Shown here one piece after another: positions 1-64,000 of a stretch of DNA of 64,000 bases (positions are counted from its first letter, which is position 1; each line of letters starts with the position of its first letter). The notes beneath the pieces are model-generated. The model searched no databases and was not told the DNA's origin. It saw only the letters and a list, made by a program, of their open reading frames with translations. This stretch comes from an uncultured Candidatus Saccharibacteria bacterium (GTDB lineage Bacteria; Patescibacteriota; Minisyncoccia; Phycocordibacterales; CSBR16-119), in contig CAZLAD010000003.1 of the NCBI GenBank assembly GCA_964557535.1, forward strand, positions 25,671 through 89,670. The letters run 5' to 3'. Both the position numbers and the translations under genes were made by a program.

Positions 1-123
1 AATCTTGACATATTTTCTGGTTATCGCGAGTTTGAGTTTTACAACACCAAGCCCGACTTCGATCCCCATTATTACGAAAACTACAAATTCACTCCACGAA
101 AAGTAAGTGAAATATATCATCGG
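1..123 (+). CDS. C-terminal fragment of an upstream gene (partial at the window edge); no product assignable
   Basis: Frame 1 runs uninterrupted from base 1 to TAA at 121-123 (..NLDIFSGYREFEFYNTKPDFDPHYYENYKFTPRKVSEIYHR*). A bidirectional hairpin follows. Confidence 0.3.
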
Positions 124-130
124 TAAAATC

Positions 131-165
131 AAAAACTACCGAGGTTCGACCTCGGTAGTTTTTGA
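131..165. terminator. Bidirectional intrinsic terminator hairpin (aaaaaCTACCGAGGTTCGACCTCGGTAGttttt) between two converging genes
   Basis: Perfect inverted repeat with an A-run on one side and a T-run on the other. A near-identical core (ACCGAGGTTCGACCTCtGTA) recurs at 26542-26562. Confidence 0.55.
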
Positions 166-1359
166 TTATCTCACAACAATTTTCACAAACCTTCTCTTCC
201 CTACTTTTAGAATTTGATTCGAAGTTATTTCAATATCGGAATTTATTTTTTCTTCGGTTTCGGCGTTTTTGATTGCACCAGCGGTGAGAAGACGTGTAAA
301 TTCATTTCCTGATTCGACGATTTTGTTTTCTACCAAAACACTTTTTAATTTCGTTCCGTTCGCAACCATGACGGTTTCAATATCTGTCGGAATTCCGCCC
401 TTGGAAAAAGTTTCCTCCCAGGCTTCGGCCGCTTTTTCGGCATCTTTTTCCGAGTGATACATTGTTACAATCGTTTTCGCCAAAATCATTTTGATGTTTT
501 TCGGATTTTCACCATCTTCAAGTTTGTTTCGGTATTCGGCAACTTGAACAAGTGGCACACGTGTCAAAAGTTCAAAATATTTGATGACAAACTCATCTTT
601 AAGCGACATGATTTTGCCGAACATTTCATTTGCGTTATCGAGGAAATTCACTGTGTTGCCCCAGCTCGAAGACATCTTGCGGCCATCTAGGCCTTCGATT
701 AGCGGATTCATGAGAACGTTTTGCGGTTCTTGGCCAAAGTGTTTTTGTAAATCACGCCCAGCAAGCAAGTTGAATTTCTGGTCTGTTCCACCAAGCTCGA
801 CGTCGGCTTTGACCGCCACCGAATCATAGCCCTGCATAAGCGGATACATCATTTCTCGAAGTGATACTCGCTTGCCCTCGTCGAGTCGTCGACGAATATT
901 GTCTCGGGAAGCGAATTGATTTATAGAAAAAATATTAGCCTGCTCACAAATCTCGAGATATCCGAGTTTCTTTAACCATTTGGAATTGAATTTGAATTCG
1001 GCTTTGCGAACGTCAATAATTTTCCCAATTTGTTTTTTATAATTTTTCAAATTTTCTTTGATTGTTTTTCCAGAAAGCATTGGACGCTCGGAGTCTTTGT
1101 CCGAAGTATCGCCAATTACGCCAGTGAAATCGCCAACAATAAAAACAACCTTGTGGCCAAGCTCTTGAAAATCACGCAGTTTCAGAAGCGGAATCGAGCG
1201 ACCCAAATGAATGTTCGGGCTTGTCGGATCAATGCCGAGTTTGACGCGCAGTTGTTTGCCCGACAAAAGCTTTTCTTTTAAGTCTTTGGTATCAATTACT
1301 TCCTCGACTCCTCGAGACAGTAATTCGTCTATTTTTGATACGTCTTTATTTACCTGCAT
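166..1359 (-). CDS. tyrS: Tyrosyl-tRNA synthetase (class I aminoacyl-tRNA synthetase)
   Basis: 397 aa. HIGH-region 'GIDPTSPNIHLG', 'KMSSS' (KMSKS) motif, and a C-terminal S4-like RNA-binding tail. Confidence 0.9.
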   Translation of the reverse strand: MQVNKDVSKIDELLSRGVEEVIDTKDLKEKLLSGKQLRVKLGIDPTSPNIHLGRSIPLLKLRDFQELGHKVVFIVGDFTGVIGDTSDKDSERPMLSGKTIKENLKNYKKQIGKIIDVRKAEFKFNSKWLKKLGYLEICEQANIFSINQFASRDNIRRRLDEGKRVSLREMMYPLMQGYDSVAVKADVELGGTDQKFNLLAGRDLQKHFGQEPQNVLMNPLIEGLDGRKMSSSWGNTVNFLDNANEMFGKIMSLKDEFVIKYFELLTRVPLVQVAEYRNKLEDGENPKNIKMILAKTIVTMYHSEKDAEKAAEAWEETFSKGGIPTDIETVMVANGTKLKSVLVENKIVESGNEFTRLLTAGAIKNAETEEKINSDIEITSNQILKVGKRRFVKIVVR

Positions 1360-1415
1360 TAGAATACTTTATCACTTTTGGGTGGAAATGAAAAACCTGC
1401 TAATATTGAAATACT

Positions 1416-3938
1416 ATGCGTAAAATAAAAAGGTTTTTTGCTCACCACAAGCACTTGTGGCTCAATGGACTTCTTGTGATTGTGACTTTGGGTGTTTTGG
1501 CGATTGGCAGTGTCGTTATTTGGGTTTCAACTCTAAAGGTTCCTGACTTCAAGGCTTTTGAAGAGCGTCGAATCCAGAGCTCAACAAAAATTTACGATCG
1601 AACTGGCGAAATCGTCTTGTACAACATTCACCGAGACAAGAAAAAAACAATTATTCCATTTGAAGAAATGGGTGAAAACATTGCCGAAGCAACAGTTGCT
1701 ATCGAAGACGAGACTTTCTACACAAACAAAGGTGTGAGTTTAAAATCAATCATTCGCGCAATTCTCGTAAATATTCGATCCGGATCTTATTCCCAAGGAG
1801 GCTCAACTATCACCCAACAAATTGTAAAGAACGCTCTTCTAACTACGGACAAGGCTATCTCGCGAAAGATCAAAGAAATATTTTTGGCTCTAAAGATCAA
1901 TAATGAAATGACCAAAGAAGAAATTCTGGAGGTATACCTAAACGAATCACCTTATGGCGGAAGCATCTACGGCATCAGCGAAGCATCGATGTCATTTTTT
2001 GCCAAAAAACCAATCGATCTGACGCTAGCAGAAGCGGCCTATCTAGCCGCTATTCCCCAAGCACCGACCCGTTATTCGCCTTATGGCTCAAATGTTCCAC
2101 TACTCGAAGCTCGTAAAAATCTCGTGCTCGACCAAATGGCAAAAAATGGTTTCATCACCGCCGAAGAACGAGACACGGCCAAATCTGAAGTTGTGACGTT
2201 TGTTGCCCAAGACAAACTCGGTATAAAAGCCCCGCATTTTGTCTTTTATGTCAAAGATTATCTAGAAGAAAAATACGGCGTAGCAACCGTAGAATCTGGT
2301 GGGTTAAAAATTATTTCGACTCTTGATTACGAACTCCAAGAAAAAGCCGAGGAAATAGTTTTGAAAAACGCCAAGGAAAACAACGAACTCTGGGACGCCG
2401 AGAACGCCTCGCTTGTTGCTATAGACCCAAAAACTGGTCAAATATTGACAATGGTTGGATCACGCGATTATTTTGACGAGGAAATAGACGGTAAATTCAA
2501 TATTGCTCTTGCAAAACGCCAGCCGGGTTCTAGTTTCAAGCCATTTATTTATGCCACGGCTTTTACCAAAGGCTTCACACCAAACTCTGTGCTTTTTGAT
2601 GTGCCGACAGAATTTCAATCGACTTGTGATCCATACGGTCGAGCCAAAACCGGCCCTCAATCAAATTGCTATAGTCCAAACAATTACGACGGCCTCTTTG
2701 TCGGACCGATAACTCTCCGAAATGCTTTGGCCCAATCGAGAAACGTGCCGTCAGTACAACTCCTTTATCTAACAAAAATCGCGGACTCATTAAAAGTCGC
2801 CAAAAACATGGGAATAAAAACCCTAGGAACAGCCGAAACCTACGGACTCACTCTCGTGCTTGGAGGCGGTGAAGTAACACTGCTTGATATGACGTCGGCC
2901 TATGGCGTATTTGCAAACGAGGGCATCCGCTACGAACCACAGGCTGTCCTGCGTGTAGAAGATTCGAAGGGTAATGTTTTGGAGGAATTTTCTCCAAAAG
3001 GCGGACAAAGAATTCTAGACGAAAACACCGCACGACTTATTTCTGATGTTTTGTCGGACAATGTCGCCCGAACGCCACTTTTTGGTGCCAACTCTTTTGC
3101 TTATTTCGGAGCAACTTCAGTTGCTGGCAAAACCGGTACCACCAACAACAACAAAGATGCTTGGATGATGGGCTATACGCCAAACATTGCTGTCGGTGTC
3201 TGGTCTGGTAACAACGACAACACACCGATGAAAAAAGGTTCTGCTATCTCTGGACGTCTATGGCGAGAATTTATGGATGTAGCGCTCAAGAAAATTCCAC
3301 ACGATTCATTTACGCCGGGAGAAATAAACGACGACCCAAGTCTAAAGCCGGTGCTTCGTGGTATTTGGCAAGGAGGTGAATCGGTGTTCATCGACACCAT
3401 CTCTGGTAAACTCGCAACCAACCTGACTCCAGAAGAAACCAAAAAAGAACTTGTGCCCGGCAATGTTCATTCGACACTTTATTGGATAGATCGAGAAAAC
3501 ATCCTAGGCCCCGCCCCAGGTCCACAAACCAATCAACAATACATAAACTGGGAAACCGCAACCCAAGACTGGTGGCAAAAAAACAAATACAAATACAATC
3601 TCATCAATGAATCAGAAATACCAGACGATTATGACGATGTTCACACCGAAGAAAATCAGCCGGAACTTGCCATACTTTTACCAAACGACACCGACGTCTA
3701 CGACGCGGGTGAGCCGATAGAAATAGAAATTGATTACGATACACATTTTGATGTTTTGTCGTTTGATGTGTTTGTAAACGACACATATCTTGGTACACGA
3801 ACGTCTGAACAATTTAATTTCTCGTTCATTCCACGAGACATTGAAAACATCTCGGATGTAAATGAACTAAAAATAATTCTCCGCGACGAAGTCTACAACA
3901 AAACCGAAGCTGTGGTGACGTTTAGAGTTGATCTCTAG
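1416..3938 (+). CDS. Class A penicillin-binding protein (bifunctional transglycosylase/transpeptidase, PBP1A-like)
   Basis: 840 aa. N-terminal TM, GT51 motifs ('EDETFY', 'GGSTITQQ'), transpeptidase 'SGSSFKPF' (SxxK) and 'KTGT' motifs. Confidence 0.9.
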   Translation: MRKIKRFFAHHKHLWLNGLLVIVTLGVLAIGSVVIWVSTLKVPDFKAFEERRIQSSTKIYDRTGEIVLYNIHRDKKKTIIPFEEMGENIAEATVAIEDETFYTNKGVSLKSIIRAILVNIRSGSYSQGGSTITQQIVKNALLTTDKAISRKIKEIFLALKINNEMTKEEILEVYLNESPYGGSIYGISEASMSFFAKKPIDLTLAEAAYLAAIPQAPTRYSPYGSNVPLLEARKNLVLDQMAKNGFITAEERDTAKSEVVTFVAQDKLGIKAPHFVFYVKDYLEEKYGVATVESGGLKIISTLDYELQEKAEEIVLKNAKENNELWDAENASLVAIDPKTGQILTMVGSRDYFDEEIDGKFNIALAKRQPGSSFKPFIYATAFTKGFTPNSVLFDVPTEFQSTCDPYGRAKTGPQSNCYSPNNYDGLFVGPITLRNALAQSRNVPSVQLLYLTKIADSLKVAKNMGIKTLGTAETYGLTLVLGGGEVTLLDMTSAYGVFANEGIRYEPQAVLRVEDSKGNVLEEFSPKGGQRILDENTARLISDVLSDNVARTPLFGANSFAYFGATSVAGKTGTTNNNKDAWMMGYTPNIAVGVWSGNNDNTPMKKGSAISGRLWREFMDVALKKIPHDSFTPGEINDDPSLKPVLRGIWQGGESVFIDTISGKLATNLTPEETKKELVPGNVHSTLYWIDRENILGPAPGPQTNQQYINWETATQDWWQKNKYKYNLINESEIPDDYDDVHTEENQPELAILLPNDTDVYDAGEPIEIEIDYDTHFDVLSFDVFVNDTYLGTRTSEQFNFSFIPRDIENISDVNELKIILRDEVYNKTEAVVTFRVDL

Positions 3939-3970
3939 CTAGCTTGTAGTGACTAGCTTTTAGCTTATAG
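3936..3970. repeat. Copy A of a 31-nt TAG-rich repeat (TAGCTTsTAGTGACTAGyTTTTAGCTTnTAG) that begins in the PBP stop codon
   Basis: Near-identical copies at 22466-22497 and 38290-38320; see findings. Confidence 0.6.
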
Positions 3971-3978
3971 AAAGAATA

Positions 3979-4015
3979 AACAAGAAACCCCCGGACTAGC
4001 CGGGGTTTTCTTGTT
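3979..4015. terminator. Bidirectional terminator hairpin (aacaagaaaCCCCCGGACTAGCCGGGGtttcttgtt)
   Basis: GC stem flanked by complementary A/T-rich arms, between the convergent PBP and SDR genes. Confidence 0.55.
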
Positions 4016-4789
4016 TTATTTTTTTAAATTTTGTAGATAACCTCCGTCAATTGGAATCACTTGGTTTTTTATTACGTCTTGATTCGTTAACCAGTAAATA
4101 ACTTCGGCGATTTCTTCTGGTTGTAGAATTTTACTTCCTGGTGAATCTTTTAAAATTTCATGAAATTTTTCACCAAAACCGTCTCGTGCAAGTTGTGTAT
4201 CTACAAGTCCCGGAGCAACACAGTTTACTATTAACTTTTCATTATTTTTACCTATATGGGCAACAGCGCTTTCTAGGTCTTTGTGAACACGTTTTTCAAG
4301 ATTGTCTTCTAATAGAAAAGTATATAACGAACTAATTGCTAGGGCGTGTGTCGCTTCGTCTTTTTGTCCTAAAACCTCCATAATTTCTACGCCACCAAGC
4401 TTTACGTTTTCGTATTCTTGCTCATATTCCAGTGTTTTATTTTGTGAAAATATGCCAGCGCAATGAATTATTTTATTGATTTTTTCTTTTTCTAATATTT
4501 TAAGTAATTCTTCTCTACCCTCTTTTGTTGAAATATCAACTTTTATAAAACGAGTATTTTCGAGCATCGAAACAGATTTTCCCTTTTCTTCATTTCTGCC
4601 AACCACAAAGACGTCGCTTTCATTTGCAAATCTTTTTGCAGTTTCTAGACCAATGCCGGAAGTTCCTCCAAGTATTAAAATTTTGTTTTTCTTATTTTCC
4701 ATTTTTGAAAAATCTAAGTTTAATAAATTTCTCAAAAGTAGGGCCGAGACTTGCTCGGCCGCACTTCTATGTGCTGCGCTCTTAACCAC
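4016..4789 (-). CDS. Short-chain dehydrogenase/reductase (SDR) family oxidoreductase
   Basis: 257 aa. N-terminal Rossmann motif 'ILILGGTSGIGLETAKRF'; length typical of the SDR family. Confidence 0.8.
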   Translation of the reverse strand: MVKSAAHRSAAEQVSALLLRNLLNLDFSKMENKKNKILILGGTSGIGLETAKRFANESDVFVVGRNEEKGKSVSMLENTRFIKVDISTKEGREELLKILEKEKINKIIHCAGIFSQNKTLEYEQEYENVKLGGVEIMEVLGQKDEATHALAISSLYTFLLEDNLEKRVHKDLESAVAHIGKNNEKLIVNCVAPGLVDTQLARDGFGEKFHEILKDSPGSKILQPEEIAEVIYWLTNQDVIKNQVIPIDGGYLQNLKK

Positions 4790-5183
4790 GAGCCACTTTT
4801 ACTCGATCATCAATGGCGTCACCGACTTTCAGGAGAACCCACAGCATGACGTACCATACGAATGGGGCAGGTACTGCCCAGATCATTCGGGAACCGAAGA
4901 CATGGTCGCCTATGGTAGTGACAGGAATCCCTTCAAGGTGACCGAAGGCAACGATGAACATGATGCCAATCCAAGCGATCGCCAGACTCGCGAGAACTGT
5001 GCTGATACCCTGCAGGCGCTGGCTTGTAATAGCAAGGCTGGCGCCCACGAGAGAGATCCCATTCAGGCATACGACCATACCGGTCGGCATTTTCCAAGAA
5101 GGATCAGTGTAGTATTCGAGACCGAAGCCGAGAAGCACAGCGGTCAACAAGGCATACAGGCAAGGGAGGGTTGTGCGAAACAT
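4782..5183 (-). CDS. Small hypothetical membrane protein (about 4 predicted TM helices), GC-rich
   Basis: Start placed at internal Met 'MFRTTLPCLYALLTAV...' (the ORF track extends it to 5417). Hydrophobic segments throughout. The local GC is higher than in the flanks. Confidence 0.4.
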   Translation of the reverse strand: MFRTTLPCLYALLTAVLLGFGLEYYTDPSWKMPTGMVVCLNGISLVGASLAITSQRLQGISTVLASLAIAWIGIMFIVAFGHLEGIPVTTIGDHVFGSRMIWAVPAPFVWYVMLWVLLKVGDAIDDRVKVARG

Positions 5184-5391
5184 GGTGAGGGGGTTGGTTA
5201 AATTTTTGTGAATGTACAGTCCACTCTTTGAAAACTCAAACTGCTTCAAGTTCTCAAAAGTGGGGGCGAAGCGTAGCCTCGCCCACTTTGGATTGGTCGT
5301 CTCGCGACGAGCTTCAGTTTCAGGGGATCCTACTCTCCCTAACCAGAGGCTAGACTGTCTGTGACTTTGGCTAGCTTTGTTTGGGTTTTTC

Positions 5392-6471
5392 CTACGAGTC
5401 GTAGTGCCATGCCGCATCGAACACTGGTACTAGGAACTGTTTGCCAGACAATCCCCTTTTCCGTGCCATGGTGACCGCCACCGCAAATCCCGCTCTTCCA
5501 GTCCGCCCGAACTCTGCCAGCACTTCATGGTGAAAGTCATCCCATTTCACAACCCATTCACTCTTGTCCGTTGGCTTAAAGCCGACGGCATTTATGAAGT
5601 TGTTGTCAACGAAATTACTTGTCACCAGCCCCACCAAATCAAGGTGGGGTATGCAAGCTTCGAGTGCAGGAAACTGAAAAATCGGATTAGCATAGGTGGT
5701 TCCGGGCAAGTCATGTCTCGCAATAACGGCCGGGTCAGCGATTCCGAAGATTCGCTGATATTTCCCAGAGGGTTCCTCAGCCGAAACTGGGAACTTTTTT
5801 CTGTAGGCGAGAGCAGACGAAGCCACTTCAAAACCTACAACCGTTATTTCGGGAAACAACAACTTGAACCCGGTCGCCATGGGAAGCGTTGTCGTGCCAT
5901 TGCCCAGGGGACAAATGACCACATCCGGCTTGATGCCGGCCTCAACAACTTCATCGACAAAGGGCCGGAACGCATCGATCGCTGCGCCGTTGATCGTCTC
6001 CCCTCTTCCGAATATATCGCCCATTGAGTGGCCAATATACCTGGTTCCGCGATTCTTCTTTTCGGCAAGAAATCTGCGGACATATTGAGGAAATCCGTTC
6101 ACGTACGCTTCGGCCGGAGTAAGAAGTAATTCTCCTCCAGCCGCTTCGATCGCGCGTTCACGAGCCTTCTCACCCCCAGCAGGAACAGCGATCTTGATTT
6201 GGTAACCAAGCGCTGTCGCTACTGCGGCTGCGGCACGTCCACCGCTCCCAGACGTGGTTTCGAGAAGCACATCACCCGGCTTGATAATGCCGAGACACTC
6301 TTTCAAGTAGATGAGCTTCAAGAACACGCGGGAGTAGTGGCACTCACCATATGGCAACTTGTAGTCGAGCTTGAAATGGTAGGTGTTACCTTCAAACTCG
6401 ATCGTTGTCACGGGAGAGTTGCGCACTTCGGTGAACATGTTCTCGTAGAGGTGTTTGCGATTCTGGTTCAT
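5392..6471 (-). CDS. Pyridoxal-phosphate-dependent enzyme, fold type II (cysteine synthase / tryptophan synthase beta superfamily)
   Basis: 359 aa. 'ETTSGSGGRAAAAVATALGYQIKIAVP' resembles the CysK-family nucleotide-binding stretch, and there is a glycine-rich 'GNGTTT' loop. GC-rich with G/C-ending codons. Confidence 0.7.
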   Translation of the reverse strand: MNQNRKHLYENMFTEVRNSPVTTIEFEGNTYHFKLDYKLPYGECHYSRVFLKLIYLKECLGIIKPGDVLLETTSGSGGRAAAAVATALGYQIKIAVPAGGEKARERAIEAAGGELLLTPAEAYVNGFPQYVRRFLAEKKNRGTRYIGHSMGDIFGRGETINGAAIDAFRPFVDEVVEAGIKPDVVICPLGNGTTTLPMATGFKLLFPEITVVGFEVASSALAYRKKFPVSAEEPSGKYQRIFGIADPAVIARHDLPGTTYANPIFQFPALEACIPHLDLVGLVTSNFVDNNFINAVGFKPTDKSEWVVKWDDFHHEVLAEFGRTGRAGFAVAVTMARKRGLSGKQFLVPVFDAAWHYDS

Positions 6472-6651
6472 GGTGGTTATGGTTTATGTGTTGGGCCCAA
6501 TCACACAAACCGACAACCTTTTCTGAAACTGCATTTTTCGAAGATCAAATTTCTAGACATATCATAACAGGTTTTGTCAAACTTGTCAATTTATATTTTA
6601 TATTTTGCAATAAAATCGCCGTAAAGACCTTATTTTATAAGTATAAAATAC

Positions 6652-6683
6652 TGTTGACAAACACTTTACAACTTTGCTAAAAT
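6652..6683 (+). promoter_or_regulatory. Sigma70-like promoter (TTGACA-18-TAAAAT) ending 6 nt before the TrmB start codon; likely a leaderless mRNA
   Basis: Hexamers read directly from the sequence. A direct repeat TTGTCAAAC-TTGTCAA lies upstream at 6570-6586. Confidence 0.4.
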
Positions 6684-6689
6684 TTCAGA

Positions 6690-7445
6690 ATGGAAGAGAA
6701 GTTAAAACAACTAGGTCTGTCGGATAAAGAGATAAAGGTTTATCTGTGTGTTCTAGAAAACACCAAAATCACCCCCGCCCTCATAGCCCGCAAAACAGGC
6801 GTTACTCGCCCAACTGCTTATGGAGTGGGTAAATCTTTGGTAGAAAAGGGTTTTATTGAGGCTGACGAGCTAAGCCCGACTTTATACTTCGTTGCCCTAC
6901 CTCCGGAAAATATCGAGAAAATTATCAAAAAGGAAAAATTAGAAATTGAAGAAAAACTAAAAAACATACAGTCTCTAGTTTCTGAGCTTTCTTTGGTTCC
7001 AAAATCTAAAAACTACTCAATCCCAAAGGTTAAATTTATCGATGAAACACGCTTCGAAGAATTTATGTACGAAAGAGCGCCTATTTGGAATAAATCAGGT
7101 CTTGCGGGAGACGCGACGTGGTGGGGTTTCCAAGATCACAGCTTGTTAGAACAATATCCTAATTGGTTTAAATGGTATTTTGAATTTTCTGCAGGGAAAA
7201 TAAAATCAAACCTTATTACAAACGACGAAGAAAAACAAAAAATGGGAGAAGTTTTGCATGAAAAATATGAAAGGGTTGCAAAATATTGGAACGGTGATGT
7301 CGGCGTGACTTATTCTGTCTTGGGAGATTTTGTTTTTATAGCAAACACTCAATCAAAACCACACTATATTGTAGAAATAAACGACGCGGTTATCGCAGAA
7401 AATATGAGAAATATTTTCAAAGGTTTTTGGAAAATGCTTCCTTAA
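6690..7445 (+). CDS. TrmB-family transcriptional regulator (N-terminal wHTH)
   Basis: N-terminus 'LGLSDKEIKVYLCVLENTKITPALIARKTGVTRPTAYGVGKSLVEKGFI' matches the TrmB HTH architecture. Confidence 0.7.
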   Translation: MEEKLKQLGLSDKEIKVYLCVLENTKITPALIARKTGVTRPTAYGVGKSLVEKGFIEADELSPTLYFVALPPENIEKIIKKEKLEIEEKLKNIQSLVSELSLVPKSKNYSIPKVKFIDETRFEEFMYERAPIWNKSGLAGDATWWGFQDHSLLEQYPNWFKWYFEFSAGKIKSNLITNDEEKQKMGEVLHEKYERVAKYWNGDVGVTYSVLGDFVFIANTQSKPHYIVEINDAVIAENMRNIFKGFWKMLP

Positions 7446-7702
7446 AAAATATCTTTAATTCCTTTTTCCGGGAAGGCCTCTCGAAGTTTTTTGAGAATAC
7501 TCTCTTTATGAAGGTTTATTTCTGTTTTGGTGTACGGATCGGTTTTTAGATGTATATTTTGGTTTCGGTAAGAAATTTCTTCTTTTTTTAGAAAGGTTTT
7601 TGTTTCAGTAAAAACTATTTCAATAATTTTTTCTTTAAACCTTTCTTCACCCAAAAGCTTGTCTTTGAACGCTTCGAGAAAATTTCCAAGACTAAGTGTC
7701 AT
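7442..7702 (-). CDS. Small DUF721-like protein downstream of dnaN
   Basis: 86 aa, immediately downstream of dnaN (3-nt gap). Position and size are typical of DUF721/DciA-like proteins. Sequence similarity is weak. Confidence 0.4.
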   Translation of the reverse strand: MTLSLGNFLEAFKDKLLGEERFKEKIIEIVFTETKTFLKKEEISYRNQNIHLKTDPYTKTEINLHKESILKKLREAFPEKGIKDIF

Positions 7703-7704
7703 TT

Positions 7705-8805
7705 TTATCTATTCATCGGCATTATTAGATAGAGAAAGCTTTTATCGCCATTACCTTTTATAACCATTGGACGATTTACTTCGTTCATTTCGAGGACAAC
7801 CGAATCTTCATTGATCGACTGGAAGCAATCTAAAATATATTTATGATTTAGGTTCATCTCTATCGCCTCACCCTCAAAAGCGCCGTCGACAAGTGTTTTG
7901 TTCTCGCCAACATCTTTGTTGAGGGCATAGACTTCAAGTTTTTTCGCTTTTGGATCGACTTTTATTTTTATCTGATTAAATTTATCCGAAAAAATATTTG
8001 CCAAACGAATTGATTCAATAAAATCTTTTTTTAGAAGGATTGCGCGAGTTTTGTATTCCTTTGGCACGATTTGACGATAGTCCGGAAACGATCCATTTAT
8101 AAGTCTAGAGGTTAAATAAAATCCTTGTAAAACAAAAGAAATTTGATTTTTATTATAATAAATTTTCATTTCACCTTTTACGTCCGACAATAATTTGATT
8201 ATCTCTAAAATATTTTTGAATGGAATAATCAAACCTTCTACGTCAGTTGGTTTTTTGGTCTTTATACTTTTTTCTGCTAAACGAAAAGAGTCTGTGGAAA
8301 CGAAAAACAGTTGGTTTTCGTTTGAATAAATATAAACACTTGCAATCTCTGGTTTTATGTCACTGACCGCCGAACTATAAAAAACGGCTTTTATTCCCTC
8401 TATAAATTTTTCAATCTCTATTTCAAAAGAATTTCCTTCTACTGTTGGAATAATCGGAAAATCTTCTGAGGAAATACTTTTTATCGTTACTGATGTTTTT
8501 TTATTGTTCAGGAAAAGGTTTTCTTCGATTTTTTCCATTTTTACAACTTTTTCGGAAGCACCTAAATTCATCAAGGTATTACTTATAACCTCTCCTGTAA
8601 CTACAACCTCTCCTTCTTTTTCTATTTTGGCAGGCAATTCAATCTCAAGTCCAAGAGAAAGGTTGGTTGAACGAATTTTTAAACTATTTCCAGAGGCAAT
8701 AAACAAGATAGACTTTAAACTCTCTAGACTAGAAGTCTTTCCCACGATTTTATCCGCTTTACTTACAGCCTCTCTTAGTTTATCTGTTGAACATTCTATC
8801 TTCAT
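7705..8805 (-). CDS. dnaN: DNA polymerase III beta subunit (sliding clamp)
   Basis: 366 aa with a three-domain clamp pattern, directly downstream of dnaA in the conserved dnaA-dnaN arrangement. Confidence 0.9.
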   Translation of the reverse strand: MKIECSTDKLREAVSKADKIVGKTSSLESLKSILFIASGNSLKIRSTNLSLGLEIELPAKIEKEGEVVVTGEVISNTLMNLGASEKVVKMEKIEENLFLNNKKTSVTIKSISSEDFPIIPTVEGNSFEIEIEKFIEGIKAVFYSSAVSDIKPEIASVYIYSNENQLFFVSTDSFRLAEKSIKTKKPTDVEGLIIPFKNILEIIKLLSDVKGEMKIYYNKNQISFVLQGFYLTSRLINGSFPDYRQIVPKEYKTRAILLKKDFIESIRLANIFSDKFNQIKIKVDPKAKKLEVYALNKDVGENKTLVDGAFEGEAIEMNLNHKYILDCFQSINEDSVVLEMNEVNRPMVIKGNGDKSFLYLIMPMNR

Positions 8806-9039
8806 ATATTTATTTACATCTTTATTCTATATAAAACCTACTATTACTATTAACCCTGTTGATAATGTGTAAAAGTCCGGAATATATTTACTGTTAACGT
8901 TTTTTTACTAAAATCAGTCGTGTAAAACCCTCTAACTTGTCTGAATTAATTTTTAATTTTTTGATCTCATTACTTAATTCAAAAACTTATTATTTTTTCT
9001 CCGCTATATATCCCCTGTTATTTACACATCTTATTAACA

Positions 9040-10395
9040 CTATTTAAACATAACTCGAATTTGTTCAAGGTCGCGGACAAGTTTTTGATCGGATTTTAGG
9101 TCGTTTTTAATTTTAAGACATGAGTGAATAACGGTCGTATGGTCTTTTCCACCAAGTTTCTGCCCTATTAAAGGATAAGAAATATTAAAATCCTCTCGGA
9201 GAATATACATAATTAGTTGGCGCGCACGAACAATTTCTTTTCTACGAGTTTTTTCGTAAATATTATCCTCTTCCACTTCATAAAACTCACTTATTGTCTT
9301 CACAACGTTTTGAATAGAGACGTTTTTACCGGGCTTAATGTTGTTTTTTATAAGTTTTTTGACTTCTATTACAGATAAATCTCGTTTTTTGAGCTGAATT
9401 TGGCAAATTACAGTATTTAGACTTCCTTCAAGTTCTCGGATAGATCCAGAAATAGAGGTGGCGATGTATTCGATAACCTCAGGTGATAAAGAAAGACCGT
9501 TTTCGTCCAATTTAGAGCGAATTATGGCCGTTCTCGACTCAATATCAGGCTCTGTGATATCAACTATCATTCCTTGAGCGAAACGAGTTCGTAGGCGGTC
9601 TTCTAGGCCTATTATTTGGTTGGGGTGTTTGTCTGAGGAGAAGATAATTTGCTTCTGATTCTCGTGAAGCGTGTTAAATAGGTGAAAAAGCTCTTCCTGA
9701 GTCTTTTCTTTGTTGGAAATAAACTGAACGTCGTCCATGATCAAGACGTCGTATTTACGATATTTTTGTTTAAATTCGTTTGGTTTGTTGTTTCGAAGAG
9801 AATTTACATAGTCGATGGCAAACTTCTCGAGAGGAATATAGTGAATTTGTTTGTTTGGAAATTTATCCTTAATCGCGTTTCCTATTGCTTGGATAAGGTG
9901 GGTTTTTCCGAGCCCTGTTGGACCATAGATAAAGAAAGGATTGTAGTTGTGGCCAGGGTTTTTGATTATTGATTGGGCGGCCGCGTGGGCAAGTTCGTTA
10001 AAAGATCCAACGATAAAAGAATCAAACGTGTAGCGAGGGTTTAGGTTGTCTTTCCTATCGACATAGAGGTTTTTTAGAGGGAGCTCGCCGACAACAAAGC
10101 CTTCGTTTTGGCTGATTTGCCCATCCTCAGGCTTTTTACTACTAGAAAGTTTTGCGATAACAAACTCCACACTACGAATGCCTTCAGAATAGTTTCGAAG
10201 AAGTCCTAAAATAGCGGTTTTGTGTTTGGTATTTAGCCAATCACGGACGAATTCGTTTGGTACAGAGATGTAAGCGGTACCGTTTTCTTGTTTTACTAAA
10301 TTTGTGTTTTTAAACCAGGTGACAAAGTTGGCTCGAGAGAGAGTCGATTCAATCTCATCCAAACAGCTTTCCCAAATTTGTTTATTATCAACCAT
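9040..10395 (-). CDS. dnaA: Chromosomal replication initiator DnaA
   Basis: 451 aa. Walker A 'GPTGLGKTHL', AAA+ core, and a C-terminal DnaA-box-binding helix region '...DHTTVIHS...'. Confidence 0.95.
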   Translation of the reverse strand: MVDNKQIWESCLDEIESTLSRANFVTWFKNTNLVKQENGTAYISVPNEFVRDWLNTKHKTAILGLLRNYSEGIRSVEFVIAKLSSSKKPEDGQISQNEGFVVGELPLKNLYVDRKDNLNPRYTFDSFIVGSFNELAHAAAQSIIKNPGHNYNPFFIYGPTGLGKTHLIQAIGNAIKDKFPNKQIHYIPLEKFAIDYVNSLRNNKPNEFKQKYRKYDVLIMDDVQFISNKEKTQEELFHLFNTLHENQKQIIFSSDKHPNQIIGLEDRLRTRFAQGMIVDITEPDIESRTAIIRSKLDENGLSLSPEVIEYIATSISGSIRELEGSLNTVICQIQLKKRDLSVIEVKKLIKNNIKPGKNVSIQNVVKTISEFYEVEEDNIYEKTRRKEIVRARQLIMYILREDFNISYPLIGQKLGGKDHTTVIHSCLKIKNDLKSDQKLVRDLEQIRVMFK

Positions 10396-10621
10396 GGTTT
10401 TTAAATTCTTGGCTAAAGACTAATGTTCGTTATTATAATTTATTTTTGTAATGTGTGGATAATTCAAAAATTGTGTACAACCTGTGAATTACTGTGGAAA
10501 AGTCGAAGGTTCTGAGGAGCTCGAAGGATGTGTGGAGAATTATACACGACTAATATTTTTCCGCGCAATATTTTCGCACCACACATTGATTTATTTTTAT
10601 GTCTAGTGTATACTTCCCCAC
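10396..10621. promoter_or_regulatory. Putative oriC / dnaA promoter region with a cluster of DnaA boxes
   Basis: Perfect TTATCCACA (complement of tgtggataa at 10454-10462). Near-consensus boxes follow: tgtgtacaa, tgtggaaaa, tgtggagaa, ccacacatt, ccccacatg. The region is AT-rich and lies between divergent dnaA and rpmH. A further TTATCAACA-like box sits at about 8857 in the dnaN-dnaA spacer. Confidence 0.7.
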
Positions 10622-10783
10622 ATGTCACGAACATATAATCCAAAAAAGAAAAAAAGAGCCAAGACTCATGGTTTCAGAGCTCGTTCCAAGACGACCTCAG
10701 GCAAAAAGGTTCTCCTTGCCCGCCGTCGCAAAGGACGCAAGAAGTTGACCATTTCTAAACCTCGCGTTAAGTCAGCCAAATAA
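10622..10783 (+). CDS. rpmH: 50S ribosomal protein L34
   Basis: 53 aa, '[53 protein letters not shown]'. Not in the ORF track because it is under 60 aa. Classical position upstream of rnpA. Confidence 0.85.
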
Positions 10784-10790
10784 TATTCTA

Positions 10791-11120
10791 ATGATCCCGA
10801 AGACTAATAGGATAAATCGGGAAGATTTCGAGAAAGTAATGAAAAAAGGCGGGTTTTTGAACTCGTCTTTTTTCACACTTAGATTCCTTAAAAATCCAAT
10901 AAATTCAACACATTTTAGTATTGTGGTGGCGAAAAAAGTCGCCAAAACCGCGGTTTTGAGGAATAAAATTCGAAGACGAGGTTACTCAATACTTAAAAAA
11001 TCCGAAAAAACATTGAAAAATAAGGGTTTTTTGATACTTTTTGCAAAAAAAGGTGTCGAAAAGGCTACTTTTAAAGCGGTTGAGGCAGATATTCTTAAAT
11101 TACTTGAAAAACTAAAATGA
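10791..11120 (+). CDS. rnpA: Ribonuclease P protein component
   Basis: 109 aa, basic, follows rpmH. Conserved RnpA-like 'F..V.K......AV.RN..RR' pattern. Confidence 0.85.
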
Positions 11121-11338
11121 AGTACTTATTTTTAGGGCTTATTTGGCTCTATCAACACACCTTTTCCCCTCTTTTCCGTCTCTTTAGGGTAAATTGCCGG
11201 TTTTACCCAACTTGTTCACACTATACCCGCGAAGCCTTTGAAAAACATGGATTTTTAAAGGGTTTTTGGCTTTCCGCCCGGCGAATTTCCAGATGTCACC
11301 CTTGGGGCGGATCTGGAATTGATGAGGTTCCGAAATAA
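11117..11338 (+). CDS. yidD: Membrane protein insertion efficiency factor YidD
   Basis: 73 aa. '[46 protein letters not shown]' is the YidD signature. Its start overlaps the rnpA stop (ATGA). Confidence 0.85.
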
Positions 11339-11374
11339 TTTTGAAATTAAGGGTTTTTAAGATAGAATCGAGAA

Positions 11375-12130
11375 ATGTTTAATACTATTTTCGTCGAGCC
11401 TTTATATAACACCCTTGTTTTTCTGGTAAATGTTGTGCCGTGGCACGACGTCGGTATTGCCATAATTGTTCTAACTATACTGGTTAAGCTTATTTTGGCC
11501 CCATTGCACGCCAAAGCCATCCGTGGGCAATTTCAAATGAAGGCCCTCGAGCCAAAGATTCGAGAAATCAAGAAAAATTATCCCGACAAACAAGAGCAGG
11601 CTAAAAAAACTTTTGAACTCTACAAAGAATACAAAATCTCTCCCCTCGCCGGATGTTTACCGATCCTTATCCAACTCCCAATCATTTTGGCTCTTTATCG
11701 AGTTTTCTTGGGCGGATTTAATTTTGACGCGACACCACTATATGGATTTATAAATCAACCAGAACAAGTAAAACTTTTGTTTCTTGGTATCCAAGACCTG
11801 ACACAAAAATCAATCATCTTTGCCATTCTTGCTGGAGCAACACAGTATCTACAAGTTCACTTTTCTGCCGCCAGAAATCCAGTCAACGTCGATCCAAACG
11901 ATACATCAATGGCGGCTAACATGACCAAGATGATGGGTAAGCAAATGAAATATTTTTTACCAGTATTTGTGGCGATCATTTCGTATCAAATTTCCGCCGC
12001 CATCGCGCTTTATTGGGCAGTCAACAACATTTTCACTACGGTTCAGGAATATTTAATTCACAAGAAAATGATCAAGCGTGGCCAGGTCACCGAGATTAAA
12101 AATTCCTTCGACCCCGCTTTGAATAAATAA
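11375..12130 (+). CDS. yidC: YidC/Oxa1-family membrane protein insertase (short Gram-positive/CPR type)
   Basis: 251 aa, multi-TM, in the conserved rnpA-yidD-yidC-jag synteny. Confidence 0.85.
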   Translation: MFNTIFVEPLYNTLVFLVNVVPWHDVGIAIIVLTILVKLILAPLHAKAIRGQFQMKALEPKIREIKKNYPDKQEQAKKTFELYKEYKISPLAGCLPILIQLPIILALYRVFLGGFNFDATPLYGFINQPEQVKLLFLGIQDLTQKSIIFAILAGATQYLQVHFSAARNPVNVDPNDTSMAANMTKMMGKQMKYFLPVFVAIISYQISAAIALYWAVNNIFTTVQEYLIHKKMIKRGQVTEIKNSFDPALNK

Positions 12131-12133
12131 AAT

Positions 12134-12592
12134 ATGAATGAAACTGATCTCAAAAATTTAATCCAAGAATTCCTCGAGAAAACCAGTTTCAGCTTCGTGG
12201 ATATCGATGTTTCTCTCGATATGGATGATGGATCTTATTGGATCGCTGTTAGAACGAATGACTCACGGCATTTGATTGGTCAAAACGGCGAAATGATTCA
12301 GACAATCAACCACTTGTTCAAAAGAATACTCGAGGCTCGTCACAAAGAGAACACCCCACGCGTAACAGTAGACATAAACGGTTACCAGAAAGAGCACATC
12401 AATAAAATAAAAACCACCGCGCACATGATGGCCGAACGCGCACGATTTTTCAAAAGTAAAATCGAGCTTGAGCCGATGAATCCATACGAGCGCCGGATTG
12501 TGCACGATTTTGTCTCTAAACATCCAGACCTTACCTCCGAATCAACTGGCACCGGCCCAACCAGACGCGTAGTTATTTTCTACAAACACTAG
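12134..12592 (+). CDS. jag: Jag/KhpB-like RNA-binding protein (KH + R3H domains)
   Basis: 152 aa. C-terminal R3H-like 'RRIVHDFVSKHPDLTSESTGTGPTRRVVI'. Immediately follows yidC. Confidence 0.8.
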   Translation: MNETDLKNLIQEFLEKTSFSFVDIDVSLDMDDGSYWIAVRTNDSRHLIGQNGEMIQTINHLFKRILEARHKENTPRVTVDINGYQKEHINKIKTTAHMMAERARFFKSKIELEPMNPYERRIVHDFVSKHPDLTSESTGTGPTRRVVIFYKH

Positions 12593-12635
12593 AATAGTTT
12601 TTTGTTTTGCGACCCTTAAAAATCTCCGCACTAAA

Positions 12636-12745
12636 AACAAGATGTTTTGCCTTAAAAGTCCGTTCTGTTTGAGGAGTGTCTAAACACTCCGAGTTAACGG
12701 ATCTTTTTGGCTTAAAACATCTTGTTTTTAGGCTAGATTTTTTCT
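12636..12745 (+). terminator. Long interrupted hairpin (about 35-bp stem with an internal hairpin), followed by a T-run; candidate terminator of the rpmH-jag operon
   Basis: 5' arm CTAAAAACAAGATGTTTTGCCTTAAAAGTCCGTT and 3' arm AACGGATCTTTTTGGCTTAAAACATCTTGTTTTTAG, with a central hairpin GGAGTGTctaaaCACTCC, then ..gattttttct. The 450-bp jag-rny spacer is unusually long for this genome. Confidence 0.5.
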
Positions 12746-13041
12746 GGGTCAAAGGAGTTTTTGGTTACTTTTTTCTCCGTAAAAAAGTAATGGGTTGGCC
12801 TTTAAAAGAAATGTTTTGAGTTACCATTTGGGAACGTGGCCATAACCAAACCCTTTCTCATTAGACACAGGCTCCCTATTTCTGCTATATTAAAGATACC
12901 GAAATTTAATAATTTTTAGTTGAAAATCGCTTTAAATCGCTTGTTTTACACCAAAATATGTTTTTAAGAAGTTTAAAATCAGAGAGGTATCACTTAACAC
13001 GGCCATAAAACAGGCTACTAAAAGGCGATTTTAAAAATCGC

Positions 13042-14562
13042 ATGAACACAATAATTTTTGCAGTCATCGGACTTCTTGTGGGTGCGGGTGTTGGATATTA
13101 CCTACGAATGGTTGTCGCGCTTGCCAAACAGGGTTCGATGGAGCTCGATATCAAAGAGCAAATGCTCTCCGCCAAAGAAGAAGCACAAAAAATCTTGGCT
13201 GAGGCCACCAAAAAGGCCGAAGACAAGATTAGAGAAATGGAAGCCGAAGAAAAAAGTCGCCTCGAAGACGTGAAAAAAGCCGAAGATCGCGTAATCAAAA
13301 AAGAAGATACTCTTGAGGCCAAAGATCGCGAACTTCAAAAGCACGCCGACGAGTTAAATAAAAAAATCGAAGAAGTAAATAAGATAAAACTCGAAGTCGA
13401 AGAAAAGAAATTAGGGCTTGAGTCCGAACTCGAAAAGATTTCTGGACTTTCTCGTGAAGAAGCCCGCGAACAACTGTTCAAAGAGATCGAAGCCCGCTCA
13501 GAAGAAGATGTTTTGGTGCGCATGCAGAAACTAGAGAATGCTTCCAAAGAAAAGCTCGATTTGCGCGCGCGTGAGATACTTGCCTCCTCTATTCAGCGTA
13601 TGGCAAATGAGGGCGTGAGTGAATTTATGGCTACGACCGTCACTATTCCAAACGACGAAATCAAAGGAAAAATAATTGGTAAAGAGGGACGAAATATTCG
13701 TGCATTTGAACGCGCGGCCGGAGTCGAAGTCATTGTTGATGATACTCCAGGTGTTATTACCATCTCATCATTTGATCCAGTGCGAAGACAAGTTGCGCGC
13801 ATTGCTCTTGAGAATCTAATTCTCGACGGCAGAATTCAACCAGCGAAAATCGAAGAGATGGTTGAGAAAGCCAAAGAAGACATCAATAAAATCATCAAGC
13901 AAAAAGGCGAAGAAGCAGTTTACGAATGCGGAATATTCAATCTTGATCCGCGCGTCATTGCTATCCTCGGGCGACTTCATTTCCGCACAAGTTATGGGCA
14001 GAATGTTCTCGCACACTCCGTAGAAATGGCTCACGTTGGTGGAATTATCGCGGCCGAGATTGGCGCGGATGTCGCCGTGACCAAGGCCGGATGTTTGGTT
14101 CATGACATCGGCAAAGCCCTGACTCATGAGGTTCAAGGCACACACGTAGAAATCGGTATGCGTATCCTTCAGAAGTTTGGCACCGATCAGCGCATCATTG
14201 ACGCGATGAAATCTCACCACGAAGAATTTCCTTACGAAACAGTCGAGTCTCATATCGTCCAGACGGCTGACGCCATCTCTGGTGGTCGCCCAGGAGCACG
14301 CTCTGATACGGCCGAGAATTACCTAAAGCGCCTGACAGAACTAGAAACCCTCATCGATTCATTTGATGGCGTTGAAAAGTCTTATGCTATTGCTGCGGGT
14401 CGCGAAGTCCGAGTGTTTGTAAACCCAGACAACATAACAGATATGCAATCAGCCGATCTGTCTCGAGACATTGCCAAATCCATTGAGCAGGAACTTAAAT
14501 ATCCAGGAGAAATCAAGGTTATCGTTATACGCGAGAAACGAATAGTTTCTTATGCGAGGTAG
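13042..14562 (+). CDS. rny: Ribonuclease Y
   Basis: 506 aa. N-terminal TM, coiled-coil, KH domain ('IIGKEGRNIRAFERAAGVEVIVDD') and HD domain ('HSVEMAHV...VHDIGKA'). Confidence 0.9.
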   Translation: MNTIIFAVIGLLVGAGVGYYLRMVVALAKQGSMELDIKEQMLSAKEEAQKILAEATKKAEDKIREMEAEEKSRLEDVKKAEDRVIKKEDTLEAKDRELQKHADELNKKIEEVNKIKLEVEEKKLGLESELEKISGLSREEAREQLFKEIEARSEEDVLVRMQKLENASKEKLDLRAREILASSIQRMANEGVSEFMATTVTIPNDEIKGKIIGKEGRNIRAFERAAGVEVIVDDTPGVITISSFDPVRRQVARIALENLILDGRIQPAKIEEMVEKAKEDINKIIKQKGEEAVYECGIFNLDPRVIAILGRLHFRTSYGQNVLAHSVEMAHVGGIIAAEIGADVAVTKAGCLVHDIGKALTHEVQGTHVEIGMRILQKFGTDQRIIDAMKSHHEEFPYETVESHIVQTADAISGGRPGARSDTAENYLKRLTELETLIDSFDGVEKSYAIAAGREVRVFVNPDNITDMQSADLSRDIAKSIEQELKYPGEIKVIVIREKRIVSYAR

Positions 14563-14565
14563 TAA

Positions 14566-14758
14566 TACGCTCCGCAAAAACCTCCTTTTCCTTACCCTCC
14601 GGGATCGCTTCGCTAGGTCCTCGGGTTCGTAAAAGGAGGTTTTTGCTACGCTGAAAATCTATTTCCAAGCAGAGCAAAACATACATTTCTGTTTTTGAGG
14701 ACCTAGTGCAAAGACGCGCTCCCACAGAAAACAGAAATGTATGTTTTGCGGAGTGGCG
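14566..14758. ncRNA. Two tandem copies, in opposite orientations, of a conserved 80-nt hairpin element (copy 1a at 14573-14648 and copy 1b at 14672-14753), nested in an outer GCTCCGCAAAA / TTTTGCGGAG stem
   Basis: Long perfect stems (16 bp and 22 bp) enclose loops with the conserved core GAGGACCTAG(T/C)GCAAAGACGCG. Homologous elements lie at 54956-55030 and 56229-56310; the stems differ between copies while the loop is conserved. Confidence 0.5.
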
Positions 14759-14858
14759 CTTGCGTCAAAAAACCCTTGCGATATAATGGTTTCAGACATA
14801 AATCGTTTTCGGGCGACATTATCAACCTAATTCTACGTACTACTTTCTACGTACTACG

Positions 14859-15141
14859 TACTAAAATTATGAATAAAGCAGCATTGGTAGAAAATGTTCA
14901 TGGCATGCTTGGTGGAACCAAAACTCAAGCCGAGCAGGTCGTTGATGGAATCTTTGATGCCATCACAGGAGAGATGAAGAAAGGCAGCGAAGTTTCAATC
15001 TCTGGATTTGGAATCTTCTCAGCCAAGATGAGAAAAGCTCGCACGGCGCGAAATCCTCGAACTGGCGAATCCGTATCTGTTCCGGCCCAGAAGGTGCCAA
15101 AATTCCGAGCTTCAAAAGCTTTGAAGGACGCGCTCAAATAA
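14859..15141 (+). CDS. hup: HU-family nucleoid-associated DNA-binding protein
   Basis: 94 aa. 'MNKAALVENVHGMLGGTKTQAEQVVDGIFDAI...FGIFSAKMRKARTARNPRTGESVSVPAQKVPKFRASKALKDAL' is the canonical HU/IHF fold signature. The N-terminal extension in the ORF track is rejected. Confidence 0.85.
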
Positions 15142-15170
15142 TCGAAAAATTTTATAGATTCTATAAACCA

Positions 15171-15198
15171 CAAAAACCCCGCGAGGGGTTTTTGTGTT
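15171..15198 (+). terminator. Rho-independent terminator (aaaaaCCCCGCGAGGGGtttttgtgtt)
   Basis: GC hairpin plus a T-run directly after hup. Confidence 0.7.
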
Positions 15199-15207
15199 AA
15201 AAACGAA

Positions 15208-15384
15208 TCACCCCGAACTTGTCGGGGTGTCGTCCTTCGGTGGTATCTGGAAACCTTTGACCACTATGGGACCAGAAGGATTCCCTTTGTCCAGGAACAT
15301 TTCTTCCGTCTTGCGATTGATGAGTTTGTAGATCTCTTTCAAATCGCTCTCCGAAATTCCTGTCCTCTTAGAAACATTCTTCAT
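15208..15384 (-). CDS. Small hypothetical protein with a possible HTH ('SKRTGISESDLKEIYKLINRK'); N-terminus uncertain
   Basis: The ORF runs to 15621 but its 5' part overlaps tRNA-Gly and its promoter, so an internal start (Met at 15384 or an upstream GTG) is assumed. Confidence 0.25.
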   Translation of the reverse strand: MKNVSKRTGISESDLKEIYKLINRKTEEMFLDKGNPSGPIVVKGFQIPPKDDTPTSSG

Positions 15385-15584
15385 GTTCTTGGTGAAAGCG
15401 ATAAGGGACTGTAAGTGTCCTCTGTCGCCTACCCAATAGATCGTCAGGACTCCGAGCTTTTTCAGGAGCTCGTCTTCTTTGTTGTCTGGCACGGGCTCGT
15501 GAATTTGTTTGTAGATTACGCTTAAAAATATTTTTGTCAACAAGATGTAGACGCGAGAAACAATTCGTGTATAATATCCAAATC

Positions 15585-15655
15585 GCGGGATTAGTTTATC
15601 GGTAAAACAACAGTTTTCCAAACTGTGGTGAGGAGTTCGACTCTCCTATCCCGCA
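15585..15655 (+). tRNA. tRNA-Gly (anticodon TCC)
   Basis: Manual cloverleaf: acceptor GCGGGAT/ATCCCGC, D-stem GTTT/AAAC, anticodon stem ACAGT/ACTGT with loop TTTCCAA, T-arm AGGAG-TTCGACT-CTCCT, discriminator A. No encoded CCA. TATAAT at 15571-15576. Confidence 0.8.
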
Positions 15656-15710
15656 CAAAAAGCAAGAATTGCTTTTTGGCAGGATAAGGAGGCAAAAAGT
15701 TTTGCCTCTG

Positions 15711-15805
15711 TGGAGATTCGAAGGCCGGAGCGATGCCCTTTGGGCGAGCGAGGCGGGGTCGCGAGTTCGCGAAGCGAAACTTGTGACCGACTCTCCTATC
15801 CCGCA
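15711..15805 (+). repeat. tRNA-linked repeat module ending in an 18-nt direct copy of the tRNA-Gly(TCC) 3' end (cgactctcctatcccgca at 15788-15805)
   Basis: The exact 18-mer is shared with 15638-15655. The upstream part (GATTCGAAGGCCGGAGCG...GAGCGAGGCGGGGTCGC) resembles, in reverse complement, the modules at 17780-17856 and 18143-18220. Confidence 0.5.
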
Positions 15806-15888
15806 CCGCTTAAAAGCGAAAGACGAGGGTGTGTGAACAGCCATGTCTGTGTGGGGACAATAGATTTTTATAATTTGGTTTGTAGAGT

Positions 15889-15961
15889 CGGGGCGTGGTG
15901 TAACGGCTAACATGTCTGTTTTGGGAACAGATGACTCCGGGTTCGAATCCCGGCGCCCCGA
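15889..15961 (+). tRNA. tRNA-Pro (anticodon TGG)
   Basis: Acceptor CGGGGCG/CGCCCCG, anticodon stem TCTGT/ACAGA with loop TTTGGGA, T-arm CCGGG-TTCGAAT-CCCGG, discriminator A. TATAAT at 15869-15874. Confidence 0.8.
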
Positions 15962-16023
15962 CTCTCTAAAGCAAATAAAATCTATTGTCCGGAGCCTAAA
16001 TGGCTCCGAGGCCCGAAGGGAGA

Positions 16024-16053
16024 GACTCCGGGTTCGAATCCCGGCGCCCCGAC
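16024..16053 (+). repeat. 30-nt direct copy of the tRNA-Pro 3' end (gactccgggttcgaatcccggcgccccgac), 63 nt downstream of the gene
   Basis: Identical to 15932-15961. Lacks a 5' acceptor partner, so it is not a complete tRNA. Confidence 0.55.
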
Positions 16054-16093
16054 AACTTTCAATAAAAAGCTAGAGCCCCGAGTAACCGGGGCC

Positions 16094-16660
16094 CTAGTAG
16101 TAAGGTGCGACAATCTTGTCTTCGCCGACGTAGTTAACAAGGTTTCTCCAGCTATCAATACCGCTGACGACGGCCTCAATCTCCATGTGGGGGCAGAAAC
16201 CCCTGGCCACCTCAATATCACTAACTGTGTCGGTGACAAAAGATACGTCTATCACAGGGTTGTATCCTTTGCAGAGTTGCCGGAACATCTCTTTCTTGTC
16301 TCGGGTGTCATCTTGAGTAAGAATCGGCCCAAAGAGGTGTCGGATACCAGAACCCTCCAAATGGCGCTCTATCGTTTCCTTGTTGTTAAGAGACGCTATT
16401 GCGAGTGTTGTTGAGATTGATTCCCTTTCAAGTCGTAGTACATTCTCTGGTGACATTGTTTTCGAGAAATACCTACGCACAAACGCCTCATAGTAGGGTC
16501 TGACCGAAGTTTCTTCGATCATTTCTTGGGTAAAGAATCCACCTTCAGCACCAATTCTCCATAGCAACTCTTCGGGGATTTCATTTGCCATTTCCAAAAC
16601 GCAATGAGAGGGGTGCTGGAAAAGTACCCCGTCGAAGTCGTAAATTCTTAACTTTTTCAT
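16094..16660 (-). CDS. HAD-superfamily hydrolase
   Basis: Start assumed at 'MKKLRIYDFDGVLF' (DxDG motif I of HAD phosphatases), giving 188 aa. Confidence 0.65.
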   Translation of the reverse strand: MKKLRIYDFDGVLFQHPSHCVLEMANEIPEELLWRIGAEGGFFTQEMIEETSVRPYYEAFVRRYFSKTMSPENVLRLERESISTTLAIASLNNKETIERHLEGSGIRHLFGPILTQDDTRDKKEMFRQLCKGYNPVIDVSFVTDTVSDIEVARGFCPHMEIEAVVSGIDSWRNLVNYVGEDKIVAPYY

Positions 16661-16713
16661 GAGCGGGGGTTTTCGACCAGATACTAGCACACCCCTTTTA
16701 AAAAACAATAAAA

Positions 16714-17112
16714 CTAAACCACGTTTTCCATCAGAACTACCTTCCCTGCTCGCCTTATTGGATCTATGTAAACTAGTGCTAGATCTACCTGGAAGTCCGC
16801 TTCGCCTAAATCTTTGGCCAAGCGGTAATATTCGACTGTTCGGACGAACCTCGCTATTTTCTTTGGATGCATGTTTTCCTCTGGTCGAAAGCCGGATGTT
16901 TCAGATGAAACATCGTCTAGTGTTACACGGGAAACGCTTTTCACTTCGATAAAGTGCCAATTTTTAGCTTTTTTCGCCACAATGTCTATTTCCCCACACT
17001 TTTGGGTGTAATTGGTCTCTATAATCTGGAAACCGTGTTTCATGAGAAACATAACGGCCAATTTCTCGCCAATTTCCCCGATCTTCTGGGTTTTTGAGGT
17101 AAAAGTTTTCAT
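16714..17112 (-). CDS. YraN/UPF0102-family endonuclease (restriction-endonuclease-like fold)
   Basis: 132 aa. 'GEIDIVAKK...HFIEVKS' matches the YraN core. Confidence 0.75.
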   Translation of the reverse strand: MKTFTSKTQKIGEIGEKLAVMFLMKHGFQIIETNYTQKCGEIDIVAKKAKNWHFIEVKSVSRVTLDDVSSETSGFRPEENMHPKKIARFVRTVEYYRLAKDLGEADFQVDLALVYIDPIRRAGKVVLMENVV

Positions 17113-17393
17113 CCCGCTGGTGATAGGAAGCGCTTCAGCCTAGCCCTGAGATAAGCTTTGCCTTGCCCAGATTTAAGTTGTAATTCCCTAGATTTTGCGT
17201 CTTCTTGATTTCGATAACACTCATAATATATAAGCTCAAATGGGCCTCTTCCCTTGGTGTGGAAACTCTTACCATGGTTATGTTGGTAAAAGCGCTTCCG
17301 TAGGTCACTTGTAAATCCGGTATACCAATTACCATCGGTTTTACTCCGAAGTACATAAGTGTAATAGAACTTAAAATCACTATCGGGATTCAT
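17109..17393 (-). CDS. GIY-YIG nuclease-domain protein
   Basis: 94 aa. 'YYTYVLRSKTDGNWYTGFTSDLRKRFYQHN' is the GIY-YIG signature. Overlaps the YraN start by 4 nt. Confidence 0.7.
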   Translation of the reverse strand: MNPDSDFKFYYTYVLRSKTDGNWYTGFTSDLRKRFYQHNHGKSFHTKGRGPFELIYYECYRNQEDAKSRELQLKSGQGKAYLRARLKRFLSPAG

Positions 17394-17779
17394 TCCAATA
17401 TTTTATCAATAAACCCAGAAAGTTACATGTGGAACCCGCCCGAACGTGCCGTTCGGTACGGGCGGGCATTTTCTAGGGTTTTTCACCATAAATAAGTCTA
17501 AAATAGACGTTTCATATGAAACGTTTCATAGGAAACGCCTGAAACCCATTATTTTTCAACGTTTTTAATTCATAAAGGACATTATTTGGTGGAAAAATAG
17601 GGACTTATTAACGTTATAAACAGGGTTATCCACATACTGGTCCCAGAAAAGCCTTATTTTATAATACCTGGGGCGTTGAGATTTTAAAAGACAAAAGTGG
17701 ATAAAGATGTGGGTAAAGGGGATAAAGGACAAATGTCTGGATGGGAATCGGTCACGCATAAATTCTTTCAGAATTTTGT

Positions 17780-17856
17780 GCGACCCCGACTCGGCGACAA
17801 GCACTCGTTTCGCTCGTCTTGTATACCGCCTCCGTCTTTCGATTCTCTTATCGCGG
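17780..17856. repeat. Copy 1 of a 70-nt tRNA-linked repeat (GCGACCCCGACTCGGCGACAAGCACTCGTTTCGCTCGTCTTGTATACCGCCTCCGTCTTTCGATTC...)
   Basis: About 95% identical to 18143-18210. Ends in a degenerate inverted copy of the tRNA-Gly(GCC) 3' end. Confidence 0.6.
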
Positions 17857-17905
17857 TAAAACACAAAGGCCCCAACGCTAACGCGTCAGGACATTGTGTT
17901 TTATG

Positions 17906-17976
17906 TGCGAGTAAGGGGAATCGAACCCCTGCCGTCTGATTGGCAACCAGACGTTCTACCATTAAACTATACTCGC
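17906..17976 (-). tRNA. tRNA-Gly (anticodon GCC)
   Basis: Reverse complement folds as acceptor GCGAGTA/TACTCGC, anticodon stem TCTGG/TCAGA with loop TTGCCAA, and T-loop TTCGATT. Confidence 0.8.
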
Positions 17977-18142
17977 AAATGAGAAGTGAAATAAGAATAG
18001 CACATGTTCTTATTTCCTTCGAATTCTGCGATTATATGAGGTTTACGCTCTTATACTCGCAAAATTGCCTTTTTAGATTAACATATCTTGACCAGGTCCA
18101 CTAGAGGGATTCGGTCACAGCTCTTTTGCTTCGCAAAAGGCC

Positions 18143-18220
18143 GCGACCCCGACTCAGCGACAAGCACTCGCTTCGCTCGTCTTGTATACCGCCTCCGTCT
18201 TTCGAATCCCTCTGGGTGCA
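18143..18220. repeat. Copy 2 of the 70-nt tRNA-linked repeat; its last 20 nt (TTCGAATCCCTCTGGGTGCA) are an inverted copy of the tRNA-Arg 3' end 50 nt away
   Basis: Forms a 21-bp perfect inverted repeat with 18269-18290. Confidence 0.6.
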
Positions 18221-18268
18221 AAAACAATAATCATGAAAAGCTAGCGCTTTCCATTCCTTTGTTTTTTG

Positions 18269-18340
18269 TGCACCCAGAGGGATTCGAACCCCCAATAACG
18301 GTTCCGAAGACCGTTGTGATATCCATTTCACCATGGGTGC
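18269..18340 (-). tRNA. tRNA-Arg (anticodon TCG)
   Basis: Reverse complement: acceptor GCACCCA/TGGGTGC, D-stem GTGA/TCAC, anticodon stem ACGGT/ACCGT with loop CTTCGGA, T-loop TTCGAAT. Confidence 0.8.
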
Positions 18341-18399
18341 GTTTCGGCAGAGCTATTCTAGTATTGTTTGGCATAATAATCAACAAATAAGTTACAATA

Positions 18400-19875
18400 G
18401 TGATCATGAAGGAAAATTTTAATATTCCCGGAGAAGTAAAACTCGTGACCGACGGGCTTGAGAACGCGGGCTTCGAAGCCTATATTGTCGGCGGGTGTGT
18501 TCGTGATTTGTTAACGGGGAAGACGCCGAAAGATTGGGACGTGACAACGAACGCCACACCCGAACAGATCCAAGAAATTTTTCCTGACACTTTCTATGAA
18601 AATAAATTCGGCACAGTTGGTGTTGAAAATAAAACGACAGAAAATGAAAATCTAAAAGTTATCGAAGTTACGCCGTACAGATTAGAATCAGCATATTCGG
18701 ATAATCGCCATCCGGACGAAGTAGAATTTTCCAAAAACCTGGAAGATGATTTGAAGCGCCGAGATTTCACAATGAACGCCATAGCGTACCGACCATCGAG
18801 CGGGGAATTGGTAGACCTCTACGGCGGACTCGAAGCGATCAAAGACAAAATGATAAAAGCGGTTGGCAATGCCGACGAACGTTTCAAAGAAGATGCTCTC
18901 CGAATACTTCGCGCGGTGCGATTTTCAACTCAACACGGATTTGTTATTGAGCACGAGACGATGATGGCGATGATTAAAAATGCTGAATTGCTTTCGAAAA
19001 TTTCGGCCGAAAGAATTCGTGATGAATTTTTGAAAATGATTATGTCGACTGAGCCACTTGTCGGGATCACACTTTCACAGAAACTTGGAATTATGAAATA
19101 CATTTCACCGGAATTAGAAATAGGTATTGGTGTTGAGCAAAACGGGGAACACATTTACGACGTCTTCGAGCACAACCTGCGTACGATGCAACACGCGGCG
19201 GACAAAGATTGGCCACTACACATTCGTCTCGCTGGACTATTTCACGACATCGGCAAGCCGGCGACGCGTGAATGGTCAAAAGAAAAAGACGATTACACTT
19301 TCTATGGACACGATGTCGTCGGGGCAAAAATTACAAAGAAAATTTGCGAGAGACTGAAATTCGGGAACGAACTCACTGACAAAGTTACGCGACTCGTGCG
19401 CTATCATATGTTTTTTGCTGATACCGATCAGATCACGCTTTCGGCCGTGCGTAGACTCGTGGCGAAAGTCGGTGCTAATAATGTTTGGGATCTGATTGAC
19501 CTGCGTATTTGCGACCGTATCGGTATGGGTCGGCCCAAGGAAGAGCCGTATCGTTTGCGTAAATTTGAATCAATGATTGAAGAAGTCATGCGCGATCCGA
19601 TCAATGTCGGAATGCTCAAAATTGATGGAAACCGTTTGCGCGAGATGGGGGAGAGACCAGGACCGCGAATGGGCTGGGCACTTCACGCGCTTCTCGAAGA
19701 AGTTCTGGAAGACCCGACAAAAAACATGGCAGAATATTTGGAAAGCCGCGCGATAGAATTACTGAAGCTAAGTGACGAACATCTACACCAGCTCGGCGAA
19801 GCAGGGAAGTCGGCAAAAGACGAAGCGGAAGATGCCGAAGTCCAAAAAATCAGAAAGGAATATAAGGTGAAATAA
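18400..19875 (+). CDS. cca: CCA-adding tRNA nucleotidyltransferase with C-terminal HD domain
   Basis: 491 aa. 'YIVGGCVRDLLTGKTPKDWDVTT' is the polymerase-beta-type nucleotidyltransferase head. An HD motif sits around 'LFHDIGKP'. Consistent with tRNA genes lacking an encoded CCA. Confidence 0.85.
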   Translation: MIMKENFNIPGEVKLVTDGLENAGFEAYIVGGCVRDLLTGKTPKDWDVTTNATPEQIQEIFPDTFYENKFGTVGVENKTTENENLKVIEVTPYRLESAYSDNRHPDEVEFSKNLEDDLKRRDFTMNAIAYRPSSGELVDLYGGLEAIKDKMIKAVGNADERFKEDALRILRAVRFSTQHGFVIEHETMMAMIKNAELLSKISAERIRDEFLKMIMSTEPLVGITLSQKLGIMKYISPELEIGIGVEQNGEHIYDVFEHNLRTMQHAADKDWPLHIRLAGLFHDIGKPATREWSKEKDDYTFYGHDVVGAKITKKICERLKFGNELTDKVTRLVRYHMFFADTDQITLSAVRRLVAKVGANNVWDLIDLRICDRIGMGRPKEEPYRLRKFESMIEEVMRDPINVGMLKIDGNRLREMGERPGPRMGWALHALLEEVLEDPTKNMAEYLESRAIELLKLSDEHLHQLGEAGKSAKDEAEDAEVQKIRKEYKVK

Positions 19876-20003
19876 AAAGCGAAGGCCCCGATTGCTCAGG
19901 GCCTTCCACGTTCGGGCTGAATAGCCTTTCCGCGCCCATTCCACCATGACTGTGCGCTGGCGCTTATTTCATACAGAACGTTTTCCAAGAAGTTCAGTGG
20001 TCT

Positions 20004-20150
20004 TCACGTGCGGACTACTGCCCGCCTCTCGATCTCATCGATACCCCAGGTCAGTAGGGTGATCAACATGACAAGAGTTGCTCTTATGGCCAGCCAGTCG
20101 ACTATCGTCAACCGACCAAACCCTTCAATCAGTACGTTGATGATCCACAT
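20004..20150 (-). CDS. Possible 48-aa hydrophobic peptide in a GC-rich islet
   Basis: ATG..TGA ORF 'MWIINVLIEGFGRLTIVDWLAIRATLVMLITLLTWGIDEIERRAVVRT', below the ORF-track size cut-off. The codons end in G/C, like the other GC-rich islets. Confidence 0.2.
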   Translation of the reverse strand: MWIINVLIEGFGRLTIVDWLAIRATLVMLITLLTWGIDEIERRAVVRT

Positions 20151-20255
20151 GAGTGTTCTGCTTGCCTAGACAATAGCATGCCCAGACAAAAAAGTCAACC
20201 CCCTCGCTTCCTCCTACGCCAAGGCTATAGATGGACAAGCAAAGCTTCGGATGGG

Positions 20256-20651
20256 TTAAGAGCAGAAGAAAAGGATGAATTTGGGGATAAAAATGATAAG
20301 ACCCACGACGACGGCGCCGATAGAGGTCAGAAGAACTGCGCCGGCCGAGACATCTTTCGTATATTTGGCATAAGGATGATATTCGGGGGAAGTCAGATCT
20401 ATGTCGAATTCGATGGCCGTATTGAAGCATTCGGCCGCGATGACCATGGTGATGACAAGGACCAAAAAAAGCCACTCAGTTGTAGTGATGTGAAAATAAA
20501 AACCCAGATAAACAACAATGACACCAACGAAAAGATGTATCCAGGCATTGTGCGTGGTTTTTATAAAAATTTTTAGACCATTTAGCGCATGCTTGAAACT
20601 CTTGGTGCGTTTTACAATACTGAAAGCCCTCTTTTCTGATTTATGATTCAT
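20256..20651 (-). CDS. dgkA: Diacylglycerol kinase / undecaprenol kinase (DgkA family)
   Basis: Strong similarity to prokaryotic DAGK: 'SFKHALNGLK...NAWIHL...EWLFLVLVITMVIAAECFNTAIE...HPYAKYTKDVSAGAVLL'. Start assumed at 'MNHKSEKR'. Confidence 0.85.
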   Translation of the reverse strand: MNHKSEKRAFSIVKRTKSFKHALNGLKIFIKTTHNAWIHLFVGVIVVYLGFYFHITTTEWLFLVLVITMVIAAECFNTAIEFDIDLTSPEYHPYAKYTKDVSAGAVLLTSIGAVVVGLIIFIPKFILFFCS

Positions 20652-20729
20652 ATGATTTTGCATACTGTAATTATAGTACAATAGAAACACACAGTACCTT
20701 TCAATTCACACACAACAAACCCCGAAGCC

Positions 20730-21545
20730 ATGAAGAAGAAGTTGGTAATTTCGTGCGTGATGACAGTTTTTTGGCTTCACGCTTTTGGACAGATGAGTTC
20801 TGGTACGATCATTGATCTATTGCCAGATCGAAGGGATTCACTGGAAGACGTTCGCGAATTCTACTACCACGTCAGCGTTTTCGGCATGATACCTGTCGAC
20901 GAGCGCAAGAACGATTTCCAGAAAAACCGTTTGGGCGACAAACCCGAAAGGCCAAATTTCTGGCGAGGTGAAGTTCAGATGGGACTTTTCCTGCCGGGCA
21001 AGAAGAATCGCATGCTGGAACCAAATGTTTGTGTTCGCATTGACGGGATGCCGACGCACTACCTGTCGTCTTCGATTGGATTTGGAATTGTTTGTCGGCC
21101 ACTCGACTTTGGTGTCGGTGTGCGCTTCGGTCAGTACTATCGACAGGTCGCGAGCGACGGGAATTTCATAACGCGTCGAAGCAAGCAGTTCGATAATTAC
21201 CCGATGCGAAGTATTTACTTCGAGATGGCAAATCGGGAGGCGTCGTTTTTCTTCGAGGTGGCCATCGAGAAAAAGAAGACGACGCTATCTACCAGAATTG
21301 CTGGGCGGTTCGGCAACATTCTGTCGCTTGGACGAGACGAAAGCCTTCTGCGAAGTTTGGAGCTCGTGCTTGAGTCGCGCGAATTTTCTGGATCTGGCGT
21401 AGGACTTTCAGTCAAGCCGTTGTCGCTGGTTCGTCTACAAGTCCTCTGGGTTGCACCGACAAAGCTCGACAGGAACGAACAGTCTCGCCTCGGTAATGTG
21501 GTTTCTCACGGAGTGCTAGCAAGCCTCTCGGTGTGTGTGAATTAG
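20730..21545 (+). CDS. Secreted hypothetical protein (signal peptide), GC-rich
   Basis: 271 aa. N-terminal 'MKKKLVISCVMTVFWLHAFG'. No recognizable domain. About 52% GC with G/C-ending codons. Confidence 0.45.
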   Translation: MKKKLVISCVMTVFWLHAFGQMSSGTIIDLLPDRRDSLEDVREFYYHVSVFGMIPVDERKNDFQKNRLGDKPERPNFWRGEVQMGLFLPGKKNRMLEPNVCVRIDGMPTHYLSSSIGFGIVCRPLDFGVGVRFGQYYRQVASDGNFITRRSKQFDNYPMRSIYFEMANREASFFFEVAIEKKKTTLSTRIAGRFGNILSLGRDESLLRSLELVLESREFSGSGVGLSVKPLSLVRLQVLWVAPTKLDRNEQSRLGNVVSHGVLASLSVCVN

Positions 21546-21662
21546 CCAAGAACCCTCTTGGCAAACGGCCCTTTCGCGAGGGCCGTTTGCAATTCCGGGA
21601 ATAATTTTTTTATCGCGTAACATTTACTTGGACGGTCGTCCAGAAAAATGATACGCACCTTT

Positions 21663-22466
21663 TTATAGATCAACTTCTATTGAAATCGGGCAGTGATCTG
21701 ATCCGTAAATTTCTGAATGCGTCGTGAATTTTTTTATATTTTTCAAAATATTTAGCGAAGCGAAGAAGTAGTCAATACGCCAGCCGACGTTGCGCTCGCG
21801 CGCGGCGGATTTTTGATCCCAGTACGTGTAGACATCTTTTTTCGTTGGATTGAAATTTCTAAACACGTCGACGTAGCCGTCAGCGATAACTTCGTCTACC
21901 CATGCGCGTTCTTCGGGTAAAAATCCAACATGCGTTTCATTTTCTTTTGGTCTGGCGATATCAATTTCTGTATGTGCGACGTTCACATCACCGGTGAAAA
22001 TTATTCTCCTTGTCCCGCCGGAGCCTTTGGCGGAGGGGGATTGCCCTTCCTTACTTAATTTATTTACGTATTTCAAAAACGCGTCATAGAACTCGAGTTT
22101 GTATTCTAAACGTTCCGGCGCACCACCACCGTTGGGGAAGTAGCAGTTAATCAAGACGAAATCTTTGAAATGCGCCGTGACTGTCCGGCCCTCGTCGTCA
22201 TCGCCTGGCATGTCGATACCATACGTGACTTTTTCTGGCGGGACTTTGGTATAGATGGCTACACCACTATAACCTTTCTTTACTTTAGAACTAGAGAAAT
22301 ATGATGTGTATCCTTTTGGCTTCAAAATTTCATCGGAAAGTTGAGATGGCTCGGCTTTGGTTTCCTGGAGACATAGAATGTCGGGTTTCAAAGCCAAAAT
22401 TTCGGCAAAAGCGCCTTTTTTAAAATTCGCCCGGATGCCGTTTACGTTCCAACTAATGATTCGCAT
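21663..22466 (-). CDS. xth: Exodeoxyribonuclease III (AP endonuclease, EEP family)
   Basis: 267 aa. 'MRIISWNVNGIRA...LCLQETK' and a C-terminal 'GSDHCP' motif. Confidence 0.9.
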   Translation of the reverse strand: MRIISWNVNGIRANFKKGAFAEILALKPDILCLQETKAEPSQLSDEILKPKGYTSYFSSSKVKKGYSGVAIYTKVPPEKVTYGIDMPGDDDEGRTVTAHFKDFVLINCYFPNGGGAPERLEYKLEFYDAFLKYVNKLSKEGQSPSAKGSGGTRRIIFTGDVNVAHTEIDIARPKENETHVGFLPEERAWVDEVIADGYVDVFRNFNPTKKDVYTYWDQKSAARERNVGWRIDYFFASLNILKNIKKFTTHSEIYGSDHCPISIEVDL

Positions 22467-22497
22467 AGCTTCTAGTGACTAGTTTTTAGCTTCTAGC
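22466..22497. repeat. Copy B of the 31-nt TAG-rich repeat; abuts the xth start codon
   Basis: TAGCTTCTAGTGACTAGTTTTTAGCTTCTAG. Confidence 0.6.
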
Positions 22498-22626
22498 TTT
22501 ATGGATTATACAAGAAAAATTATTGCAAAATAAAGGTTTTAATGGCTTGACAATAGTAACTATATATGCTACTATTCAAATCGACAATCCTGTCACTCAA
22601 CCAGTTCCACCAAAACCAAAACCGTC

Positions 22627-23064
22627 ATGAAAAACACTGTGAGCAATTCCCAGACGACGCACATGCCGTACACCCTCTTCGTCACCCAATTGCGGGGTGT
22701 CAAGAATGCCATGTTCCTGAAGAAGGATGAGAAGATCACCACAGACCGGCTCTTCAAGTTCTTCTGTGACCGCATCGTCGGGACGATGAAGAAGGAGAAT
22801 GCCCAGAAGTTGCGCAACAGCTTCGCTGAGCCTCTCACGCGCACGGAGGCTGATGCGCAGTTCGTGAAGATGTGCATGAAAGAGGCCGTCCGGCGGTTCA
22901 TGCGTGAAGAGCTGAGGCCCGAAAAGCACCAAGCCTTCCTCCGCGATCTGGCAGAATGCCTGATGACGAGCTCCCACAGCAAGAACGTGGAGGTGATCAT
23001 GTTCGCGGACGAACTGAGGGGTCTACTCTCCGAGCGGTTCCCCGGCAGAAAGCTGGCCGCCTGA
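22627..23064 (+). CDS. Hypothetical protein, GC-rich (about 56%), with distinct codon usage
   Basis: 145 aa, no recognizable domain. Shares the upstream motif CACCAAAACCGTCAT with the gene at 23888. A terminator hairpin AGCCCTGACCTTGTCGGGGCTttgttgtttt follows at 23086-23116. Confidence 0.4.
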   Translation: MKNTVSNSQTTHMPYTLFVTQLRGVKNAMFLKKDEKITTDRLFKFFCDRIVGTMKKENAQKLRNSFAEPLTRTEADAQFVKMCMKEAVRRFMREELRPEKHQAFLRDLAECLMTSSHSKNVEVIMFADELRGLLSERFPGRKLAA

Positions 23065-23119
23065 CGTACAACCGCGCAATGCGCGAACCGAGCCCTGACC
23101 TTGTCGGGGCTTTGTTGTT

Positions 23120-23764
23120 TTAATTTTTCTGCAAAAGCGTGATAAGTAGAGTCTCTCTTTCTTTTTCTAAATAAAAAATTTCTTGTTTTACTATTTTAAA
23201 ATTTACGTCATAGACCTCGGATAATTCTTCGGGAGTAAAGAAGTGATAGAGTGCGCCATACTTTTCGTAATCACCACCCTCGGATTCTTTGGGACGGAAG
23301 TCATAGAATTGTACCGTGTCGCGTGACAAACTGACATTTAAAACATGCCCGCCGGATTTCAAAACTCTAGAAATTTCACTTTGATACTTTGGCCAATCTT
23401 CGCGATGTAGGTGTTGCAGGAGCCCGATATCGGTCACAGCGTCAAAACTCTCATCGGCAAATGATATGTCGAGCGCGTCGCCGACAATAAATTTTATTTT
23501 TCCTTCGAGGTTTTTTGCTTTGACTTCAGTGTTGTTTATTTCAACTAGATGATCGATATTTTCAAGACCGATGACGCGAAGACCCATTTCAGCCATAGCA
23601 AAGGCTAGTCGTCCGCGACCGGAGCCGAGATCAAGTGTGAGAGCGTTTCCGGGGATGAGTGCCAAGTAGCCGAGAATCTTGGACTGGTAAAATTTATCCG
23701 TCCAAATATCTGCGCCGGTATTGTAGGCAGTTTCGAAATAGTTTTTCTGATCATCGTAATTCAT
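23120..23764 (-). CDS. Class I SAM-dependent methyltransferase
   Basis: 214 aa. Motif I 'LDLGSGRGRLAFAMAEMGLRVIGLE'. Confidence 0.8.
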   Translation of the reverse strand: MNYDDQKNYFETAYNTGADIWTDKFYQSKILGYLALIPGNALTLDLGSGRGRLAFAMAEMGLRVIGLENIDHLVEINNTEVKAKNLEGKIKFIVGDALDISFADESFDAVTDIGLLQHLHREDWPKYQSEISRVLKSGGHVLNVSLSRDTVQFYDFRPKESEGGDYEKYGALYHFFTPEELSEVYDVNFKIVKQEIFYLEKERETLLITLLQKN

Positions 23765-23887
23765 TAGTTCAAGTATAGACGAGTAAGTCGTAAGTCGGAA
23801 GTCGCAAGTAGGGGATTGATTAATTTTCTAAAAGGAGTATAAAAGAAAGCGAAGACGAACCATTCACCACCAAAACCGTCATCAGCG

Positions 23888-24238
23888 ATGAACAAAACAG
23901 TGCATTCAGGAGGATACGCCACGATTGTGGTAAACAAATCAGGCGACGAAACTCGTCGGTTGATGCAAGAAGCAGGCTTGCTCGAGCGCATACGTCAACA
24001 GGGAATCGATTGCTATATCCGCGGAGATGGTGGCCTCTCTGATATGACAGCTGCTGAGCATCTGCATGTGCTACTCACAGGCAAACAGTTGGTCATTAAG
24101 CCGGGTCGTGTTCTGTGCCTGTTCTTACGTCGCTCTCATCTGAAGAACGGCGTGGAAGAAAAGCCTATCGAGACTTTTGCGGGAGAACTCGGCAAGCTGT
24201 GCGGGGTTCCCGAAGAAGTCGAAGAAGTCGCGAGGTGA
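23888..24238 (+). CDS. Hypothetical protein, GC-rich, putative paralog-context partner of 22627
   Basis: 116 aa. Same upstream motif (ACCACCAAAACCGTCATcagcgATG). G/C-ending codons. Confidence 0.35.
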   Translation: MNKTVHSGGYATIVVNKSGDETRRLMQEAGLLERIRQQGIDCYIRGDGGLSDMTAAEHLHVLLTGKQLVIKPGRVLCLFLRRSHLKNGVEEKPIETFAGELGKLCGVPEEVEEVAR

Positions 24239-24320
24239 TACATTGTGTTCAAGTGGGAGTAAAGGGTCGCCACGGTGCGACCTTTCCCTTTTTTAAAAAA
24301 CTGCTAATATCTTTCCATGA

Positions 24321-24402
24321 GCCCAGGTGGCGAAACTGGTAGACGTACTACCTTGAGGTGGTAGCGCCGAAAGGCATGGAGGTTCGAGTCCTCTCCTGGG
24401 CA
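24321..24402 (+). tRNA. tRNA-Leu (anticodon GAG), class II with a long variable arm
   Basis: Acceptor GCCCAGG/CCTGGGC, anticodon stem CTACC/GGTAG with loop TTGAGGT, and variable arm CGCCGAAAGGCATG. Confidence 0.75.
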
Positions 24403-24447
24403 CAAAAAGAAAAAGCCTTTACGGGCTTTTTCTTTTTGTGCCCAGGA
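24403..24447. terminator. 17-bp perfect palindromic terminator (CACAAAAAGAAAAAGCC tttacg GGCTTTTTCTTTTTGTG)
   Basis: Read directly from the sequence; bidirectional. Confidence 0.65.
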
Positions 24448-24562
24448 AACGAGCCAATTGCTTGGCTTATGTGAGGGAGAGAAAGGCGCAGAAATATTTT
24501 TGTTTTGCGAAGCAAAGGCAAAAATGCCGAGCTGGGGCCACCCAATATGTTAGAATATTTCC

Positions 24563-25600
24563 ATGACAATTTTTGAACAAGTCTTTTTTAATTTAGGACC
24601 AGTTATTTTTGGTTTGGCTGGACTCAGCGTCGCCAGTTACGTTTACATAAAGAAAAAAACAGCACGACCGATGGTTTGCCCACTAAACGGCGAATGCGAA
24701 GTTGTCACGACCAGTAAATATTCCAAATTCTTTGGCATCCCAGTAGAACTTCTGGGAATTTTGTATTACGGACTTATTGTTTTCGTCTATGTTTTACACA
24801 ATCTCATACCATGGCTTTTGTCTGACACTGTTTTGTTCTTCGTTGTCGGGATGACTATCGGTGCGTTTATTTTCTCTCTTTATCTAATTTTCATACAAGC
24901 TTTTGTTTTGAAAAAGTGGTGTACATGGTGTCTGTTCTCGGCGGGATTTTCGACGTTTATATTTATTACAGCTATTTTTGGAACACAGATTGATGTGGTT
25001 GGTTTCTTGGCAACTTACAAAACTCCAATTATTATCATCCACGCTCTCGCCGCCGCGGTCGGTGTCGGGACGGCGACCATAACGGATATTTTCTTCTTCA
25101 AGTTTTTGCGCGACTATAAAATTTCTGAAAGCGAGAAAAATCTTCTAGATACGCTTTCAAATGTTATTTGGTTTGCGCTTGGAATTATTATTTTGACAGG
25201 AATCGGTCTTTACTTACCGGCGTCTGAAAGACTTGCCGAATCATCTAAATTCCTAACCAAGGTCGTGGCTGTAGCTGTCGTTACGATAAACGGCGTGTTC
25301 TTAAACTTGGTCGTTTCACCGAAAATGCTCGAAATGGATTTTTCGAATTCTGAAATTTCTCAAAAATCTGGCACACGTTTCATGCGCCGACTATCGTTCG
25401 CGCTTGGCGGTATCTCGATCTCGAGTTGGTACATCATCTTCGTTTTGGGGTCTCTCAAATCGATTCCCGTATCTTTCAAAACAGCAGTGATACTCTATGG
25501 ACTAGTCTTGTGTTTCGCGGTCGTTGCGACTCAGTTGCTTGATCGCAAAATGGTGCGAAATTACCAGGTAGAACAAGATAAAAATAATTCAAATGTTTAG
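24563..25600 (+). CDS. Vitamin K epoxide reductase (VKOR)-family membrane protein with an additional C-terminal multi-TM domain
   Basis: 345 aa. The N-terminal VKOR core has the active-site 'CTWC' after TM helices. The C-terminal half is hydrophobic. Confidence 0.7.
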   Translation: MTIFEQVFFNLGPVIFGLAGLSVASYVYIKKKTARPMVCPLNGECEVVTTSKYSKFFGIPVELLGILYYGLIVFVYVLHNLIPWLLSDTVLFFVVGMTIGAFIFSLYLIFIQAFVLKKWCTWCLFSAGFSTFIFITAIFGTQIDVVGFLATYKTPIIIIHALAAAVGVGTATITDIFFFKFLRDYKISESEKNLLDTLSNVIWFALGIIILTGIGLYLPASERLAESSKFLTKVVAVAVVTINGVFLNLVVSPKMLEMDFSNSEISQKSGTRFMRRLSFALGGISISSWYIIFVLGSLKSIPVSFKTAVILYGLVLCFAVVATQLLDRKMVRNYQVEQDKNNSNV

Positions 25601-25967
25601 TTTTGGTAAAAAAGAAGGTGTTTCGAGTGATCTTGATAGGCTTGAACAAGTAAAGCCTTTTGTTAAACGTTTGGAAGAATTTATAAAAGAAGCAGAATTT
25701 TTAGAGGATAGTGAAAATTTTAAAAACAAGATGATTGATATCGAAAGTCAGTATGATCTTGTTTGCACCATGTTCAAAAAAACAATTCACGGCGCTCAGT
25801 ATTTTAGAGAAAAAGAAGGAGTGTTTCGAGACTCTTTGGAAACTTCAGAAAATATAATCAAATACATACACACACCACTTGAAGATTTTAATGTAATAGA
25901 AAAACGGTTGCAATTGTTGCGTAGGAGGCTTGAAAATAGTTTGCATGATGACAAGTATTCTGACTAG
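25593..25967 (+). CDS. Hypothetical protein (predicted helical)
   Basis: 124 aa. Its start overlaps the VKOR stop by 8 nt, suggesting translational coupling. Confidence 0.4.
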   Translation: MFSFGKKEGVSSDLDRLEQVKPFVKRLEEFIKEAEFLEDSENFKNKMIDIESQYDLVCTMFKKTIHGAQYFREKEGVFRDSLETSENIIKYIHTPLEDFNVIEKRLQLLRRRLENSLHDDKYSD

Positions 25968-26038
25968 CCGGAAGTAGATTTTATTATATGATTCTGGTAT
26001 AACATTAGGACTCCGTAAGGAGTTTTATGGTGGCTATG

Positions 26039-26111
26039 GTGTAACGGTTAACACTGGAGCTTGTGGAGCTCTCAATTCGGGTTCGATTCCCGATAGCCAC
26101 CCCGCGTCAAA
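26039..26111 (+). tRNA. tRNA-His (anticodon GTG) with encoded G-1
   Basis: G-1 then acceptor GTGGCTA/TAGCCAC, discriminator C73. Anticodon loop TTGTGGA, T-loop TTCGATT. Confidence 0.8.
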
Positions 26112-26237
26112 CGTGGGCTCGCCCCGCGGAGACGGGTCGCGTTTGACGCGACCCGTCAATATGTTTCTCCAAAGTATCGTTTCACGACAACTTTTTAGGC
26201 TACCCCTAGAGGGGATAGAACTGGTATAATCTTTGCC

Positions 26238-26537
26238 ATGGAAGGAAATATGGAAAACAAGAGAACGGGTATTGATCTTGGTAATATCAAGCTGGTCTTG
26301 GAAGGGGAAATTATGAAATGGGAAGAGGGTAGCAATACTAGATTTATTCTTGAACAAATAAGTAGATATTTTAATGAAGCAGTTAATTCAGTTAACGATA
26401 AAGAAAATCTAAGCGTCGCCCTCAAAAAACTAAAAATTTACGAGAGCAATCTCGGAGAAAAATACAGAGACACAGCAGAGGAGAAGCAATATATTGAAAC
26501 TGTAAACCAGGCCATCGAACATTTTTCTAATTTATAA
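26238..26537 (+). CDS. Hypothetical protein
   Basis: 99 aa, no recognizable domain. Followed by the CCGAGGTTCGACCTC hairpin. Confidence 0.35.
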   Translation: MEGNMENKRTGIDLGNIKLVLEGEIMKWEEGSNTRFILEQISRYFNEAVNSVNDKENLSVALKKLKIYESNLGEKYRDTAEEKQYIETVNQAIEHFSNL

Positions 26538-26563
26538 CTACCGAGGTTCGACCTCTGTAAAAA

Positions 26564-27514
26564 TTAATTATTCAGATTTGATTTGGCGGCCAAGAGTCTG
26601 TCTCGCAATTCATAAACCGAAAGAGCCGTCATTATTTTTGTTTCAGGATCATAACTATTTATTTCAAAATGAAGATGCTTGCCATGTCCGGGGCGTGAAG
26701 CTGTCAGACCAGAGTTTCCAACTCTCGCTATTGGTTCTTTTGCTCGTATCAATGTTCCGGGTTTTGGCGTTACTTCTTTGAGATGGGCATATCGATAGAA
26801 TTCTTTTTTCTTTGGGTTGTAAATGATAACGGTGTTTCCTCCGCGCGCCGAACTGGTAGAAAGTATGTCGTCTTTGTCCCAACTATTTTCTGCTAAAACG
26901 ACGACGCCGTCCGTAAAGGATTCTACAACCGAGCCCTCCTCGGTAAATATGTCGATAGCATCTAGGTGGTTTGTATCAAGCCTTGCGCTTATGCCCAAAT
27001 CTTTTAGTGGTGGTACTTCAGTTTGCGTGAATATTTCGTTTTCGTAAAGTTTTTCTAAATACGAGAGATAACCATCACGTAACTGTGGCGTTATAAGTTT
27101 GTGGAGTTTCGCAATTTTTTCTTGCTGAGGAGTTTTGTTTTTTGCCTCTGTCATTTCCTGCATACCTTTGTCTGAGTAATAGAGGGCGTAGATTAGATAC
27201 GGTCTTGAAAAATACTTTTCATAATCACGACTTTCAATCACGGCTAGGTCGTTGTCAATTTCTGTTACAGGTTCTTTGGTTATCGATTCTACAACAGGCA
27301 CAGATTCTGGTTTGTGGGTGTCGGGAGCTTTTTTCTCGGGACTTTCCGCGGGAGACTCAGGTGATTCATTGGAATTTGTGAGACTTTCGGTTATACCTTT
27401 TCCTATAACCATACCAGCTCCGACCAAGCCAAGTTTCTGGAGAAATTCCCTCCGAGAACTAGATTCTGGTCGTGTCAATGACTCGTTTGGTTTTTTGCTG
27501 GGTCTTGATTCCAT
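26564..27514 (-). CDS. M23-family (LytM-like) metallopeptidase with a twin-arginine signal
   Basis: 316 aa. N-terminal 'SRREFLQKLGLVGAGMV' (Tat-like). C-terminal 'GNSGLTASRPGHGKHLHFEI' matches the HxH metal site of M23. Confidence 0.8.
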   Translation of the reverse strand: MESRPSKKPNESLTRPESSSRREFLQKLGLVGAGMVIGKGITESLTNSNESPESPAESPEKKAPDTHKPESVPVVESITKEPVTEIDNDLAVIESRDYEKYFSRPYLIYALYYSDKGMQEMTEAKNKTPQQEKIAKLHKLITPQLRDGYLSYLEKLYENEIFTQTEVPPLKDLGISARLDTNHLDAIDIFTEEGSVVESFTDGVVVLAENSWDKDDILSTSSARGGNTVIIYNPKKKEFYRYAHLKEVTPKPGTLIRAKEPIARVGNSGLTASRPGHGKHLHFEINSYDPETKIMTALSVYELRDRLLAAKSNLNN

Positions 27515-27621
27515 GACACAATATTAACACCTCGAAGATAGCTATCAAATCTGTTTACAAAAAGGGTAAGAACTCTCATAAAACCAAAAGCAAATTTGAA
27601 TACTTTTGTTACAATGTTTTC

Positions 27622-29307
27622 ATGACTCAAGCCGAAGCGCTCAAAATTATGCAAACTGGTGTGAACGTTTACCTATCCGGTTCGGCAGGGAGCGGCAAAA
27701 CGTATTTGCTCAATCAGTACATCAAATGGCTTCGCGATCACAATATAACGGTAGCGGTCACGGCTTCGACTGGCATCGCCGCGACGCACATGGGCGGGAT
27801 GACGATCCATGGATTTTCGGGTGTTGGGATTCGCGAAAGTTTGTCGGATTACGATCTCGACACACTGACACAGAAACCCTATCTCGCGAAACGTTTTGAT
27901 GAAACAAAAGTTTTGATTATCGACGAAGTGTCGATGCTTCACGCAAAAACCTTGGATATGGTGGAACGAGTGGCGCGAGCTTTCAAGAGAAACGACTTGG
28001 CTTTTGGCGGTATGCAGGTAATTCTCTCCGGCGACTTTTTCCAGCTTCCTCCAATTTCCAAAAGTTTTAATCCCCAGTCGGATGACAACCAAGACGTCGA
28101 CGAGGTGAAAAAAGATTTCGTTTTTTATTCTGATGCTTGGGCGCGGATGAAGCCGGCGGTGTGTTATCTATCTGAACAACATCGCCAAGAAGACGATACG
28201 TACACGAGCATCTTGAACAATATTCGCGAAGGCAATGTCTACGATGAAAATTTCGGCATTCTCGAAGAGCGACTTGGTGCCGAACTACCAACTCATGTCC
28301 TGCCGACCAAACTCTACACGCACAATGCCGACGTCGACACCATAAACTTCGTCGAGCTTCAAAAAATTTCCGGGGCGGAAAAAAAGTTCGACATGTATTC
28401 CAAAGGCCGTGCCAATCTTGTCGAGATTTTGAAAAAGTCGTGTCTGGCAAGTCCGGAACTTCGGCTGAAAGTTGGGGCCAAAGTCATGTTTGTGAAAAAT
28501 AATTCTGAGAAAGGTTATGTAAATGGTACACAGGGCGAAGTGATTGGGTTTGCCGACAACGGCGATCCGATTGTCGAAACTTTAGACGGTAGAAAAATCG
28601 AAGTCAGTCATGAGTCGTGGCGAATTGATGAAGAGGGAAAAGTAAAAGCCGAAATCACGCAGTATCCGCTTCGGCTCGCCTGGGCGATCACCATACACAA
28701 AAGCCAAGGCATGAGTCTCGATTACGCCGAGATTGATCTGTCGAAAACTTTTACTTATGGCATGGGTTACGTGGCGTTGTCGCGACTTCGAAAATTAGAT
28801 GGACTACGACTCGTCGGATTCAACGCCGAAGCGTTGTCGATGGATCCACGAATTCTTGATTTTGATGAAAGTTTGCAAATCGAGTCCGATGAAAACGCTG
28901 AAATGTTTGGCAAACTTTCTGATGAAGAACACAAGAAATTGGTGAATGCTTTCATCGAGCGATCGGGTGGCACGATTGAAAAAGTTATTTTGCCTAAAAA
29001 AGAAAAACTTTCAACTTTGGAAATTACCAGGAGACTGATCGAACAGAAAAAGTCGATTGAGGAAATTATGGAAGAACGCGGACTCGTCTTCTCGACGATT
29101 GTGAATCACTTGGAACAAATTGCCGAGGAATTTCCCGAAACCGACATTGAGTATTTGCGTCCGGGAGAGAAAATGATCAAGCTGATAGGGAAGCACGTGC
29201 CGAAAAGCGATGGCCGGTTGTCATATATAAAGAGCATGCTTAAAAGAGAGGGTAACGACATGAGTTTCGAGGATATTCGCCTAGCTCGGGTTTTTGTCGA
29301 TAAATAG
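27622..29307 (+). CDS. Pif1/RecD-like superfamily 1 DNA helicase
   Basis: 561 aa. Walker A 'GSAGSGKTYLL', 'IIDEVSML' (motif II), 'GDFFQLPPI'. C-terminal HTH-like tail. Confidence 0.75.
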   Translation: MTQAEALKIMQTGVNVYLSGSAGSGKTYLLNQYIKWLRDHNITVAVTASTGIAATHMGGMTIHGFSGVGIRESLSDYDLDTLTQKPYLAKRFDETKVLIIDEVSMLHAKTLDMVERVARAFKRNDLAFGGMQVILSGDFFQLPPISKSFNPQSDDNQDVDEVKKDFVFYSDAWARMKPAVCYLSEQHRQEDDTYTSILNNIREGNVYDENFGILEERLGAELPTHVLPTKLYTHNADVDTINFVELQKISGAEKKFDMYSKGRANLVEILKKSCLASPELRLKVGAKVMFVKNNSEKGYVNGTQGEVIGFADNGDPIVETLDGRKIEVSHESWRIDEEGKVKAEITQYPLRLAWAITIHKSQGMSLDYAEIDLSKTFTYGMGYVALSRLRKLDGLRLVGFNAEALSMDPRILDFDESLQIESDENAEMFGKLSDEEHKKLVNAFIERSGGTIEKVILPKKEKLSTLEITRRLIEQKKSIEEIMEERGLVFSTIVNHLEQIAEEFPETDIEYLRPGEKMIKLIGKHVPKSDGRLSYIKSMLKREGNDMSFEDIRLARVFVDK

Positions 29308-29320
29308 GAGAAAGGGGGTT

Positions 29321-29391
29321 CACCCCCACACCAATATTTTGATAGCTCCGAAGGAGCGCGCTTTGCGCAATCAAAATATTGGTGTGGGGGT
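29321..29391 (+). terminator. Very stable three-way hairpin: a 22-bp perfect inverted repeat (CACCCCCACACCAATATTTTGAT / ATCAAAATATTGGTGTGGGGGT) enclosing two small hairpins. Either the helicase terminator or a csp 5'-UTR element.
   Basis: Read directly from the sequence. Confidence 0.5.
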
Positions 29392-29471
29392 TTACTTTCC
29401 AGCTGGATGTGCTACTATAATCCCATTAGAAATTGAGGTCGGGGTTTCTGCAAAAAATATATATCAAACAA

Positions 29472-29669
29472 ATGACTGGAACAATTAAAACTCTTACAGA
29501 CAAAGGTTTTGGATTCATTGCTCGCGAAGGCGAAGCAAAGGATTTGTTTTTTCATTCAAAGGACTTACAAGGAGTAATATACGAAGATCTTCGCGTTGGA
29601 GATGTTCTTAACTTCGATGTCGTTGAAACTGAAAAAGGCCTAAGTGCTAAGAACGTTACACGAGCATAA
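29472..29669 (+). CDS. cspA: Cold-shock protein (CspA family)
   Basis: 65 aa. 'MTGTIKTLTDKGFGFIAREGEAKDLFFHSKDL' carries the RNP1/RNP2 motifs. The terminator AAAGGCCCCGCGTTTGACGCGGGGCCTTTctgttt follows. Confidence 0.85.
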   Translation: MTGTIKTLTDKGFGFIAREGEAKDLFFHSKDLQGVIYEDLRVGDVLNFDVVETEKGLSAKNVTRA

Positions 29670-29726
29670 TTGCTTATGTCAGAAAGGCCCCGCGTTTGAC
29701 GCGGGGCCTTTCTGTTTGGCTCGGAT

Positions 29727-30467
29727 TTATTCGAGAGCAACAAGGGCGAGCATAGCCAGGATGCCAACAACGACGGCGATGATTTGATACAAAGAATGTT
29801 TGGCGCGCGTTGTCTTATGGAGTTCTGGAATGAGATCCGAAAGCGCAATGTAGATGAATCCGCCGGCAGCAACAGGGAGGACAAACATCTCAAAAGATTC
29901 TGTTGCGCCACCGATGAGTACAGCAATCACGACTCCGATTATGGCCATTAAAGCCGAGAGGAAATTGAGCCACAGCGCACGCTTTTTGGTATAGCCCGCG
30001 TGAAGCAAGACAGCGAAATCACCGATCTCTTGGGGAATTTCATGGAGGATGACGGCGACAGTTGTGGCGATTCCGACTTCGATTCCGGCAAAATAACTTG
30101 CGCCGATGATGAGGCCGTCGATTAGATTGTGAACTCCGTCAGAGATGAGTACGAGTTTGCCGACAGGGTGGACATGATGATGTTCTTGATCTTGGCCGTG
30201 ATGATGCCAGTGGAGGAATTTCTCGATGATGAAGAAGATAATAATACCGATAATGATAAGTAGGGAAATAAGCGTCGGTGAAGCGCCACTCTCGAATGTT
30301 TCGGGAATAATATGAATGAACGCATCGCCGAGCAAGGCACCGACGGCGAGAGATACAAGCATGAAAGTATATTTTCGAATACGTTCCTCTTTGAGCGATA
30401 GAGTAAATACTCCGACCAGAGACACGAGACTTACCACGATGACGCTTGCGAATGCATAAATAGCCAT
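29727..30467 (-). CDS. zupT: ZIP-family divalent metal transporter (ZupT-like)
   Basis: 246 aa, multi-TM, with a His-rich loop 'HWHHHGQDQEHHHVHP'. Confidence 0.85.
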   Translation of the reverse strand: MAIYAFASVIVVSLVSLVGVFTLSLKEERIRKYTFMLVSLAVGALLGDAFIHIIPETFESGASPTLISLLIIIGIIIFFIIEKFLHWHHHGQDQEHHHVHPVGKLVLISDGVHNLIDGLIIGASYFAGIEVGIATTVAVILHEIPQEIGDFAVLLHAGYTKKRALWLNFLSALMAIIGVVIAVLIGGATESFEMFVLPVAAGGFIYIALSDLIPELHKTTRAKHSLYQIIAVVVGILAMLALVALE

Positions 30468-30514
30468 ATAAAAAAGTTAATTTTAATATTTATACGTTAG
30501 CATGTGGGGCGGGG

Positions 30515-30535
30515 TAATGCAAGTCACTTGCATTA
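30515..30535. promoter_or_regulatory. Perfect 10-1-10 palindrome TAATGCAAGT-c-ACTTGCATTA in the divergent zupT/zur intergenic region; candidate Zur operator
   Basis: Read directly from the sequence. Overlaps the presumptive promoters of both genes (TATACT at 30552-30557, just before the zur ATG). Confidence 0.55.
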
Positions 30536-30562
30536 TAAACCCTTTCTGTTATTATACTTTTT

Positions 30563-30892
30563 ATGAAAACGAGTCAGTACAAAAAGGAAATTCTCGAAAT
30601 CTTGAATAAAAAACATCTTTTGAGTATCTCCGAAATACACAAGCTTTTAGGCACCGCTGACTACTCGACGGTCTTTCGCAACATCGAGCAACTTTTGGTT
30701 GAGAAGAAGATCAAGAAAGTCATGATTGATAACAAATCCACCGCCTATGAATCTGTCGATGAAAAACACGATCATTTTATTTGTAATGATTGTGGCAAGG
30801 TCGAAGAGATTCATCTTTCGCATGGGTCTATCAAAGGTTACAAGGTCGAAGACATCACCGTGCGTGGCAGTTGCGATAAATGTATTGAATAA
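30563..30892 (+). CDS. zur: Fur-family metalloregulator, most likely Zur
   Basis: 109 aa. 'HDHFICNDCG...CDKC' metal sites. Divergent from a ZIP transporter. Confidence 0.8.
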   Translation: MKTSQYKKEILEILNKKHLLSISEIHKLLGTADYSTVFRNIEQLLVEKKIKKVMIDNKSTAYESVDEKHDHFICNDCGKVEEIHLSHGSIKGYKVEDITVRGSCDKCIE

Positions 30893-30893
30893 C

Positions 30894-31571
30894 ATGAAAA
30901 TAGCTTTTTTAGGAAAAGGCGGATCTGGCAAGTCGACAATGGCAACAGCTTTTGTTAGAGAATTTCGTAAGCGCGGCATGAAAGTGCTTGCGATTGACGC
31001 TGATCACAACATGGATCTTTCATATAATCTCGGCGCGGAACCCTCTGTGTTTCTGGGCAGTGATCCAGAAAGAATAAAAGAATACTTAGGATTTGATCGC
31101 TCCGATAAATATTTAGATGTGCTGAAACAAGCCAAACAAACAGGAAAAGAATTTGTGGTGTTTTCTCCCGATAAATATACCGAAGAAGTAACGGTAAAAA
31201 TTGACGAAGGTTTGAGACTGCTCACTGCCGGTCCTCACACAGAGAGGGTTCGAGCCCAAGAAGCTTGCAGTCATTCGCTTGCTGCGCCACTCAAAGTGTA
31301 TGTGCCGCTACTTCGACTCAAAGAAAACGAAGCCGTTGTGATAGACGAGCGGGCAGGCACGGACCCTGTTGCTACTGGCATACTAAATGGCGTTGATTTG
31401 GCTGTAATTGTACGTGAACCGACCATAAACAGTAGTCGTGTCGCTGAACAAATTAAACAAGAACTTGTTTTGGCAAACATTCCGCATTTGGTTGTCGACA
31501 ACAAAGCGAATGGGGTCGAGAAAGACACCCTGGTTGCAGTAGAAAAAGTTTTGGGTATCCTGGCTCCTTGA
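30894..31571 (+). CDS. MinD/ParA/CooC-family P-loop ATPase, a possible metallochaperone
   Basis: Start taken at 'MKIAFLGKGGSGKSTMATAFV' (deviant Walker A), 2 nt after the zur stop. The N-terminal extension in the ORF track is rejected. A 'EACSHSL' Cys/His motif sits where CooC has CxC. Confidence 0.6.
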   Translation: MKIAFLGKGGSGKSTMATAFVREFRKRGMKVLAIDADHNMDLSYNLGAEPSVFLGSDPERIKEYLGFDRSDKYLDVLKQAKQTGKEFVVFSPDKYTEEVTVKIDEGLRLLTAGPHTERVRAQEACSHSLAAPLKVYVPLLRLKENEAVVIDERAGTDPVATGILNGVDLAVIVREPTINSSRVAEQIKQELVLANIPHLVVDNKANGVEKDTLVAVEKVLGILAP

Positions 31572-31658
31572 TGTTATCAACGGTCAGTTTTTCTTGTCAA
31601 AGTAAAATTGACCGTTGGCTGCATTGTGCGTCAACATAACTAAAACAGTTCTTTCAAC

Positions 31659-32066
31659 ATGAAGTGCGAAGATGCTAGAAAAGTCTGGTCTCACAAAGGT
31701 GGGCCCATAGAAGGTGTCAAAGAAGCGTTTCCACTTGCGTGGGAGCGTCTGGATGGTCTAGCCAAAGCATTCTCTTTGGATGGCCAGTGCCCCTTCAACG
31801 AATCTTTACAGGGGTTATTGTCAGGATCTGTGCATACGAAGTTCTACGCCGATCATGCCGATGACAAAGACCCTGTTGCTGAAGAAGTGCATGGCATCGT
31901 GGGTGACGCGGCGATGTCGCGAGAGCTGTCCCGCCATTTCACGGCCGTGTACGGACAACCGATGACGTTCGGCAACGTGTGTTGCAGCTCTTGCCTGGTC
32001 TCACATCCTTCAATCGAAGATGAAGAGGTCAGGCGCATCCAGATCGCAGCTATCCGCATCGGATGA
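31659..32066 (+). CDS. Hypothetical Cys-rich protein, GC-rich
   Basis: 135 aa, no recognizable domain, G/C-ending codons. The terminator CGAAAGCCAGCTgagaAGCTGGCTTTCC follows. Confidence 0.4.
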   Translation: MKCEDARKVWSHKGGPIEGVKEAFPLAWERLDGLAKAFSLDGQCPFNESLQGLLSGSVHTKFYADHADDKDPVAEEVHGIVGDAAMSRELSRHFTAVYGQPMTFGNVCCSSCLVSHPSIEDEEVRRIQIAAIRIG

Positions 32067-32156
32067 GCATTACGAGTAACAACGAAAGCCAGCTGAGAAG
32101 CTGGCTTTCCCTTATAATCTTTACTTAATTTTAGGAAATGTATAATAGCAAGTAAT

Positions 32157-33251
32157 ATGAAAAAAGTTTTTATTTTGGCGCTGGTTTTCTTTGGTTTTAC
32201 AGGAACGTTGTTTGCTTCGGAAAGAACGATATTGAAAGCCGAGGTTTTGGAGATTTTAGAGACCGGAGAACAAGTTTTGGTGGATGACATCACGACTTTC
32301 ACCCAAAGAGTTTCGCTTGAAATAAAAAGTGGCCCGCGCACTGGAGATGTGATTGAAATATCAAACGATTACACACCACTCCAAGCCGGGGACAAAGTTT
32401 ATCTATCTGAAGTTTTTGATGGTGAGGAATATTTTTATAATTTGTTCGAAATAGATAGAACTCCGGTAATTTTGATATTGTTGGTTGTTTTTATTGTTCT
32501 CGTTTTTGTTTTTGGCGGATGGCAGGGACTGCGAGGGCTTTTGAGTTTGGCGGGAAGTCTCTTGCTTATCGCTTTCGTTTTGCTTCCTGGAATTCTCAAG
32601 GGCTATTCGCCGGTTATGGTTAGTATTTGCGTGTCAGCGGTTATTATTGTTTTTGGTTCGTATGTCACGCACGGATTTAATCGCACGACGTCGTCGGCAG
32701 TTCTTGGGATGTTGATTACTGTCCTCGTCTCCGGCCTCATTGCTCATTTTGCCGTAGACGCCACCAGGCTTAGCGGGCTCGCCGACGAAGAATCTTTGTA
32801 TTTGAGTTTCAATCTCGGTCAAAATGTCGATGTGTTGGGTATTTTATTTAGCGGAATAATCATCGGACTTCTTGGTGTTCTATATGACACGGCCATTAGT
32901 CAGGCGATTGCCGTCGAGGAGTTGGTGCGGATTTCTCCAGAATCTTCAAAAACTCATATTTACAAGCGTGCGCTTCGCATTGGTCGGGAACATATTGGCG
33001 CTTTGGTCGACACTTTGGCAATTGCTTATATCGGTGCCTCGCTTCCACTGTTTCTTCTTTTTTACTCCGACCAATCGGTTGCGCATTCAATTAGCATCAA
33101 TAATGAAATTTTCATCGCGGAAATTATCCGTACGCTTGTGGGTAGTATCGGCATCGTGCTTGCCGTGCCGATTACAACCTTCCTCTCGGTACAAATGCTT
33201 TATGGCCGGAAATTCAAAGGCGAAGGCCACGGCCACGCGCATTTTCACTAA
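32157..33251 (+). CDS. YibE/F-like integral membrane protein (signal peptide, extracytoplasmic N-domain, then a multi-TM region)
   Basis: 364 aa. The architecture matches the YibE/F family; the assignment rests on topology and pattern only. Confidence 0.5.
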   Translation: MKKVFILALVFFGFTGTLFASERTILKAEVLEILETGEQVLVDDITTFTQRVSLEIKSGPRTGDVIEISNDYTPLQAGDKVYLSEVFDGEEYFYNLFEIDRTPVILILLVVFIVLVFVFGGWQGLRGLLSLAGSLLLIAFVLLPGILKGYSPVMVSICVSAVIIVFGSYVTHGFNRTTSSAVLGMLITVLVSGLIAHFAVDATRLSGLADEESLYLSFNLGQNVDVLGILFSGIIIGLLGVLYDTAISQAIAVEELVRISPESSKTHIYKRALRIGREHIGALVDTLAIAYIGASLPLFLLFYSDQSVAHSISINNEIFIAEIIRTLVGSIGIVLAVPITTFLSVQMLYGRKFKGEGHGHAHFH

Positions 33252-33278
33252 TAAGCCCTCAGGTAGTAGAATGGGGCC

Positions 33279-33746
33279 ATGATAAAAGTTGGATCAAAAG
33301 CAAAAGCTTTTGCGTTGCCGGACCAAAACGGCAAGATGCATGCACTCAAAGATTATTTAGGTTCCTGGGTATTGCTTTATTTTTATCCCAAAGACGACAC
33401 GCCTGGTTGTACCAAAGAAGCCTGTAGTATTCGCGACGACTTTCATAATTTCAAGAAATTAAAGTGTAAAGTCTTGGCAGTCTCCGCTGACACGGTTAAA
33501 AGCCATAAAAAGTTTGAAGAAAAATATGATTTGCCATTTCCAATACTCGCCGACACAGAGAAAGAAGTCTTGAAGAAATACGAAGCACTTGGTGAAAAAT
33601 CCATGTACGGCAAAAAATACATTGGAATTCTTCGCACGTCGTATCTCATCGATCCAGTCGGGAAAATTAAAAAGATTTATAAAAACGTGAAACCAGAAAC
33701 TCATGCAAATGAAGTCCTGGAGGATTTAAAAAGTTTTAGGAAATAA
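33279..33746 (+). CDS. bcp: Peroxiredoxin (Bcp/PrxQ, AhpC-TSA family)
   Basis: 155 aa. 'WVLLYFYPKDDTPGCTKEA' is the peroxidatic Cys motif. Confidence 0.85.
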   Translation: MIKVGSKAKAFALPDQNGKMHALKDYLGSWVLLYFYPKDDTPGCTKEACSIRDDFHNFKKLKCKVLAVSADTVKSHKKFEEKYDLPFPILADTEKEVLKKYEALGEKSMYGKKYIGILRTSYLIDPVGKIKKIYKNVKPETHANEVLEDLKSFRK

Positions 33747-33747
33747 A

Positions 33748-35526
33748 ATGGAAAAAGAAAAGAAAGAAAAATCGAAAGTGAAATTTTTTACGGTGCTGAA
33801 ATATTTTTGGCCGGCAATGAAAAGATATAAATTATCTATATTTTTAGTCTTTTTAGGAAGTACTGTCGCTGTTTTACTAGGCATTGTTTATCAGCCAGTC
33901 ATCTACAAAAATATTATTGACGCAATTTCATCTGCTCCGGTTAGAGGATTTAATTCAGAAATAATACACTGGTTCGTTATTTTAATTTTAACTTCCATTG
34001 GTAATTTGGTTGCTTGGAGGATTTCTGATTTCGCTTCGGTTTATACCAAAACGAAAGTCACAAAGTTTCTTGCCGACGATGCTTTATTGCGCACAATCAA
34101 GCACTCGAGAACATTTTTTACGAATAATTTCGCTGGAGCTATTGTGGCGAAACACGCGAGATTTACAGGTGCGCTCACGACAATGTTTGAACTAATGGTC
34201 TTTAGTTTCTGGCTGACTATTGTCTCGCTCGTTGGTATTTTGATTGTTTTGTTTAATCAAAATGTAATCTTGGGATTTGTTTTTCTAGCATGGACAATTC
34301 TTTATACAATCCTTTCTGTGTTTTTTGCTAAATATAAGATTCCCTTTGACGAAAGACGAGCCGCAGCAAATTCGAGAACAACAGGATTGTTGTCTGATGT
34401 TTTAGTAAATATTTTGAACATAAAAATTTTTTCTGCTTCAAAAACAGAAACGACAAATTATTTTACAAAAACCGACGAAGAAGAAATTCTTAGAAGGAGG
34501 GCTGGAAATGTGGCCACATTCCAAAAGATAATCCAGCACGGCATGCTGATCTTGCTTGAGGTCGTGGGAATCTATGTAGTATTGAGTCTGTGGGTAAAAG
34601 GGTTGGTGGATGTTGGTTTCGTGGTTTTGGTCCAGGTTTATATTGCTCAACTTGATATGGTTATATGGAGTTTGGGAAATTCAATTATTTCAATGCAGTC
34701 ATCAATCTCGGACACCAAAGAAATGGTAGAAATTTTCGAAACGCCGATTGATATCAAAGATCCAGAAAAGCCAGAGAAATGCAAAATCAAAGACGGAAAT
34801 ATTTTATTCGACAATGTGAGTTTCGAATACAAAGACGGCAAAGATGTTTTCAAGAAATTTAAATTAGAAATTCCGGCCGGACAAAAAGTTGGTTTCGTTG
34901 GACATTCCGGTTCGGGGAAGACGACGATTACAAACCTTCTTCTGCGTTTCGAAGACGTTCAGTCTGGTGCGATAAAAATTGATGGTCAAGACATCAGAAA
35001 TATTACGCAGGACGATTTGCGACGAAATATTTCTTATGTGCCACAAGAACCAGCACTATTTCACAGAACCCTCGAAGAAAACATCATGTATGGCGACCCA
35101 AAGGCTTCGAAACTCGCCATGCTTGAAGCTTCGAAGAAAGCTCATGCCGATGAATTTATCCAAGAGTTTAAAGATGGTTACGAGACTCTTGTTGGTGAAC
35201 GCGGAGTGAAACTTTCTGGTGGACAGCGCCAACGCGTGGCGATTGCTCGTGTCATGCTCAAAGACGCACCGATACTTATCCTCGATGAGGCAACCTCAAG
35301 TCTCGACTCTATTAGCGAAAACTTGATCCAGAAAGCTTTTGACGAAGTCATGAAGGGACGTACAACTCTCGTCATCGCCCACCGACTTTCAACTGTACAG
35401 AAAATGGATCGCATCGTCGTTCTCGACAAAGGTAAAATCGTCGAAGACGGTACTCATACAGAACTTTTGGCTAAAGAGGGTTACTATTTCAAACTCTGGC
35501 AAGCCCAGAAAGACGGCGTGATATAA
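33748..35526 (+). CDS. ABC transporter, fused permease and ATPase exporter (MsbA/ABCB-type)
   Basis: 592 aa. Six-TM N-domain, Walker A 'GHSGSGKTT', signature 'LSGGQRQRVAIAR', Walker B 'ILILDEATS'. Confidence 0.9.
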   Translation: MEKEKKEKSKVKFFTVLKYFWPAMKRYKLSIFLVFLGSTVAVLLGIVYQPVIYKNIIDAISSAPVRGFNSEIIHWFVILILTSIGNLVAWRISDFASVYTKTKVTKFLADDALLRTIKHSRTFFTNNFAGAIVAKHARFTGALTTMFELMVFSFWLTIVSLVGILIVLFNQNVILGFVFLAWTILYTILSVFFAKYKIPFDERRAAANSRTTGLLSDVLVNILNIKIFSASKTETTNYFTKTDEEEILRRRAGNVATFQKIIQHGMLILLEVVGIYVVLSLWVKGLVDVGFVVLVQVYIAQLDMVIWSLGNSIISMQSSISDTKEMVEIFETPIDIKDPEKPEKCKIKDGNILFDNVSFEYKDGKDVFKKFKLEIPAGQKVGFVGHSGSGKTTITNLLLRFEDVQSGAIKIDGQDIRNITQDDLRRNISYVPQEPALFHRTLEENIMYGDPKASKLAMLEASKKAHADEFIQEFKDGYETLVGERGVKLSGGQRQRVAIARVMLKDAPILILDEATSSLDSISENLIQKAFDEVMKGRTTLVIAHRLSTVQKMDRIVVLDKGKIVEDGTHTELLAKEGYYFKLWQAQKDGVI

Positions 35527-35545
35527 GTTTTGGTATAATGAATTT

Positions 35546-36202
35546 ATGTTTCAAAATTCTTCACGATTAGGAATTCTCGCAGATGGAATTTTCGCCATCG
35601 TTATGACGCTTTTGGTTTTGGAAATAAAAGTTCCGGTGATTAGATTTGCTACCAATGAATCTATTATCCAAGCTCTCTTGGATTCATACCCATTATTTTT
35701 GTCTTATTTGCTATCTTTTGTAACGCTCTTTACTTACTGGCGCGGGTATCACGCTGTGGCTTCGGATTTCGCCAAGACTTATAATCACAATTTTGAAAAT
35801 CTATCAGCAGCGTTTCTGTTTTTTGTGGCGCTCGTGCCATTCTCATCCCATTTGTTGGGGCTTTACTCTAAAGTACCGACCGGCGTTATTGTTTTTGCAG
35901 GAAATATTCTCGTAATCGGCCTTTTGCTTTTTTCTATGCGCGAATATGCATATAGATCCAAGGAAATAAAAAACAAAAAGCTGACCGAGGTCGAAAAGCG
36001 TCATATTCATATGCGTATTGCGATACCGATCATTTTTTCTATACTGGCAATTCCACTTTCTTTTGTAAACACTGACCTTGCTTTGGCGGTGTTGACTATC
36101 GCCATCGTTTTCAATTTGTTGAAAACTAGCACTAGAACGCTCGAAAAAATGATCGAACCTATAACCTCAGCCGAACAGCTCATCAGCGACAAGAAACTCT
36201 AG
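35546..36202 (+). CDS. DUF1211/TMEM175-family membrane protein (putative K+ channel)
   Basis: 218 aa. N-terminal 'RLGILADGIFAIVMTLLVLEI' is the signature of the family. Confidence 0.65.
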   Translation: MFQNSSRLGILADGIFAIVMTLLVLEIKVPVIRFATNESIIQALLDSYPLFLSYLLSFVTLFTYWRGYHAVASDFAKTYNHNFENLSAAFLFFVALVPFSSHLLGLYSKVPTGVIVFAGNILVIGLLLFSMREYAYRSKEIKNKKLTEVEKRHIHMRIAIPIIFSILAIPLSFVNTDLALAVLTIAIVFNLLKTSTRTLEKMIEPITSAEQLISDKKL

Positions 36203-36283
36203 TCTTTGTTGAAAAGCACTCTTGGTAAAACCAAAAAGATGTTACGATTTGTTTATTACTAATCTAACGGCGTTTATTTTTCT

Positions 36284-37849
36284 ATGCAAAAAACAAATTC
36301 AATCAAAACAGTTCATAAACATGTTTTTGCAATGGTGGTGATTGCCGGACTTGTCTGTCTTTGGACATTTGTCATTTATCCTAAAATTGCGCTTGGTGTT
36401 GAGACGCCAAGAAGACTCGTTGCAACAGCTGGCGATGGCGAAGTGTCTCTTGAGTGGCAAGAACCAGTACAAGTCGAGCCCATAACTGGTTATCGAATTT
36501 ATTATTCATCAGACAAAATGGCAGAGGATTCCGTTGACACGCTTAGTACGGATCTTTCGTACATTGTTACCGGTCTGGAAAATGGTTCAGAGTATACTTT
36601 TGAGGTTACTACTTTATCTGATGAGTTAGAAAGTGGTCGATCTGAATCCGCGACGGCAACCCCGACAGCTCGTGACGGAGGACGTGATCCTGTTGCTCTG
36701 TCTGGTGAACCAGAAGTTTTGACAACATCAACAACTGCCGTAATTTCATGGACGACTACAACAAATGCTTCTTCACAGGTTTTCTATGGTCCGACGGAAG
36801 ATTTTAGTGGTAATACAGAAGAGTATAATACTGAAGCTAGAACGACGGACCACTCGGTTGAGATTTTGAATCTTACGCCGTGTGCTGGATATTGGTACAA
36901 AGTTTTGTCTCGCGACGCAGAAGAAAATCTCGTTCAGAGTGCTGGCGGAGAATTCAAAACAACTGGATGTAAGGGTGGTTCAGAAATTATTGTTTACGAA
37001 GCTGCTAAATCTACGACGAGTCTCGGGACAACTGTCTCAGCAAAAGTTTCTGGACGAGGGCTGGAGGCCGTCGTTCCGGCGAATTTAAAGAGTGGACTGT
37101 CTGAGGTTGGGATTGAAGCCTTGAAGTTAGAGAAAAATAGAGTTCAAAGTGAGATTTCTACCCCTTCGAATAAGGAATGGGTAGGCCAGGCATATTCGTT
37201 GAAAGCTTTTGAAGATGAGAAAACTGAATTAGATGAAAATTTTGATGCTCCAGTTGAGGTAACGATTGATTATACCGCTGACGATGTCGTGGGGCTTGAT
37301 CCAGATAGTCTCCGGATTTATCACTACACAGATGGGATTGGTTGGGAAGTTCTTTCAAATTGTTTAACAAATAAGTCTGAAATGACGGTTACGTGCGAGA
37401 CGACCTCATTTTCTATCTTTGCGGTTTTCGGCAACCCTCCGTCAGGTGGTGTTTCTGGAAATAATCCATCACAGACACAGAGTCCTGTTGTTACGGTAGA
37501 AGATGTTGTTGAACCAACAATTCAAACTCCGGTTCCAGTTTCTACACCAAACGAGATTACAAATCCTAATACAGTAAAAACAATCTTCAATAAAAATCTT
37601 TGGCGTGGAATGAAAGATTCGGAAGTGCAATTACTCCAAAAGTTTTTGAATCAGAATGGATTCGTGCTTACTTTACAGGGTGCTGGTTCGCCTGGATTCG
37701 AAACCGACTTTTTCGGACCACTTACATTTACAGCGTTGATAAAATTCCAAGAAGCTCATAAAAATGAAATTTTGACGCCGTATGGTCTAGTTTCTGGTAC
37801 TGGATTTTTCGGTCCGAAAACACGCGCATTTATAAATTATCTAAAATAA
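36284..37849 (+). CDS. Secreted protein with fibronectin type III-like domains and a C-terminal peptidoglycan-binding (PG_binding_1-like) domain
   Basis: 521 aa. N-terminal TM/signal, FN3-like blocks ('WTTTTNASSQVFYGP...'), C-terminal 'LQKFLNQNGF...FGPLTFTALIKFQEAH'. Confidence 0.6.
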   Translation: MQKTNSIKTVHKHVFAMVVIAGLVCLWTFVIYPKIALGVETPRRLVATAGDGEVSLEWQEPVQVEPITGYRIYYSSDKMAEDSVDTLSTDLSYIVTGLENGSEYTFEVTTLSDELESGRSESATATPTARDGGRDPVALSGEPEVLTTSTTAVISWTTTTNASSQVFYGPTEDFSGNTEEYNTEARTTDHSVEILNLTPCAGYWYKVLSRDAEENLVQSAGGEFKTTGCKGGSEIIVYEAAKSTTSLGTTVSAKVSGRGLEAVVPANLKSGLSEVGIEALKLEKNRVQSEISTPSNKEWVGQAYSLKAFEDEKTELDENFDAPVEVTIDYTADDVVGLDPDSLRIYHYTDGIGWEVLSNCLTNKSEMTVTCETTSFSIFAVFGNPPSGGVSGNNPSQTQSPVVTVEDVVEPTIQTPVPVSTPNEITNPNTVKTIFNKNLWRGMKDSEVQLLQKFLNQNGFVLTLQGAGSPGFETDFFGPLTFTALIKFQEAHKNEILTPYGLVSGTGFFGPKTRAFINYLK

Positions 37850-37854
37850 ATATT

Positions 37855-38292
37855 ATGATTGATAAAATTGATTATTCAATTATTCATTTTTTCCGACGAG
37901 CTTTCTTGCCATCCGCGAGAATTGGATTATTTGTCGTCTTTTTTTGGTTTGGAATTTTAAAAGTTATTGGATTGTCACCAGCAAGTGGGGTAGTTCAAAG
38001 ACTTTTTGAAAACACAATTCCATTTATGAACTTCACGACATTTTTAGTTCTATTTGGACTATTTGAGTGTTTGATTGGAATTTTGTTTCTCGTCAAAGGC
38101 GCGGAGCGTATCGTTATCCCGCTTCTTTTCATTCACATGATTACCACATTTGGCCCGCTCGTTTATTTGCCGTCTGAAACATGGCAGAAATTTATGGTGC
38201 CAACACTCGAGGGTCAATACATCATCAAAAACGTTGTGCTCATCGCGGCCACTATCGGCATCGCGGCGCATTTGCATCCGATGAAGAAGTAG
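37855..38292 (+). CDS. Hypothetical integral membrane protein (about 4 TM helices)
   Basis: 145 aa, hydrophobic. Its stop codon is the first TAG of repeat copy C. Confidence 0.4.
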   Translation: MIDKIDYSIIHFFRRAFLPSARIGLFVVFFWFGILKVIGLSPASGVVQRLFENTIPFMNFTTFLVLFGLFECLIGILFLVKGAERIVIPLLFIHMITTFGPLVYLPSETWQKFMVPTLEGQYIIKNVVLIAATIGIAAHLHPMKK

Positions 38293-38320
38293 CTTCTAGT
38301 GACTAGCTTTTAGCTTGTAG
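38290..38320. repeat. Copy C of the 31-nt TAG-rich repeat (TAGCTTCTAGTGACTAGCTTTTAGCTTGTAG)
   Basis: Followed by the terminator AAGGCCCCGCttgtcGCGGGGCCTT at 38329-38353. Confidence 0.6.
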
Positions 38321-38374
38321 GAAAAGCAAGGCCCCGCTTGTCGCGGGGCCTTGGCGCTCCAGGTGCTGTCCGGA

Positions 38375-38545
38375 TCAGTTGATCTTTCTTCGATCGCTGG
38401 GCGTGTATTTCTCCAGATGTCCGGCGCATTTTTCACACACGCCACACATGTCTGGGTCATCTCCTTGTATGTGCATACAGGAGACGCATTGCCAGGTTGT
38501 TACAACGTCCGTGTTCTTTGTGGTCTGGGTGTCGGTTTCGGGCAT
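38375..38545 (-). CDS. Possible 56-aa zinc-ribbon protein (two CxxC pairs), GC-rich
   Basis: 'MPETDTQTTKNTDVVTTWQCVSCMHIQGDDPDMCGVCEKCAGHLEKYTPSDRRKIN'. Below the ORF-track size cut-off. G/C-ending codons. Confidence 0.35.
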   Translation of the reverse strand: MPETDTQTTKNTDVVTTWQCVSCMHIQGDDPDMCGVCEKCAGHLEKYTPSDRRKIN

Positions 38546-38630
38546 GGCGTCATTTTTCTTGTATCTTAAGTCAAAAATCTCTTTTTATCAATCTTTTTCG
38601 AAAACAAGTCTTGTGATACGATAGAAACCT

Positions 38631-38714
38631 ATGGATCCCGATAGTGATCGCGGTCGCTGCGGGGAATTTTCTGGAGGTTATTATTTTTAAAGACCGCGAC
38701 CTATCACTATCGGG
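38631..38714 (+). promoter_or_regulatory. thrS leader: 19/23-nt inverted repeat (CCCGATAGTGATCGCGGTC ... GACCGCGAcCTATCACTATCGGG) whose 3' arm ends at the thrS AUG. The only GGAGG lies in the 35-nt loop, and there is a 19-codon uORF (MDPDSDRGRCGEFSGGYYF).
   Basis: Read directly from the sequence. No T-box consensus found. Confidence 0.45.
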
Positions 38715-40454
38715 ATGGAACTAAGCGATATTTCGAAAAAAAGACATACTTTGGCCCACCTACTCGCGGCGGCGGTTCTTGCAGAGTATCCAGACACCAA
38801 ACTAACTCTTGGTCCGGCGATTGATACCGGCTTTTATTACGATATGGAATTTGCCGAGCCTTTGACCGATGCAGAGCTCCCAAAAATAGAGAAAGCCATG
38901 CGAAAAATCCTGCCGAAGTGGACAGAATTCACTCACAAGGAAGTTTCAGCTGATGAAGCCAAGGAAATTTTTGCTGGAAATCCTTATAAACTCGAACTAA
39001 TTTCCGAAATTGCCGAAAAAGGGGAGAAAATCACTCTATATACATGCGGCGGATTCACTGATCTGTGCCGAGGCGGGCATTCTGACAATCCGGCCAAGGA
39101 AATCGATCCAGAGTCATTCAAACTCGACAAAATTGCTGGTGCCTACTGGCGTGGAGACGAAAAAAACAAAATGTTGACTCGAATTTACGGTTTGGCCTTT
39201 GAAAACAAGGCGGAATTAGAAAATCATGTAAAAATGATGAACGAAGCCAAAGAGCGAGATCACCGAAAACTTGGGAAAGAGCTTGATTTGTTTACTTTTT
39301 CTGATCTGGTCGGTCCAGGTTTGCCACTTTTTACTCCCAAAGGAACAATTATTCGTGATTTGATCATCGAAAAGATCCAAGGAATCCAAAAACGCTTTGG
39401 TTATCAGAAAGTTGCGATTCCTCATATAACCAAAGCAGAACTCTATAAAATATCAGGCCATTATGACAAATATGGTGACGATTTGTTCAAGGTGTACGGC
39501 CGTGGCGACACAGAATTCTGCATGAAACCGATGAATTGCCCTCATCATACCCAGATTTATGCTTCAAAACCTCGAAGTTACAAGGATTTGCCAATTCGTT
39601 ACATGGAAACGGGTGTTGTGTATCGTGACGAACAGGCTGGAGAGCTGATGGGGCTTGCTCGTGTTCGAGCAATCTCTCAAGACGACGGCCATTTGTTCGT
39701 CACGCCAGAACAAATAGAAGAAGAAATTTCTAATATTGTTTCTATTATCAAGGAATTTTACACATCTTTAGGAATGTGGAAGGAAGGGGGTTTTTGGGTA
39801 TCGCTCTCAGTTCGTGATTCAAATGCACTCGAAAATTACCTCGGAGACACTGAAACATGGGAAATTGCCGAAAAAGCCTTGGAAAATATAGCTCAAAAGA
39901 ATAATTTGCCTTACAAACGAGTCGAAGGAGAGGCTGCTTTTTATGGTCCGAAGCTCGATTTTATGTTCTTCGATGCTCTAGGACGAGAACGCCAGCTTGG
40001 TACTGCGCAGCTAGATTTCAATATGCCAAAGCGTTTCGAACTCGAATATACTGACAAAGATGGTATCAAAAAGACACCGGTTATGATTCACCGTGCCGTT
40101 GCCGGGTCTTTGGAAAGATTCATGGCTTTAGCTATAGAACACTTCAACGGCCAATTTCCATTCTGGCTTGCGCCAGTTCAATTGGCCATAGTTCCTATAA
40201 AAGAAGACATTCATGGAGAATTTGCGAGCGCAATCTACGCAAAAATGATTGAAAACGGCATTCGTGCCGAACTTATGACGGCAGGACTTGGCAAAAGCGT
40301 ACGCGAAGCCAAATCGCAAAAAGTTCCGTTCATCATGGTTATCGGTGACAAAGAAATCGAATCAAACAAATTTAAACTCGAAGGCGTTGAAGAAATTACA
40401 GATGTGTCTATCGAAGACATTCTCGAGAAATTTTCGAATCTAAATAAAATTTAA
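38715..40454 (+). CDS. thrS: Threonyl-tRNA synthetase (lacking the N-terminal TGS domain)
   Basis: 579 aa. Starts in the editing/SAD domain ('HTLAHLLAAAVL'), then the class II core ('FCMKPMNCPHH', 'RVRAISQDDGHLF') and a C-terminal anticodon-binding domain. Confidence 0.9.
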   Translation: MELSDISKKRHTLAHLLAAAVLAEYPDTKLTLGPAIDTGFYYDMEFAEPLTDAELPKIEKAMRKILPKWTEFTHKEVSADEAKEIFAGNPYKLELISEIAEKGEKITLYTCGGFTDLCRGGHSDNPAKEIDPESFKLDKIAGAYWRGDEKNKMLTRIYGLAFENKAELENHVKMMNEAKERDHRKLGKELDLFTFSDLVGPGLPLFTPKGTIIRDLIIEKIQGIQKRFGYQKVAIPHITKAELYKISGHYDKYGDDLFKVYGRGDTEFCMKPMNCPHHTQIYASKPRSYKDLPIRYMETGVVYRDEQAGELMGLARVRAISQDDGHLFVTPEQIEEEISNIVSIIKEFYTSLGMWKEGGFWVSLSVRDSNALENYLGDTETWEIAEKALENIAQKNNLPYKRVEGEAAFYGPKLDFMFFDALGRERQLGTAQLDFNMPKRFELEYTDKDGIKKTPVMIHRAVAGSLERFMALAIEHFNGQFPFWLAPVQLAIVPIKEDIHGEFASAIYAKMIENGIRAELMTAGLGKSVREAKSQKVPFIMVIGDKEIESNKFKLEGVEEITDVSIEDILEKFSNLNKI

Positions 40455-40554
40455 TAATTTATAAGTTTTAAACACTTTTACACATTGACAATATCTTATT
40501 GTGTTTTTTTACTTTATAATAAACTCATTAAAACTTTATAATTATTATCATTGT

Positions 40555-43500
40555 ATGAAATTACAAAGAGCATTTTTTTTGGTTATCGCACTCGCTTTCG
40601 TTGTGTCGCTCGGAACTCTCCTCACCGGCGGAGATAATCAAAAAGCTCAAGTCGTAAGTGGAACGAATTCCATCGCCTTGACCGCTCCCGCTTCGGGAAC
40701 AACCGTGTCCGTTGGACAAACTCTACCGATGACATGTCAGGCTGAAGTTGCGCAGGGATATGGGCTATCAAGACTCAAGTTTTCATGGTTTCAAAACAAC
40801 GGAGCCGAGGCAGGCGATCTCAAGGATAACCAATATGACCCATATATGTCCTCGGGCACTTTCACTGAAAATGTCACCATCCCAAACATAACACCAGGAT
40901 CTAATTTCAAACTACAGTGTGTTGGCTACTACAAGGATTTGAGCGATCTTTCTATTCCAGCAATTTCCAAAACTCAAAGTCTCACAATGAACCTGGTTAC
41001 GGTTCCAGTCTCTGTCCCTGGTTGTATGGATCCGTTGGCTACAAACTACAACCAAAATGCAACATTAGATGATGGCTCATGTATATATCCGGTAGTCGAC
41101 ACAACAGCTCCGTCAGTTCCAACAAGTTTGACGGCGGCTTTGCCAACCTCGAGCGCCATTCGTATAAACTGGTCAGCCTCGACAGACAATGTAGCTGTTG
41201 CTGGATATAAGATTTATCGAAATGATGGTGGAAATACACCAATGAATTTAACAACCCCAATAGCTACAGTTATCGCACCTTCAACAACATTTTTGAATCA
41301 GGGCCTTGTTGCCAACAGAAAATATAAATACCAGATTCGTGCATATGATGCCGCCGGCAATGACTCAGGTCTTTCAAGTGCAATCACGGTGACAACTAGA
41401 TCTGTATCGACACCGACAAATGTAGCTGTAACTTCTCCAACAACTGTTTCTTTGACAGTTTCTTGGACTCCACCATCAGCTTCAAATACTTTTAGCTACA
41501 AAATTTATTCCAATCATGCAAATGGTGGAGGAACTTCTACTATAAATACGACAACGCCAGTCGGAGAAGTTTTTGTTTCGAGCGGATCAAACATGTTTGT
41601 ATTCGGCGACAACGATCCAGCTACCCCAATGCCACAATTGGCACCAAACACTCAATATCGTTTCAGAGTAGCTGCTGTTGATGACGCCAACAACAGATCA
41701 ACACTAATGCCAAACGTTTCTTCGGGTGTTTCTGGAACGACTCTTGGCAATACGACTCCGCCACCATCAGCACCTTCTGGGCTAAATGTCGTTACTACCG
41801 GATCGACAACCGCCACAGCTACATGGACAGACAACTCAAACAACGAAACAGGATTTACTTTGCAGAGGGCTACGAATTCCGGATTTAGTTCTAATTTAGT
41901 TACAATCTCTAGTACGATTTCTGCAAATTCCCAATCTTTTGGTGTAACTGGTCTTTCTGCGGGATCAACATATTATTTCCGTGTACAGGCAAATGCCTCG
42001 ACACCTTCAGCTTGGGCAACTTTTGGACCGCTTACATTGCCTGTTGCCGACACAACTGCACCAACAGCAACTATCACCGCGCCGACAGCAGGCCAGGTTT
42101 TGCCAGCGGGAACAGCCAGTACGACTTTGGCTGTCACGACAAACGAAAACGCCACTTGTAAATGGAATAGCACAGATGCCTCATATTCTTCTATGACTGG
42201 TTCTATGGCTGGTACAGGAACAATGTCACACACAGCAACACTCACAGGACTTGTAAATGGTACTAGTTATACACGATATGTACGATGCCAAGACGTAGCA
42301 GGTAACCCAATGACCACAAGTCAGTCCAGGACGTTTAGTGTTGCCGTGCCGGCTGATACAACAGCTCCAGCTATTCCAACACTTTCAGTTGGAACAATTA
42401 CTTCGGAAACCGTTGCGCTTTCTTGGAATGCTGTTACTGACCCATCTTCACCAGTTTCGTACAAGATTTACCGCAATGGCACTTATATTGGTTCTCCAAT
42501 TTCTGGCACTTCTACAACCGATTCTGGTTTAGTCGCCGGAACACTTTATTCATACACAATCTCTGCTTGCGACAATGCACCAACGCAAAACTGCTCCGCT
42601 CAATCAACCACAGTTACAGCGACAACAACCGCTATTCCAACAATAGTTTCATCTCTTCAGGTTGTTCAAACAAACGGAACAGTAGTCTCTACTCTTACGA
42701 GCGGACAACAACTAAACGTTGGCTCCCAAACAAACGCTACGTATCCACCACTTAATGGAGCTTTCTCTGTAAAGGCCAACCCAGGCACACCGGCTCCAAC
42801 AAGCATCAAGTTTGAATTGACAGGCCCTTCAGGATTTACGGCATACACTCAGTGCGAAAGTGCTTCGCCGTTCGCAATGTATGGCGATGCCTCTGGAACA
42901 TACACTTCATGGCCAACAGCTACTCAGATTTTGGGTGCGTACACGTTAACCGTAACTCCATACGCTGCCACTACTTGTACTGGGGCGGCGGGTACACCGA
43001 TTGTAAGCCAATTCATCTTGGCGAACTTTGATGACTTAACCAACCCGACAAATCCTTCACAAGCCAATGCCACATATAGATCGTCTGGAGAAATCAGGCT
43101 TTCTTGGACGGCTTCATCTGATTCGAGTGGAATTAGTCATTACAACGTTACGCGAACGCCGGGTGGTATTGTAAATGTCGGTAATCAAACAACATATGTA
43201 GACACGAATGGCTTAAATGGAACGACAGGATACACATATACTGTTACCGCAGTTGATAATGTCGGAAATTCTTCTGGTGTTTCAAATGCCGTTGTTTCGC
43301 CTACGCTTTCGACGACATTTAGTAATGCCGATCTGGTCCAAACAAACGAGGCCAGTGTAGAGGTAAAAGCTTCTCCAGACGCGCCTAATGGTATTGGTTT
43401 TCAAACAAATCCAAACTCCGCAGGTACTATTACAAACGCCCCAACATCTCCGACAAATCCAGTCTGGGTAAAAAATGAGGGCGATTATTGGTATGTAAAC

Positions 43501-46500
43501 TTTAACTCCGGACTCGATGGATGGGTAAACGAATCTAAAATTGATGCATTTGTTCCACAACCTCCAACCGCAAATATTACCGCACCAACCGCTGGACAAG
43601 TTCTCGCTTCTGGTACAACAACGGTAACTCTATACGTAACAACAAACGAAGCTGCTACTTGTAAATGGGCAACAACAGACATGGCTTATGCTTCTATGAC
43701 GAATACCTTTACCGGCTCTGGATCGACTTCTCACAACTATCCGTTACTTGGATTGACCGATGGAACACAATACACGCGATATGTTCGTTGTGCGGATACC
43801 GATGGTAATCAGATGACATCAAGCGTAAGTGTTTCGTTTAGTGTTGCGACAAGTGTGCCGACCGGCGATCCTGTCGTAAATACTACATGTCCAGCGACGA
43901 TGCCTACTATTGAGTACGATGCTCGAAACGCAGCGAGACTAACTGTTCAACTTTGTGCTCAGATCTCGGAAAGCTCTACACCAAAAACGATCACGCTTAA
44001 GTGGGCAAATGTTACAGGAAGAACGGTAAGTAGCATTACAATTTATCGAAAAACAGAAACTGGTTCATGGACAAGCGTCGGCACGCCGGCTGCTTCATCA
44101 ACAAGTTGGACAGACACAAATGTTACCGCTGGTACTTACTATGAATACAAAGTTCAAATGGTCACTGGTGGCTCAGAGGGAACAGTCTATGGATACATTG
44201 CTTCGGGTATAAAAGTTCCTCAAGAATCTTATCGAGGAAGACTGGTTTTGGTTGTTGATAACACCAAAGCTAACGGACTAAACGGTTCTGCTCCAACTTC
44301 TGGTCCACTCGCAACACAAGTTAGCCAGCTCATAAATGAATTAACTGGCGATAAATGGATCGTATCCCCTGTGTATGTTAGTCAGAGCGCAACACCAGCA
44401 ACAGTTAGAGCCTTGATAAAAGGATACTACGATACAGACGCGGGCGATGGTAATTCAAATACAAATACAAAAGCAGTATATATCTTTGGTCATGTTCCGG
44501 TTGCGGGTATAGGTAATCTAAATCCAGATGGACACGGAGGAAGAGGAATTTCAAGTGACGTAATTTATAGTGAAATGACTTCGACTTGGAACACGGGCTC
44601 CGTTGGATCATCGGCCGGTTATGGTGTGTCAGCAGGTTTCACTATGCCAAGTACTCATACTTATAACAATCCAACTCCAGACGCGGGAGAGCTACAGGTT
44701 GGACGTGTCGATATGTATAATCTTCCTGGTATGCCGGGGACCGAAAATGAAAAACTTACTAACTATCTTGCAAAGGCAACAAATTTCAAAAAACGACTAT
44801 ATACGCCAACTGACACGATGTATCTAAGAGCTAGAACTCCTTTCACATCTTCGGGTATGGCCGGCTGGAGTAGTACAGCCTCTGTGGTCGGACCTCAAAA
44901 CGTGACTCACGATAGAACAGCAAGCGACCTTTGGACAAACTTGGGTCAAAATCATCTCTTTGTTCTAGGTTACGGACAAAGCGGTGGCGTGTTGGCGGTA
45001 GACAAGATTCCTCAGCCAGGGCTATGTATTTCTGGATGCGGTTCAAACAACTTGACGAGTGTTAGCTGGGGTGGAGTATTTAACGCCCTCAGTTCAAGTT
45101 ATATCGTTGAATGGAACGATACAAACTCAATCCTGCGATCTATTTTGGCCGATGAAGGAAAATCACTTACTATGTCATACGGCATAGATAACCATTGGTA
45201 TTTCCACCACATGGGAATGGGCAAGACCGTCGGGTATTCGGCGCTTAGCTCGCTAAACAACAATACGAACTTGTATTATCCACGAGGCATGACAGGTGAT
45301 TGGAATAATTCAAGCAATGGAAACAATGCATACGGTCACATGGCACTCCTTGGAGACCCAACTCTTCGTGCTCACTATGTTGGTATGCCGACAGGAAATC
45401 TCTCTATTACAAACAGTGGCGGATTGGCAGCGTTTTCATGGGGTGCGTCGAGCGATTCACCGCTTGGATATAACCTCTACGAGATTCAGACGAATACGAT
45501 TAGAAAAGTAAATTCAAATATTATTTCTGGAACTTCATATACTTCTTCTGATAGCTATGATGCAAATAGAAAGTATATGGTAACGGCGGTTAAAGTGAGG
45601 GCTGGTAATAGCGGAACATACTACAATGAATCCCTAGGACTTATTGGTGGAGGTGACGGAGGCGGTGTACTCTTGGGCGATCTCGATAACCCAACATGGT
45701 CTGGAGGAACATCGAATCTCACGGTTACTTCACCAACTGCAACTTCTCTCGCTACTTCGTGGAACACTGCAACAGACGCGACACAACCTGTAACTTACAA
45801 ACTTCAAAGAAGAGCGAGCGGAGGATCATTTGCCGAAGTGTATAGCGGAACAGCAACGTCTTTCTCAAATACAGGACTTGTCGCAGGGACAACCTATGAA
45901 TTTCAAGTGAGAGCTTGTGATGGCGTAGGAATTCCAAACTGCACCAGCTGGTCTTCGACGGTTTCAGGCACAACAACAGCAAACGACACTACATCACCAA
46001 CAACTCCGGGCGCTCCGACATCTACTGGCATAACAGCTTCATCGATCAGTCTTTCTTGGACTGCGTCGACTGACGCCGTAGGCGTAACAGGCTACAAGAT
46101 TTACAGAAGCGCAACAGCTGGTGGAACTTACTCAGAAATCGGAACTTCGGCAACGAATTCCTATACAGACACTGGACTTTCGGCAAGTACATCGTATTAC
46201 TATAAAATTTCCGCATACGACGCTGCTGCGAATAATTCTGCTCAATCAAGTGCTTCTGCTGCGATCACAACTAGCCAAGCTCAAAGTGGGGGACAGACAG
46301 TCTCTGGTATCAATGGTCCAGTTGGTCCGAGCTTAACGACAAATCAAACCTCTTGTACCAATCCTTCCGGTGGAACGATTTACTACGTAGATGCTGTAAA
46401 TGGAAATGATTCAAACAACGGAACGTCAGTTAGTACAGCTTGGAAAACAATCACCAAGGTCAACAACTCGATGTCTAGTATCAACGCCGGAATGATGCTT

Positions 46501-48453
46501 TGTTTCAAGAGGGGCCAGACACATCGCGGTAAACTTTCATTCATAAAATCTGGAACATCAACATCTCCAATTATTATCGATGCATATGGAACAGGTTCTG
46601 CACCAGTTATCTCTGGTAATGTTCTTGTGACAAATTGGACCCAACACTCTGGAAATATTTGGAAAGCAACACTTTCTAGTGCACCGGTAACTCCACCAAA
46701 ATATTTGTTCGTCAATAGTGATTATCAAACAATGGCGCGTCAACCAAACACTGGTTGGTATTACACAGAAGCTCGTGCCGCGAACTCTCTAACGGACACA
46801 AATAACTCTTGGCTTTCTTCACAATCTGCTAACTCTTTGACTGGCGCAAATATCTTCATGAGAGGAACACCTTGGTCAAGTTCAGTTATTCTTGTAACGG
46901 GCAATTCAGGTTCTACTATAAACGGTGAACGCTGGGATGACCTTACGCCAGGAGTCGTGTCAGGCACGCCAACAGCTATTAAATACGGTACGACATGGTC
47001 TGATCTTGCATGGGGATATTTCCTCCGAAACAAGGTTTCCTTCATCGACACACCAGGCGAATGGGCATTTGATTCGGCCACAAACACTGTCTATTTATGG
47101 GCACCAGGAAGTGCAAATCCAAACAACCTGACAGTAGAGCTTTCTTCAGAAGCAGAGGGCATCTACTTGAATACAGCAAGTTATGTCAAAGTTAGAAACT
47201 TGATTGTCGAAGGCCAAACAACCTACGCCATTCGTATGAGTTCTAATCGTGGTGTGACGCTTGAAAACAATGAAATTAGAAATGCTTACATTGGAGTTCA
47301 CCAATATTTCACGTCTTCTAGTTACACTACCCCAAACTTATTCTCCAATAACCACATTCATGACATAAACACAGCTGGTCTTTCTTTGAACGTGTCAGGT
47401 TCTGGAGATGTTGTAGAGGGCAACGTTGTCGAAAATATCTCAACCGTCGAAGACAGAATATTCTCTTCGGACATGACACATATCGGTATCTTGCCTCCGA
47501 ACAACAATGGAATCACCAGAAGAAACATTATTCGAGATATTGGATGGTCTGGAATCGCGGCAAGTGGATCTGGCCTTATCACCGAAAACTTGATTGAACG
47601 AACGATGAAGATTCACACTGACGGTGCCGGTATTACATTTGACAATACTGACGGCTTGGTGATGAGTAAAAATATCGTCAAAGATACGGGGGTTGGTTCT
47701 GGTCAATACGCAGGAACAACTGCAGGACCAGGAGCAACGACCAACATGGTTTCAATGCCTCTTATTTACAATGGTTATTCGGCAAAAGACAAGGCTTTCT
47801 ATGTCGGAGATAGTTCAGCCGGCGGTCCACCAAAAAATTACACAATCGATGGAAACATTATCATCAATGCCACCGACGGTGTTTGGATGGATCATCCAAA
47901 CGGTGTAATCAATAATAAAGTAACCAATAACGTAATCTACGATTTCAATCGGGCAGGTATCGGAATAACGAATTATTCGATGAATCGATCGACAACCTGT
48001 GATCCGGCAGAAAATAGTGCGTGCTTTAGAAATTTTGACGACACGATTACCGGAAATAAGATTTATGGCGTTGCTTCTTATCAAAACCCACTTTATTCTC
48101 TCCAGTCATGGAGTAATGGCGCGGGAGCGGTAGTTGATTGGGGAACGATTAACAATAACTACTACTACAATCCGTTCAGAACTGGCAAGATTTATGAAGT
48201 TAGAAACTTTGGTACAGGCGAAAATCAATGGACATTGGCTCAGTGGCAAGCAGCACGTAGTGAAGATCTCAATTCCACATCTTCGAACTATACTTTGACC
48301 AATACAAACCAAAAAGCCCAAATCTTCTATAATGCGACTGGTTCACCGATCACTCAATCAGTAAATGGATGTAATGCTAATGGTACACCTCTAACAGGTA
48401 ACCAGACGATTCAACCATTTACCGCGCTAGTAGTAGAATATGGAAATTGTTAA
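40555..48453 (+). CDS. Giant secreted or surface protein (about 2630 aa). Signal peptide, one GCMDPxATNYN...DDGSC Cys-motif, multiple fibronectin type III-like domains, a duplicated 95-aa 'CKW' module, and C-terminal right-handed parallel beta-helix (pectate-lyase-like) repeats.
   Basis: ATG at 40555 precedes 'MKLQRAFFLVIALAFVVSLGTLLTG'; the GTG at 40501 is rejected. Many FN3 blocks ('SAIRINWSASTDNVAVAGYKIYRN', 'SWNAVTDPSSPVSYKIYRN'). Two homologous modules around 42050-42340 and 43560-43850 ('TNE[NA]ATCKW...TRYVRC'). PbH1-type repeats from about 47150 to 48100 ('NNEIRNAYIGV', 'GNVVENIS', 'NIIRDIGWSGIAAS', 'KNIVKDTGVGSG'). Confidence 0.8.
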   Translation: MKLQRAFFLVIALAFVVSLGTLLTGGDNQKAQVVSGTNSIALTAPASGTTVSVGQTLPMTCQAEVAQGYGLSRLKFSWFQNNGAEAGDLKDNQYDPYMSSGTFTENVTIPNITPGSNFKLQCVGYYKDLSDLSIPAISKTQSLTMNLVTVPVSVPGCMDPLATNYNQNATLDDGSCIYPVVDTTAPSVPTSLTAALPTSSAIRINWSASTDNVAVAGYKIYRNDGGNTPMNLTTPIATVIAPSTTFLNQGLVANRKYKYQIRAYDAAGNDSGLSSAITVTTRSVSTPTNVAVTSPTTVSLTVSWTPPSASNTFSYKIYSNHANGGGTSTINTTTPVGEVFVSSGSNMFVFGDNDPATPMPQLAPNTQYRFRVAAVDDANNRSTLMPNVSSGVSGTTLGNTTPPPSAPSGLNVVTTGSTTATATWTDNSNNETGFTLQRATNSGFSSNLVTISSTISANSQSFGVTGLSAGSTYYFRVQANASTPSAWATFGPLTLPVADTTAPTATITAPTAGQVLPAGTASTTLAVTTNENATCKWNSTDASYSSMTGSMAGTGTMSHTATLTGLVNGTSYTRYVRCQDVAGNPMTTSQSRTFSVAVPADTTAPAIPTLSVGTITSETVALSWNAVTDPSSPVSYKIYRNGTYIGSPISGTSTTDSGLVAGTLYSYTISACDNAPTQNCSAQSTTVTATTTAIPTIVSSLQVVQTNGTVVSTLTSGQQLNVGSQTNATYPPLNGAFSVKANPGTPAPTSIKFELTGPSGFTAYTQCESASPFAMYGDASGTYTSWPTATQILGAYTLTVTPYAATTCTGAAGTPIVSQFILANFDDLTNPTNPSQANATYRSSGEIRLSWTASSDSSGISHYNVTRTPGGIVNVGNQTTYVDTNGLNGTTGYTYTVTAVDNVGNSSGVSNAVVSPTLSTTFSNADLVQTNEASVEVKASPDAPNGIGFQTNPNSAGTITNAPTSPTNPVWVKNEGDYWYVNFNSGLDGWVNESKIDAFVPQPPTANITAPTAGQVLASGTTTVTLYVTTNEAATCKWATTDMAYASMTNTFTGSGSTSHNYPLLGLTDGTQYTRYVRCADTDGNQMTSSVSVSFSVATSVPTGDPVVNTTCPATMPTIEYDARNAARLTVQLCAQISESSTPKTITLKWANVTGRTVSSITIYRKTETGSWTSVGTPAASSTSWTDTNVTAGTYYEYKVQMVTGGSEGTVYGYIASGIKVPQESYRGRLVLVVDNTKANGLNGSAPTSGPLATQVSQLINELTGDKWIVSPVYVSQSATPATVRALIKGYYDTDAGDGNSNTNTKAVYIFGHVPVAGIGNLNPDGHGGRGISSDVIYSEMTSTWNTGSVGSSAGYGVSAGFTMPSTHTYNNPTPDAGELQVGRVDMYNLPGMPGTENEKLTNYLAKATNFKKRLYTPTDTMYLRARTPFTSSGMAGWSSTASVVGPQNVTHDRTASDLWTNLGQNHLFVLGYGQSGGVLAVDKIPQPGLCISGCGSNNLTSVSWGGVFNALSSSYIVEWNDTNSILRSILADEGKSLTMSYGIDNHWYFHHMGMGKTVGYSALSSLNNNTNLYYPRGMTGDWNNSSNGNNAYGHMALLGDPTLRAHYVGMPTGNLSITNSGGLAAFSWGASSDSPLGYNLYEIQTNTIRKVNSNIISGTSYTSSDSYDANRKYMVTAVKVRAGNSGTYYNESLGLIGGGDGGGVLLGDLDNPTWSGGTSNLTVTSPTATSLATSWNTATDATQPVTYKLQRRASGGSFAEVYSGTATSFSNTGLVAGTTYEFQVRACDGVGIPNCTSWSSTVSGTTTANDTTSPTTPGAPTSTGITASSISLSWTASTDAVGVTGYKIYRSATAGGTYSEIGTSATNSYTDTGLSASTSYYYKISAYDAAANNSAQSSASAAITTSQAQSGGQTVSGINGPVGPSLTTNQTSCTNPSGGTIYYVDAVNGNDSNNGTSVSTAWKTITKVNNSMSSINAGMMLCFKRGQTHRGKLSFIKSGTSTSPIIIDAYGTGSAPVISGNVLVTNWTQHSGNIWKATLSSAPVTPPKYLFVNSDYQTMARQPNTGWYYTEARAANSLTDTNNSWLSSQSANSLTGANIFMRGTPWSSSVILVTGNSGSTINGERWDDLTPGVVSGTPTAIKYGTTWSDLAWGYFLRNKVSFIDTPGEWAFDSATNTVYLWAPGSANPNNLTVELSSEAEGIYLNTASYVKVRNLIVEGQTTYAIRMSSNRGVTLENNEIRNAYIGVHQYFTSSSYTTPNLFSNNHIHDINTAGLSLNVSGSGDVVEGNVVENISTVEDRIFSSDMTHIGILPPNNNGITRRNIIRDIGWSGIAASGSGLITENLIERTMKIHTDGAGITFDNTDGLVMSKNIVKDTGVGSGQYAGTTAGPGATTNMVSMPLIYNGYSAKDKAFYVGDSSAGGPPKNYTIDGNIIINATDGVWMDHPNGVINNKVTNNVIYDFNRAGIGITNYSMNRSTTCDPAENSACFRNFDDTITGNKIYGVASYQNPLYSLQSWSNGAGAVVDWGTINNNYYYNPFRTGKIYEVRNFGTGENQWTLAQWQAARSEDLNSTSSNYTLTNTNQKAQIFYNATGSPITQSVNGCNANGTPLTGNQTIQPFTALVVEYGNC

Positions 48454-48470
48454 TAGTTTAATAAAAAATC

Positions 48471-48692
48471 ATGAAAGTATTAACTTGGATCATAATATTG
48501 GCGGTTATTGTCGGGGGATATCTTCTTGTTACAAGAAGTAACAACATGGGCATAAACAAGACTCCAAATATCGCTGAATTAGAAAGGAAATCCGCCGCCG
48601 AACCAACGGCTGAAGAACTAATAGATCAACAATTTGGCATTCCTGAAGATGAAGCCGAAGCTCGTTACGCCGCCGAGATGAAACAGCAATAG
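48471..48692 (+). CDS. Small membrane-anchored hypothetical protein
   Basis: 73 aa, N-terminal TM 'VLTWIIILAVIVGGYLLV'. The terminator AAAAACCGCCTTCGGGCGGTTTTTGTG follows. Confidence 0.35.
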   Translation: MKVLTWIIILAVIVGGYLLVTRSNNMGINKTPNIAELERKSAAEPTAEELIDQQFGIPEDEAEARYAAEMKQQ

Positions 48693-48750
48693 AAAAACAC
48701 AAAAACCGCCTTCGGGCGGTTTTTGTGTTTTGTGGTATACTCTCGTAACT

Positions 48751-49179
48751 ATGAAGAAAACAGTTTCTCCAGAAGTTAAAAAAAATTTTAAAATAATCCG
48801 TGCCCAAAAGGGTTCTGGTATGGGACTTATGGCCATGCGGGATTTCAAAAAAGGTGAGCGGATTATTGAATATACGGGTATAATTAAAAAAACCAAAGAT
48901 GTCGAAGATGATACGACCAAATATCTCTTTGAAATTAACAAAAGCTTTACGATAGACGGTTCGCCCAGATGGAACTTGGCTCGTTACATTAATCACTCCT
49001 GCGCCCCAAACGCTGAGTCGGTGGTGACCAAAGGTCAAGTTTTCATTGACGCCATCAAACCAATCAAGGCCGGCGACGAGATTACATATGATTACGGCAA
49101 AGAGTATTTCAATGAATTTATAAAACCGGTTGGCTGCAAGTGTGTTAAATGTTTAACCAAAAATAAAAATGGAAAATAA
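48751..49179 (+). CDS. SET-domain protein (putative protein lysine methyltransferase)
   Basis: 'RYINHSCAPNAE' (NHSCxPN) plus 'GDEITYDYG' and a C-terminal Cys cluster 'CKCVKC' (post-SET). Start taken at 'MKKTVSPEV', preceded by TATACT. Confidence 0.7.
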   Translation: MKKTVSPEVKKNFKIIRAQKGSGMGLMAMRDFKKGERIIEYTGIIKKTKDVEDDTTKYLFEINKSFTIDGSPRWNLARYINHSCAPNAESVVTKGQVFIDAIKPIKAGDEITYDYGKEYFNEFIKPVGCKCVKCLTKNKNGK

Positions 49180-49861
49180 CGAAATAAAAGAAGAAACAAT
49201 AACTGCCACCAAACAAAGACTTAATATTCCCTCCGCGATTGTTTTGGCTGGGGTAATTATTGCAGCGGCGGTGTTTTTAAAGGGGGCACAGCCAGCCGCG
49301 AAAGCTACAACTGATAGTGGGGACAAACTCGATCTGGTAGCTGAAGTCACAGAAGATGATTTTGTCAGGGGAGAAAAAAGTGCGCCCGTAACGCTTATCG
49401 AGTATGCCGACTTTTCATGTCATTTCTGTGCAGATTTTCAGTTGACGCTTAAAAAGCTCGTCGATGAATCGGCTGGTAAAATCAAGTGGGTTTATCGACA
49501 TTTGCCAATTTTTAACATTGAGGCGGCCGTTGCGAGTACTTGCGTTGGACGTCTTGGCGGAGATGATGCTTTTTGGCAATACGCCGACACGTTGTTTACA
49601 AATAGAGACAAATTTGGAACCTCGTATTATAAAAAACTGGCCATAGATTTAAACATTAAAGAATCCGAATACGATGAATGTGTAAATAATCCAGAAACAG
49701 AAAGAGTGATCAAGGCCGACTTTACCCAGAAAAGAACCCTTCTTGGCTTTAATGGCACACCACACATGGTTTTGATTGACAAAAATGGCAAAAAGTTTTC
49801 TATTACGGGAGCTTTGCAGTACGAAGAGCTAAAATCAGTAATTGATTCGCTCGATAATTAG
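49169..49861 (+). CDS. DsbA-family thiol:disulfide oxidoreductase (membrane-anchored)
   Basis: 230 aa. N-terminal TM, thioredoxin-fold active site 'FSCHFCADF' (CxxC). Confidence 0.75.
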   Translation: MENNEIKEETITATKQRLNIPSAIVLAGVIIAAAVFLKGAQPAAKATTDSGDKLDLVAEVTEDDFVRGEKSAPVTLIEYADFSCHFCADFQLTLKKLVDESAGKIKWVYRHLPIFNIEAAVASTCVGRLGGDDAFWQYADTLFTNRDKFGTSYYKKLAIDLNIKESEYDECVNNPETERVIKADFTQKRTLLGFNGTPHMVLIDKNGKKFSITGALQYEELKSVIDSLDN

Positions 49862-49906
49862 TCGAATGTTATAATGTGCTAACTTTATTAATAATATAAG
49901 CGAAAT

Positions 49907-50395
49907 ATGAAATCAATGTACGCAATCATCATAGTTTTAGTGGCAATTGTCGCGGTATTCTTTCTTCTAAAGAGAGATGTTCCTGTTGAACCTGCGCTCG
50001 AAGTTTCTACAGCTGAAACTATTACAACTAACGAAACATCAAATATGACAACAGAGAATACTAGCACAGCTTCTGAGCTTACAATGACAACAACTAAAGA
50101 GGGGGCTGGCGCTTCAGCCAAAGACGGAGATTTACTGGCCGTTCATTACACTGGTTATTTGGCCGACGGAACAAAATTTGATTCAAGCGTTGATCGTGGT
50201 TCACCTTTTGAATTTACTTTGGGAACAGGTATGGTTATTCAGGGTTGGGACATTGGTGTTCGGGGTATGAAAGTTGGCGAAGCTCGCAGACTCGTGATTC
50301 CAGCCAAATATGCTTATGGTGAACAAGGTTTCCCAGGTGTAATCCCAGAGAACGCGACACTTACATTTGATGTCGAGCTTGTTGAAATAAAATAA
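49907..50395 (+). CDS. FKBP-type peptidyl-prolyl cis-trans isomerase (membrane-anchored or secreted)
   Basis: 162 aa. 'LAVHYTGYLADGTKFDSSVDRGSPFEFTLGTGMVIQGWDIGVRGMKVGEARRLVIPA' is the canonical FKBP core. Confidence 0.85.
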   Translation: MKSMYAIIIVLVAIVAVFFLLKRDVPVEPALEVSTAETITTNETSNMTTENTSTASELTMTTTKEGAGASAKDGDLLAVHYTGYLADGTKFDSSVDRGSPFEFTLGTGMVIQGWDIGVRGMKVGEARRLVIPAKYAYGEQGFPGVIPENATLTFDVELVEIK

Positions 50396-50400
50396 AAAGA

Positions 50401-51057
50401 ATGACAAATTGGAAAAATAAAGAGCTACTCCAGATTGGCTGGAATAAAACGAGAGAAAACTTTTGGTTTTTGTTGACGATACTGGTTTGTGCTCAAATTT
50501 TAAGTTTCGTCGGACAAAAGATTCATATTGGGTTTGTTGTAGATATTTTTACTTCTTTTGTTTTGACCGGAGTGTTCTTGCAAATAGCTCGTGACAAAAA
50601 GGTTGATTATAAAAATCTATTCGATTCAGTTTCTGTGGCAAAAATTTTCCAGTATTTTCTTGCAACCATTATCGCTTCGGTATTTTTGGTTGTCGGACTT
50701 GCGCTTTTTATTGTTCCAGGGATTATCGTCGGACTATCGCTTGCGTTTCTCGCCTATATTTTGATAGACGAGGATAAAAATATTTACTGGAAAAGTCTGG
50801 CGTTTTGGCGAGCAATCAAGAAGAGCTTCTCTATGACCAAGGGAATCCGATGGAAATTGTTTGGTTTTTTTCTTGTATTGCTTGGTCTAAATATTCTCGG
50901 AGCACTTGCCTTTGTCATCGGGCTTCTCGTTACTATTCCGGTGTCAGGCATGGCAATGGCTGTACTTTATGACAGACTGAGAAATCGCGTGGTAGAAACT
51001 ACGACCGTGGTAGCGGGTAATATTTCCGAGATTGTACCGTCAGAAATAGCGAATTAA
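50401..51057 (+). CDS. Hypothetical integral membrane protein (DUF975-like topology)
   Basis: 218 aa with several TM helices and no catalytic motifs. Confidence 0.4.
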   Translation: MTNWKNKELLQIGWNKTRENFWFLLTILVCAQILSFVGQKIHIGFVVDIFTSFVLTGVFLQIARDKKVDYKNLFDSVSVAKIFQYFLATIIASVFLVVGLALFIVPGIIVGLSLAFLAYILIDEDKNIYWKSLAFWRAIKKSFSMTKGIRWKLFGFFLVLLGLNILGALAFVIGLLVTIPVSGMAMAVLYDRLRNRVVETTTVVAGNISEIVPSEIAN

Positions 51058-51080
51058 CAATTATTTATTAAAAAATTTAT

Positions 51081-51845
51081 ATGGAAAAAACACTACAAGA
51101 TTTGGCAAAAGTGGCAACAATCGTTCTGGTACTAGTGGCCGTTTTTGTCGGTATACAAGTCGTCAAAGGGCTCAAGACGGCTGATGTAAATGCCGAGAAC
51201 ACCATTACCGTTGACGGCGACTTCGAAGTTTTTGCGGCACCGGATATTGCAACTATTTCGTTTGGTGCATCATCGACGATGAAAGAGCTCAAAGATGCTC
51301 AGGCGGAAGTCGAGAAAAATTCTTCGACAGCCATTTCAGCCGTGAAAGCTCTCGGTATAGACGAAAAAGACATCCAGACGACATATTACAACGCTTATCC
51401 GCAGTATGACTATCGTTGCGGACAATTTGGTTGTCCTGGTGGAAGTGGCACTTTGACCGGCTACCAAGTTAGTCAGACGACCACTGTAAAAGTCCGCGAT
51501 CTTGATAAAGTCGGACAAATACTTTCAGCCGTTGGTGGCGCCAAAGTTTCTGATATCCAAGGACCAAACTTTGATATTGAAAACAAAGACGCTCTCCAGA
51601 CCGAAGCTCGCAAAGAGGCGATTAAGGAAGCCAAAGAAAAGGCTAAAGTCTTGGCTGATCAGCTCGGAGTTAGACTTGGAAGAATCGTTTCATTCAACGA
51701 GGGTGGATATGGCGGACCGATTATGTATGCCAAGGCCGAAATGGCCATGGATTCTACTGGAGGAAACACCGCGCCTACGCCAACCATCGAAACCGGACAA
51801 AATAGGATTTACTCAAGCGTCTCGATTGTTTATCGGGTTAAATAG
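51081..51845 (+). CDS. SIMPL/DUF541-family protein (secreted)
   Basis: 254 aa. N-terminal TM, then 'ITVDGDFEVFAAPDIATISFGASS...' typical of SIMPL / 26-kDa periplasmic immunogenic protein family members. Confidence 0.65.
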   Translation: MEKTLQDLAKVATIVLVLVAVFVGIQVVKGLKTADVNAENTITVDGDFEVFAAPDIATISFGASSTMKELKDAQAEVEKNSSTAISAVKALGIDEKDIQTTYYNAYPQYDYRCGQFGCPGGSGTLTGYQVSQTTTVKVRDLDKVGQILSAVGGAKVSDIQGPNFDIENKDALQTEARKEAIKEAKEKAKVLADQLGVRLGRIVSFNEGGYGGPIMYAKAEMAMDSTGGNTAPTPTIETGQNRIYSSVSIVYRVK

Positions 51846-51898
51846 AAAACCAGATAGCGAAAGTCCCCAGGAATGGGGATTTTTGCTACAATAAAGCC

Positions 51899-52591
51899 AT
51901 GCAAGAAATTACGATATTTACTGATGGGAGTTCGATGGGAAACCCGGGTCCTGGTGGCTGGGCGGCGATTATTTCTGACAAAAAGACGGCGACCGAGCTT
52001 GGTGGATTTAACCCCAAAACGACGAATAATCGCATGGAAATGACGGCCGCGATCGAGGCAATCAATTATATTTCCGAAAAGGATTTGTCCGAAGCTGAAA
52101 TTACCGTCTACACCGATTCGGAATATCTTATTAACGGCATTACCAAATGGGTTTTTGGTTGGGAAGAGCGTGGCTGGGTGACAGCCAACAAAAAAACGGT
52201 TTTAAACAAAGATCTGTGGCAACTTTTGTCGGCCAAGGTTCGAGATATGGAAATCGAATGGCGTTACGTCGAGGGTCACGCTGGAATTGCTGGAAATGAA
52301 AGAGTCGATACTATCGCCACTGAATTTGCTGCCGGGAAATCTCCAAAACTTTTTAACGGTGACGCCAAGGAATATTCTGTAGACATCAGAAATCTTGCCC
52401 CAGCCTATGGTAAATCAAGTGGCCAAAAAACTGAAAAAGTATATTCATATCTGTCGATGGTAGATGGCGAAATTAAAACTCATAAGACCTGGAAAGAATG
52501 TGAAGCCAGAGTCAAAGGCAAAAAGGCGAGATTCAAAAAAACATTTTCCAAAGCTGACGAAGAAAAAATTATAAAATCGTGGCTTGAGTAA
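51899..52591 (+). CDS. rnhA: Ribonuclease HI with a C-terminal RNA/DNA hybrid-binding-like (caulimovirus VI-type) extension
   Basis: 230 aa. 'IFTDGSSMGNPGPGGWAAI...EMTAAIEAI...TDSEYLINGITKW' is the RNase H core. The C-terminal 70 aa, 'VYSYLSMVDGEIKTHKTWKECEARVKGKKARFKKTFSKADEEKI', fits the hybrid-binding domain (HBD) pattern. Confidence 0.8.
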   Translation: MQEITIFTDGSSMGNPGPGGWAAIISDKKTATELGGFNPKTTNNRMEMTAAIEAINYISEKDLSEAEITVYTDSEYLINGITKWVFGWEERGWVTANKKTVLNKDLWQLLSAKVRDMEIEWRYVEGHAGIAGNERVDTIATEFAAGKSPKLFNGDAKEYSVDIRNLAPAYGKSSGQKTEKVYSYLSMVDGEIKTHKTWKECEARVKGKKARFKKTFSKADEEKIIKSWLE

Positions 52592-52603
52592 TCTATAATT
52601 CGC

Positions 52604-54097
52604 ATGTCGCAAAACATATTTCTCTCAACTATCTTCGGATTTTTGACAGGAGTATTGTTGGCTTCAGTTTTTAACACAAGTCTGGCTTGGGTATATTTTA
52701 GTTTTACCGTTTCGATTTGTTTTTTGTTTACGGCCAAATTTCATCTGGCGTCTAGAAAGCCGTTTTTGATCATCGCTTTATTTTTATTGTTTGTATCAAT
52801 TGGGATATTGAGATTTTATGTAAAAGATTCTGGGCAGTTAAAAAATCAATTAGATAATTTTGTTGATCAACAAGTCGAAGTCGAGGGAATTATCAAATCC
52901 GAAGTCGATGTTCGTGAAGCGAGTCAGCGTATAAAACTTTCGGCTGAAAAAATTGTTTTCCGAGGCACAGAATATGTGATTGATCAAAATATTCTTGTAT
53001 CGACCGAAACGTTTCCGGAGTATTTATATGGTGATTTGGTTAAAGTATCAGGCCAATTAAAAACACCAGAAAATTTTATAACTGACGTTGGTAAAGAATT
53101 TGATTATATTTCCTATCTCAAGAAAGATTCGATTTTCTATACCATGTCTTTTGCCAAAGTTTCTGTGATTGAACGTGGTCAGGGCAACAAAATCAAAGCT
53201 GGAATTTTGTTTGTAAAACAGCGTTTTTTAGATTCGATAAGCACAATAATTCCCGCACCAGAATCGGCGCTTTTGGGCGGACTTTTGCTTGGGACGAAAC
53301 AATCGCTTGGTGAGAAATTGCAACAAGCGTTTGTTGATACTGGACTTGTTCATATCATTGTTCTTTCTGGATATAACGTTACGATTATTGCGGAGGCTTT
53401 GATCAAAATGTTTTCGTTTTTATCAGTTTCTGCCGGCATATATTTTGGCGGATTAGCGATTGTGTTATTTGTCATTATGACTGGGGCCGGCGCGACAATC
53501 GTACGCGCCGGCATCATGGCAATCCTTGCCCTGGTTGCTCGAGCTACCGGCAGGACTTCAGATATTACTCGGGCGCTACTTTTGGCGGCGGCGCTTATGA
53601 TTTTACATAACCCATACATTTTATTTTTTGACATCTCTTTTCAGCTATCATTCCTTGCGACTCTTGGTCTTATATACATGTCGCCAATATTTGCTAAATG
53701 GTTTAAATTTATTCCGGAAAGATTTGGTTTACGCGAAGTTATCTCAGCGACGATTGGTGTCCAAGCATTTGTTTTACCATTTATCCTTTACAAGATGGGA
53801 AACTTATCGATCGTAGCACCCATCACCAATACGCTCGTTTTGCCCCTTATCCCAGCTACGATGTTTTTTGGATTTATAAGTGGATTGCTTGGTTTAATTT
53901 CCAATATTTTAGCTATGCCATTTGGGTTTGTTACTTATCTTTTGCTTAAATTTGAAATATCGGTAGTTGAAATATTTTCACGACTATCTTTTGCCACCAT
54001 TAAAATATCTTATTTACCGTTTATAATTGTTTTGGTTTTTTATGTCGTGATTGGTTGGAAACTTTATCGCTATTATCAAAAACATGAAAGCAGATAA
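52604..54097 (+). CDS. comEC: ComEC/Rec2 competence channel, membrane part (DUF4131 + competence domain)
   Basis: 497 aa, polytopic. 'GLVHIIVLSGYNV' is the ComEC core motif. Confidence 0.8.
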   Translation: MSQNIFLSTIFGFLTGVLLASVFNTSLAWVYFSFTVSICFLFTAKFHLASRKPFLIIALFLLFVSIGILRFYVKDSGQLKNQLDNFVDQQVEVEGIIKSEVDVREASQRIKLSAEKIVFRGTEYVIDQNILVSTETFPEYLYGDLVKVSGQLKTPENFITDVGKEFDYISYLKKDSIFYTMSFAKVSVIERGQGNKIKAGILFVKQRFLDSISTIIPAPESALLGGLLLGTKQSLGEKLQQAFVDTGLVHIIVLSGYNVTIIAEALIKMFSFLSVSAGIYFGGLAIVLFVIMTGAGATIVRAGIMAILALVARATGRTSDITRALLLAAALMILHNPYILFFDISFQLSFLATLGLIYMSPIFAKWFKFIPERFGLREVISATIGVQAFVLPFILYKMGNLSIVAPITNTLVLPLIPATMFFGFISGLLGLISNILAMPFGFVTYLLLKFEISVVEIFSRLSFATIKISYLPFIIVLVFYVVIGWKLYRYYQKHESR

Positions 54098-54944
54098 CAA
54101 GACATTTTATTTTCTAGGAGGGCTATTCTTGATAAATGTTTTTATTTGGTCTTTTTGTCGGTCTGTCTCACCAAAAGATATTATGAAAGTTTATTTCTTG
54201 GATGTCGGACAAGGCGATGCAATTTTGGTCAAAGCTCCAAACGGTAGAAAAATTTTAATAGACGGCGGAGCAGATTCGGGAGTTTTGCGAGAGCTTGGTC
54301 GTGTGCTCGGATTTTTTAATCGTTCGATTGACATTGTTCTTGGAACTCATCCAGACCAAGACCATATCGGAGGATTACCGTTTGTCCTAGAACGTTACCG
54401 GGTCTCAAATTTTATCGATTCGCTTGCTGACTCTGATACAAATTCCTACAAAAAATTAAAATCTTTGGCAAAAGAGAAAAATATAAAAACCTATTTCGGT
54501 GAGCGGGGAATGATTGTCATTCTTGATCACAAAAATGGCGTTTATTTGCATGTGCTTTATCCAGAACCAGACGATTTTAAAATCGCTGATACAAATGACA
54601 TGTCTATTGTCACGAAGTTAGTCTATGGCGATACCTCGATAATTTTAACTGGCGATGCGCCGAAAATTGTCGAGTCCCAGCTTGTTTCAACCGATGGGAA
54701 TTACCTCAAAAGCTCAATTTTGAAGGCCGGTCACCACGGATCCAAAACCTCGACCAGTCGGGCGTTTGTCGACATGGTTGATCCGAGCTTCGCCATCATC
54801 TCGGCTGGGGCAGATAACCGTTACGGTCATCCAAACATTGAGACGATGAATATTTTGAATGATTTTCCTCTGGAAATTCTTGAGACCTCCAAAGAGGGAA
54901 CGATAGAATTTCATAGCAACGGAATTGATATTTGGCAAAAATAA
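54084..54944 (+). CDS. ComEC C-terminal metallo-beta-lactamase domain as a separate ORF (split ComEC)
   Basis: Start ATG at 54084 overlaps the upstream stop by 14 nt. 'FLDVGQGDAILV...HPDQDHIGG' is the MBL HxHxDH motif. Confidence 0.75.
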   Translation: MKADNKTFYFLGGLFLINVFIWSFCRSVSPKDIMKVYFLDVGQGDAILVKAPNGRKILIDGGADSGVLRELGRVLGFFNRSIDIVLGTHPDQDHIGGLPFVLERYRVSNFIDSLADSDTNSYKKLKSLAKEKNIKTYFGERGMIVILDHKNGVYLHVLYPEPDDFKIADTNDMSIVTKLVYGDTSIILTGDAPKIVESQLVSTDGNYLKSSILKAGHHGSKTSTSRAFVDMVDPSFAIISAGADNRYGHPNIETMNILNDFPLEILETSKEGTIEFHSNGIDIWQK

Positions 54945-54955
54945 AAGGATGCTAC

Positions 54956-55030
54956 GCAAAATAAAAGATTTCATTTCCTGCGGGATCGTGTCTTTGCGCT
55001 ATGTCCTCAGAAATGAAATCTTGTGTTTTG
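54956..55030. ncRNA. Copy 2 of the conserved 80-nt hairpin element; its loop reads GAGGACATAGCGCAAAGACACGATCCCG on the minus strand, sense to rpmB
   Basis: Stem CAAAATAAAAGATTTCATTTCCTG / CAGAAATGAAATCTTGTGTTTTG. Followed by a second hairpin TTGCTCCGCTT...AAGCGGAGCAA. Confidence 0.5.
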
Positions 55031-55190
55031 CTCCGCTTTAAGAATCATCTCCAAGCGGAGCAAATATATCTCTTTGAAAAGGCTCGCCGGAGGATTTTTG
55101 TTTACAAAAAAATCCGAGGCGGAAGAAAATCCGCCCTTTTGAAGGAGCGGATTATTCTGGTCTTTTTGAAGAGGTCTATTTGCGGAGCGT

Positions 55191-55433
55191 CTAGATTACG
55201 CCAGCTTTTTTGAGTGTCTTGTAGGCGCCACGTTTGTTGATAGTTTTGATACCTTTGGTTGAAAGGGATAGACGGATAGATTTGCCGATTTCGGCGACAT
55301 AAATCGTCTTTTTCTGCATATTTGGGCGTTGTTTGCGCTTGCCTGTCGGGTTGAACTGGGTAGCACGAACACGGTTGGAGTATCCGCCGGCCACATTTAC
55401 GCGTTTATTGGTAATTGGACATGTTTTTGACAT
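55191..55433 (-). CDS. rpmB: 50S ribosomal protein L28
   Basis: 80 aa from 'MSKTCPITNKRVNVAGGYSNRVRATQFNPTGKRKQRPNMQKKTIYV...'. The longer ORF-track N-terminus is rejected. Confidence 0.8.
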   Translation of the reverse strand: MSKTCPITNKRVNVAGGYSNRVRATQFNPTGKRKQRPNMQKKTIYVAEIGKSIRLSLSTKGIKTINKRGAYKTLKKAGVI

Positions 55434-55585
55434 ATGCGGTATGCTATCATGGTATTTATAAATATGCAATCCCGTTAGGGATTTGTTGTTAAGATTAGTC
55501 AAAAAGCATAAAAACACAATGGTCGTAAATTACTTACAAAATAATAAGCCGGATATGCAAACAAAAGTTTGTTATTTCTAATGAA

Positions 55586-56215
55586 ATGCCAGAAATAAGC
55601 CCAGTTTTTTATGTTTTAATCTTGATCATTTCGGTGATTATTCATGAGATAGCCCATGGCTATGCGGCGCTTCGCTTTGGCGACCACACGGCCGAATATC
55701 AAGGCAGACTTACGTTAAATCCGCTAAAACATCTAGATATTTACGGCTCGGTTTTGCTACCGCTTCTTTTGGTTGTAACTCAAGCCCCATTTCTTATTGG
55801 TTGGGCCAAGCCAGTTCCGTATAACCCAGAAAATTTCGAACCGGCGAAGAGGAAAATCGCTACTTTGTGGGTGGCTTCAGCTGGAATTCTGACCAATCTC
55901 GTCATCGCGGTTCTGTTTAGTGTAATTATTCGTTTTGCTTCATCGGGAATACTTTTCCCGGAAAGCTTCATTCCTTTTTGTGGAGTTATCGTGTTTTTGA
56001 ATATTGTTTTGGCGATTTTCAATCTCATGCCAATTCCGCCACTTGATGGATCAAAGATACTTTTTAGTCTCGGTGGTTATAGCATGTTAAAAATCGAGAG
56101 ATTTTTTGAGAAATACTCTCTAGTTTTACTGGTATTGTTTATTTTTTTCTTGTGGCAATTTGTCACGCCTGCAATCTTCTTTCTATTCAACATTTTCACC
56201 GGACTGCCTGTTTAG
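55586..56215 (+). CDS. Site-2 protease-family (M50) intramembrane zinc metalloprotease, small form
   Basis: 209 aa. 'HEIAHGYAA' is the HExxH in TM1; downstream there is an 'LNLMPIPPLDG' (LDG) motif. Confidence 0.8.
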   Translation: MPEISPVFYVLILIISVIIHEIAHGYAALRFGDHTAEYQGRLTLNPLKHLDIYGSVLLPLLLVVTQAPFLIGWAKPVPYNPENFEPAKRKIATLWVASAGILTNLVIAVLFSVIIRFASSGILFPESFIPFCGVIVFLNIVLAIFNLMPIPPLDGSKILFSLGGYSMLKIERFFEKYSLVLLVLFIFFLWQFVTPAIFFLFNIFTGLPV

Positions 56216-56228
56216 CTCATCCCCCAAG

Positions 56229-56310
56229 CAAAACAAAACACAAAATTTCATTTACGAGGACCTGGTGCGTAGACACGATTCGACAGGAAATGAAATTTGT
56301 GTTTTGTGGA
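56229..56310 (+). ncRNA. Copy 3 of the conserved 80-nt hairpin element, directly after the M50 gene
   Basis: Stem CAAAACACAAAATTTCATTT / AAATGAAATTTGTGTTTTG. Loop ACGAGGACCTGGTGCGTAGACACGATTCGACAGG. Confidence 0.5.
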
Positions 56311-56406
56311 GCGCCCCTTTATCCACAATAAATGTCTTTTTAAAACCTTTTTCTAGACCCGGGTGATATAATTGTGGCGTATTAACAATTCACTCATTTA
56401 AATATT

Positions 56407-56691
56407 ATGGAACCAAAATCTCATAAGAGCAGAAACATATTGATAATTATCTTAATTATCGTCGTTGTCATCTTTTTGATAGCAAAAAAGAAAGCCCCAT
56501 CAGACCAATTAACTGAGGAGCAAAAACAAGCCATCATCGAGGAATTGAACAGAAACTACGTTCCGTCAAACTTAACCGAAGAAGATAAAAACAACATCTT
56601 AATCGAGGTGAAATCCCAATCTTCTAGCACGAACAATATATCAGAAGAACAAAAAACCGGTATTTTAAATCAAGTAAAGAAAAACAATTAA
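56407..56691 (+). CDS. Small membrane-anchored low-complexity protein
   Basis: 94 aa, TM 'ILIIILIIVVVIFLIA'. Lies 4 nt upstream of the next gene. Confidence 0.35.
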   Translation: MEPKSHKSRNILIIILIIVVVIFLIAKKKAPSDQLTEEQKQAIIEELNRNYVPSNLTEEDKNNILIEVKSQSSSTNNISEEQKTGILNQVKKNN

Positions 56692-56694
56692 TCT

Positions 56695-58434
56695 ATGACG
56701 TCGGTCGCCAAAATAAAAACAACAAAAAAATTTTTCGCAGTCTTTTTCTTGGTTGTTGCGGGTATTTTGGTTGGTTTTAATTTAGCGTCATCCCAAGAAC
56801 CAAGCCCTTTTGAGCTGGGCGATGTTTACGGTAACGCTTGGATGGGAACTCATATTGAAAATATGGGCATGAGCGAAGGCGGGGGAGGCTGGCTTCGTTT
56901 TAATTGTTTGCCAGATAACTGCGACAGTACTATTGGTGAATGGGGTGTCAAAATTGACGCTGATCAAAACAGTCCAGGTTACGGTGAGTTTGCTGGCTAT
57001 GCATGGAGTTCAAACTATGGTTGGTTTAGCTTAAATCCTGGCGATGTCGCAACTTGTTGGATGCAAAATCCAGACGTTACTTCGACCAGCGTGGCCAAAG
57101 CCCTCCTTGGTCAAAGTAGCGACGTCGAGGTGCCGGTTGTCGGTTGGGGTAAATTTCTAGCTGGTGACGATGTCTATGATGATGGTTGGGACGGGTGTGT
57201 CGCCTTTGGTGGTTTCAATAATTCAGTTCGATTAAACAGAGAAGACGGCGCCCTAAAAGGTTGGGCGTGGGGAGGAGAAGTTGTCGGTTGGGTAAGTTTC
57301 CAAAATCCAGAATGTCCGTTTTGTGATACTACAGTTGTTCTAGACAGAATCGTCGGTTGTATGGATCCAAATGCAACCAATTATAATCCTTTGGCCACAG
57401 TCCCTGGCAGATGCAGTTATGGGCCACCAGTTGTGGGTTGTATGGATCCAAACGCCACAAACTATAACCCACTTGCCACCGTCCCGGGTAGATGTAGCTA
57501 TGGTCCTCCGGTTCGTGGTTGTACCGACTCAACAGCTACAAACTACAACCCATTGGCAACAATAGACGATGGAAGTTGTACATATGGTCCGGTAGATCCA
57601 GATGGTGATCCTCGCCCAACACTTAATCTTCAGGCTACTCCAAATACTCTATACGTTGGAAGCTTAAATTACACGACGGGGCTAACATGGACATCGGATC
57701 AGCCGTCAGAACTTTCTGGTTGTGTCGGAAGTTTGACCGGTACAAACGTTTTGGATCTAGGCAATCAGACTAACTGGGATGGTCCACGAAGTTCTCCAAA
57801 CATTACTACTCCATTTGACGTAAACCTCGCACCGTATGCATCGACGGCTGTCTCTGGAAATCAATATACCTTTAGATTAACGTGTAATTTGTCTGGCGGA
57901 GGAATAATATTCGACACTGCCGTGGTTAACATGATCGATCAAATAAATCCAACCGAACCACCTCTTATCTCACTTCAAATTATCTATCCGAACATCGATA
58001 GTAATTTGGCTACAGAAAATATTGCGCCTTGGAATCCAATAACGCTGTCCGGAGGTATGGATCCAGTAACACTTAGGTGGCAGGCCCTAAACGTTGTTGA
58101 TGGATCATGTGTTGGTACTTCCAAAGTATTTAATACGCCGACATCTACTGGCGATGGCCCGAACTTGGCTCCAAGTACATATCCAGGACAGGCGGCTTGG
58201 GATAGTTTGGCACTATTGCTTGACGGTGGAGGTTATGGACAACTTAACCTAAATGTCACAAATCCAAACTATATTAAAAACACTAAATTCCAGATTAGTT
58301 GCGAGCCGTTAAATAATCCAGGAACTACGATCAGGGCACAAGTTTGTCTGGGTGTCGAGGGTCAACAGTTCCCACAATCTCAGTGTCAAGCAGGAAATAG
58401 CATAAATCGTCCACCAGGTTACAAAGAAATTTAA
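56695..58434 (+). CDS. Secreted protein with three tandem copies of the 26-aa Cys-motif (GCMDPNATNYNPLATVPGRCSYGPPV x2, GCTDSTATNYNPLATIDDGSCTYGP)
   Basis: 579 aa with an N-terminal TM/signal. The tandem 78-nt DNA repeats at about 57355-57590 differ at many synonymous sites although the amino acids are identical. A palindromic terminator CATAGCGCGTAG-aaaatt-CTACGCGCTATG follows at 58458-58487. Confidence 0.6.
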   Translation: MTSVAKIKTTKKFFAVFFLVVAGILVGFNLASSQEPSPFELGDVYGNAWMGTHIENMGMSEGGGGWLRFNCLPDNCDSTIGEWGVKIDADQNSPGYGEFAGYAWSSNYGWFSLNPGDVATCWMQNPDVTSTSVAKALLGQSSDVEVPVVGWGKFLAGDDVYDDGWDGCVAFGGFNNSVRLNREDGALKGWAWGGEVVGWVSFQNPECPFCDTTVVLDRIVGCMDPNATNYNPLATVPGRCSYGPPVVGCMDPNATNYNPLATVPGRCSYGPPVRGCTDSTATNYNPLATIDDGSCTYGPVDPDGDPRPTLNLQATPNTLYVGSLNYTTGLTWTSDQPSELSGCVGSLTGTNVLDLGNQTNWDGPRSSPNITTPFDVNLAPYASTAVSGNQYTFRLTCNLSGGGIIFDTAVVNMIDQINPTEPPLISLQIIYPNIDSNLATENIAPWNPITLSGGMDPVTLRWQALNVVDGSCVGTSKVFNTPTSTGDGPNLAPSTYPGQAAWDSLALLLDGGGYGQLNLNVTNPNYIKNTKFQISCEPLNNPGTTIRAQVCLGVEGQQFPQSQCQAGNSINRPPGYKEI

Positions 58435-58604
58435 GTACGAGTACGTAGTACATAGCGCGTAGAAAATTCTACGCGCTATGTCATTTCTACGAACTACGCA
58501 TTACGCTCCAATCAAGGTTTTCCACATTACTGTTTCGCTTCGTCAAATTAAAACTTGCGAAGGTGATATTATATAAAGAGCTTTATAAATTTATTATCAA
58601 AACT

Positions 58605-61600
58605 ATGCGTAATTTATTATCAAAACTTTTTCTATCTTTTTTTATTCTTTTGTTTGCAACTCCGGCTCAACTTTTGGCCCAAGAGAATACATGGACTGCT
58701 CCAGCCGGCAACGCTCCTGGATTTAACGTCGCGGCGCCTGTAAACATCGGTCCTCTCACTCAAACCAAGAAAGGTCCACTTATAATCGAAAACCGATTTT
58801 TGGGTGGTGCGGTAACGAATCCGTCTAACAACCAAACGATTAGTGCACTCGAAACAATGGCTGGGTCAACAACGACTCGAGGAGCCACGATCTTTGATGC
58901 GTATCCGGCTGGATCGTCGATGGAATCTTCGCCAGCTTTTTTCTTGTCTTTTGTGAGGTCTATATTTGCCAATCACGTTCAGATTGGTGATCAGTCACCT
59001 AGTATGGGCGGTAGAAATTTGAAACTTTTTGGTAATTTCCAATACATCCCTACAAACGAAGAAGATGGTACTCCGGCAAACAATCAGCCAATGCCGGGCT
59101 ATGCTCTAACAGCGCTAGATACTCAGGGAAACACCGGCTGGCGACCAGCTCTTCCAAACGGTGGGAATGATGGCGATACCCTTATATGGGATGTAGATTG
59201 TCAGTGTTGGGTTGTTGGACCAGTAACAAACACAAACGGCGGTACTCTTCCATCAGGTGCACAGGGTCAGACTCTGTGGTACAGCGCGCCGAACGTTTTG
59301 CAAGCAACAAATCAGATAAGACATGGAATTGGCCCTGATGGCACCACCACAACGACTGTTTTAGAAAATGAAGACATAACCATAGGTGCAGCTGGAGGAG
59401 CTATGGGTGCTGGTATAACTAGAATTATGACTCCAAATACTGGTATCTTAGGTTACGGAACCATCGATATTGGTGTCAATACAGACGGGCAAACAAATAT
59501 CAATTCACAACAAGTAACATTTACTGAACCAGCGGGTAACAATTTCTTCCAGACAGTTGACGTTAAGTCTAAATATGTAAATTTTACAGCTCCACCATCG
59601 GGTGCGGATAGCCAGGTTGTTGATTTTGCTTCGAAGACGGTGAATTTTGACGACGGCGCTGGTCAGATAGCTGACTATCAAACAGTCAATGTAAAATCCG
59701 GCAACACAAATTTCGTTGGTCCTACTGTTAGTTTCCAGGACGCCAACGGTCAGCCTTCAGATTATCAAACCGTCAATGTAAAATCTGGCAATGTTAATTT
59801 TGCTGCACAAGATGATGGAGGAAATCAGACCGTTACTTTTGAGTCAGATACTGTTAAGTTTAGAAATATCGACATGAATCCTGGCCAGGGAAGAATCCCT
59901 TATGCCATGGATGATGAAGGACGTTTTGTGTGGAATAAAAACTTTGTTTATAACCAGCAAGACGTTCCAGGAGTCGGGCTTGTAAACGAACTTCGATTGA
60001 AAAACGATCAAGTCGGCCAAGGTCAAACAGCTACTCCAAGCGTTCTTACCAATGAAGGATTGACTCTACTTCAAGATGACGTGTTTGTGGATGGCGGAGA
60101 TTTGGCAGTGACAGATCAAGGAGATCTCTATCTCGAGGGCTTAGCACAAGCTTCAGTATTAGAGATTAGTCAAAATCAGGTAAGACAACTTTGTTACGTA
60201 GAGAATACCAAAAAAATAGTGAGTTGCAATACAGTTGTCCCGGGTAGCGGCACTAATCCATCCTTGGAACCAGTGTACGAGACAGATTACGAAGTTTTCA
60301 GAACAGCTGAGAATAACACAGGACCTCTCAGTAGTTATACATTCAACTCTAACCAAGCCGTAGATCTTAAATTCTGTGGTGGAGGCGGCGGTGGAGGCGG
60401 AGGCGGAGGTGGTATTCTTGGAAAAGGAGGCGGCGGTGGAGGCGGCGGTGGAGCCGGGCCTTGTCAGATTTTAGAGGGTTTTCCTGTTAGCGTTGGAGAT
60501 GTTTTGAGTTGGAATATTGGTGATGGTGGGGAGGGGGGTCTTGGAGCTAAAAAACAAGAGGGTCAACCAAATATTAATACATTAGCTTCTGATGGTTTAA
60601 ATGGCTTCCCCACAAGTGTGTTTATTGACTACGCAAACGATTCTTTGGGCCCTATTCAAATCGGTCAAACTCAACAGGGTGGTTTTGGTGGTAAAAAGGG
60701 TCAAGGATTTAATAACCCGAATAGTTGTGTTTATAATGCTGCTGTTACTGGATCGGCTGGTGGAAAAGGTGGTAATGATTCTTTAAGTGGGTATGAAGGT
60801 AATGAAGATTGTGCTGATTTGATACTGGTTATTCCAACATGGCACGACGGTCAAACAGGTTGTCTTGGAAATACTGGTGGCGGAATTCAAAATTGTTCTG
60901 TAAACAGTGACCTTGGTGGTTATGGTGGTGACGGAGAAAATCCAGTAGGATCAGTTTTGCCGCCCATATCTGGAACAGCAAATAGTGCCGGAGGTAATCC
61001 TGGTATAGATGATTATGCAGAAACGATGACGTCAGACCATTTAGCTAATAGAACTGGTGGTCCTGGTTATGCTGGTTCGCCTGGTAATGGAGGAGGAGGT
61101 GGAGGAGGAGGATTCGGTAGTGCAGAATACACCAACGTTGAAGCTGGTGTTATAACCGGCGTATCTCCGCTCGTGTCGTGGACAAAATGGCCTGGTGGTG
61201 GTAATGGTGGAAAGGGTGGAAGTGGATATGTTCAAGTTACCGGAATCTTAAATAATACATCTGGTACAAATGCCGTAGAATTTACAATACCTTCGACCAA
61301 CACTCCTTTTGCCGTGAACGCTATTCCTGTGGCAGTTAATACTGTAACTATCGAGGTGTGGGGCGCATCCGGAGGAGGAGGAGGAGTAAAAACTGGACTC
61401 TTTGCTGATAGAATTGCTGGTGGTGGAGGAGCGGGCGGTTATATAAAGGTTGAGGATGTTCTAAAAACTCAACTTGGAACAGGAAACATGTTGATAAAAG
61501 TTGGCAGTGCTGGTTCTGCCGGAAATTCGTCTGGTGATTCTAGCGAAGTTACAAATGGCGGTAATGGCTCTGATTCTTGGATTAAAAAATCAGATGGTAC

Positions 61601-61898
61601 CGTTATTGTGTCAGCTTCTGGTGGGTCGGGTGGACCAAAAGATATAACTAGTAGCACAGACTCAATTTATCCAAACGGTGGGCTTGGTGGAGGATTTTCA
61701 ACACCTTCAGTTGCTGGAACAGTAACATCTTCACAGGGTCTGAGTGGATTGGGCGGTAGCAATGGCGGCGGCGGAGGAACCAACTCTATTGGAGGAAATA
61801 TTAATAACGGAGGATCAGGAGCTTCAACAAATACTTGGGCTGGCTTGAGTAACCAGTCGACAGGAGGTCAAAACGGAAAAGTCAGAATCTCTTGGTAA
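58605..61898 (+). CDS. Large (about 1100 aa) secreted glycine-rich protein with poly-Gly tracts
   Basis: Signal peptide 'MRNLLSKLFLSFFILLFATPAQLLAQEN'. Runs 'GGGGGGGGGGGILGKGGGGGGGGGAGP', 'GNGGGGGGGGFGS', 'SGGGGGVK', 'GGGGAGGYIKV'. No catalytic motifs recognized. Confidence 0.6.
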   Translation: MRNLLSKLFLSFFILLFATPAQLLAQENTWTAPAGNAPGFNVAAPVNIGPLTQTKKGPLIIENRFLGGAVTNPSNNQTISALETMAGSTTTRGATIFDAYPAGSSMESSPAFFLSFVRSIFANHVQIGDQSPSMGGRNLKLFGNFQYIPTNEEDGTPANNQPMPGYALTALDTQGNTGWRPALPNGGNDGDTLIWDVDCQCWVVGPVTNTNGGTLPSGAQGQTLWYSAPNVLQATNQIRHGIGPDGTTTTTVLENEDITIGAAGGAMGAGITRIMTPNTGILGYGTIDIGVNTDGQTNINSQQVTFTEPAGNNFFQTVDVKSKYVNFTAPPSGADSQVVDFASKTVNFDDGAGQIADYQTVNVKSGNTNFVGPTVSFQDANGQPSDYQTVNVKSGNVNFAAQDDGGNQTVTFESDTVKFRNIDMNPGQGRIPYAMDDEGRFVWNKNFVYNQQDVPGVGLVNELRLKNDQVGQGQTATPSVLTNEGLTLLQDDVFVDGGDLAVTDQGDLYLEGLAQASVLEISQNQVRQLCYVENTKKIVSCNTVVPGSGTNPSLEPVYETDYEVFRTAENNTGPLSSYTFNSNQAVDLKFCGGGGGGGGGGGGILGKGGGGGGGGGAGPCQILEGFPVSVGDVLSWNIGDGGEGGLGAKKQEGQPNINTLASDGLNGFPTSVFIDYANDSLGPIQIGQTQQGGFGGKKGQGFNNPNSCVYNAAVTGSAGGKGGNDSLSGYEGNEDCADLILVIPTWHDGQTGCLGNTGGGIQNCSVNSDLGGYGGDGENPVGSVLPPISGTANSAGGNPGIDDYAETMTSDHLANRTGGPGYAGSPGNGGGGGGGGFGSAEYTNVEAGVITGVSPLVSWTKWPGGGNGGKGGSGYVQVTGILNNTSGTNAVEFTIPSTNTPFAVNAIPVAVNTVTIEVWGASGGGGGVKTGLFADRIAGGGGAGGYIKVEDVLKTQLGTGNMLIKVGSAGSAGNSSGDSSEVTNGGNGSDSWIKKSDGTVIVSASGGSGGPKDITSSTDSIYPNGGLGGGFSTPSVAGTVTSSQGLSGLGGSNGGGGGTNSIGGNINNGGSGASTNTWAGLSNQSTGGQNGKVRISW

Positions 61899-62000
61899 AT
61901 TAAAAAGAGAAAACAAAAACGCCGAAAGGCGTTTTTGTTTTTGGTGTATTTGTTCCGAATGGTATAATAAAAACAAGTTTTATTCGTTAATTTGTTTATT

Positions 62001-62903
62001 ATGAAATTAAGAAAACATCTAAATCTAAAAAGTGAAAAAGTTCTGCTTGTTTTGTTCGCGCTTTTGTTTGCCACGACATCTCTTCAGACTCTAGCTATTG
62101 TTAAAAGCTACAAAAACAACAATATAAATACCAATCAGTCCGCTCAGGTTATTGGCAAATATCCATCTACTTCAAGTACACTTCCTTACAATAATTGTGT
62201 TACGGTACTTGATCACAAATACAATCAGATATTTTCAAGCCCTCTTGAGCCAGTCAATCTAAATCCAAATGGTAATACAAATGACACCGATTATACCTAC
62301 GAAGTTTACTTCAATGTTAAAAACAACTGTGACAGGCCGATTAGCATCATAGATCCTTCGAGTATGTCTTCGCCATACAAAGGAAATCCCGGATTTTATA
62401 CTATCAATTCCTTCGCGCTCGAATTAAATAGCCTACCTTCTCCAACGGACATCTCTCTTGCTCCGCCAGCTTCTAGTTTTGTCGATGCGGCGCGCGAGGA
62501 GGGAGATTGTGTAAATTGTGCTCCGACAGATTTGGCTTTCAGGGTGTCGCCGGCTGGTACACTCAATTATCAGGGCAATGATACCAATTTGCGAATGTAC
62601 AACATCCCAGCTGGTCAGACCAGAATTGTGAGTTTCGTTTTGCAAATAGGGCGACCTTATCCTACTTTCGGCATTAGTCATTTCCTTAGAGCAAAATTAA
62701 AATCATTCAAATGGACTTATACGAATTCTTACATCAGTGGTGGAATTGTCTCCGCGGACGAGATATTTACAACAACTCTATCGGCTAGCCAGCAACAATC
62801 TTTTGCGACAGATTTCGCAAATATCTATCAAGATGGTAATCCAAATTGCTCGAGTGGCGGAACTTTAGGTATCAATAGTGACGGTGTCCCAGTTTGTCAG
62901 TAA
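62001..62903 (+). CDS. Secreted hypothetical protein
   Basis: About 300 aa. Signal 'MKLRKHLNLKSEKVLLVLFALLFATTSLQTLA'. A bidirectional terminator GAGAAAGCGCGGCCggatGGCCGCGCTTTCTC follows. Confidence 0.5.
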   Translation: MKLRKHLNLKSEKVLLVLFALLFATTSLQTLAIVKSYKNNNINTNQSAQVIGKYPSTSSTLPYNNCVTVLDHKYNQIFSSPLEPVNLNPNGNTNDTDYTYEVYFNVKNNCDRPISIIDPSSMSSPYKGNPGFYTINSFALELNSLPSPTDISLAPPASSFVDAAREEGDCVNCAPTDLAFRVSPAGTLNYQGNDTNLRMYNIPAGQTRIVSFVLQIGRPYPTFGISHFLRAKLKSFKWTYTNSYISGGIVSADEIFTTTLSASQQQSFATDFANIYQDGNPNCSSGGTLGINSDGVPVCQ

Positions 62904-62967
62904 GACTAAAAATAGAAAACGAGAAAGCGCGGCCGGATGGCCGCGCTTTCTCATTCAGCGAATATGA

Positions 62968-63954
62968 CTAATCGCGAATGAGTTTGGTCGTCCTTGTCCC
63001 TTTTTCGGACTCGACGACAAGATGGTACAACCCTTTGGACTGAGTGGAGACTAGCTCCGTTAGCCCTGTCTCGGTAACTTGACCAGATGCGACTAGACGC
63101 CCTGCGGCATCCAAGAGGCGATATTCCTCTTTGGCGTTTGCCTGGAAGAATAGTCTGTCGCCGTCCCATGGGTTTGGGTAAACGATCAGGGCAGGTTGAT
63201 TCGTTGGTTCCACATGTGTGGAGATACTTTGGACAGTCTGGCAGACTTCCTCAGTACCGAGGTTGATCACGTGAGGATCAAATAGTGGCGTGTCGCCAGT
63301 GTCCATCCATGCGAGAGTCGCTTGGGCACACACTTCGATCGCTGGTCCGTCGTAAACCCATGCATGTTCGTGGACAATGTCCGTCCACGAATTATGGAGT
63401 TCTGCAACGAAAGTCTCAAGAACCTCACCCTCGCCATCAACGATCTCGACGGTTTGGAGAAGTTCCTGTTCCGCGCAACGCCCGACCAATTCGGCCGGAA
63501 GTCCCCAGAAGGGACCAGTTGTTACTCGAAGTCGGAACTCCGAAGTACTACCGGAAATATTCTCAATCGTAACCTCCGGAGTCTCTTCCCAGACGTGAAT
63601 CGAGTTTATTCCGATTGGTTCACAAGTCTCGACGTTGCCGTCGAAAATCCCGATCACCACTTGGTGCTCTTGTAGGAGCGTCGTCACGACCTCGTTGTAT
63701 TCCACCATGAAGATTCCTCCTCCGGTGGGTACGGATAGGGTGTGATGGGGGCTACCGTCAAGGTAGCACGCCAAAGTCCTCGGGCCGGAAGTCTCGACTT
63801 CCACCCGCACGGTGATGTTGCCCGGCTTGCTCGAAAACCAAGCCAAGGATTGCCCGTTGTCGCAATGACACGGGCTTAGCGCTATCTGATCTTGCGCCTT
63901 TGCCAAGACAGGCAAAAGCAGAAGGGTTAAAACGACAAGGAGCGGTTGTTTCAT
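62968..63954 (-). CDS. Secreted protein with a Bacteroidetes-type type IX secretion (T9SS / Por) C-terminal sorting domain; GC-rich (about 55%)
   Basis: Signal 'MKQPLLVVLTLLLLPVLAKAQ'. The C-terminal 'LIVYPNPWDGDRLFF...YRLLDAAGRLVASGQV...KGLYHLVVESEKGTRTTKLIRD' fits the T9SS C-terminal domain pattern (YPNP...GR.V......GxY.L.V.....K.I). Its GC content and codon bias differ strongly from the rest of the window. Confidence 0.6.
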   Translation of the reverse strand: MKQPLLVVLTLLLLPVLAKAQDQIALSPCHCDNGQSLAWFSSKPGNITVRVEVETSGPRTLACYLDGSPHHTLSVPTGGGIFMVEYNEVVTTLLQEHQVVIGIFDGNVETCEPIGINSIHVWEETPEVTIENISGSTSEFRLRVTTGPFWGLPAELVGRCAEQELLQTVEIVDGEGEVLETFVAELHNSWTDIVHEHAWVYDGPAIEVCAQATLAWMDTGDTPLFDPHVINLGTEEVCQTVQSISTHVEPTNQPALIVYPNPWDGDRLFFQANAKEEYRLLDAAGRLVASGQVTETGLTELVSTQSKGLYHLVVESEKGTRTTKLIRD

Positions 63955-64000
63955 GGCAGGTTTGGGTTTTTTGTAGTTTATCATAGAAGTAGACGATTGT

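Follow-up and report, generated by a model that had tools for sequence, protein, structure and literature searches.

Why should tRNA genes be accompanied by displaced partial copies of their own 3′ ends? Patescibacteria have genomes of about 1 Mb and are believed to contain little mobile DNA. In a 64,000-nt stretch of DNA from a member of this group (the window), an initial annotation described such copies at tRNA-Gly(TCC), tRNA-Pro(TGG), tRNA-Gly(GCC) and tRNA-Arg(TCG) and considered att-site scars, a SINE-like repeat family or structures pairing with tRNA precursors. Here, we find that the tRNA-end repeats in the window mark insertions still in place and are not scars. The best explanation, to which we give a probability of roughly 0.6 as a whole, is a non-coding insertion element of 130-190 nt that in Patescibacteria (CPR) specifically targets the 3′ ends of tRNA and tmRNA genes. 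The element is previously undescribed; no description of it was found in the literature.

Organization of the element in the window

All four tRNA genes lay at the positions and on the strands reported before (Table 1). At tRNA-Gly(TCC), the exact 3′-end copy is present with a length of 19 nt rather than the 18 nt initially given. Behind the tRNA come, in this order, hairpin H0, a stretch (IR) that repeats the tRNA 3′ end in inverted form, the three-way-junction core and a displaced direct copy of tRNA positions C56-C74; the element contains no ORF. The core of this copy consists of junction J (AAG), helix P2 (GCC-GGA-hairpin-GA-GGC), GGG and helix P3 (GUCG...GUGAC). Across copies, the duplicated segment is the last 19 bases of the gene, with the left repeat boundary fixed at C56 (repeat ~19 nt, at least 19), and the element starts immediately 3′ of encoded position C74. 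The IR (7-20 nt) pairs with the displaced copy and thereby closes the core. It derives from the tRNA end at the same site and comprises acceptor and T-stem strands only, and informative G·U positions favor the complement of the 3′ strand by 9 to 4, which disfavors a copy of the tRNA 5′ strands. Target-derived stem strands without D arm, anticodon arm, tail or reverse-transcriptase partner do not make a SINE-like tRNA-derived repeat, and the scars proposed for a departed larger element are likewise abandoned, as the 130-190 nt between the repeats are the element itself.

The module said to be shared by three sites was confirmed and extends further than had been reported; the pattern TCGAANNNCGGAG..CGGGGTC..GTGACCGA matches 15718-15790 (+), 17748-17842 (-) and 18111-18205 (-), with 0 matches in 100 shuffles, and the three cores score 61-70 bits against the covariance model. 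At tRNA-Arg(TCG), the inner 20 nt of the inverted copy complement the tRNA 3′ end exactly, as reported, within an inverted repeat (18201-18230/18259-18288) of 30 nt at 90% rather than 21 bp. The degenerate inverted 3′-end copy of tRNA-Gly(GCC) was recovered as described. An exact 12-nt copy of the 5′ end of the same tRNA also exists, at 18052-18063, 3 nt away from where it had been placed. Searching for further module copies, as had been suggested, revealed a decayed fourth one after tRNA-Leu(GAG). The exact 30-nt repeat at tRNA-Pro(TGG) was confirmed and is a different small insertion from which the module is absent; it is common to the window and the relatives L122 and L126 and absent in L123 and L127.

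Table 1 Positions of tRNA genes and insertion elements in the window (bit scores from the covariance model).
Feature	Position	Strand	Remarks
tRNA-Gly(TCC), intact	15585-15656	+	15656 is encoded C74; left repeat copy 15638-15656, identical to 15788-15806
H0, A-tract/T-tract hairpin at left end of element	15657-15677	+	AAAAAGCAA GAA TTGCTTTTT
Inverted copy of acceptor and T-stem 3′ strand	15679-15691	+	GCAGGATAAGGAG; extends H0 palindrome into tRNA end
H1 hairpin	15688-15709	+	GGAGGCAAAA AG TTTTGCCTCT
IR, 5′ strand of closing helix P1	15712-15720	+	GGAGATTCG; complementary to start of right repeat
Three-way-junction core	15721-15787	+	61 bits
Right (displaced) copy of tRNA positions C56-C74	15788-15806	+	Followed by CGCTTAAAAGCG
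tRNA-Pro(TGG)	15889-15962	+	
61-nt insertion without module after tRNA-Pro	15963-16023	+	
Exact 30-nt copy of tRNA-Pro 3′ part	16024-16053	+	Identical to 15933-15962
Remainder of Gly(GCC) element	17733-17856	-	Degenerate IR 17840-17856; core 17751-17839 (69.5 bits); decayed right copy 17733-17750
H0 hairpin of Gly(GCC) element	17857-17904	-	Terminator-like
tRNA-Gly(GCC)	17905-17976	-	
Remainder of Arg element	18096-18220	-	IR 18203-18220, exact complement of tRNA 3′ end; core 18114-18202 (70 bits); right copy 18096-18113 (acceptor part decayed)
H0 hairpin of Arg element	18221-18267	-	A/T arms lengthen palindrome of tRNA 3′ end and IR
tRNA-Arg(TCG)	18268-18340	-	
tRNA-Leu(GAG)	24321-24403	+	
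Decayed fourth copy after tRNA-Leu(GAG)	24404-24572	+	17 bits, E = 0.025; H0 24404-24438; acceptor 5′ strand copy GCCCAGG 24440-24446; CCAATTGCTTGG hairpin 24451-24468; degenerate core 24496-24572

Insertion polymorphism among relatives

Alignment with syntenic loci revealed exact empty sites in close relatives, in which the tRNA is joined directly to the flank. The Gly(TCC) site, filled in the window, is empty in L122 and L123, where H0 is missing as well and where the sequence directly 3′ of the tRNA is the CGCTTAAAAGCG that follows the right copy in the window. A second pair is provided by the Arg site, filled in L122 and empty in L121. The tRNA-end duplication is thus tied to insertion, as had been supposed, and between close relatives the element and its 19-nt repeat are present or absent as one unit. 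Among eight syntenic genomes, between 0 and 3 of the same four tRNAs are occupied; one relative carries no module copy at all, and a different core type follows its tRNA-Pro. The same tRNA can be occupied by different subfamilies in different genomes, and elements 95% identical to each other were found at tRNA-Lys in one genome and at tRNA-Arg in another. Tandem arrays, in which the displaced copy serves as a new target, as well as mosaic and decayed copies exist, and a site adjoining the CCA-adding enzyme gene has been kept over long periods.

CCA is encoded by 28% of module-free tRNA genes and 24% of right copies versus 10% of module-bearing tRNAs (p = 3e-4), which places the element after C74 and identifies the right copy and its flank as the original gene end. 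The upstream tRNA was intact in 100 of 100 cases; together with the position after C74, this does not agree with an intron in the tRNA gene. A second tRNA copy with an intron in its T-loop was rejected because some spacers, at 14 nt, are too short to hold a tRNA 5′ half. An apparent CCA excess in the copies, which might have indicated a retro-copy of mature tRNA, vanished against the proper background, and that reading was also rejected.

Distribution over tRNA and tmRNA genes

The core was found at no fewer than 240 public loci, nearly all in Patescibacteria, and about 80% of cores have a tRNA (34 anticodons) or tmRNA gene on the same strand 14-200 nt upstream; an exact copy of the gene end accompanies about half of the loci. 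In the genome scan, a same-strand tRNA ended 14-119 nt upstream of 100 of 124 modules, again with 34 anticodons, and its last 13 nt recurred exactly after the module in 56 of these 100. Such a gene preceded 96 of 117 evaluable modules in the metagenome scan (exact repeat in 50 of 96). The earlier suggestion that one repeat family recurs at many tRNA genes is therefore borne out, with tmRNA genes as additional targets. Ordinary tmRNAs were detected by ARAGORN upstream of some copies, and for this reason the core itself was rejected as a tmRNA or two-piece tmRNA. All metagenome matches lay on ordinary contigs of at least 1 kb, with no free circular forms among them. The module pattern matched neither viral contigs nor phage genomes, and a phage or plasmid origin was rejected.

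An element of about 150 nt is thus present in hundreds of species-level genomes, with fast turnover at essential genes that are left unbroken. It offers a natural example of safe-harbor insertion with target regeneration, is a likely driver of tRNA-cluster rearrangement in Patescibacteria genomes and provides a practical marker of strain-level variation for CPR metagenomes.

Fold and conservation of the core

The predicted fold is supported by covariation: 92.9% of cells were paired versus 35-43% in slid or shifted controls, and 292 double-change cells were seen versus 86 in shuffles. One G·U pair is invariant; closing helix P1 is conserved, and so is the junction. As the loci were gathered with a pattern fixing 25 bases, the invariance of these 25 bases is by construction. 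In orthologues whose RNase Y protein shares only 73% identity, the flanks have diverged while the core junction shows 100% conservation. The core is probably under purifying selection, most likely as RNA, and would represent a conserved, strongly covarying structural motif of RNA (or single-stranded DNA) that is new. Its transcription is only putative, since the terminator-like H0 separates it from the tRNA. As first noted, the inverted copies complement the tRNA 3′ end; they also follow its changes, with four compensatory changes between tRNA 3′ end and IR across three orthologues; the IR also covaries with target positions 59-60.

Searches of Rfam 15 with cmscan returned nothing but tRNAs, with no family at E ≤ 1 for the window copies or at E ≤ 0.1 for five loci with canonical copies; the families without a match include self-cleaving ribozymes, group I/II introns, tmRNA, and retron and guide RNAs. 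A kissing loop between the CUGC hairpin loop and the GCAG core loop was inconsistent across copies when examined by eye and was rejected.

Candidate enzymes and routes of spread

No integrase, recombinase or reverse transcriptase was found among the window ORFs tested, in agreement with the initial annotation as regards integrases, and no recombinase or reverse transcriptase was enriched within 3 kb of the 240 loci. When ORFs within 3-3.5 kb of the loci were clustered, first for 120 and later for 240 of them, the outcome was only housekeeping synteny (MiaA, YraN, CCA-adding enzyme, SmpB and others), and a local partner protein was rejected on these grounds. One small HTH protein was present at 8 loci.

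Judging from the geometry, we tentatively suggest, at somewhat less than even odds, that the element has no enzyme of its own and that its copies are spread by double crossover or by template switching during replication. Such events would be guided by two anchors shared by all t(m)RNA genes and all resident copies, namely the gene end (..N73-C74) and the start of the T-loop/T-stem (CGA-NN-CC). An event anchored in this way would regenerate the tRNA and yield the repeat automatically, DNA uptake would make transfer between genomes possible, and palindrome correction or selection would keep the IR complementary to the tRNA end. Against this route, the left anchor is thin (2-4 nt between unlike tRNAs), and the strong conservation of the core is left unexplained by it. 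The IR matches target positions 59-60 and could equally guide a trans-acting enzyme encoded outside the 8-kb flanks examined.

Insertion guided by RNA or single-stranded DNA is a reading that we regard as unlikely. In it, the core would act as scaffold or catalytic RNA and the IR as a guide that pairs with C56-C74, and a trans-acting enzyme or the RNA itself would cut at 55|56 and ~19 nt downstream, hence the 19-nt target duplication. Covariation of the IR with its target, the fixed boundary at C56 with a repeat of ~19 nt, the RNA-like conservation and the sufficiency of the displaced copy alone as a target in tandem arrays are all in favor. However, no candidate protein is enriched near the 240 loci, no known guide RNA or ribozyme matched in Rfam, and many copies have an IR of merely 7-9 nt; long IRs, moreover, track the upstream tRNA rather than the right copy with which they pair, as palindrome correction would give. 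There is still a small chance that the nucleic acid of the three-way junction is catalytic or bears a guide, with an IR that reads any t(m)RNA gene from T-loop to 3′ end and steers its own insertion to that segment. If so, it would be a mobile element of a new class, programmed by RNA, free of protein genes and parasitic on the translation apparatus of ultra-small bacteria, and a core proven to be a guide or ribozyme would offer a compact programmable insertion system. A host-serving cis-acting RNA appears improbable. Here, a three-strand switch would pair the IR either with the tRNA 3′ half (folding blocked) or with the downstream copy (junction closed), and the junction would be a sensor or protein-binding module for tRNA maturation or read-through. 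Both competing pairings are predicted, as is a long hairpin of tRNA 3′ end and IR in a read-through transcript, and the compensatory changes, the aptamer-like conservation of junction and P1 and the long-retained site by the CCA-adding enzyme gene would fit; but covariation can be mimicked by palindrome correction, a terminator-like hairpin lies upstream of the IR, and the module can be carried by any tRNA type or tmRNA, varies in presence among close relatives down to complete absence in one, and occurs in tandem arrays and decayed copies.

Integrases are site-specific, whereas one core family occupies 34 anticodons and tmRNA. For this reason, and with no integrase nearby (none within 3 kb of the 240 loci), classical single-integrase att logic, as implied by the initial annotation, fits poorly, even though its regenerated target and displaced repeat are both seen. 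A miniature satellite of tRNA-gene islands, whose attP would carry the tRNA 3′ part and which would borrow the tyrosine integrase of a phage or island in trans and leave behind a regenerated tRNA plus displaced fragment, is a doubtful candidate. The pattern is unmatched in viral contigs and phage genomes, and the conserved strand-specific fold with its G·U pair points to a single-stranded nucleic acid. The geometry nevertheless is exactly that of tRNA/tmRNA-gene islands, which restore the target gene and have a displaced 3′ fragment at the far end (PMC4383910), and an attB within the T-loop is known from Ms6 (PMC1762012); islands and prophages of these types (Islander, Ms6) also share the repeat from T-loop to gene end and the use of tmRNA genes. 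They differ from the 130-190-nt element, which has neither integrase nor cargo, is one family at 34 or more anticodons instead of one or a few target genes, contains an inverted target copy and places its folded core exactly at the would-be T-loop of the displaced fragment.

Comparison with other small or structured elements

Like MITEs, the insertion element is small, non-coding, multicopy, strain-polymorphic and flanked by direct repeats. Its repeat is 19 nt long and gene-defined, compared with 2-10 nt in MITEs, its inverted repeat comes from the target and is not the terminal repeat of a transposon, and it shows RNA-type covariation inside; no parent or autonomous transposon was found. With R2 (including internally deleted derivatives) and SINEs it has in common a location in or beside a structural-RNA gene, a target-derived end and a conserved structured RNA. 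However, no reverse transcriptase and no A-rich or LINE-like tail were found, and the CCA statistics speak against copying from mature tRNA. To our knowledge, R2-type retroelements and SINEs are known from eukaryotes and not from bacteria. Integron attC and CTX-phage attP sites are recombined as folded single strands by IntI or XerCD, and the element can be likened to them in its fold. Unlike these sites, it has a highly conserved junction sequence and palindrome arms that are copies of the target gene, but it shares with them a strand-specific, imperfect palindrome with a variable or branched tip, in which stems keep structure more than sequence.

Short non-coding insertions behind tRNA genes

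The four tRNA genes of the initial annotation were found at the same positions by ARAGORN and Rfam, and the gene-end copies it described were recovered by repeat search: exact direct repeats for tRNA-Gly(TCC) (19 nt) and tRNA-Pro (30 nt) and, at tRNA-Arg, an inverted repeat (30 nt, 90%) with an inner 20-nt stretch exactly complementary to the gene end. The 12-nt copy of the tRNA-Gly(GCC) 5' end is also exact, 3 nt away from where it had been placed. The proposed homology of the adjoining sequences was borne out as well, as a pattern built from three copies matched only three places in the window and none in shuffled sequence. This module is the core of a non-coding element of ~130-190 nt. A fourth, decayed copy follows tRNA-Leu(GAG), with its left-end hairpin (H0), acceptor 5' copy (GCCCAGG) and CCAATTGCTTGG hairpin intact, a degenerate core (17 bits, covariance model) and no right repeat.

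Positions of repeats, module copies and neighboring features (window unless a relative's locus is named)
Feature	Position	Strand
tRNA-Gly(TCC)	15585-15656	+
Gly(TCC) direct repeat	15638-15656 = 15788-15806
tRNA-Pro(TGG)	15889-15962	+
Pro direct repeat	15933-15962 = 16024-16053
tRNA-Gly(GCC)	17905-17976	-
tRNA-Arg(TCG)	18268-18340	-
Arg inverted repeat	18201-18230 / 18259-18288
Module, site 1 (Gly(TCC))	15718-15790	+
Module, site 2 (Gly(GCC))	17748-17842	-
Module, site 3 (Arg)	18111-18205	-
Decayed Leu(GAG) copy	24404-24572
Gly(GCC) 5'-end copy	18052-18063
Gly(GCC) upstream region	17977-18063	-
Pro leader/trailer pairing	15855-15990
Its inverted repeats	15873-15895/15954-15976; 15855-15868/15977-15990
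Anticodon-arm-like stretch	15842-15857
DnaA-box-like clusters	17626-17716; 10454-10539
tRNA-His inverted repeats	26104-26160
Long ORF	40501-48453
tRNA cluster compared for strand flips (with L121-L127)	15585-18340
Second core type, L121	~10100-10298	-
Second core type, L125	9837-9975
Recombinase/restriction block, L124	9075-14100

Seven syntenic loci of relatives (L121-L127) were retrieved via RNase Y homologues and share the order HU, tRNA-Gly(TCC)/Pro, YraN, DnaA-box region, tRNA-Gly(GCC)/Arg and CCA-adding enzyme. Comparison of presence and absence across these relatives revealed exact empty sites. In the window, the tRNA-Gly(TCC) end (..CCCGCAC) is followed by a 131-nt element, CGACTCTCCTATCCCGCAC and then CGCTTAAAAGCG; in L122 the same end runs directly into CGCTTAAAAGCG, and in L123 into CGCAGT. 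L122 carries an element at the Arg site and L121 lacks one there, the 19-nt repeat being the same. The element is an insertion. Among the same four tRNAs, three are followed by a module in the window, two in L122, one each in L121, L126 and L127, and none in L123 or L125; in L125, a different core type lies 3' of tRNA-Pro. At tRNA-Gly(GCC), the window copy belongs to another subfamily than the L121 and L122 copies, implying independent gains or a replacement.

In L124, a large serine recombinase and a HinfI-type restriction-modification system directly adjoin tRNA-Gly(TCC), in place of the remaining tRNA cluster and YraN. Between close relatives the left-to-right order of the tRNAs is kept while strands flip one by one (L121, L122 and L125: Gly>Arg>; window, L123, L126 and L127: <Gly<Arg). 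The Gly(TCC)/Pro pair behaves likewise, and simply inverting the block would not give this pattern.

Insertion point, fold and inverted copy

Read on the tRNA strand, every copy has the same order of parts: tRNA, H0 (one arm A-rich, the other T-rich), an inverted copy of the tRNA 3' end (IR), core and direct copy. The upstream tRNA is intact and ends at encoded C74, and the right copy repeats it from C56 onward, this start being found in every case; the repeat usually ends 0-6 nt beyond the gene, and rare 50-80-nt repeats represent tandem or mosaic elements. Full CCA is encoded by 28% of module-free tRNA genes, 24% of right-hand copies and 10% of module-bearing tRNAs (p = 3e-4), and 115 of 122 module-free genes (genome-scan loci and window) have C as the next base, an encoded C74. 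These frequencies identify the right copy and its flank as the original gene end, and rule out a copy derived from mature, CCA-tailed tRNA. The element sits directly after C74, and any encoded CCA is split by the insertion.

The folded core is a three-way junction closed by helix P1, in which the IR pairs with the downstream copy (..GGAAUCG / CGAUUCC..), so the tRNA-end copies are not independent features: they are the two P1 strands plus the real gene end. The junction sequence AAA or AAG follows the first P1 strand, then P2 (3-bp stem, GGA/GA internal loop, variable hairpin), GGG, and P3 (GUCG...YGUGAC, variable tip). Across 55 copies, pairing occurred in 92.9% of cells, compared to 35-43% with slid partners, and 292 cells were double changes, compared to 86 in shuffles; 25 search-pattern bases are invariant by construction, and the columns that carry the covariation signal were unforced. 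Within the 3-bp stem the middle pair varies (C-G, A-U, U-A, G-C), and P3 has one invariant G.U pair, of which the search pattern fixed the U side only. Tolerance of G.U together with few A.C pairs implies folding of the tRNA-sense strand alone, and the folded strand seems more likely to be RNA than single-stranded DNA.

Usually the IR spans 7-10 nt (T-loop positions 56-60 plus some of the T stem), reaching 17-20 nt in some copies, and informative G.U positions show that it complements the 3' strand and does not copy the 5' strand of the tRNA. Where tRNA and right copy differ, it agrees with the tRNA at 164 positions and with the right copy at 57. In orthologous Arg elements (window, L126 and L127; RNase Y 73-74% identical), the IR tracks four tRNA-end changes while the right copy is decayed in its acceptor part. 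The acceptor-complement segment always adjoins the H0 3' arm, making tRNA end, H0 and IR one long palindrome. Correction of quasi-palindromes by template switching is a known mutational process, and two explanations fit the IR-tRNA agreement: such rapid correction, or selection for pairing. These orthologues show 100% conservation of the core junction and P2 base and divergence of the flanks, which indicates constraint or repeated homogenization by other copies.

Family, hosts and targets

A repeat family had been one early reading of the module, and beyond the window a large one was found, tied to tRNA and tmRNA genes. When one genome per species was scanned, at least 120 loci matched; the listed hosts are nearly all Patescibacteria (Saccharibacteria, Paceibacteria, Nomura-, Kaiser-, Taylor- and Falkowbacteria, WWE3 and others), with the binning of a few contigs bearing other taxon labels taken as given. 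Among the matches listed, 100/124 modules have a same-strand tRNA within 200 nt upstream (14-119 nt, median 61; tRNA only), representing 34 different anticodons, and 56 of these 100 are followed by an exact repeat of the gene's last 13 nt. The corresponding metagenome values, counting tRNA or tmRNA within 200 nt, are 96/117 evaluable modules and 50/96. Several tRNA-less modules sit 3' of a tmRNA gene, and others, in tandem arrays, sit 3' of a preceding element; a covariance-model search of the first 100 loci yielded 131 copies (up to 4 per 8 kb). No Rfam family matches the element, phage genomes and viral contigs contained no module matches, and a full-text literature search returned no description of it.

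How the element may spread

The element is inserted and lost as a unit at many target genes, regenerating the tRNA and displacing a 19-nt fragment; it has a conserved fold and no coding capacity. Displaced copies are reused as targets in tandem arrays, and mosaics occur between copies: window sites 2 and 3 have nearly identical P2 but different P3 and H0, and locus L094 is a second case. Each resident copy would be flanked by two sequences present in every t(m)RNA gene, the gene end and the CGA-NN-CC of the T-loop/T-stem. Through these shared anchors, a double crossover or two template switches could copy the element from a resident donor, or from DNA taken up from outside, into another t(m)RNA gene. 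The tRNA would stay intact and the C56-C74 repeat would form without a dedicated enzyme, and the IR would agree with target positions 59-60 because the right-hand switch needs that homology. We tentatively favor this enzyme-free route, at a probability of roughly 0.35-0.4.

Alternatively, an RNA- or single-stranded DNA-guided enzyme may act in trans, or an integrase may be supplied in trans. The initial annotation had reported no integrase, and no recombinase or reverse transcriptase was present among the window ORFs tested or enriched within 3 kb of 240 loci. Islands in tRNA/tmRNA genes also regenerate the target and displace a fragment (PMC4383910), and attB sites in the T-loop are known (PMC1762012); unlike these islands, the element lacks their defining integrase and target specificity. 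Another alternative is that it serves as a host regulatory switch. In size and polymorphism it resembles MITEs, but its repeats come from the target and are 19 nt long. In the features tested it did not match a SINE, intron, retron or known ribozyme. We class it among miniature elements, here one associated with tRNA-type genes. A core that proved to guide or catalyze insertion would make it categorically new.

A second core type and further observations

The tRNA-Pro repeat is separate from the module-bearing element: its 61-nt insertion lacks the module and has a 30-nt flanking repeat that begins in the variable loop. It is common to the window, L122 and L126 and missing in L123 and L127. 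In L121 and L125, a second core type lies 3' of tRNA-Pro, and it also occurs at two further loci (L009, L043). It reads (IR)UCGAAAG, a long GAGCGAAGCGAG-tipped hairpin, ACC, a short hairpin, and CCGA plus the tRNA-end copy, and was not detected by the first-core covariance model. Both core types have the same ends, which suggests that the ends define a superfamily.

The tRNA-Pro leader and trailer could pair for ~37 bp past the acceptor stem through two inverted repeats, and a 16-nt stretch upstream of the gene resembles its anticodon arm. The first 9 nt of tRNA-Gly(GCC) are copied 84 nt upstream of the gene (also in L123 and L126). The copy varies in step with the tRNA among relatives (GCGAGTATA / GCGGGTATA / GCGGCTATA) and is followed by GAATTCGAAGG, similar to the module start; it could be an element remnant or part of a promoter or leader. 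DnaA-box-like sites (TTATCCACA, up to 1 mismatch) form two clusters, one adjoining dnaA and the other, conserved in relatives, directly adjoining the Gly(GCC) element, which places the tRNA cluster within the replication-origin region. Directly 3' of tRNA-His lie two nested G+C-rich inverted repeats (GCGTCAAACG..CGTTTGACGC and GACGGGTCGCG..CGCGACCCGTC) unrelated to the module, and the window also contains a single ORF of 2650 aa.

Follow-up and report, generated by a model that had tools for sequence, protein, structure and literature searches.

A cysteine-pair repeat in two secreted proteins of an uncultured Saccharibacteria bacterium: a widespread extracellular mini-domain and candidate connector

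The window analysed here, a 64,000-nucleotide stretch of DNA from an uncultured Candidatus Saccharibacteria bacterium, encodes two proteins that share a motif of about 26 residues containing two cysteines, and two tandem copies of this motif are identical in protein and divergent in DNA. The locus therefore raises the question of what the motif is, what it does and how the identity of the two copies was retained. A first-pass annotation had proposed a small, disulfide-stabilized knot by which an episymbiont would bind glycans or host surfaces. We favour another reading, with a probability of about 0.6, in which the repeat is a widespread extracellular mini-domain (~26-27 residues) serving as a disulfide-stapled connector or stalk, and in which the two identical copies are an old pair under purifying selection.

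Repeat copies and architecture of the two window proteins

An HMM built from 110 unrelated repeats of the family was run on the six-frame translation of the window. It recovered exactly four copies, three in tandem in a 579-aa protein and one in a giant surface protein, as first annotated, and no further copy below E=0.8. Copy 1 (GCMDPNATNYNPLATVPGRCSYGPPV, aa 221-246) is encoded at positions 57355..57432, copy 2, which has the same peptide (GCMDPNATNYNPLATVPGRCSYGPPV, aa 248-273), at 57436..57513 and copy 3 (GCTDSTATNYNPLATIDDGSCTYGP, aa 275-299) at 57517..57591, all on the + strand, with profile domain E-values of 1e-10, 8e-11 and 1e-16, respectively. Copies 1 and 2 belong to a 'PGRC' variant, in which the second cysteine comes one residue earlier and the acidic DDGS loop is missing, so that their behaviour may differ from that of the canonical 'DDGSC' unit represented by copy 3. 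The tandem period is 27 aa, and Tandem Repeats Finder (TRF) reports for the gene a period of 81 nt with 2.6 copies and 75% matches. The single copy of the giant protein (GCMDPLATNYNQNATLDDGSCIYP, 41020..41091, + strand, E=1.4e-15) is of the canonical type. The residues invariant in the family are all present in the four window copies, and the description of a genuine small module with two invariant cysteines is borne out. When the two proteins were compared by BLASTP, the motif was the sole part that they share (E=9e-8).

The 579-aa secreted or anchored protein (56695..58434, + strand) was examined by AlphaFold, Foldseek and ortholog alignment. Behind a signal-like N-terminus come a beta-rich head (aa ~40-215) and the three repeats (aa 221-299); a pair of Ig-like domains follows (aa ~308-415 and 424-555), and PGYKEI is conserved at the C-terminus. 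Its AlphaFold model is of high confidence in the head up to ~aa 215 and shows the Ig-like domains from ~aa 308; with the full model, Foldseek matched generic Ig-tandem adhesins and cadherins and nothing else, and no match to the protein was found in Pfam and NCBIfam. The giant protein (40501..48453, + strand) has 2650 aa as listed, its real start being likely the ATG at 40555. It contains at least eight FN3 stretches and a beta-helix region, together with a weak Ig_3 match at aa 61-141 and an FN3-type NF045522 stretch from aa 198, and its repeat has the N-terminal Ig-like region on one side and the first FN3 domain on the other.

Both proteins carry hydrophobic, signal-peptide-like N-termini, read directly from the sequence, in agreement with the earlier view that they are secreted. 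The T9SS sorting domains PF18962, TIGR04183 and PF13585 were absent from both in the Pfam and NCBIfam searches; given the missing C-terminal sorting domain, their assignment as T9SS cargo was rejected. The region had also been described as packed with giant surface proteins. It does encode the 2650-aa protein and another of 1111 aa, but the neighbours are mostly housekeeping genes.

A large repeat family with a homologue in the perforin-2 hinge

The GCxDxxAxNY...C family, which is without a curated model, was defined here by profile A1, the criteria being a G-C start, Ala at position 8, Asn at 10, Tyr or Phe at 11, Ala at 15 and the second Cys at 22. The family consensus is yGCTDPxAxNYNPxA[TN]xDDGSCxY, with invariant G, C, A, N, A and C and a period of ~26-27 aa. 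A phmmer search with the 87-aa three-repeat region returned 12,283 cluster representatives (50% identity) at E<=1e-3, including 1,034 at E<=1e-30, and the motif is thus conserved well beyond this genome. In 279 fetched proteins, 4,583 repeats were counted, with a maximum of 83 per protein and a modal tandem period of 26 aa. The hosts are T9SS cargo proteins of free-living marine Bacteroidota, proteins of CPR bacteria, virion proteins of marine phages, animal MPEG1 and a plant chloroplast protein. Many of the repeat-bearing relatives carry the T9SS sorting domains PF18962 or PF13585, Tara Oceans metagenome sequences are among the members, and the family is abundant in marine organisms. A scan of contigs yielded one relative only, in a Candidatus Saccharibacteria MAG at 49% identity. 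The repeat is enriched in surface proteins and in phage virion and tail-associated proteins, and viral proteins of BFVD match it with E-values down to 9e-9. Such virion, tail-associated and surface proteins are also where binding modules live.

This distribution does not support a symbiont-specific motif, since the same repeat is found in more than 12,000 protein clusters that include free-living bacteria, phages, animals and plants. Because it is so common across bacteria, phages and MPEG1, the repeat is better regarded as an ordinary building block than as a symbiont-specific knot. For this genome the consequence is small: the repeat would serve two of its surface proteins as a standard connector, and no evidence for a symbiont-specific adhesion knot was obtained.

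Repeat arrays in virion proteins of marine phages and in the T9SS cargo ('gliding motility-associated' proteins) of Bacteroidota match the same repeat profile with the same period of 26-27 aa, and, as in the window, they adjoin Ig-like, FN3 or lamin-tail (LTD) domains. They differ from the window proteins in that they usually comprise 5-80 units and a T9SS C-terminal domain, whereas the window proteins have one and three units and no such domain. A four-cysteine subtype (ACNY...SCEYxSC), common in these arrays, is likewise absent from the window. A close parallel to the 579-aa protein is gp232 of cyanophage S-CAM3, in which an N-terminal domain is followed by two repeats and then by Ig-like domains.

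The repeat was also compared with known cysteine-containing modules. An EGF-like domain has six cysteines forming three disulfides in ~35-40 residues. The repeat has two cysteines per 26-27 residues, and no EGF family was matched at E<=1, or at E<=10 with single units, so that an EGF-like identity was rejected. Thrombospondin type 3 (TSP_3) repeats are characterized by a DxDxDGxxDxxD-type motif; neither these nor other calcium repeats gave a Pfam match, and copies 1 and 2 are without the acidic DDGS loop; this identity was rejected as well. With EGF, thrombospondin type 3 and LDL-A modules the repeat nevertheless shares, by analogy, the design of short Cys-stapled, D/N-rich units between larger domains; the number and spacing of the cysteines differ and no sequence model matches, so this is not membership. 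Membership of PsaN (PF05479) was likewise rejected: neither window protein matched it at E<=1, and among PDB chains the repeat profile retrieved none of PsaN. Multi-repeat relatives exceed 21 bits for PsaN only by summing sub-threshold matches at model positions 73-101, and some many-copy proteins are flagged as photosystem I subunit N in Pfam.

By contrast, a relationship was found with perforin-2 (MPEG1). The profile of 110 repeats matched residues 331-353 of human MPEG1 with E=1.8e-6 and mouse MPEG1 with E=2.4e-3. AlphaFold, proposed earlier as a check on the tandem array, folded the three-repeat region with confidence; a mean pLDDT of 91 together with a pTM of 0.42 indicates that the units are well defined and their mutual orientation is not. 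When this model was compared by Foldseek with 350,542 PDB chains, three candidates were obtained, all of them MPEG1, with E-values of 3-8 that are non-significant alone, and one MPEG1 chain superposes on the predicted repeat at 1.2 Å over 24 residues. Passages of the MPEG1 papers describe the matched segment as a 'truncated EGF-like' small folded linker or hinge, and not as a binding site, that joins the pore-forming MACPF domain to the P2 domain and is unresolved in the pore state (PMC6989145, PMC7593815, PMC9713709). The human MPEG1 paper discusses neither the segment nor its disulfide.

The repeat is homologous to this hinge (PDB 6U2J, 6U23, 6SB3, 6SB1), with which it shares sequence pattern, cysteine spacing and predicted fold, and both bridge two globular extracellular domains. 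Unlike the window repeat, the hinge occurs as a single copy in a metazoan pore-forming protein and has Ser in place of the second invariant Ala, whereas the 579-aa protein has three tandem units, two of them of the shorter PGRC variant. The MPEG1/perforin-2 family is marked by a MACPF domain followed by P2/MABP. No MACPF match was found in either window protein (Pfam, NCBIfam); they are not members of this family and share the small module alone. The 'EGF-like' label also misfits the bacterial unit, which has two cysteines instead of six and matches no EGF model. It should be noted that weak Foldseek matches to giant-virus MACPF proteins hint that the pairing of MACPF with this module is older than animals.

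The C-terminal two-Cys segment of the plant protein PIFI (maize C0PM56, SGCTDPSSDMFDPLATVDDGSC) scored 34-35 bits against the repeat profile, equal to MPEG1. According to a proteomics paper that cites Wang & Portis 2007, the C-terminal domain of PIFI has two conserved cysteines; from what is reported there, a redox or electron-carrier role was proposed, and not that of a linker. PIFI further differs from the window proteins in being a chloroplast protein with a single copy and with M-F replacing the N-Y core.

We tentatively propose, as a view that may well need revision, that the repeat stands for an extracellular domain family that has gone unrecognised in spite of its very large size (at least 12,000 clusters at 50% identity), and that this family ties the perforin-2 hinge and the PIFI cysteine pair to proteins found on the surface of CPR bacteria and Bacteroidota and in the virions of marine phages; the term 'EGF-like' would then be misapplied, in MPEG1, to a module of bacterial/phage type. 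Neither Pfam, NCBIfam nor PHROGs provided a curated model when the window proteins, multi-repeat relatives and single units were scanned, which leaves a gap in the domain databases for a repeat carried by thousands of secreted bacterial and phage proteins. In full-text motif searches no description of the bacterial repeat was found, the maize PIFI peptide alone surfacing, and no paper was found that ties the EGF-like segment of perforin-2 to bacterial repeats. With a curated model, T9SS cargo and CPR surface proteins as well as phage tail proteins would be better annotated, and the MPEG1 hinge, apparently the same module, would gain an evolutionary context; rotation of this hinge has been proposed as driver of the pre-pore to pore transition.

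A proposed connector role and its alternatives

From the predicted fold, each unit would be a very small loop that contains three short beta-bridges and in which the two cysteines probably form a closing disulfide. The DsbA/thioredoxin-like protein encoded at 49169..49861 (+ strand; Pfam Thioredoxin_4 E=6.9e-22, DSBA E=8.4e-12), which is membrane-anchored and has a hydrophobic segment at its N-terminus, is part of an extracytoplasmic disulfide-forming system. Proteins of the VKOR family are the usual partners that re-oxidise DsbA-like proteins, and a VKOR-family protein, a membrane disulfide-bond oxidoreductase, is encoded at 24563..25600 (+ strand; Pfam VKOR E=5.8e-24). Since the window encodes both proteins and the cysteine pair is invariant, a disulfide within the repeat is plausible.

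A single unit would then act as a compact connector joining globular domains, and tandem units as a beads-on-a-string stalk. In the 579-aa protein, the three units would space the N-terminal head from the two Ig-like domains, and in the giant protein the one unit would bridge the N-terminal Ig-like region and the first of the FN3 domains. Orthologs of the 579-aa protein contain between 1 and 4 repeats, in varying order, and yet keep the flanking domains, a pattern typical of connector or stalk elements; the PGRC variant also occurs in these orthologs, and three of them (P0008, P0010 and P0013) have an additional domain with repeats on its flanks. Taken together, these observations point to a spacer or hinge role.

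The strongly conserved polar residues D5, N10, Y11, N12, D18 and D19 might just as well make up a site for a ligand or a metal. A module binding glycans or a host or prey surface, with avidity gained from tandem copies, would account for the invariance across phyla of the polar or aromatic N10, Y/F11, D18 and D19, for the presence of the repeat in surface proteins and in virion structural, 'muzzle' and PA14-domain proteins of phages, and for the retention of all 26 residues in copies 1 and 2. However, nearly every conserved residue is needed to fold a 22-residue unit, so that conservation by itself is no sign of a ligand. Spacers better explain arrays that reach 83 units and, among orthologs, a variable number and order; the counterpart in MPEG1 is described as a linker or hinge and not as a binding site, and with members in CPR bacteria, Bacteroidota, phages, animals and plants one common ligand is disfavoured. 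We consider this explanation unlikely. Thus, of the binding knot first proposed, a genuine small module with a plausible disulfide stands, and a dedicated role in episymbiont binding is disfavoured by the spread of the family, the placement at domain junctions and the long arrays.

A refinement of the connector reading, more than an alternative to it, is that the D/N-rich loop (D5, N10, N12, DDGS) coordinates calcium and makes the stalk more rigid, comparable to thrombospondin type 3 repeats and RTX-adhesin extender domains. Acidic and amide positions are indeed conserved, calcium is plentiful in the sea where the family abounds, and the Ig-like part of the whole-protein model resembles Ca2+-stabilised adhesin extenders. 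Yet the highest conservation is found in copies 1 and 2 and the ortholog variants, which have PGR for DDGS, Pfam gives no match to TSP_3 or to another calcium-repeat model, and the MPEG1 papers, in the passages that treat the segment, make no mention of a metal there (PMC6989145, PMC7593815). A calcium-bound rigidifier thus seems quite improbable to us.

Codon divergence between the identical copies

Copies 1 and 2 are identical at 26/26 residues and differ at 16 nucleotides, of which 15 are at third positions and one at the first position of a Leu codon. All 16 changes are synonymous (pS 0.86, dN=0), which agrees with the first-pass annotation in kind and corrects its count of about 20, and a dN/dS-type comparison, with dN=0 at saturated synonymous sites, confirms the strong purifying selection inferred there. 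The synonymous difference, 0.60 of the codons, lies at the top of the saturated range (0.33-0.65). Over the whole gene, a codon divergence of 0.57 is reached only against an ortholog at 68% protein identity, with which the repeat differs at 2-3 of its 26 residues, and no relatives between 98% and 68% identity were present in the protein collection searched. Because equally saturated orthologs differ by so few residues, zero differences are the extreme of the normal conservation of the family, with a chance of ~5-15% by a rough Poisson estimate. The purifying selection on copies 1 and 2 is therefore real, yet largely the general pattern of the family. Their full identity, which extends to positions variable among orthologs, is somewhat above what the family average predicts.

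Intense constraint or selection against recombination had been offered as the explanation of this pattern. The second possibility would imply a fairly recent duplication or homogenisation, followed by selection for divergence in DNA that suppresses slippage or recombination. The two copies do look young at the protein level, being identical at ortholog-variable positions, and their synonymous difference is, as stated, at the top of the saturated range. Moreover, 4 of the 18 synonymous changes relative to strain L001 (98% identical), in which the pattern between the two copies is retained, fall within 8 codons of copy 2 (Fisher p=0.006, post hoc). On the other hand, 15 of the 26 codons differ where 15.8±2.3 are expected from independent draws at genome codon usage, so that there is no excess over random expectation. 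Copies 1 and 3 are unchanged between the window and L001, and the clustered changes may represent one short conversion, two of the four matching copy 3 and the giant-protein copy. Nearly DNA-identical neighbours are tolerated elsewhere (L002 r1 vs r3; the unrelated array L006, with protein-identical copies that have 2-5 synonymous differences), and a single pair has little power. Selection for DNA divergence is accordingly given a low probability; strong purifying selection stands, and a special explanation is only partly needed as the orthologs are similarly conserved.

In the reading that we prefer, copies 1 and 2 would go back to an old duplication, or to a homogenisation in the distant past, after which their synonymous sites were fully randomised while the purifying selection typical of the repeat retained every residue. 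Tandem units that are identical in protein and yet synonymously saturated, through very strong purifying selection, are characteristic of polyubiquitin-type repeats, and copies 1 and 2 resemble these by analogy; here, however, there are only two units and several positions of the repeat can vary among orthologs.

A chance or low-complexity linker, or synonymous differences due to sequencing or assembly errors, has next to no probability and found no support: the former is ruled out by profile E-values of 1e-10 to 1e-16, thousands of homologs and the pLDDT of 91, and the latter by strain L001, which keeps the pattern between copies 1 and 2, and by an independent ENA assembly that matches the gene at 100% DNA identity (1740 nt) and has an indel in the flank.

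A two-cysteine repeat of the window and its family

Three two-cysteine motif copies are arranged head-to-tail in the ORF at 56695-58434 (plus strand, 579 aa): copy 1 (GCMDPNATNYNPLATVPGRCSYGPPV) begins at residue 221 (nt 57355-57432), copy 2 has the identical peptide from residue 248 (nt 57436-57513) and copy 3 (GCTDSTATNYNPLATIDDGSCTYGP) begins at residue 275 (nt 57517-57591). A single copy (GCMDPLATNYNQNATLDDGSCIYP, nt 41020-41091) lies in the giant ORF at 40501-48453. The listed start of this ORF is the GTG at 40501; the ATG at 40555 opens a typical signal peptide (MKLQRAFFLVIALAFVVSLG...) and is more likely the start of the protein. A repeat profile, for which 110 repeats were taken from unrelated proteins, was run on the six-frame translation of the window and detected exactly these four copies (domain E-values of 1e-10, 8e-11, 1e-16 and 1.4e-15) and no fifth below E=0.8. 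Tandem Repeats Finder (TRF) reported a period of 81 nt, 2.6 copies and 75% matches, and the motif is the sole similarity between the two proteins (BLASTP, E=9e-8). These results confirm the first-pass annotation of a motif common to both proteins and triplicated in tandem in the smaller one.

The 579-aa protein, used as query, gave more than 3,285 significant matches; past about 50 orthologs, these are restricted to the motif region. When the 87-aa three-repeat segment was compared by phmmer to 1.84 billion cluster representatives, 12,283 were retrieved at E<=1e-3 (5,230 at E<=1e-10 and 1,034 at E<=1e-30); the motif is not confined to this genome. Counting in 279 fetched proteins gave 4,583 repeats, with a maximum of 83 per protein and a tandem period that is most often 26 aa. 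Their consensus reads yGCTDPxAxNYNPxA[TN]xDDGSCxY, in which G2, C3, A8, N10, A15 and C22 are invariant and Y/F11 nearly so; a four-cysteine subtype was also found among the relatives. Many carriers, from marine metagenomes, bear type IX secretion system (T9SS) sorting domains (PF18962, TIGR04183, PF13585). Others are candidate phyla radiation (CPR) orthologs of the 579-aa protein, one named Candidatus Paceibacterota, the best genome match being a Candidatus Saccharibacteria MAG (49% identity); the PGRC variant, represented here by copies 1 and 2, occurs mainly in this ortholog group. Phage carriers are virion structural proteins of T4-like cyanophages, and 13 viral proteins of BFVD were matched at Foldseek E<=1e-3, including FN3-, PA14- and crAss 'muzzle'-domain proteins. 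No model in Pfam, NCBIfam or PHROG describes the repeat in the window proteins, the multi-repeat relatives or single units. The window copies add members to a very large pre-existing repeat family for which there is no curated model; this database gap is worth recording, and for this genome the motif is ordinary. Membership of both window proteins in the MPEG1, PsaN, TSP3 or T9SS-cargo families was rejected.

Five many-copy relatives (P0031, P0035, P0053, P0073 and P0081) exceed the gathering threshold of Pfam PsaN (PF05479, photosystem I subunit N), only through summed sub-threshold matches to model positions 73-101. The Pfam scan gave no PsaN match in the 579-aa or giant protein, and a PDB search with the repeat profile found no PsaN chain. 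PsaN annotations of bacterial surface proteins in public databases probably stem from such summed repeat matches. A maize PIFI peptide found by text search (SGCTDPSSDMFDPLATVDDGSC; PMC4650667) scored 34-35 bits against the repeat profile, suggesting that the module also occurs in plants. The C-terminal end of PIFI, a plant chloroplast protein, is a near-consensus copy (GCTDPSSDMFDPLATVDDGSC); according to a citing paper, an electron-carrying role had been proposed earlier for its two conserved cysteines.

Domain junctions, the perforin-2 hinge and the role of the module

The repeat is located at domain junctions. In the 579-aa protein, the repeats (aa 221-299) separate a head domain (aa ~40-215, window 56812-57339, AlphaFold pLDDT ~90), preceded by a signal-like N-terminus, from two Ig-like domains (aa ~308-415 and 424-555 in AlphaFold) that resemble adhesin and cadherin tandems by Foldseek. 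The single unit of the giant protein follows an Ig-like region at the N-terminus and precedes the first FN3 domain (start ~aa 198). The layout of the 579-aa protein, an N-terminal domain followed by two repeats and Ig-like domains, recurs in the virion structural protein gp232 of cyanophage S-CAM3 (locus L009, 1069-2619), whose two copies (aa 150-198) are degenerate. Copy number is plastic: orthologs of the 579-aa protein have 1-4 units, with the 'PGRC' and 'DDGSC' types in differing order, and in P0008, P0010 and P0013 units flank an extra domain. Conservation of the head and Ig-like domains extends to all of these orthologs. The head domain carries conserved motifs (GGGGW, repeated G(W/Y)AW...GW(I/V)SF and a CPFC pair) and matched no Pfam, NCBIfam or PHROG family, nor any structure by Foldseek. 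At the extreme C-terminus, PGYKEI (window 58414-58431) follows a P-G-Y-x-E-I pattern nearly invariant in about 50 orthologs (P574, Y576, E578) and could be a sorting or anchoring signal; no similar ending was found among the other large proteins of the window.

The repeat is homologous to a segment of MPEG1/perforin-2, the profile matching residues 331-353 of the human protein (E=1.8e-6) and the mouse protein (E=2.4e-3), where the segment is the start of the P2-domain crystal construct. Structural papers name it a 'truncated EGF-like domain' and present it as a 'small folded linker' and 'hinge point' between the pore-forming MACPF and the P2/MABP domains (PMC6989145, PMC7593815); in the pore state the EGF-like segment is reported to become unresolved (PMC9713709). 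This hinge is the only solved representative of the family. Its 'EGF-like' label does not suit the repeat unit, which has two cysteines, not six, and matches no EGF model in Pfam. The apparent family-level link between the bacterial and phage repeat, the perforin-2 hinge and the PIFI cysteine pair is worth recording.

AlphaFold, run on the three-repeat region with a repeat-specific alignment, gave a mean pLDDT of 91.2 but a pTM of 0.42, which defines the single units well but not how they are oriented to one another. Three tiny beta-bridges recur in every modelled unit (at xGC, Tyr11 and positions 17-18). In the full-length model, the repeats reached pLDDT 55-76, below the flanking domains. 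Comparison of the three-repeat model with 350,542 PDB chains by Foldseek returned only three candidates, all MPEG1, at E-values of 3-8 that are not significant alone; for one chain, the superposition covers 24 columns at 1.2 Å and 38% identity. Giant-virus MACPF proteins gave weak matches in BFVD (A0A3G4ZMM5 of Terrestrivirus, E=0.16; A0A2I2L4X5 of Orpheovirus, E=4.6), which hints that a MACPF domain followed by the repeat is not confined to animal MPEG1.

The reading that we favour, with a probability of about 0.6, is a disulfide-stapled mini-domain: each unit would be closed by a disulfide between its two cysteines and would act mechanically as a connector between globular domains, tandem units building a short stalk. 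A VKOR-family protein, a membrane disulfide-bond oxidoreductase (24563-25600, plus strand, Pfam), and a membrane-anchored DsbA/thioredoxin-like protein encoded just downstream of the giant-protein gene (49169-49861, plus strand) make extracytoplasmic disulfide formation plausible. An FKBP-type isomerase gene (49907-50395) adjoins the latter, and the three look like an extracytoplasmic folding toolkit. The first-pass annotation had proposed a disulfide-stabilized module binding glycans or the host surface. The small module is upheld by the predicted fold of the units; binding would be compatible with the conservation of polar and aromatic residues and with the occurrence in phages and surface proteins, but a dedicated binding role is unlikely in view of arrays that reach 83 units, the variation in copy number, the linker role ascribed to the MPEG1 counterpart and the spread of the repeat across kingdoms. 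A calcium-stiffened variant of the connector is less probable still and is weakened by the PGR that copies 1 and 2 carry in place of DDGS.

Codon divergence between the first two copies

Copies 1 and 2 encode the same peptide and differ at 16 nucleotides, not at about 20 as first counted, all of them synonymous. An artefact is ruled out: the exact 579-aa protein is present on three contigs, one from an independent ENA assembly (NODE_16, 223 kb) whose gene is identical in DNA across all 1740 nt with an indel in its upstream flank, and a second strain (L001, 98% protein identity) shows the same codon differences. With 18.5 synonymous and 59.5 non-synonymous sites over the 26 codons, 16 synonymous and 0 non-synonymous differences give a pS of 0.86, beyond Jukes-Cantor (JC) correction, and 16 changes placed at random would all be synonymous with a probability of ~1e-10. 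As 15 of the 26 codons differ, against 15.8±2.3 expected for two independent draws from the codon usage of the window, no trace of common ancestry is left in the DNA. Gene-wide, the window and L001 differ by a pS of 0.045 (pN/pS 0.23); the differing fraction of identical-residue codons reaches 0.57 only against an ortholog at 68% protein identity, and no relative of intermediate divergence for dating the duplication was found among the matches of the 579-aa protein.

The dN of zero between the copies, taken together with the gene-wide and ortholog comparisons, therefore demonstrates that the repeat is indeed under purifying selection, of a strength well above that acting elsewhere in the gene. 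The intense constraint previously claimed stands to this extent only. At the divergence of the 68% ortholog, PGRC-type repeats show 2-3 differing residues in 26 relative to the closest ortholog and up to 7 relative to others. On a rough Poisson estimate (mean 2-3), zero differences would have a probability of ~5-15%; the identity lies at the extreme of what is normal in the family and is not a new phenomenon. In an unrelated array (L006), four protein-identical units carry 2-5 synonymous differences.

Of the 18 synonymous changes that separate the window from L001, 4 fall in 8 codons of copy 2 (codons 254-261, window 57454-57477; Fisher p=0.006, post hoc), a hint of selection against recombination between the copies. 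Because 2 of these 4 match the codons found in copy 3 and in the giant-protein copy, a short gene-conversion tract explains them equally well; the cluster could also reflect a locally raised synonymous rate.

Neighbouring genes

The gene order M50 peptidase, 94-100-aa single-TM protein, repeat protein and 1043-1111-aa glycine-rich protein (Pfam Gly_rich_2) is conserved in the window (55586-61898), in L001 and in the orthologous locus L003 (8817-15025), and is kept in orthologous loci down to ~50% identity. The 1111-aa glycine-rich protein (58563-61898), matched by Gly_rich_2 in its C-terminal part only, contains 12 uninterrupted Gly, then ILGK, then 10 Gly. A 338-aa secreted protein (62968-63984, minus strand) matches the T9SS sorting domain Por_Secre_tail of Pfam at 28.6 bits against a cut-off of 27, as does its syntenic counterpart in L003 (16041-17057, minus strand), a match that would be surprising in a CPR bacterium lacking an outer membrane, should the organism be one.

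Follow-up and report, generated by a model that had tools for sequence, protein, structure and literature searches.

The gene that closes the window (the whole 64,000-nucleotide stretch of DNA analysed here) encodes a 328-aa protein whose last domain is a true homologue of the type A C-terminal domain (CTD) of type IX secretion system (T9SS) cargo. The explanation that we favour as a whole, and consider reasonably probable, is that this gene is intact, native and vertically inherited in one Paceibacteria-like lineage of the CPR, being neither an artefact nor a recent import. A type A CTD is taken to indicate the T9SS of the FCB group; here it is conserved in a lineage from which both an outer membrane and a T9SS are expected to be absent. 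It must therefore either do another job or be aimed at the T9SS of another organism.

The gene and its product

The mechanical ORF list gives a minus-strand ORF of 338 aa (62968..63984). The true start is the ATG at 63954 (MKQPLL..., 328 aa), because strain L085, which is 98.5% identical, carries a stop codon within the upstream extension and keeps the MKQ... ORF intact, and because the promoter -10 box sits inside the extension of the 338-aa ORF. The extent given to the gene in the first-pass annotation thus stands. The features of the gene and its surroundings are as follows:

62968..63954, minus strand: coding sequence of the family protein, 328 aa, with the stop codon at 62968-62970 (placed from the ORF list, the upstream stop in L085 and the promoter position)
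63895..63954, minus strand: Sec signal peptide, residues 1-20 (MKQPLLVVLTLLLLPVLAKA), read from the sequence, with predicted cleavage before Gln21
63595..63891, minus strand: beta-sandwich domain 1, residues ~22-120, with a conserved C-D-N-G motif and invariant Cys31 (AF2 block-mean pLDDT 87-97; alignment)
63232..63582, minus strand: beta-sandwich domain 2, residues ~125-241, with Cys160 invariant and Cys238 nearly so (AF2 block-mean pLDDT 76-94; alignment)
63199..63222, minus strand: flexible linker, residues 245-252, the sole segment with pLDDT below 50 (AF2)
62971..63183, minus strand: T9SS type A CTD homologue, residues 258-328, with YPNPW and GLY motifs and a C-terminal TKLIRD (TIGR04183, PF18962)
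63975..64000, minus strand: promoter of the family gene, with -10 TAAACT at 63975-63980, extended -10 TG at 63982-63983 and -35 TTGACA at 63998-64003, of which the final 3 bases alone fall within the window
62917..62956, minus strand: intrinsic terminator hairpin between the convergent genes, with a stem of 18 pairs, 10 of them G-C, and then a T-run (11029-11068 in L001)
62001..62903, plus strand: convergent partner gene, 300 aa, with an N-terminal transmembrane helix, a beta-rich extracellular domain and four invariant Cys
58650..61898, plus strand: giant Gly_rich_2 surface protein, 1082 aa (PF21722), in a conserved surface-protein block beside the pair

The initial identification of a T9SS CTD in the C-terminal ~70 aa was confirmed by HMM search, with the cut-offs of both models passed. 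TIGR04183 (Por_Secre_tail) matches residues 258-326 over positions 1-70 of its 72, with 38 bits (E 1.2e-9) against a curated cut-off of 23 bits, and PF18962 matches the same region of the 328-aa protein with 28.7 bits against a gathering score of 27; on these scores the match is well beyond chance. The domain lies at the extreme C-terminus (258-326 of 328), after the passenger domains and the disordered linker at 245-252. A profile built from the family's CTDs matches solved T9SS CTDs, namely 7pzj (E 1e-10), 8glk_D, 8glj_D, 5jvk, 8qb1 and 5m11. In the AF2 model of the protein (mean pLDDT 86.6) the signal peptide forms a helix at residues 4-13 and the CTD consists of seven predicted strands making up a complete beta-sandwich. 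Foldseek comparison of this model matched FN3 triplets and adhesin stalk modules, which served as a basis for assigning domain 1 as well. The family protein is thus predicted with high confidence to be composed of three Ig/FnIII-like beta-sandwiches, and this makes the adhesin-like role proposed at the outset plausible. TIGR04183 is found in 14 of the 16 aligned family members (E <= 0.01). The two members designated P0004 and P0007 have degenerate CTD motifs, suggesting that the CTD may not be essential.

The family gene forms a monocistronic unit, served by a near-consensus sigma-70-type promoter and closed by a strong hairpin terminator. The promoter reads TTGACA-17-TAAACT with the extended TG (9982-10010 in L001), and a TTGACA / TGnTAnnnT promoter lies 5' of the family gene in 10/10 loci whose upstream region was examined, that of L080 having TTGACT. 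A comparable GC hairpin with a T-run lies 3' of the gene in 10/10 loci examined downstream. The leader is short and devoid of a Shine-Dalgarno sequence, as are those of neighbouring genes; such sequences are generally absent from the lineage, an SD-like 4-mer being present in 4 of 75 genes. To our knowledge, the TTGACA/TATAAT promoter type differs from the -33/-7 type of Bacteroidota. The notion that the gene is built for expression in a Bacteroidota host was rejected on the grounds that its TTGACA/TGnTAnnnT promoter is of the sigma-70 type and its leader native in type.

The partner gene (62001..62903) has no match in Pfam or NCBIfam. Its AF2 model, which shows a helix at residues 14-42, attains a pLDDT of only 59.5; given this poor model, a physical link between the members of the pair is only suggested, by synteny. 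Assignment of the partner as a sortase-like enzyme found no support: the protein has invariant Cys and Arg but no invariant His for a His-Cys-Arg triad, and no family match.

Host lineage and the role of the tail

The ThrRS of the host is 62-84% identical to those of Paceibacteria, Nomurabacteria, Campbellbacteria and 'Saccharibacteria'-labelled MAGs, and at most ~50% identical to records without a CPR label. By this sequence measure the host belongs to the CPR/Patescibacteria, outside the FCB superphylum. Two hallmarks recognized from the start as Gram-positive-like or CPR, RNase Y and a short YidC (251 aa), are confirmed; together with PBP1A, these two proteins fit a monoderm-like cell. The T9SS has been described only in the FCB superphylum (PMC11205867), and, according to a preprint (10.64898/2026.03.03.709456), one cultured CPR bacterium has no outer membrane. 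No T9SS components were found among the ~45 annotated ORFs of the window and the 10 kb beyond it (~74 kb of genome). An ORF of 2650 aa considered as a candidate SprA was rejected, being an fn3/beta-helix protein. The combination of this domain with this host is as unexpected as the first-pass annotation held it to be, both the domain homology and the CPR host having been borne out.

In the explanation that we favour, the protein would be exported by Sec and would then form disulfides with the help of VKOR and a DsbA-like protein, both encoded within the window. It would remain on or close to the surface of a cell that presumably has no outer membrane, and for this reason the CTD could not act as an outer-membrane translocation signal. 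The domain would instead persist as a folded module that mediates attachment or binding, possibly involving the partner protein. Fold and context together point to a hypervariable adhesin-like or host-contact role. The most economical origin for the CTD module is acquisition, probably long ago, from an FCB-group bacterium.

Work on T9SS cargo has described a Lys, close to the CTD's C-terminal end, that is important for function and almost invariant, and has indicated that the conserved CTD motifs specify the fold rather than translocon contacts (PMC10994853). At the position of this Lys the family has K in 6/22 members, R in 12/22 and a non-basic residue in 4/22; among ordinary tails, K is present in 8/11. 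As the Lys is not conserved family-wide, the family tail is probably repurposed rather than a working T9SS signal. The window copy does have the functional Lys (TKLIRD) and could consequently still be read by a T9SS. The tail is not confined to the family: it is common to other secreted proteins of the lineage, including a PQQ beta-propeller, h388 and tandem paralogues, with only a handful of CTD proteins per locus.

A second parallel with Bacteroidetes concerns the signal peptide, whose junction with the mature protein is MKQPLLVVLTLLLLPVLAKA followed by QDQ. Gln21 is nearly invariant in the family alignment, and the N-terminal Sec signal peptide and the Gln are kept throughout the family. 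A Gln at +1 of signal peptidase I substrates, the so-called Q-rule, has been reported as Bacteroidetes-specific, with a mean of 71% (PMC5837995, PMC10653852). In the lineage studied here, A-x-A followed by Q occurs in ~19/29 secreted proteins, or about two thirds, as counted by eye without a calibrated predictor. The early description of the signal peptide as Bacteroidetes-like is thus correct in that a signal peptide with Gln at +1 is present, but this Gln is the norm for the lineage's own surface proteins. No glutaminyl cyclase was found within the window.

Against this background, one might imagine that the Sec-exported CTD tails engage surface-exposed T9SS components (PorV, SprA and the attachment complex) of a Bacteroidota host, so that the proteins carrying them act as adhesins or decoys. 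Such mimicry would account for the tail being found on several different secreted proteins (the family, the PQQ beta-propeller, h388 and the tandem paralogues), for the Gln at +1 on most secreted proteins of the lineage, as in the Q-rule, and for the hypervariability of the locus, expected of a host-contact protein; the window copy moreover keeps the PorV-contacting Lys, and links between Bacteroidota and Patescibacteria have been proposed (PMC12455944). However, the functional Lys is replaced in most family members, and the CTD binding site lies within the pore of the SprA translocon (PMC10994853), where it would seem hard to reach from outside the host. All considered, we judge mimicry unlikely.

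Unrelated passengers that share a C-terminal domain usually point to a dedicated sorting system; sortase reads LPXTG, and PorU reads the CTD. It is conceivable, then, that the CPR has a CTD-dependent sorting or attachment pathway of its own, in which the tail would be read by a putative monoderm peptidase or transpeptidase anchoring the protein to the wall or to an S-layer. The tail is indeed common to unrelated passenger domains and is conserved where the passengers diverge; a basic residue near the C-terminus is present in 18/22 members, and a conserved membrane-anchored partner adjoins the gene. Set against these features, no candidate enzyme was found, the partner failing to provide one for the reasons given above, CTD proteins are few at each locus and the tails of two family members are degenerate. 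This makes a dedicated pathway decidedly unlikely.

Alternatively, the protein might be built into a surface filament, in the manner of the recently described Ig-domain Pam pilins of CPR, with the membrane-anchored partner as its anchor or chaperone. The Pam pili comprise the pilins PamA/PamB and the chaperones PamC/PamD (bioRxiv 10.64898/2026.03.03.709456). Tandem Ig-like domains with paired Cys, a membrane-anchored beta-rich neighbour and the lack of an outer membrane are Pam-like features, and a strong promoter would suit an abundant structural protein. Nevertheless, the CTD is a complete 7-strand sandwich and not a truncated Ig fold needing a donor strand, the transmembrane helix of the partner is N-terminal rather than C-terminal, and most reported Pam homologues come from Saccharimonadia and Microgenomatia. 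A role as a filament subunit thus seems quite improbable.

Conservation, divergence and composition of the locus

Word-indexed homologue searches, with either the protein or the family profile, gave almost nothing, and the family was revealed only by an exhaustive HMMER scan of 1.84 billion representatives, which returned 34 matches, ~20 of them full-length (~325 aa). The scan yielded only a small family plus CTD-only matches, and none of the non-CPR contexts recovered contained a homologue of the protein body. The passenger belongs to an orphan fold family limited to one CPR lineage. Searches of viral contigs and of JGI metagenome contigs with a tighter subgroup profile brought up no relatives, so that a phage vehicle is without support. 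In 11/11 CPR contexts, the family gene lies tail-to-tail with the partner gene at the same locus, in a neighbourhood made up of ComEC / MBL / L28 / M50 / Gly_rich_2 or HIT / RecJ / PGK / TIM (L080 having been placed by synteny and by homology to the window). Gly_rich_2 homologues adjoin the pair in L080, L090, L091, L092, L095 and L098. Occupation of the site in all eleven contexts differs from the patchy presence expected of a recent genomic island, and no integrase, other mobility gene, repeat or tRNA was found at the gene borders.

Copies of the family protein are 20-34% identical to one another, as compared with 45-85% for the products of flanking genes, and allele similarity is not in step with genome relatedness. 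The full family alignment has no conserved stretch of 7-10 columns. Relative to the 98.5%-identical strain, the family gene shows 7 nonsynonymous and 4 synonymous SNPs, and the partner 1 and 7, respectively. By these sequence comparisons, the family gene is the fastest-evolving within a conserved surface-protein block.

The family gene has a GC content of 53.4% in a chromosome of ~42% GC, and its GC3 is 0.58 against a neighbour median of 0.39. The claim that the gene is GC-rich thus holds relative to the host, at a value somewhat below the 55% originally given. The richness resides at synonymous positions and is seen again in all genomes examined. The atypical base composition by which genomic islands are recognized is therefore present (GC 0.53 versus 0.37-0.44 in the flanks). 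In eight formally compared loci, the GC3 excess over the neighbour median ranges from 0.19 to 0.38 (z 2.8-16.6), with a similar excess in L086, L097 and L098; this excess follows the host baseline (Pearson r = 0.69, 8 loci, p = 0.06). Selection at the level of translation for C-ending codons was rejected, as G3 and C3 both rise in every degeneracy class.

The transcripts of these genes are predicted to be unusually structured. In tests using small shuffle sets (12-20 per gene), folding z-scores ranged from -2.2 to -6.0 with dinucleotide shuffles, from -1.6 to -7.9 with synonymous permutation and from -2.8 to -4.9 with block-limited third-position swaps, against about -2.7 to +1.8 for ordinary genes. 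The sense-strand excess of folding energy is ~2x the antisense excess in 11/12 genes; in the L091 member, the local excess is weak or absent. Several other accounts of the composition were examined and discarded. High expression alone is insufficient, because the EF-Tu, EF-G and S7 genes of the related genome L098 are AT3-rich without being hyper-structured. The idea of a conserved ORF hidden on the antisense strand was rejected, the antisense stop-free stretches not being homologous between loci, and an artefact of local compositional heterogeneity was rejected by the third-position swaps, made within 15-codon blocks. The high GC content is conserved, peculiar to this gene and linked to the structure of its mRNA; it is not an unameliorated foreign signature. 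Under our favoured explanation, the GC3-rich codons would be upheld by selection for a highly structured transcript, which might affect mRNA lifetime or the pace of translation.

These data bear directly on the proposal of the first-pass annotation that the gene is a recent horizontal acquisition from a Bacteroidota neighbour, that is, a foreign T9SS cargo gene not yet ameliorated. In its favour, the CTD shares homology with the cargo tails of Bacteroidota, the gene's GC and GC3 lie far above the host values, and Bacteroidota are reported to be among the commoner non-CPR gene donors to Patescibacteria (PMC12455944). A recent arrival would, however, be at odds with the presence of the gene and its partner at the same locus in 11/11 CPR contexts in copies only 20-34% identical, with the confinement of body homologues to a small family and their lack of any non-CPR context, with a promoter and leader of native type and with borders free of mobility genes, repeats and tRNA; nor does foreign ancestry predict a GC3 excess that tracks the host baseline and sense-strand mRNA structure. 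The proposal is largely refuted and we consider it highly improbable.

The further suggestion of a chimeric contig, with a misjoin near its end, draws solely on the abrupt GC rise in the final 1 kb of the window and has practically no chance of being correct: the same junctions are found in four independent assemblies from different runs, composition is of host type on both sides, and the synteny recurs in other genomes. The identical protein with the same neighbours is present in ENA ERZ4208449 (a 223,756-bp contig) and in Logan DRR685533 and DRR685535, and SRR12900997 holds a 98.5%-identical strain with the same gene order. Nor does the contig stop where the window does. The sequence in the ENA contig runs 14.6 kb past the window end, and GC returns to the host level (0.37-0.44) on both sides, so that the GC-rich stretch is exactly one gene wide. 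SNP density relative to the 98.5%-identical strain is 1.1% in the gene and 0.9-1.6% in the flanks.

Significance and relation to known systems

Any method based on composition would class a one-gene GC-rich island of this kind as horizontal transfer; here it corresponds to what we take to be a conserved native gene. The case stands as a warning for the detection of horizontal transfer in CPR genomes and offers a testable instance of strong structural selection on coding RNA. Whichever role the CTD turns out to have, the answer would be informative for the cell-surface biology of CPR and possibly for finding the hosts of uncultured members; mimicry of the Bacteroidota T9SS, if true, would identify an uncultured CPR group's host. 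As a tentative and more far-reaching possibility, one Paceibacteria-like CPR lineage might have taken up two secretion signatures regarded as peculiar to Bacteroidota or the FCB group, the type A CTD on several surface proteins and Gln at +1, and use them in the absence of a T9SS, the tails serving as signals for monoderm sorting or anchoring or as mimics latching onto a Bacteroidota host's T9SS. The mRNAs of the same genes would then form a distinct class under strong selection for structure, visible as one-gene GC-rich islands that only resemble horizontal transfer.

The family protein shares the layout of type A CTD cargo from Bacteroidota and other FCB bacteria: it starts with a Sec signal peptide that leaves Gln at +1, continues with passenger domains and a flexible linker, and finishes in a C-terminal beta-sandwich of seven strands carrying the PNP, GxY and basic C-terminal motifs. 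It differs from such cargo in belonging to a Patescibacteria host that is expected to have no outer membrane and no T9SS (and none was seen in 74 kb), in the lack of family-wide conservation of the functional Lys and in its orphan, CPR-only passenger. As to the Q-rule, the ~2/3 of predicted secreted proteins with Gln after A-x-A in these CPR loci is close to the published mean of 71%; if genome-wide, this parallel would widen the range of a trait published as Bacteroidetes-specific.

Hypervariable surface-antigen loci, such as those for O-antigen, capsule and flagellin, occupy fixed positions and combine conserved flanks with divergent alleles and atypical composition. The locus described here resembles them in its conserved flanks, deeply divergent alleles and composition apart from the rest of the genome, but it consists of a single gene and not of a cluster, with a GC content above that of the genome and tied to excess mRNA structure.

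The comparison with the Pam system draws on the published description of that system. In both cases, CPR-specific, Sec-exported, Ig-like multi-domain surface proteins with paired Cys are encoded beside membrane-anchored beta-rich helpers in cells without an outer membrane. Whereas the C-terminal Ig fold of Pam pilins is truncated and relies on a donor strand for completion, the family protein ends in a complete T9SS-type CTD; and whereas the helix of the Pam chaperones is C-terminal and their genes lie in the same operon, the helix of the partner described here is N-terminal and the two genes are convergent.

A T9SS-type sorting domain on a secreted CPR protein

The minus-strand gene at window positions 62968-63954 (the family gene, with a 328-aa product) had been singled out in a first-pass annotation for a T9SS-type tail, a signal peptide and high GC content, and all three are real. 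The product begins with a standard Sec signal peptide (MKQPLLVVLTLLLLPVLAKA/QDQ). Residues 258-326 match TIGR04183, the T9SS type A sorting domain, over 70 of 72 model positions (38 bits; curated cut-off, 23) and PF18962 (28.7 bits; cut-off, 27); the GC content is 53.4%. Within the minus-strand ORF at 62968..63984, the true start is taken to be the ATG at 63954 (MKQPLL..., 328 aa), because strain L085, 98.5% identical and taken from a separate sequencing run, has a stop codon within the 10-codon extension but an otherwise intact ORF, and because a promoter -10 box lies inside the extension. Public gene calls shorten the gene to an internal Met in two family members, P0001 (246 aa; L085 3155-3895) and P0003 (249 aa; L095 10913-11662), despite a complete ORF with intact signal peptide in both. 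Database entries for the family are thus often missing both the signal peptide and domain 1.

The suspicion that the contig is chimeric near its end was not borne out. The exact family protein is encoded on a 223,756-bp ENA contig, in which the window occupies about 145,095-209,094 and which runs 14.6 kb beyond the window end. Two Logan contigs, assembled from other runs, also encode it between the same neighbours, and the slightly diverged strain L085 shows the same gene arrangement. In L001, the 21-kb locus recovered from the window's own genome, the GC-rich stretch (0.53) coincides with the family gene and the flanks return to 0.37-0.44 on either side. Between the two strains, SNPs reach a density of 1.1% in the family gene and 0.9-1.6% in its neighbours, which argues that gene and flanks have one common history.

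The window is chromosomal and lies near the replication origin, with genes for DnaA, DnaN, TyrRS, ThrRS, PBP1A, RNase Y, CCA-adding enzyme, ComEC, RNase H, HU and a short YidC (251 aa). Its ThrRS is 62-84% identical to proteins of MAGs labelled, if coarsely, Saccharibacteria, Patescibacteria, Nomurabacteria, Paceibacterota or Campbellbacteria, as opposed to at most ~50% for any record without a CPR label. The organism is therefore a CPR bacterium, most likely Paceibacteria-like. No T9SS component was found among the ~45 annotated ORFs of the window and the 10 kb beyond; a 2650-aa ORF considered as SprA was rejected, being a fn3/beta-helix surface protein. At the window end (56695-61898; also 40501-48453 and L001 1581-9944), genes for large secreted proteins are densely packed: a 579-aa orphan, a Gly_rich_2 giant with poly-Gly runs, and PD40/CarboxypepD_reg, fn3, NHL-repeat and 2650-aa fn3/beta-helix proteins. 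The order of this block is partly kept across genomes, usually with two small ~100-aa genes upstream. Two further genes bear on secreted proteins:

24563-25600 (+), VKOR homologue
49169-49861 (+), DsbA-like thioredoxin

Their products would fit an extracytoplasmic disulfide-forming pair, in line with the many conserved Cys in secreted proteins of the lineage, and are compatible with disulfide formation in the exported family protein.

AlphaFold2, run with a 16-sequence family alignment (mean pLDDT 86.6), predicts two beta-sandwiches, at about residues 22-120 and 125-241, that a disordered linker (245-252) separates from a C-terminal sandwich of seven strands. Foldseek matches of this model in the PDB were FN3 triplets and bacterial adhesin stalk modules (ice-binding adhesin, SiiE, Bap), with no enzymes among them. 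The family tail profile matches solved T9SS C-terminal domains (CTDs), including the mirolase and PG93 tails and the 75-residue chains 8glj_D and 8glk_D, which we take to be the substrate-translocon complexes described in PMC10994853. Conserved type A motifs define the fold without contacting the translocon, the sole exception being a Lys close to the C-terminus that hardly ever varies and matters for function (PMC10994853). The window copy has Lys at this position (TKLIRD). Across the family, the residue is K in 6/22, R in 12/22 and non-basic in 4/22; ordinary tails from the same search have K in 8/11. Thus, the fold has been kept but the sole residue tied to T9SS function has not.

The family, its genomic setting and its divergence

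A word-indexed homologue search retrieved the family gene alone. An exhaustive HMMER scan of 1.84 billion representatives yielded 34 proteins: ~20 full-length relatives (~325 aa, 20-31% identity), two further relatives with a tandemly duplicated body and a single tail (P0014 and P0024), and matches confined to the CTD that resemble ordinary cargo tails. In the family alignment, the signal peptide gives way to a Gln that hardly varies. One invariant Cys sits in a C-D-N-G motif and another in a GGC.EH-like motif; more Cys positions are conserved as well, and the tail is shared. TIGR04183 matches 14 of the 16 aligned members, and the tail is ancestral to the family.

Genomic context was available for 11 distinct members: the window (L001), L080, L086, L088, L090, L091, L092 (with L093), L094, L095 (with L096), L097 and L098. 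The family gene and a homologous partner gene (240-300 aa) converge tail-to-tail in every one of these 11 contexts, with a hairpin terminator between the two; the window's partner is poorly predicted by AlphaFold2:

62001-62903 (+), partner gene, 300 aa, N-terminal transmembrane helix

Except in L086 and L097, whose contigs are too short, the family gene sits in or beside a common gene set (ComEC, metallo-beta-lactamase, L28, M50 peptidase, a ~100-aa gene, a 575-830-aa gene and the Gly_rich_2 giant, or RecJ, HIT, PGK and TIM). All contexts are CPR-type and homologous to that of the window, and no family member was found on a viral contig. This conservation argues that this CPR lineage has kept the gene by vertical inheritance.

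The ten loci examined upstream all have a TTGACA -35 box (TTGACT in L080), a ~17 bp spacer and an extended -10 box (TGnTAnnnT), followed by a short C/A-rich leader without a Shine-Dalgarno sequence. A strong GC hairpin and a T-run follow the stop codon in 10/10 loci examined downstream. Promoters of exactly this form are rare in these loci (~one per 5-10 kb). Shine-Dalgarno motifs are almost absent from the lineage in general, with similar 4-mers in 4/75 genes, and many genes have a TAnnnT -10 box ~5-12 nt from the start codon (e.g. upstream of 18400, 24563, 27622, 35546, 51899 and 52604), suggesting that leaderless or near-leaderless mRNAs are widespread. By promoter form and leader, the family gene would thus use the CPR cell's own type of signal; Bacteroidota promoters are of the -33/-7 type, unlike TTGACA / TGnTAnnnT.

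The family gene is 20-34% identical between genomes whose flanking genes are 45-85% identical. Between the window and its closest relative (L095/96), identity is 34% for the family gene and 52% for the partner, against 71% for ComEC, 72% for the metallo-beta-lactamase, 75% for M50, 80% for fn3 and 78% for NHL; L088 and L091 are 85% identical in M50 and 25% in the family gene. The two strains differ by 7 nonsynonymous and 4 synonymous changes in the family gene, 1 and 7 in the partner, and 14 and 21 in the PD40 gene. Though these SNP counts are small, the comparisons indicate that the family gene behaves as a hypervariable surface protein.

Third-position GC and mRNA structure

The GC excess lies mostly at third codon positions (GC3 0.58; median of 14 other window genes, 0.39). 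It recurs in every locus, amounting to +0.19 to +0.38 over the neighbours' median (z 2.8-16.6) in the eight loci compared formally; L086, L097 and L098 have the same excess. The excess tends to track the host baseline (Pearson r = 0.69, p = 0.06). Translational selection was rejected as the cause since G3 and C3 rise together, in two-fold and four-fold codons alike, as was a conserved antisense ORF, none being conserved between loci.

The window family mRNA folds at -386 kcal/mol, compared with -328 +/- 10 for dinucleotide shuffles (z = -5.9).

Table. Folding-energy z scores against shuffled controls (small sets, 12-20 per gene). Block-limited swaps preserve the protein and local GC3.
Control; family genes; ordinary neighbour genes
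Dinucleotide shuffles; -2.2 to -6.0 (eight genes); -1.5 to +1.1
Synonymous-codon permutation; -1.6 to -7.9 (eight genes); -2.7 to +1.8
Third-position swaps in 15-codon blocks, global fold; -2.8 to -4.9 (eight genes); -0.3 to -1.7
Third-position swaps in 15-codon blocks, local 120-nt windows; -3.0 to -4.8 (eight genes); -1.3 to -2.6

The excess folding energy of the sense strand is about twice that of the antisense strand in 11 of 12 GC3-rich genes tested (the exception is L091), an indication that the transcript itself is structured. High expression alone was rejected as an explanation, since EF-Tu, EF-G and S7 of L098 are neither GC3-rich nor hyper-structured (GC3 / z of 0.25 / +0.4, 0.28 / -0.8 and 0.34 / -0.4; family gene, 0.51 / -4.9). 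We conclude that the GC island most plausibly reflects selection on mRNA structure, not foreign ancestry. Candidate roles are mRNA lifetime, translation pacing for export or avoidance of premature termination. With the island tied to mRNA structure, the same partner in 11/11 CPR contexts and a native-type promoter, the proposal of a recent horizontal acquisition loses its ground.

The PALP / PLP-dependent enzyme gene at 5392-6471 (-) (PF00291, cysteine synthase-like) is a second GC-rich island (GC3 0.58) with the strongest folding excess measured in the window: z -8.6 to -10.5 in whole-gene shuffles, -8.0 in block-limited swaps and -5.6 to -10.5 over all controls. It is hyper-structured though not secreted. 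An adjoining 211-aa ORF (4782-5417, -) is GC3-rich (0.57) and not hyper-structured (z -1.1). The S12 call of L098 (5869-6369; z -5.5) has an implausible N-terminal extension (VVYWPCPHTYF...), and a structured leader within the call, rather than coding sequence, probably accounts for the strong z.

Other tailed proteins and the role of the tail

In L098, the family gene is preceded by two genes whose products also have CTD-like tails, each with Arg where the Lys would stand. The tails were found with a family-derived CTD profile and sequence reading, and both proteins fall short of TIGR04183. These and additional CTD-like-tail proteins adjoining the family gene are:

L098 6754-8538, PQQ_2/SBBP beta-propeller, 594 aa
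L098 8729-9895, 388-aa orphan
L093 323-1390 and 1516-2544, CTD-like-tail proteins
L092 3-257, CTD-like-tail protein
L090 3-401, CTD-like-tail protein

Three tandem proteins of L093 match the CTD profile, the weakest being a 355-aa protein (E 2.8e-4); the 342-aa one alone was confirmed with TIGR04183, passing its cut-off. The L098 propeller (tail, ...YPNPGAAG...GVYLLTF...RVVIN) is GC3-rich (0.50) and strongly hyper-structured (z about -9 to -10). A 589-aa homologue, 27% identical, lies ~8.5 kb past position 64000 (L001 1-1468; GC3 0.57, z -3.8 to -5.1); its readable part excludes the C-terminus. From these matches, the lineage has a small repertoire of putative CTD-tagged secreted proteins, and the propellers and the PALP gene point to a wider class of GC3-rich, hyper-structured genes.

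Comparison across loci shows the family gene to be native, conserved, hypervariable, independently transcribed as read from its signals, and paired with a gene for a predicted membrane-anchored partner; its product is a Sec-exported protein, predicted as three beta-sandwiches, the last of which is a true homologue of type A CTDs. The tail could not be an outer-membrane export signal in a cell that has no such membrane. It may have been kept as a folded attachment or binding module on a surface or host-contact protein, the CTD module having probably been acquired long ago from an FCB bacterium. Bacteroidota have been reported to pass genes to Patescibacteria (PMC12455944). Two other readings are less likely than that of an attachment module, namely that the protein mimics T9SS cargo of a Bacteroidota host, or that CPR bacteria have an anchoring pathway of their own dependent on the CTD. 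A third, also less likely, is that the protein builds filaments in the manner of the Ig-domain Pam pilins known from CPR; this is at odds with the lack here of the defining Pam pilin features.

Reviews place T9SS and the ~238,000 TIGR04183 proteins in the FCB superphylum, and our literature search found no paper linking CPR/Patescibacteria with T9SS sorting domains. The bare domain match is not new, automatic annotation already labelling such proteins "T9SS type A sorting domain-containing". Five points appear to be new: that a conserved CPR family has the tail, that its Lys is under relaxed constraint, that the lineage has a repertoire of CTD-tagged proteins, the mRNA-structure account of the GC island and a parallel to the Q-rule of Bacteroidetes.

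A 271-aa orphan secreted protein (20730-21545, +; MKKKLVISCVMTVFWLHAFG/Q...) has GC3 0.57 without being hyper-structured (z -1.3). It lacks a CTD and any Pfam or NCBIfam match; the gene may be truly foreign, or its product one more surface protein specific to the lineage. No gene for glutaminyl cyclase turned up within the window. As for the family protein's signal peptide, initially described as Bacteroidetes-like, it is no foreign mark, the Gln type being the norm in this lineage. Gln directly follows the A-x-A site in ~19/29 predicted secreted proteins (counted by eye in the window, L001, L088, L090, L093, L095 and L098), including low-GC3 native proteins such as the Gly_rich_2 giants (examples are window 58563-61898, ...LLA/QEN, and 56695-58434, ...ASS/QEP). 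This proportion resembles that of the Q-rule in Bacteroidetes, for which a mean of 71% has been published; outside that phylum, the rule was reported to be absent (PMC5837995).
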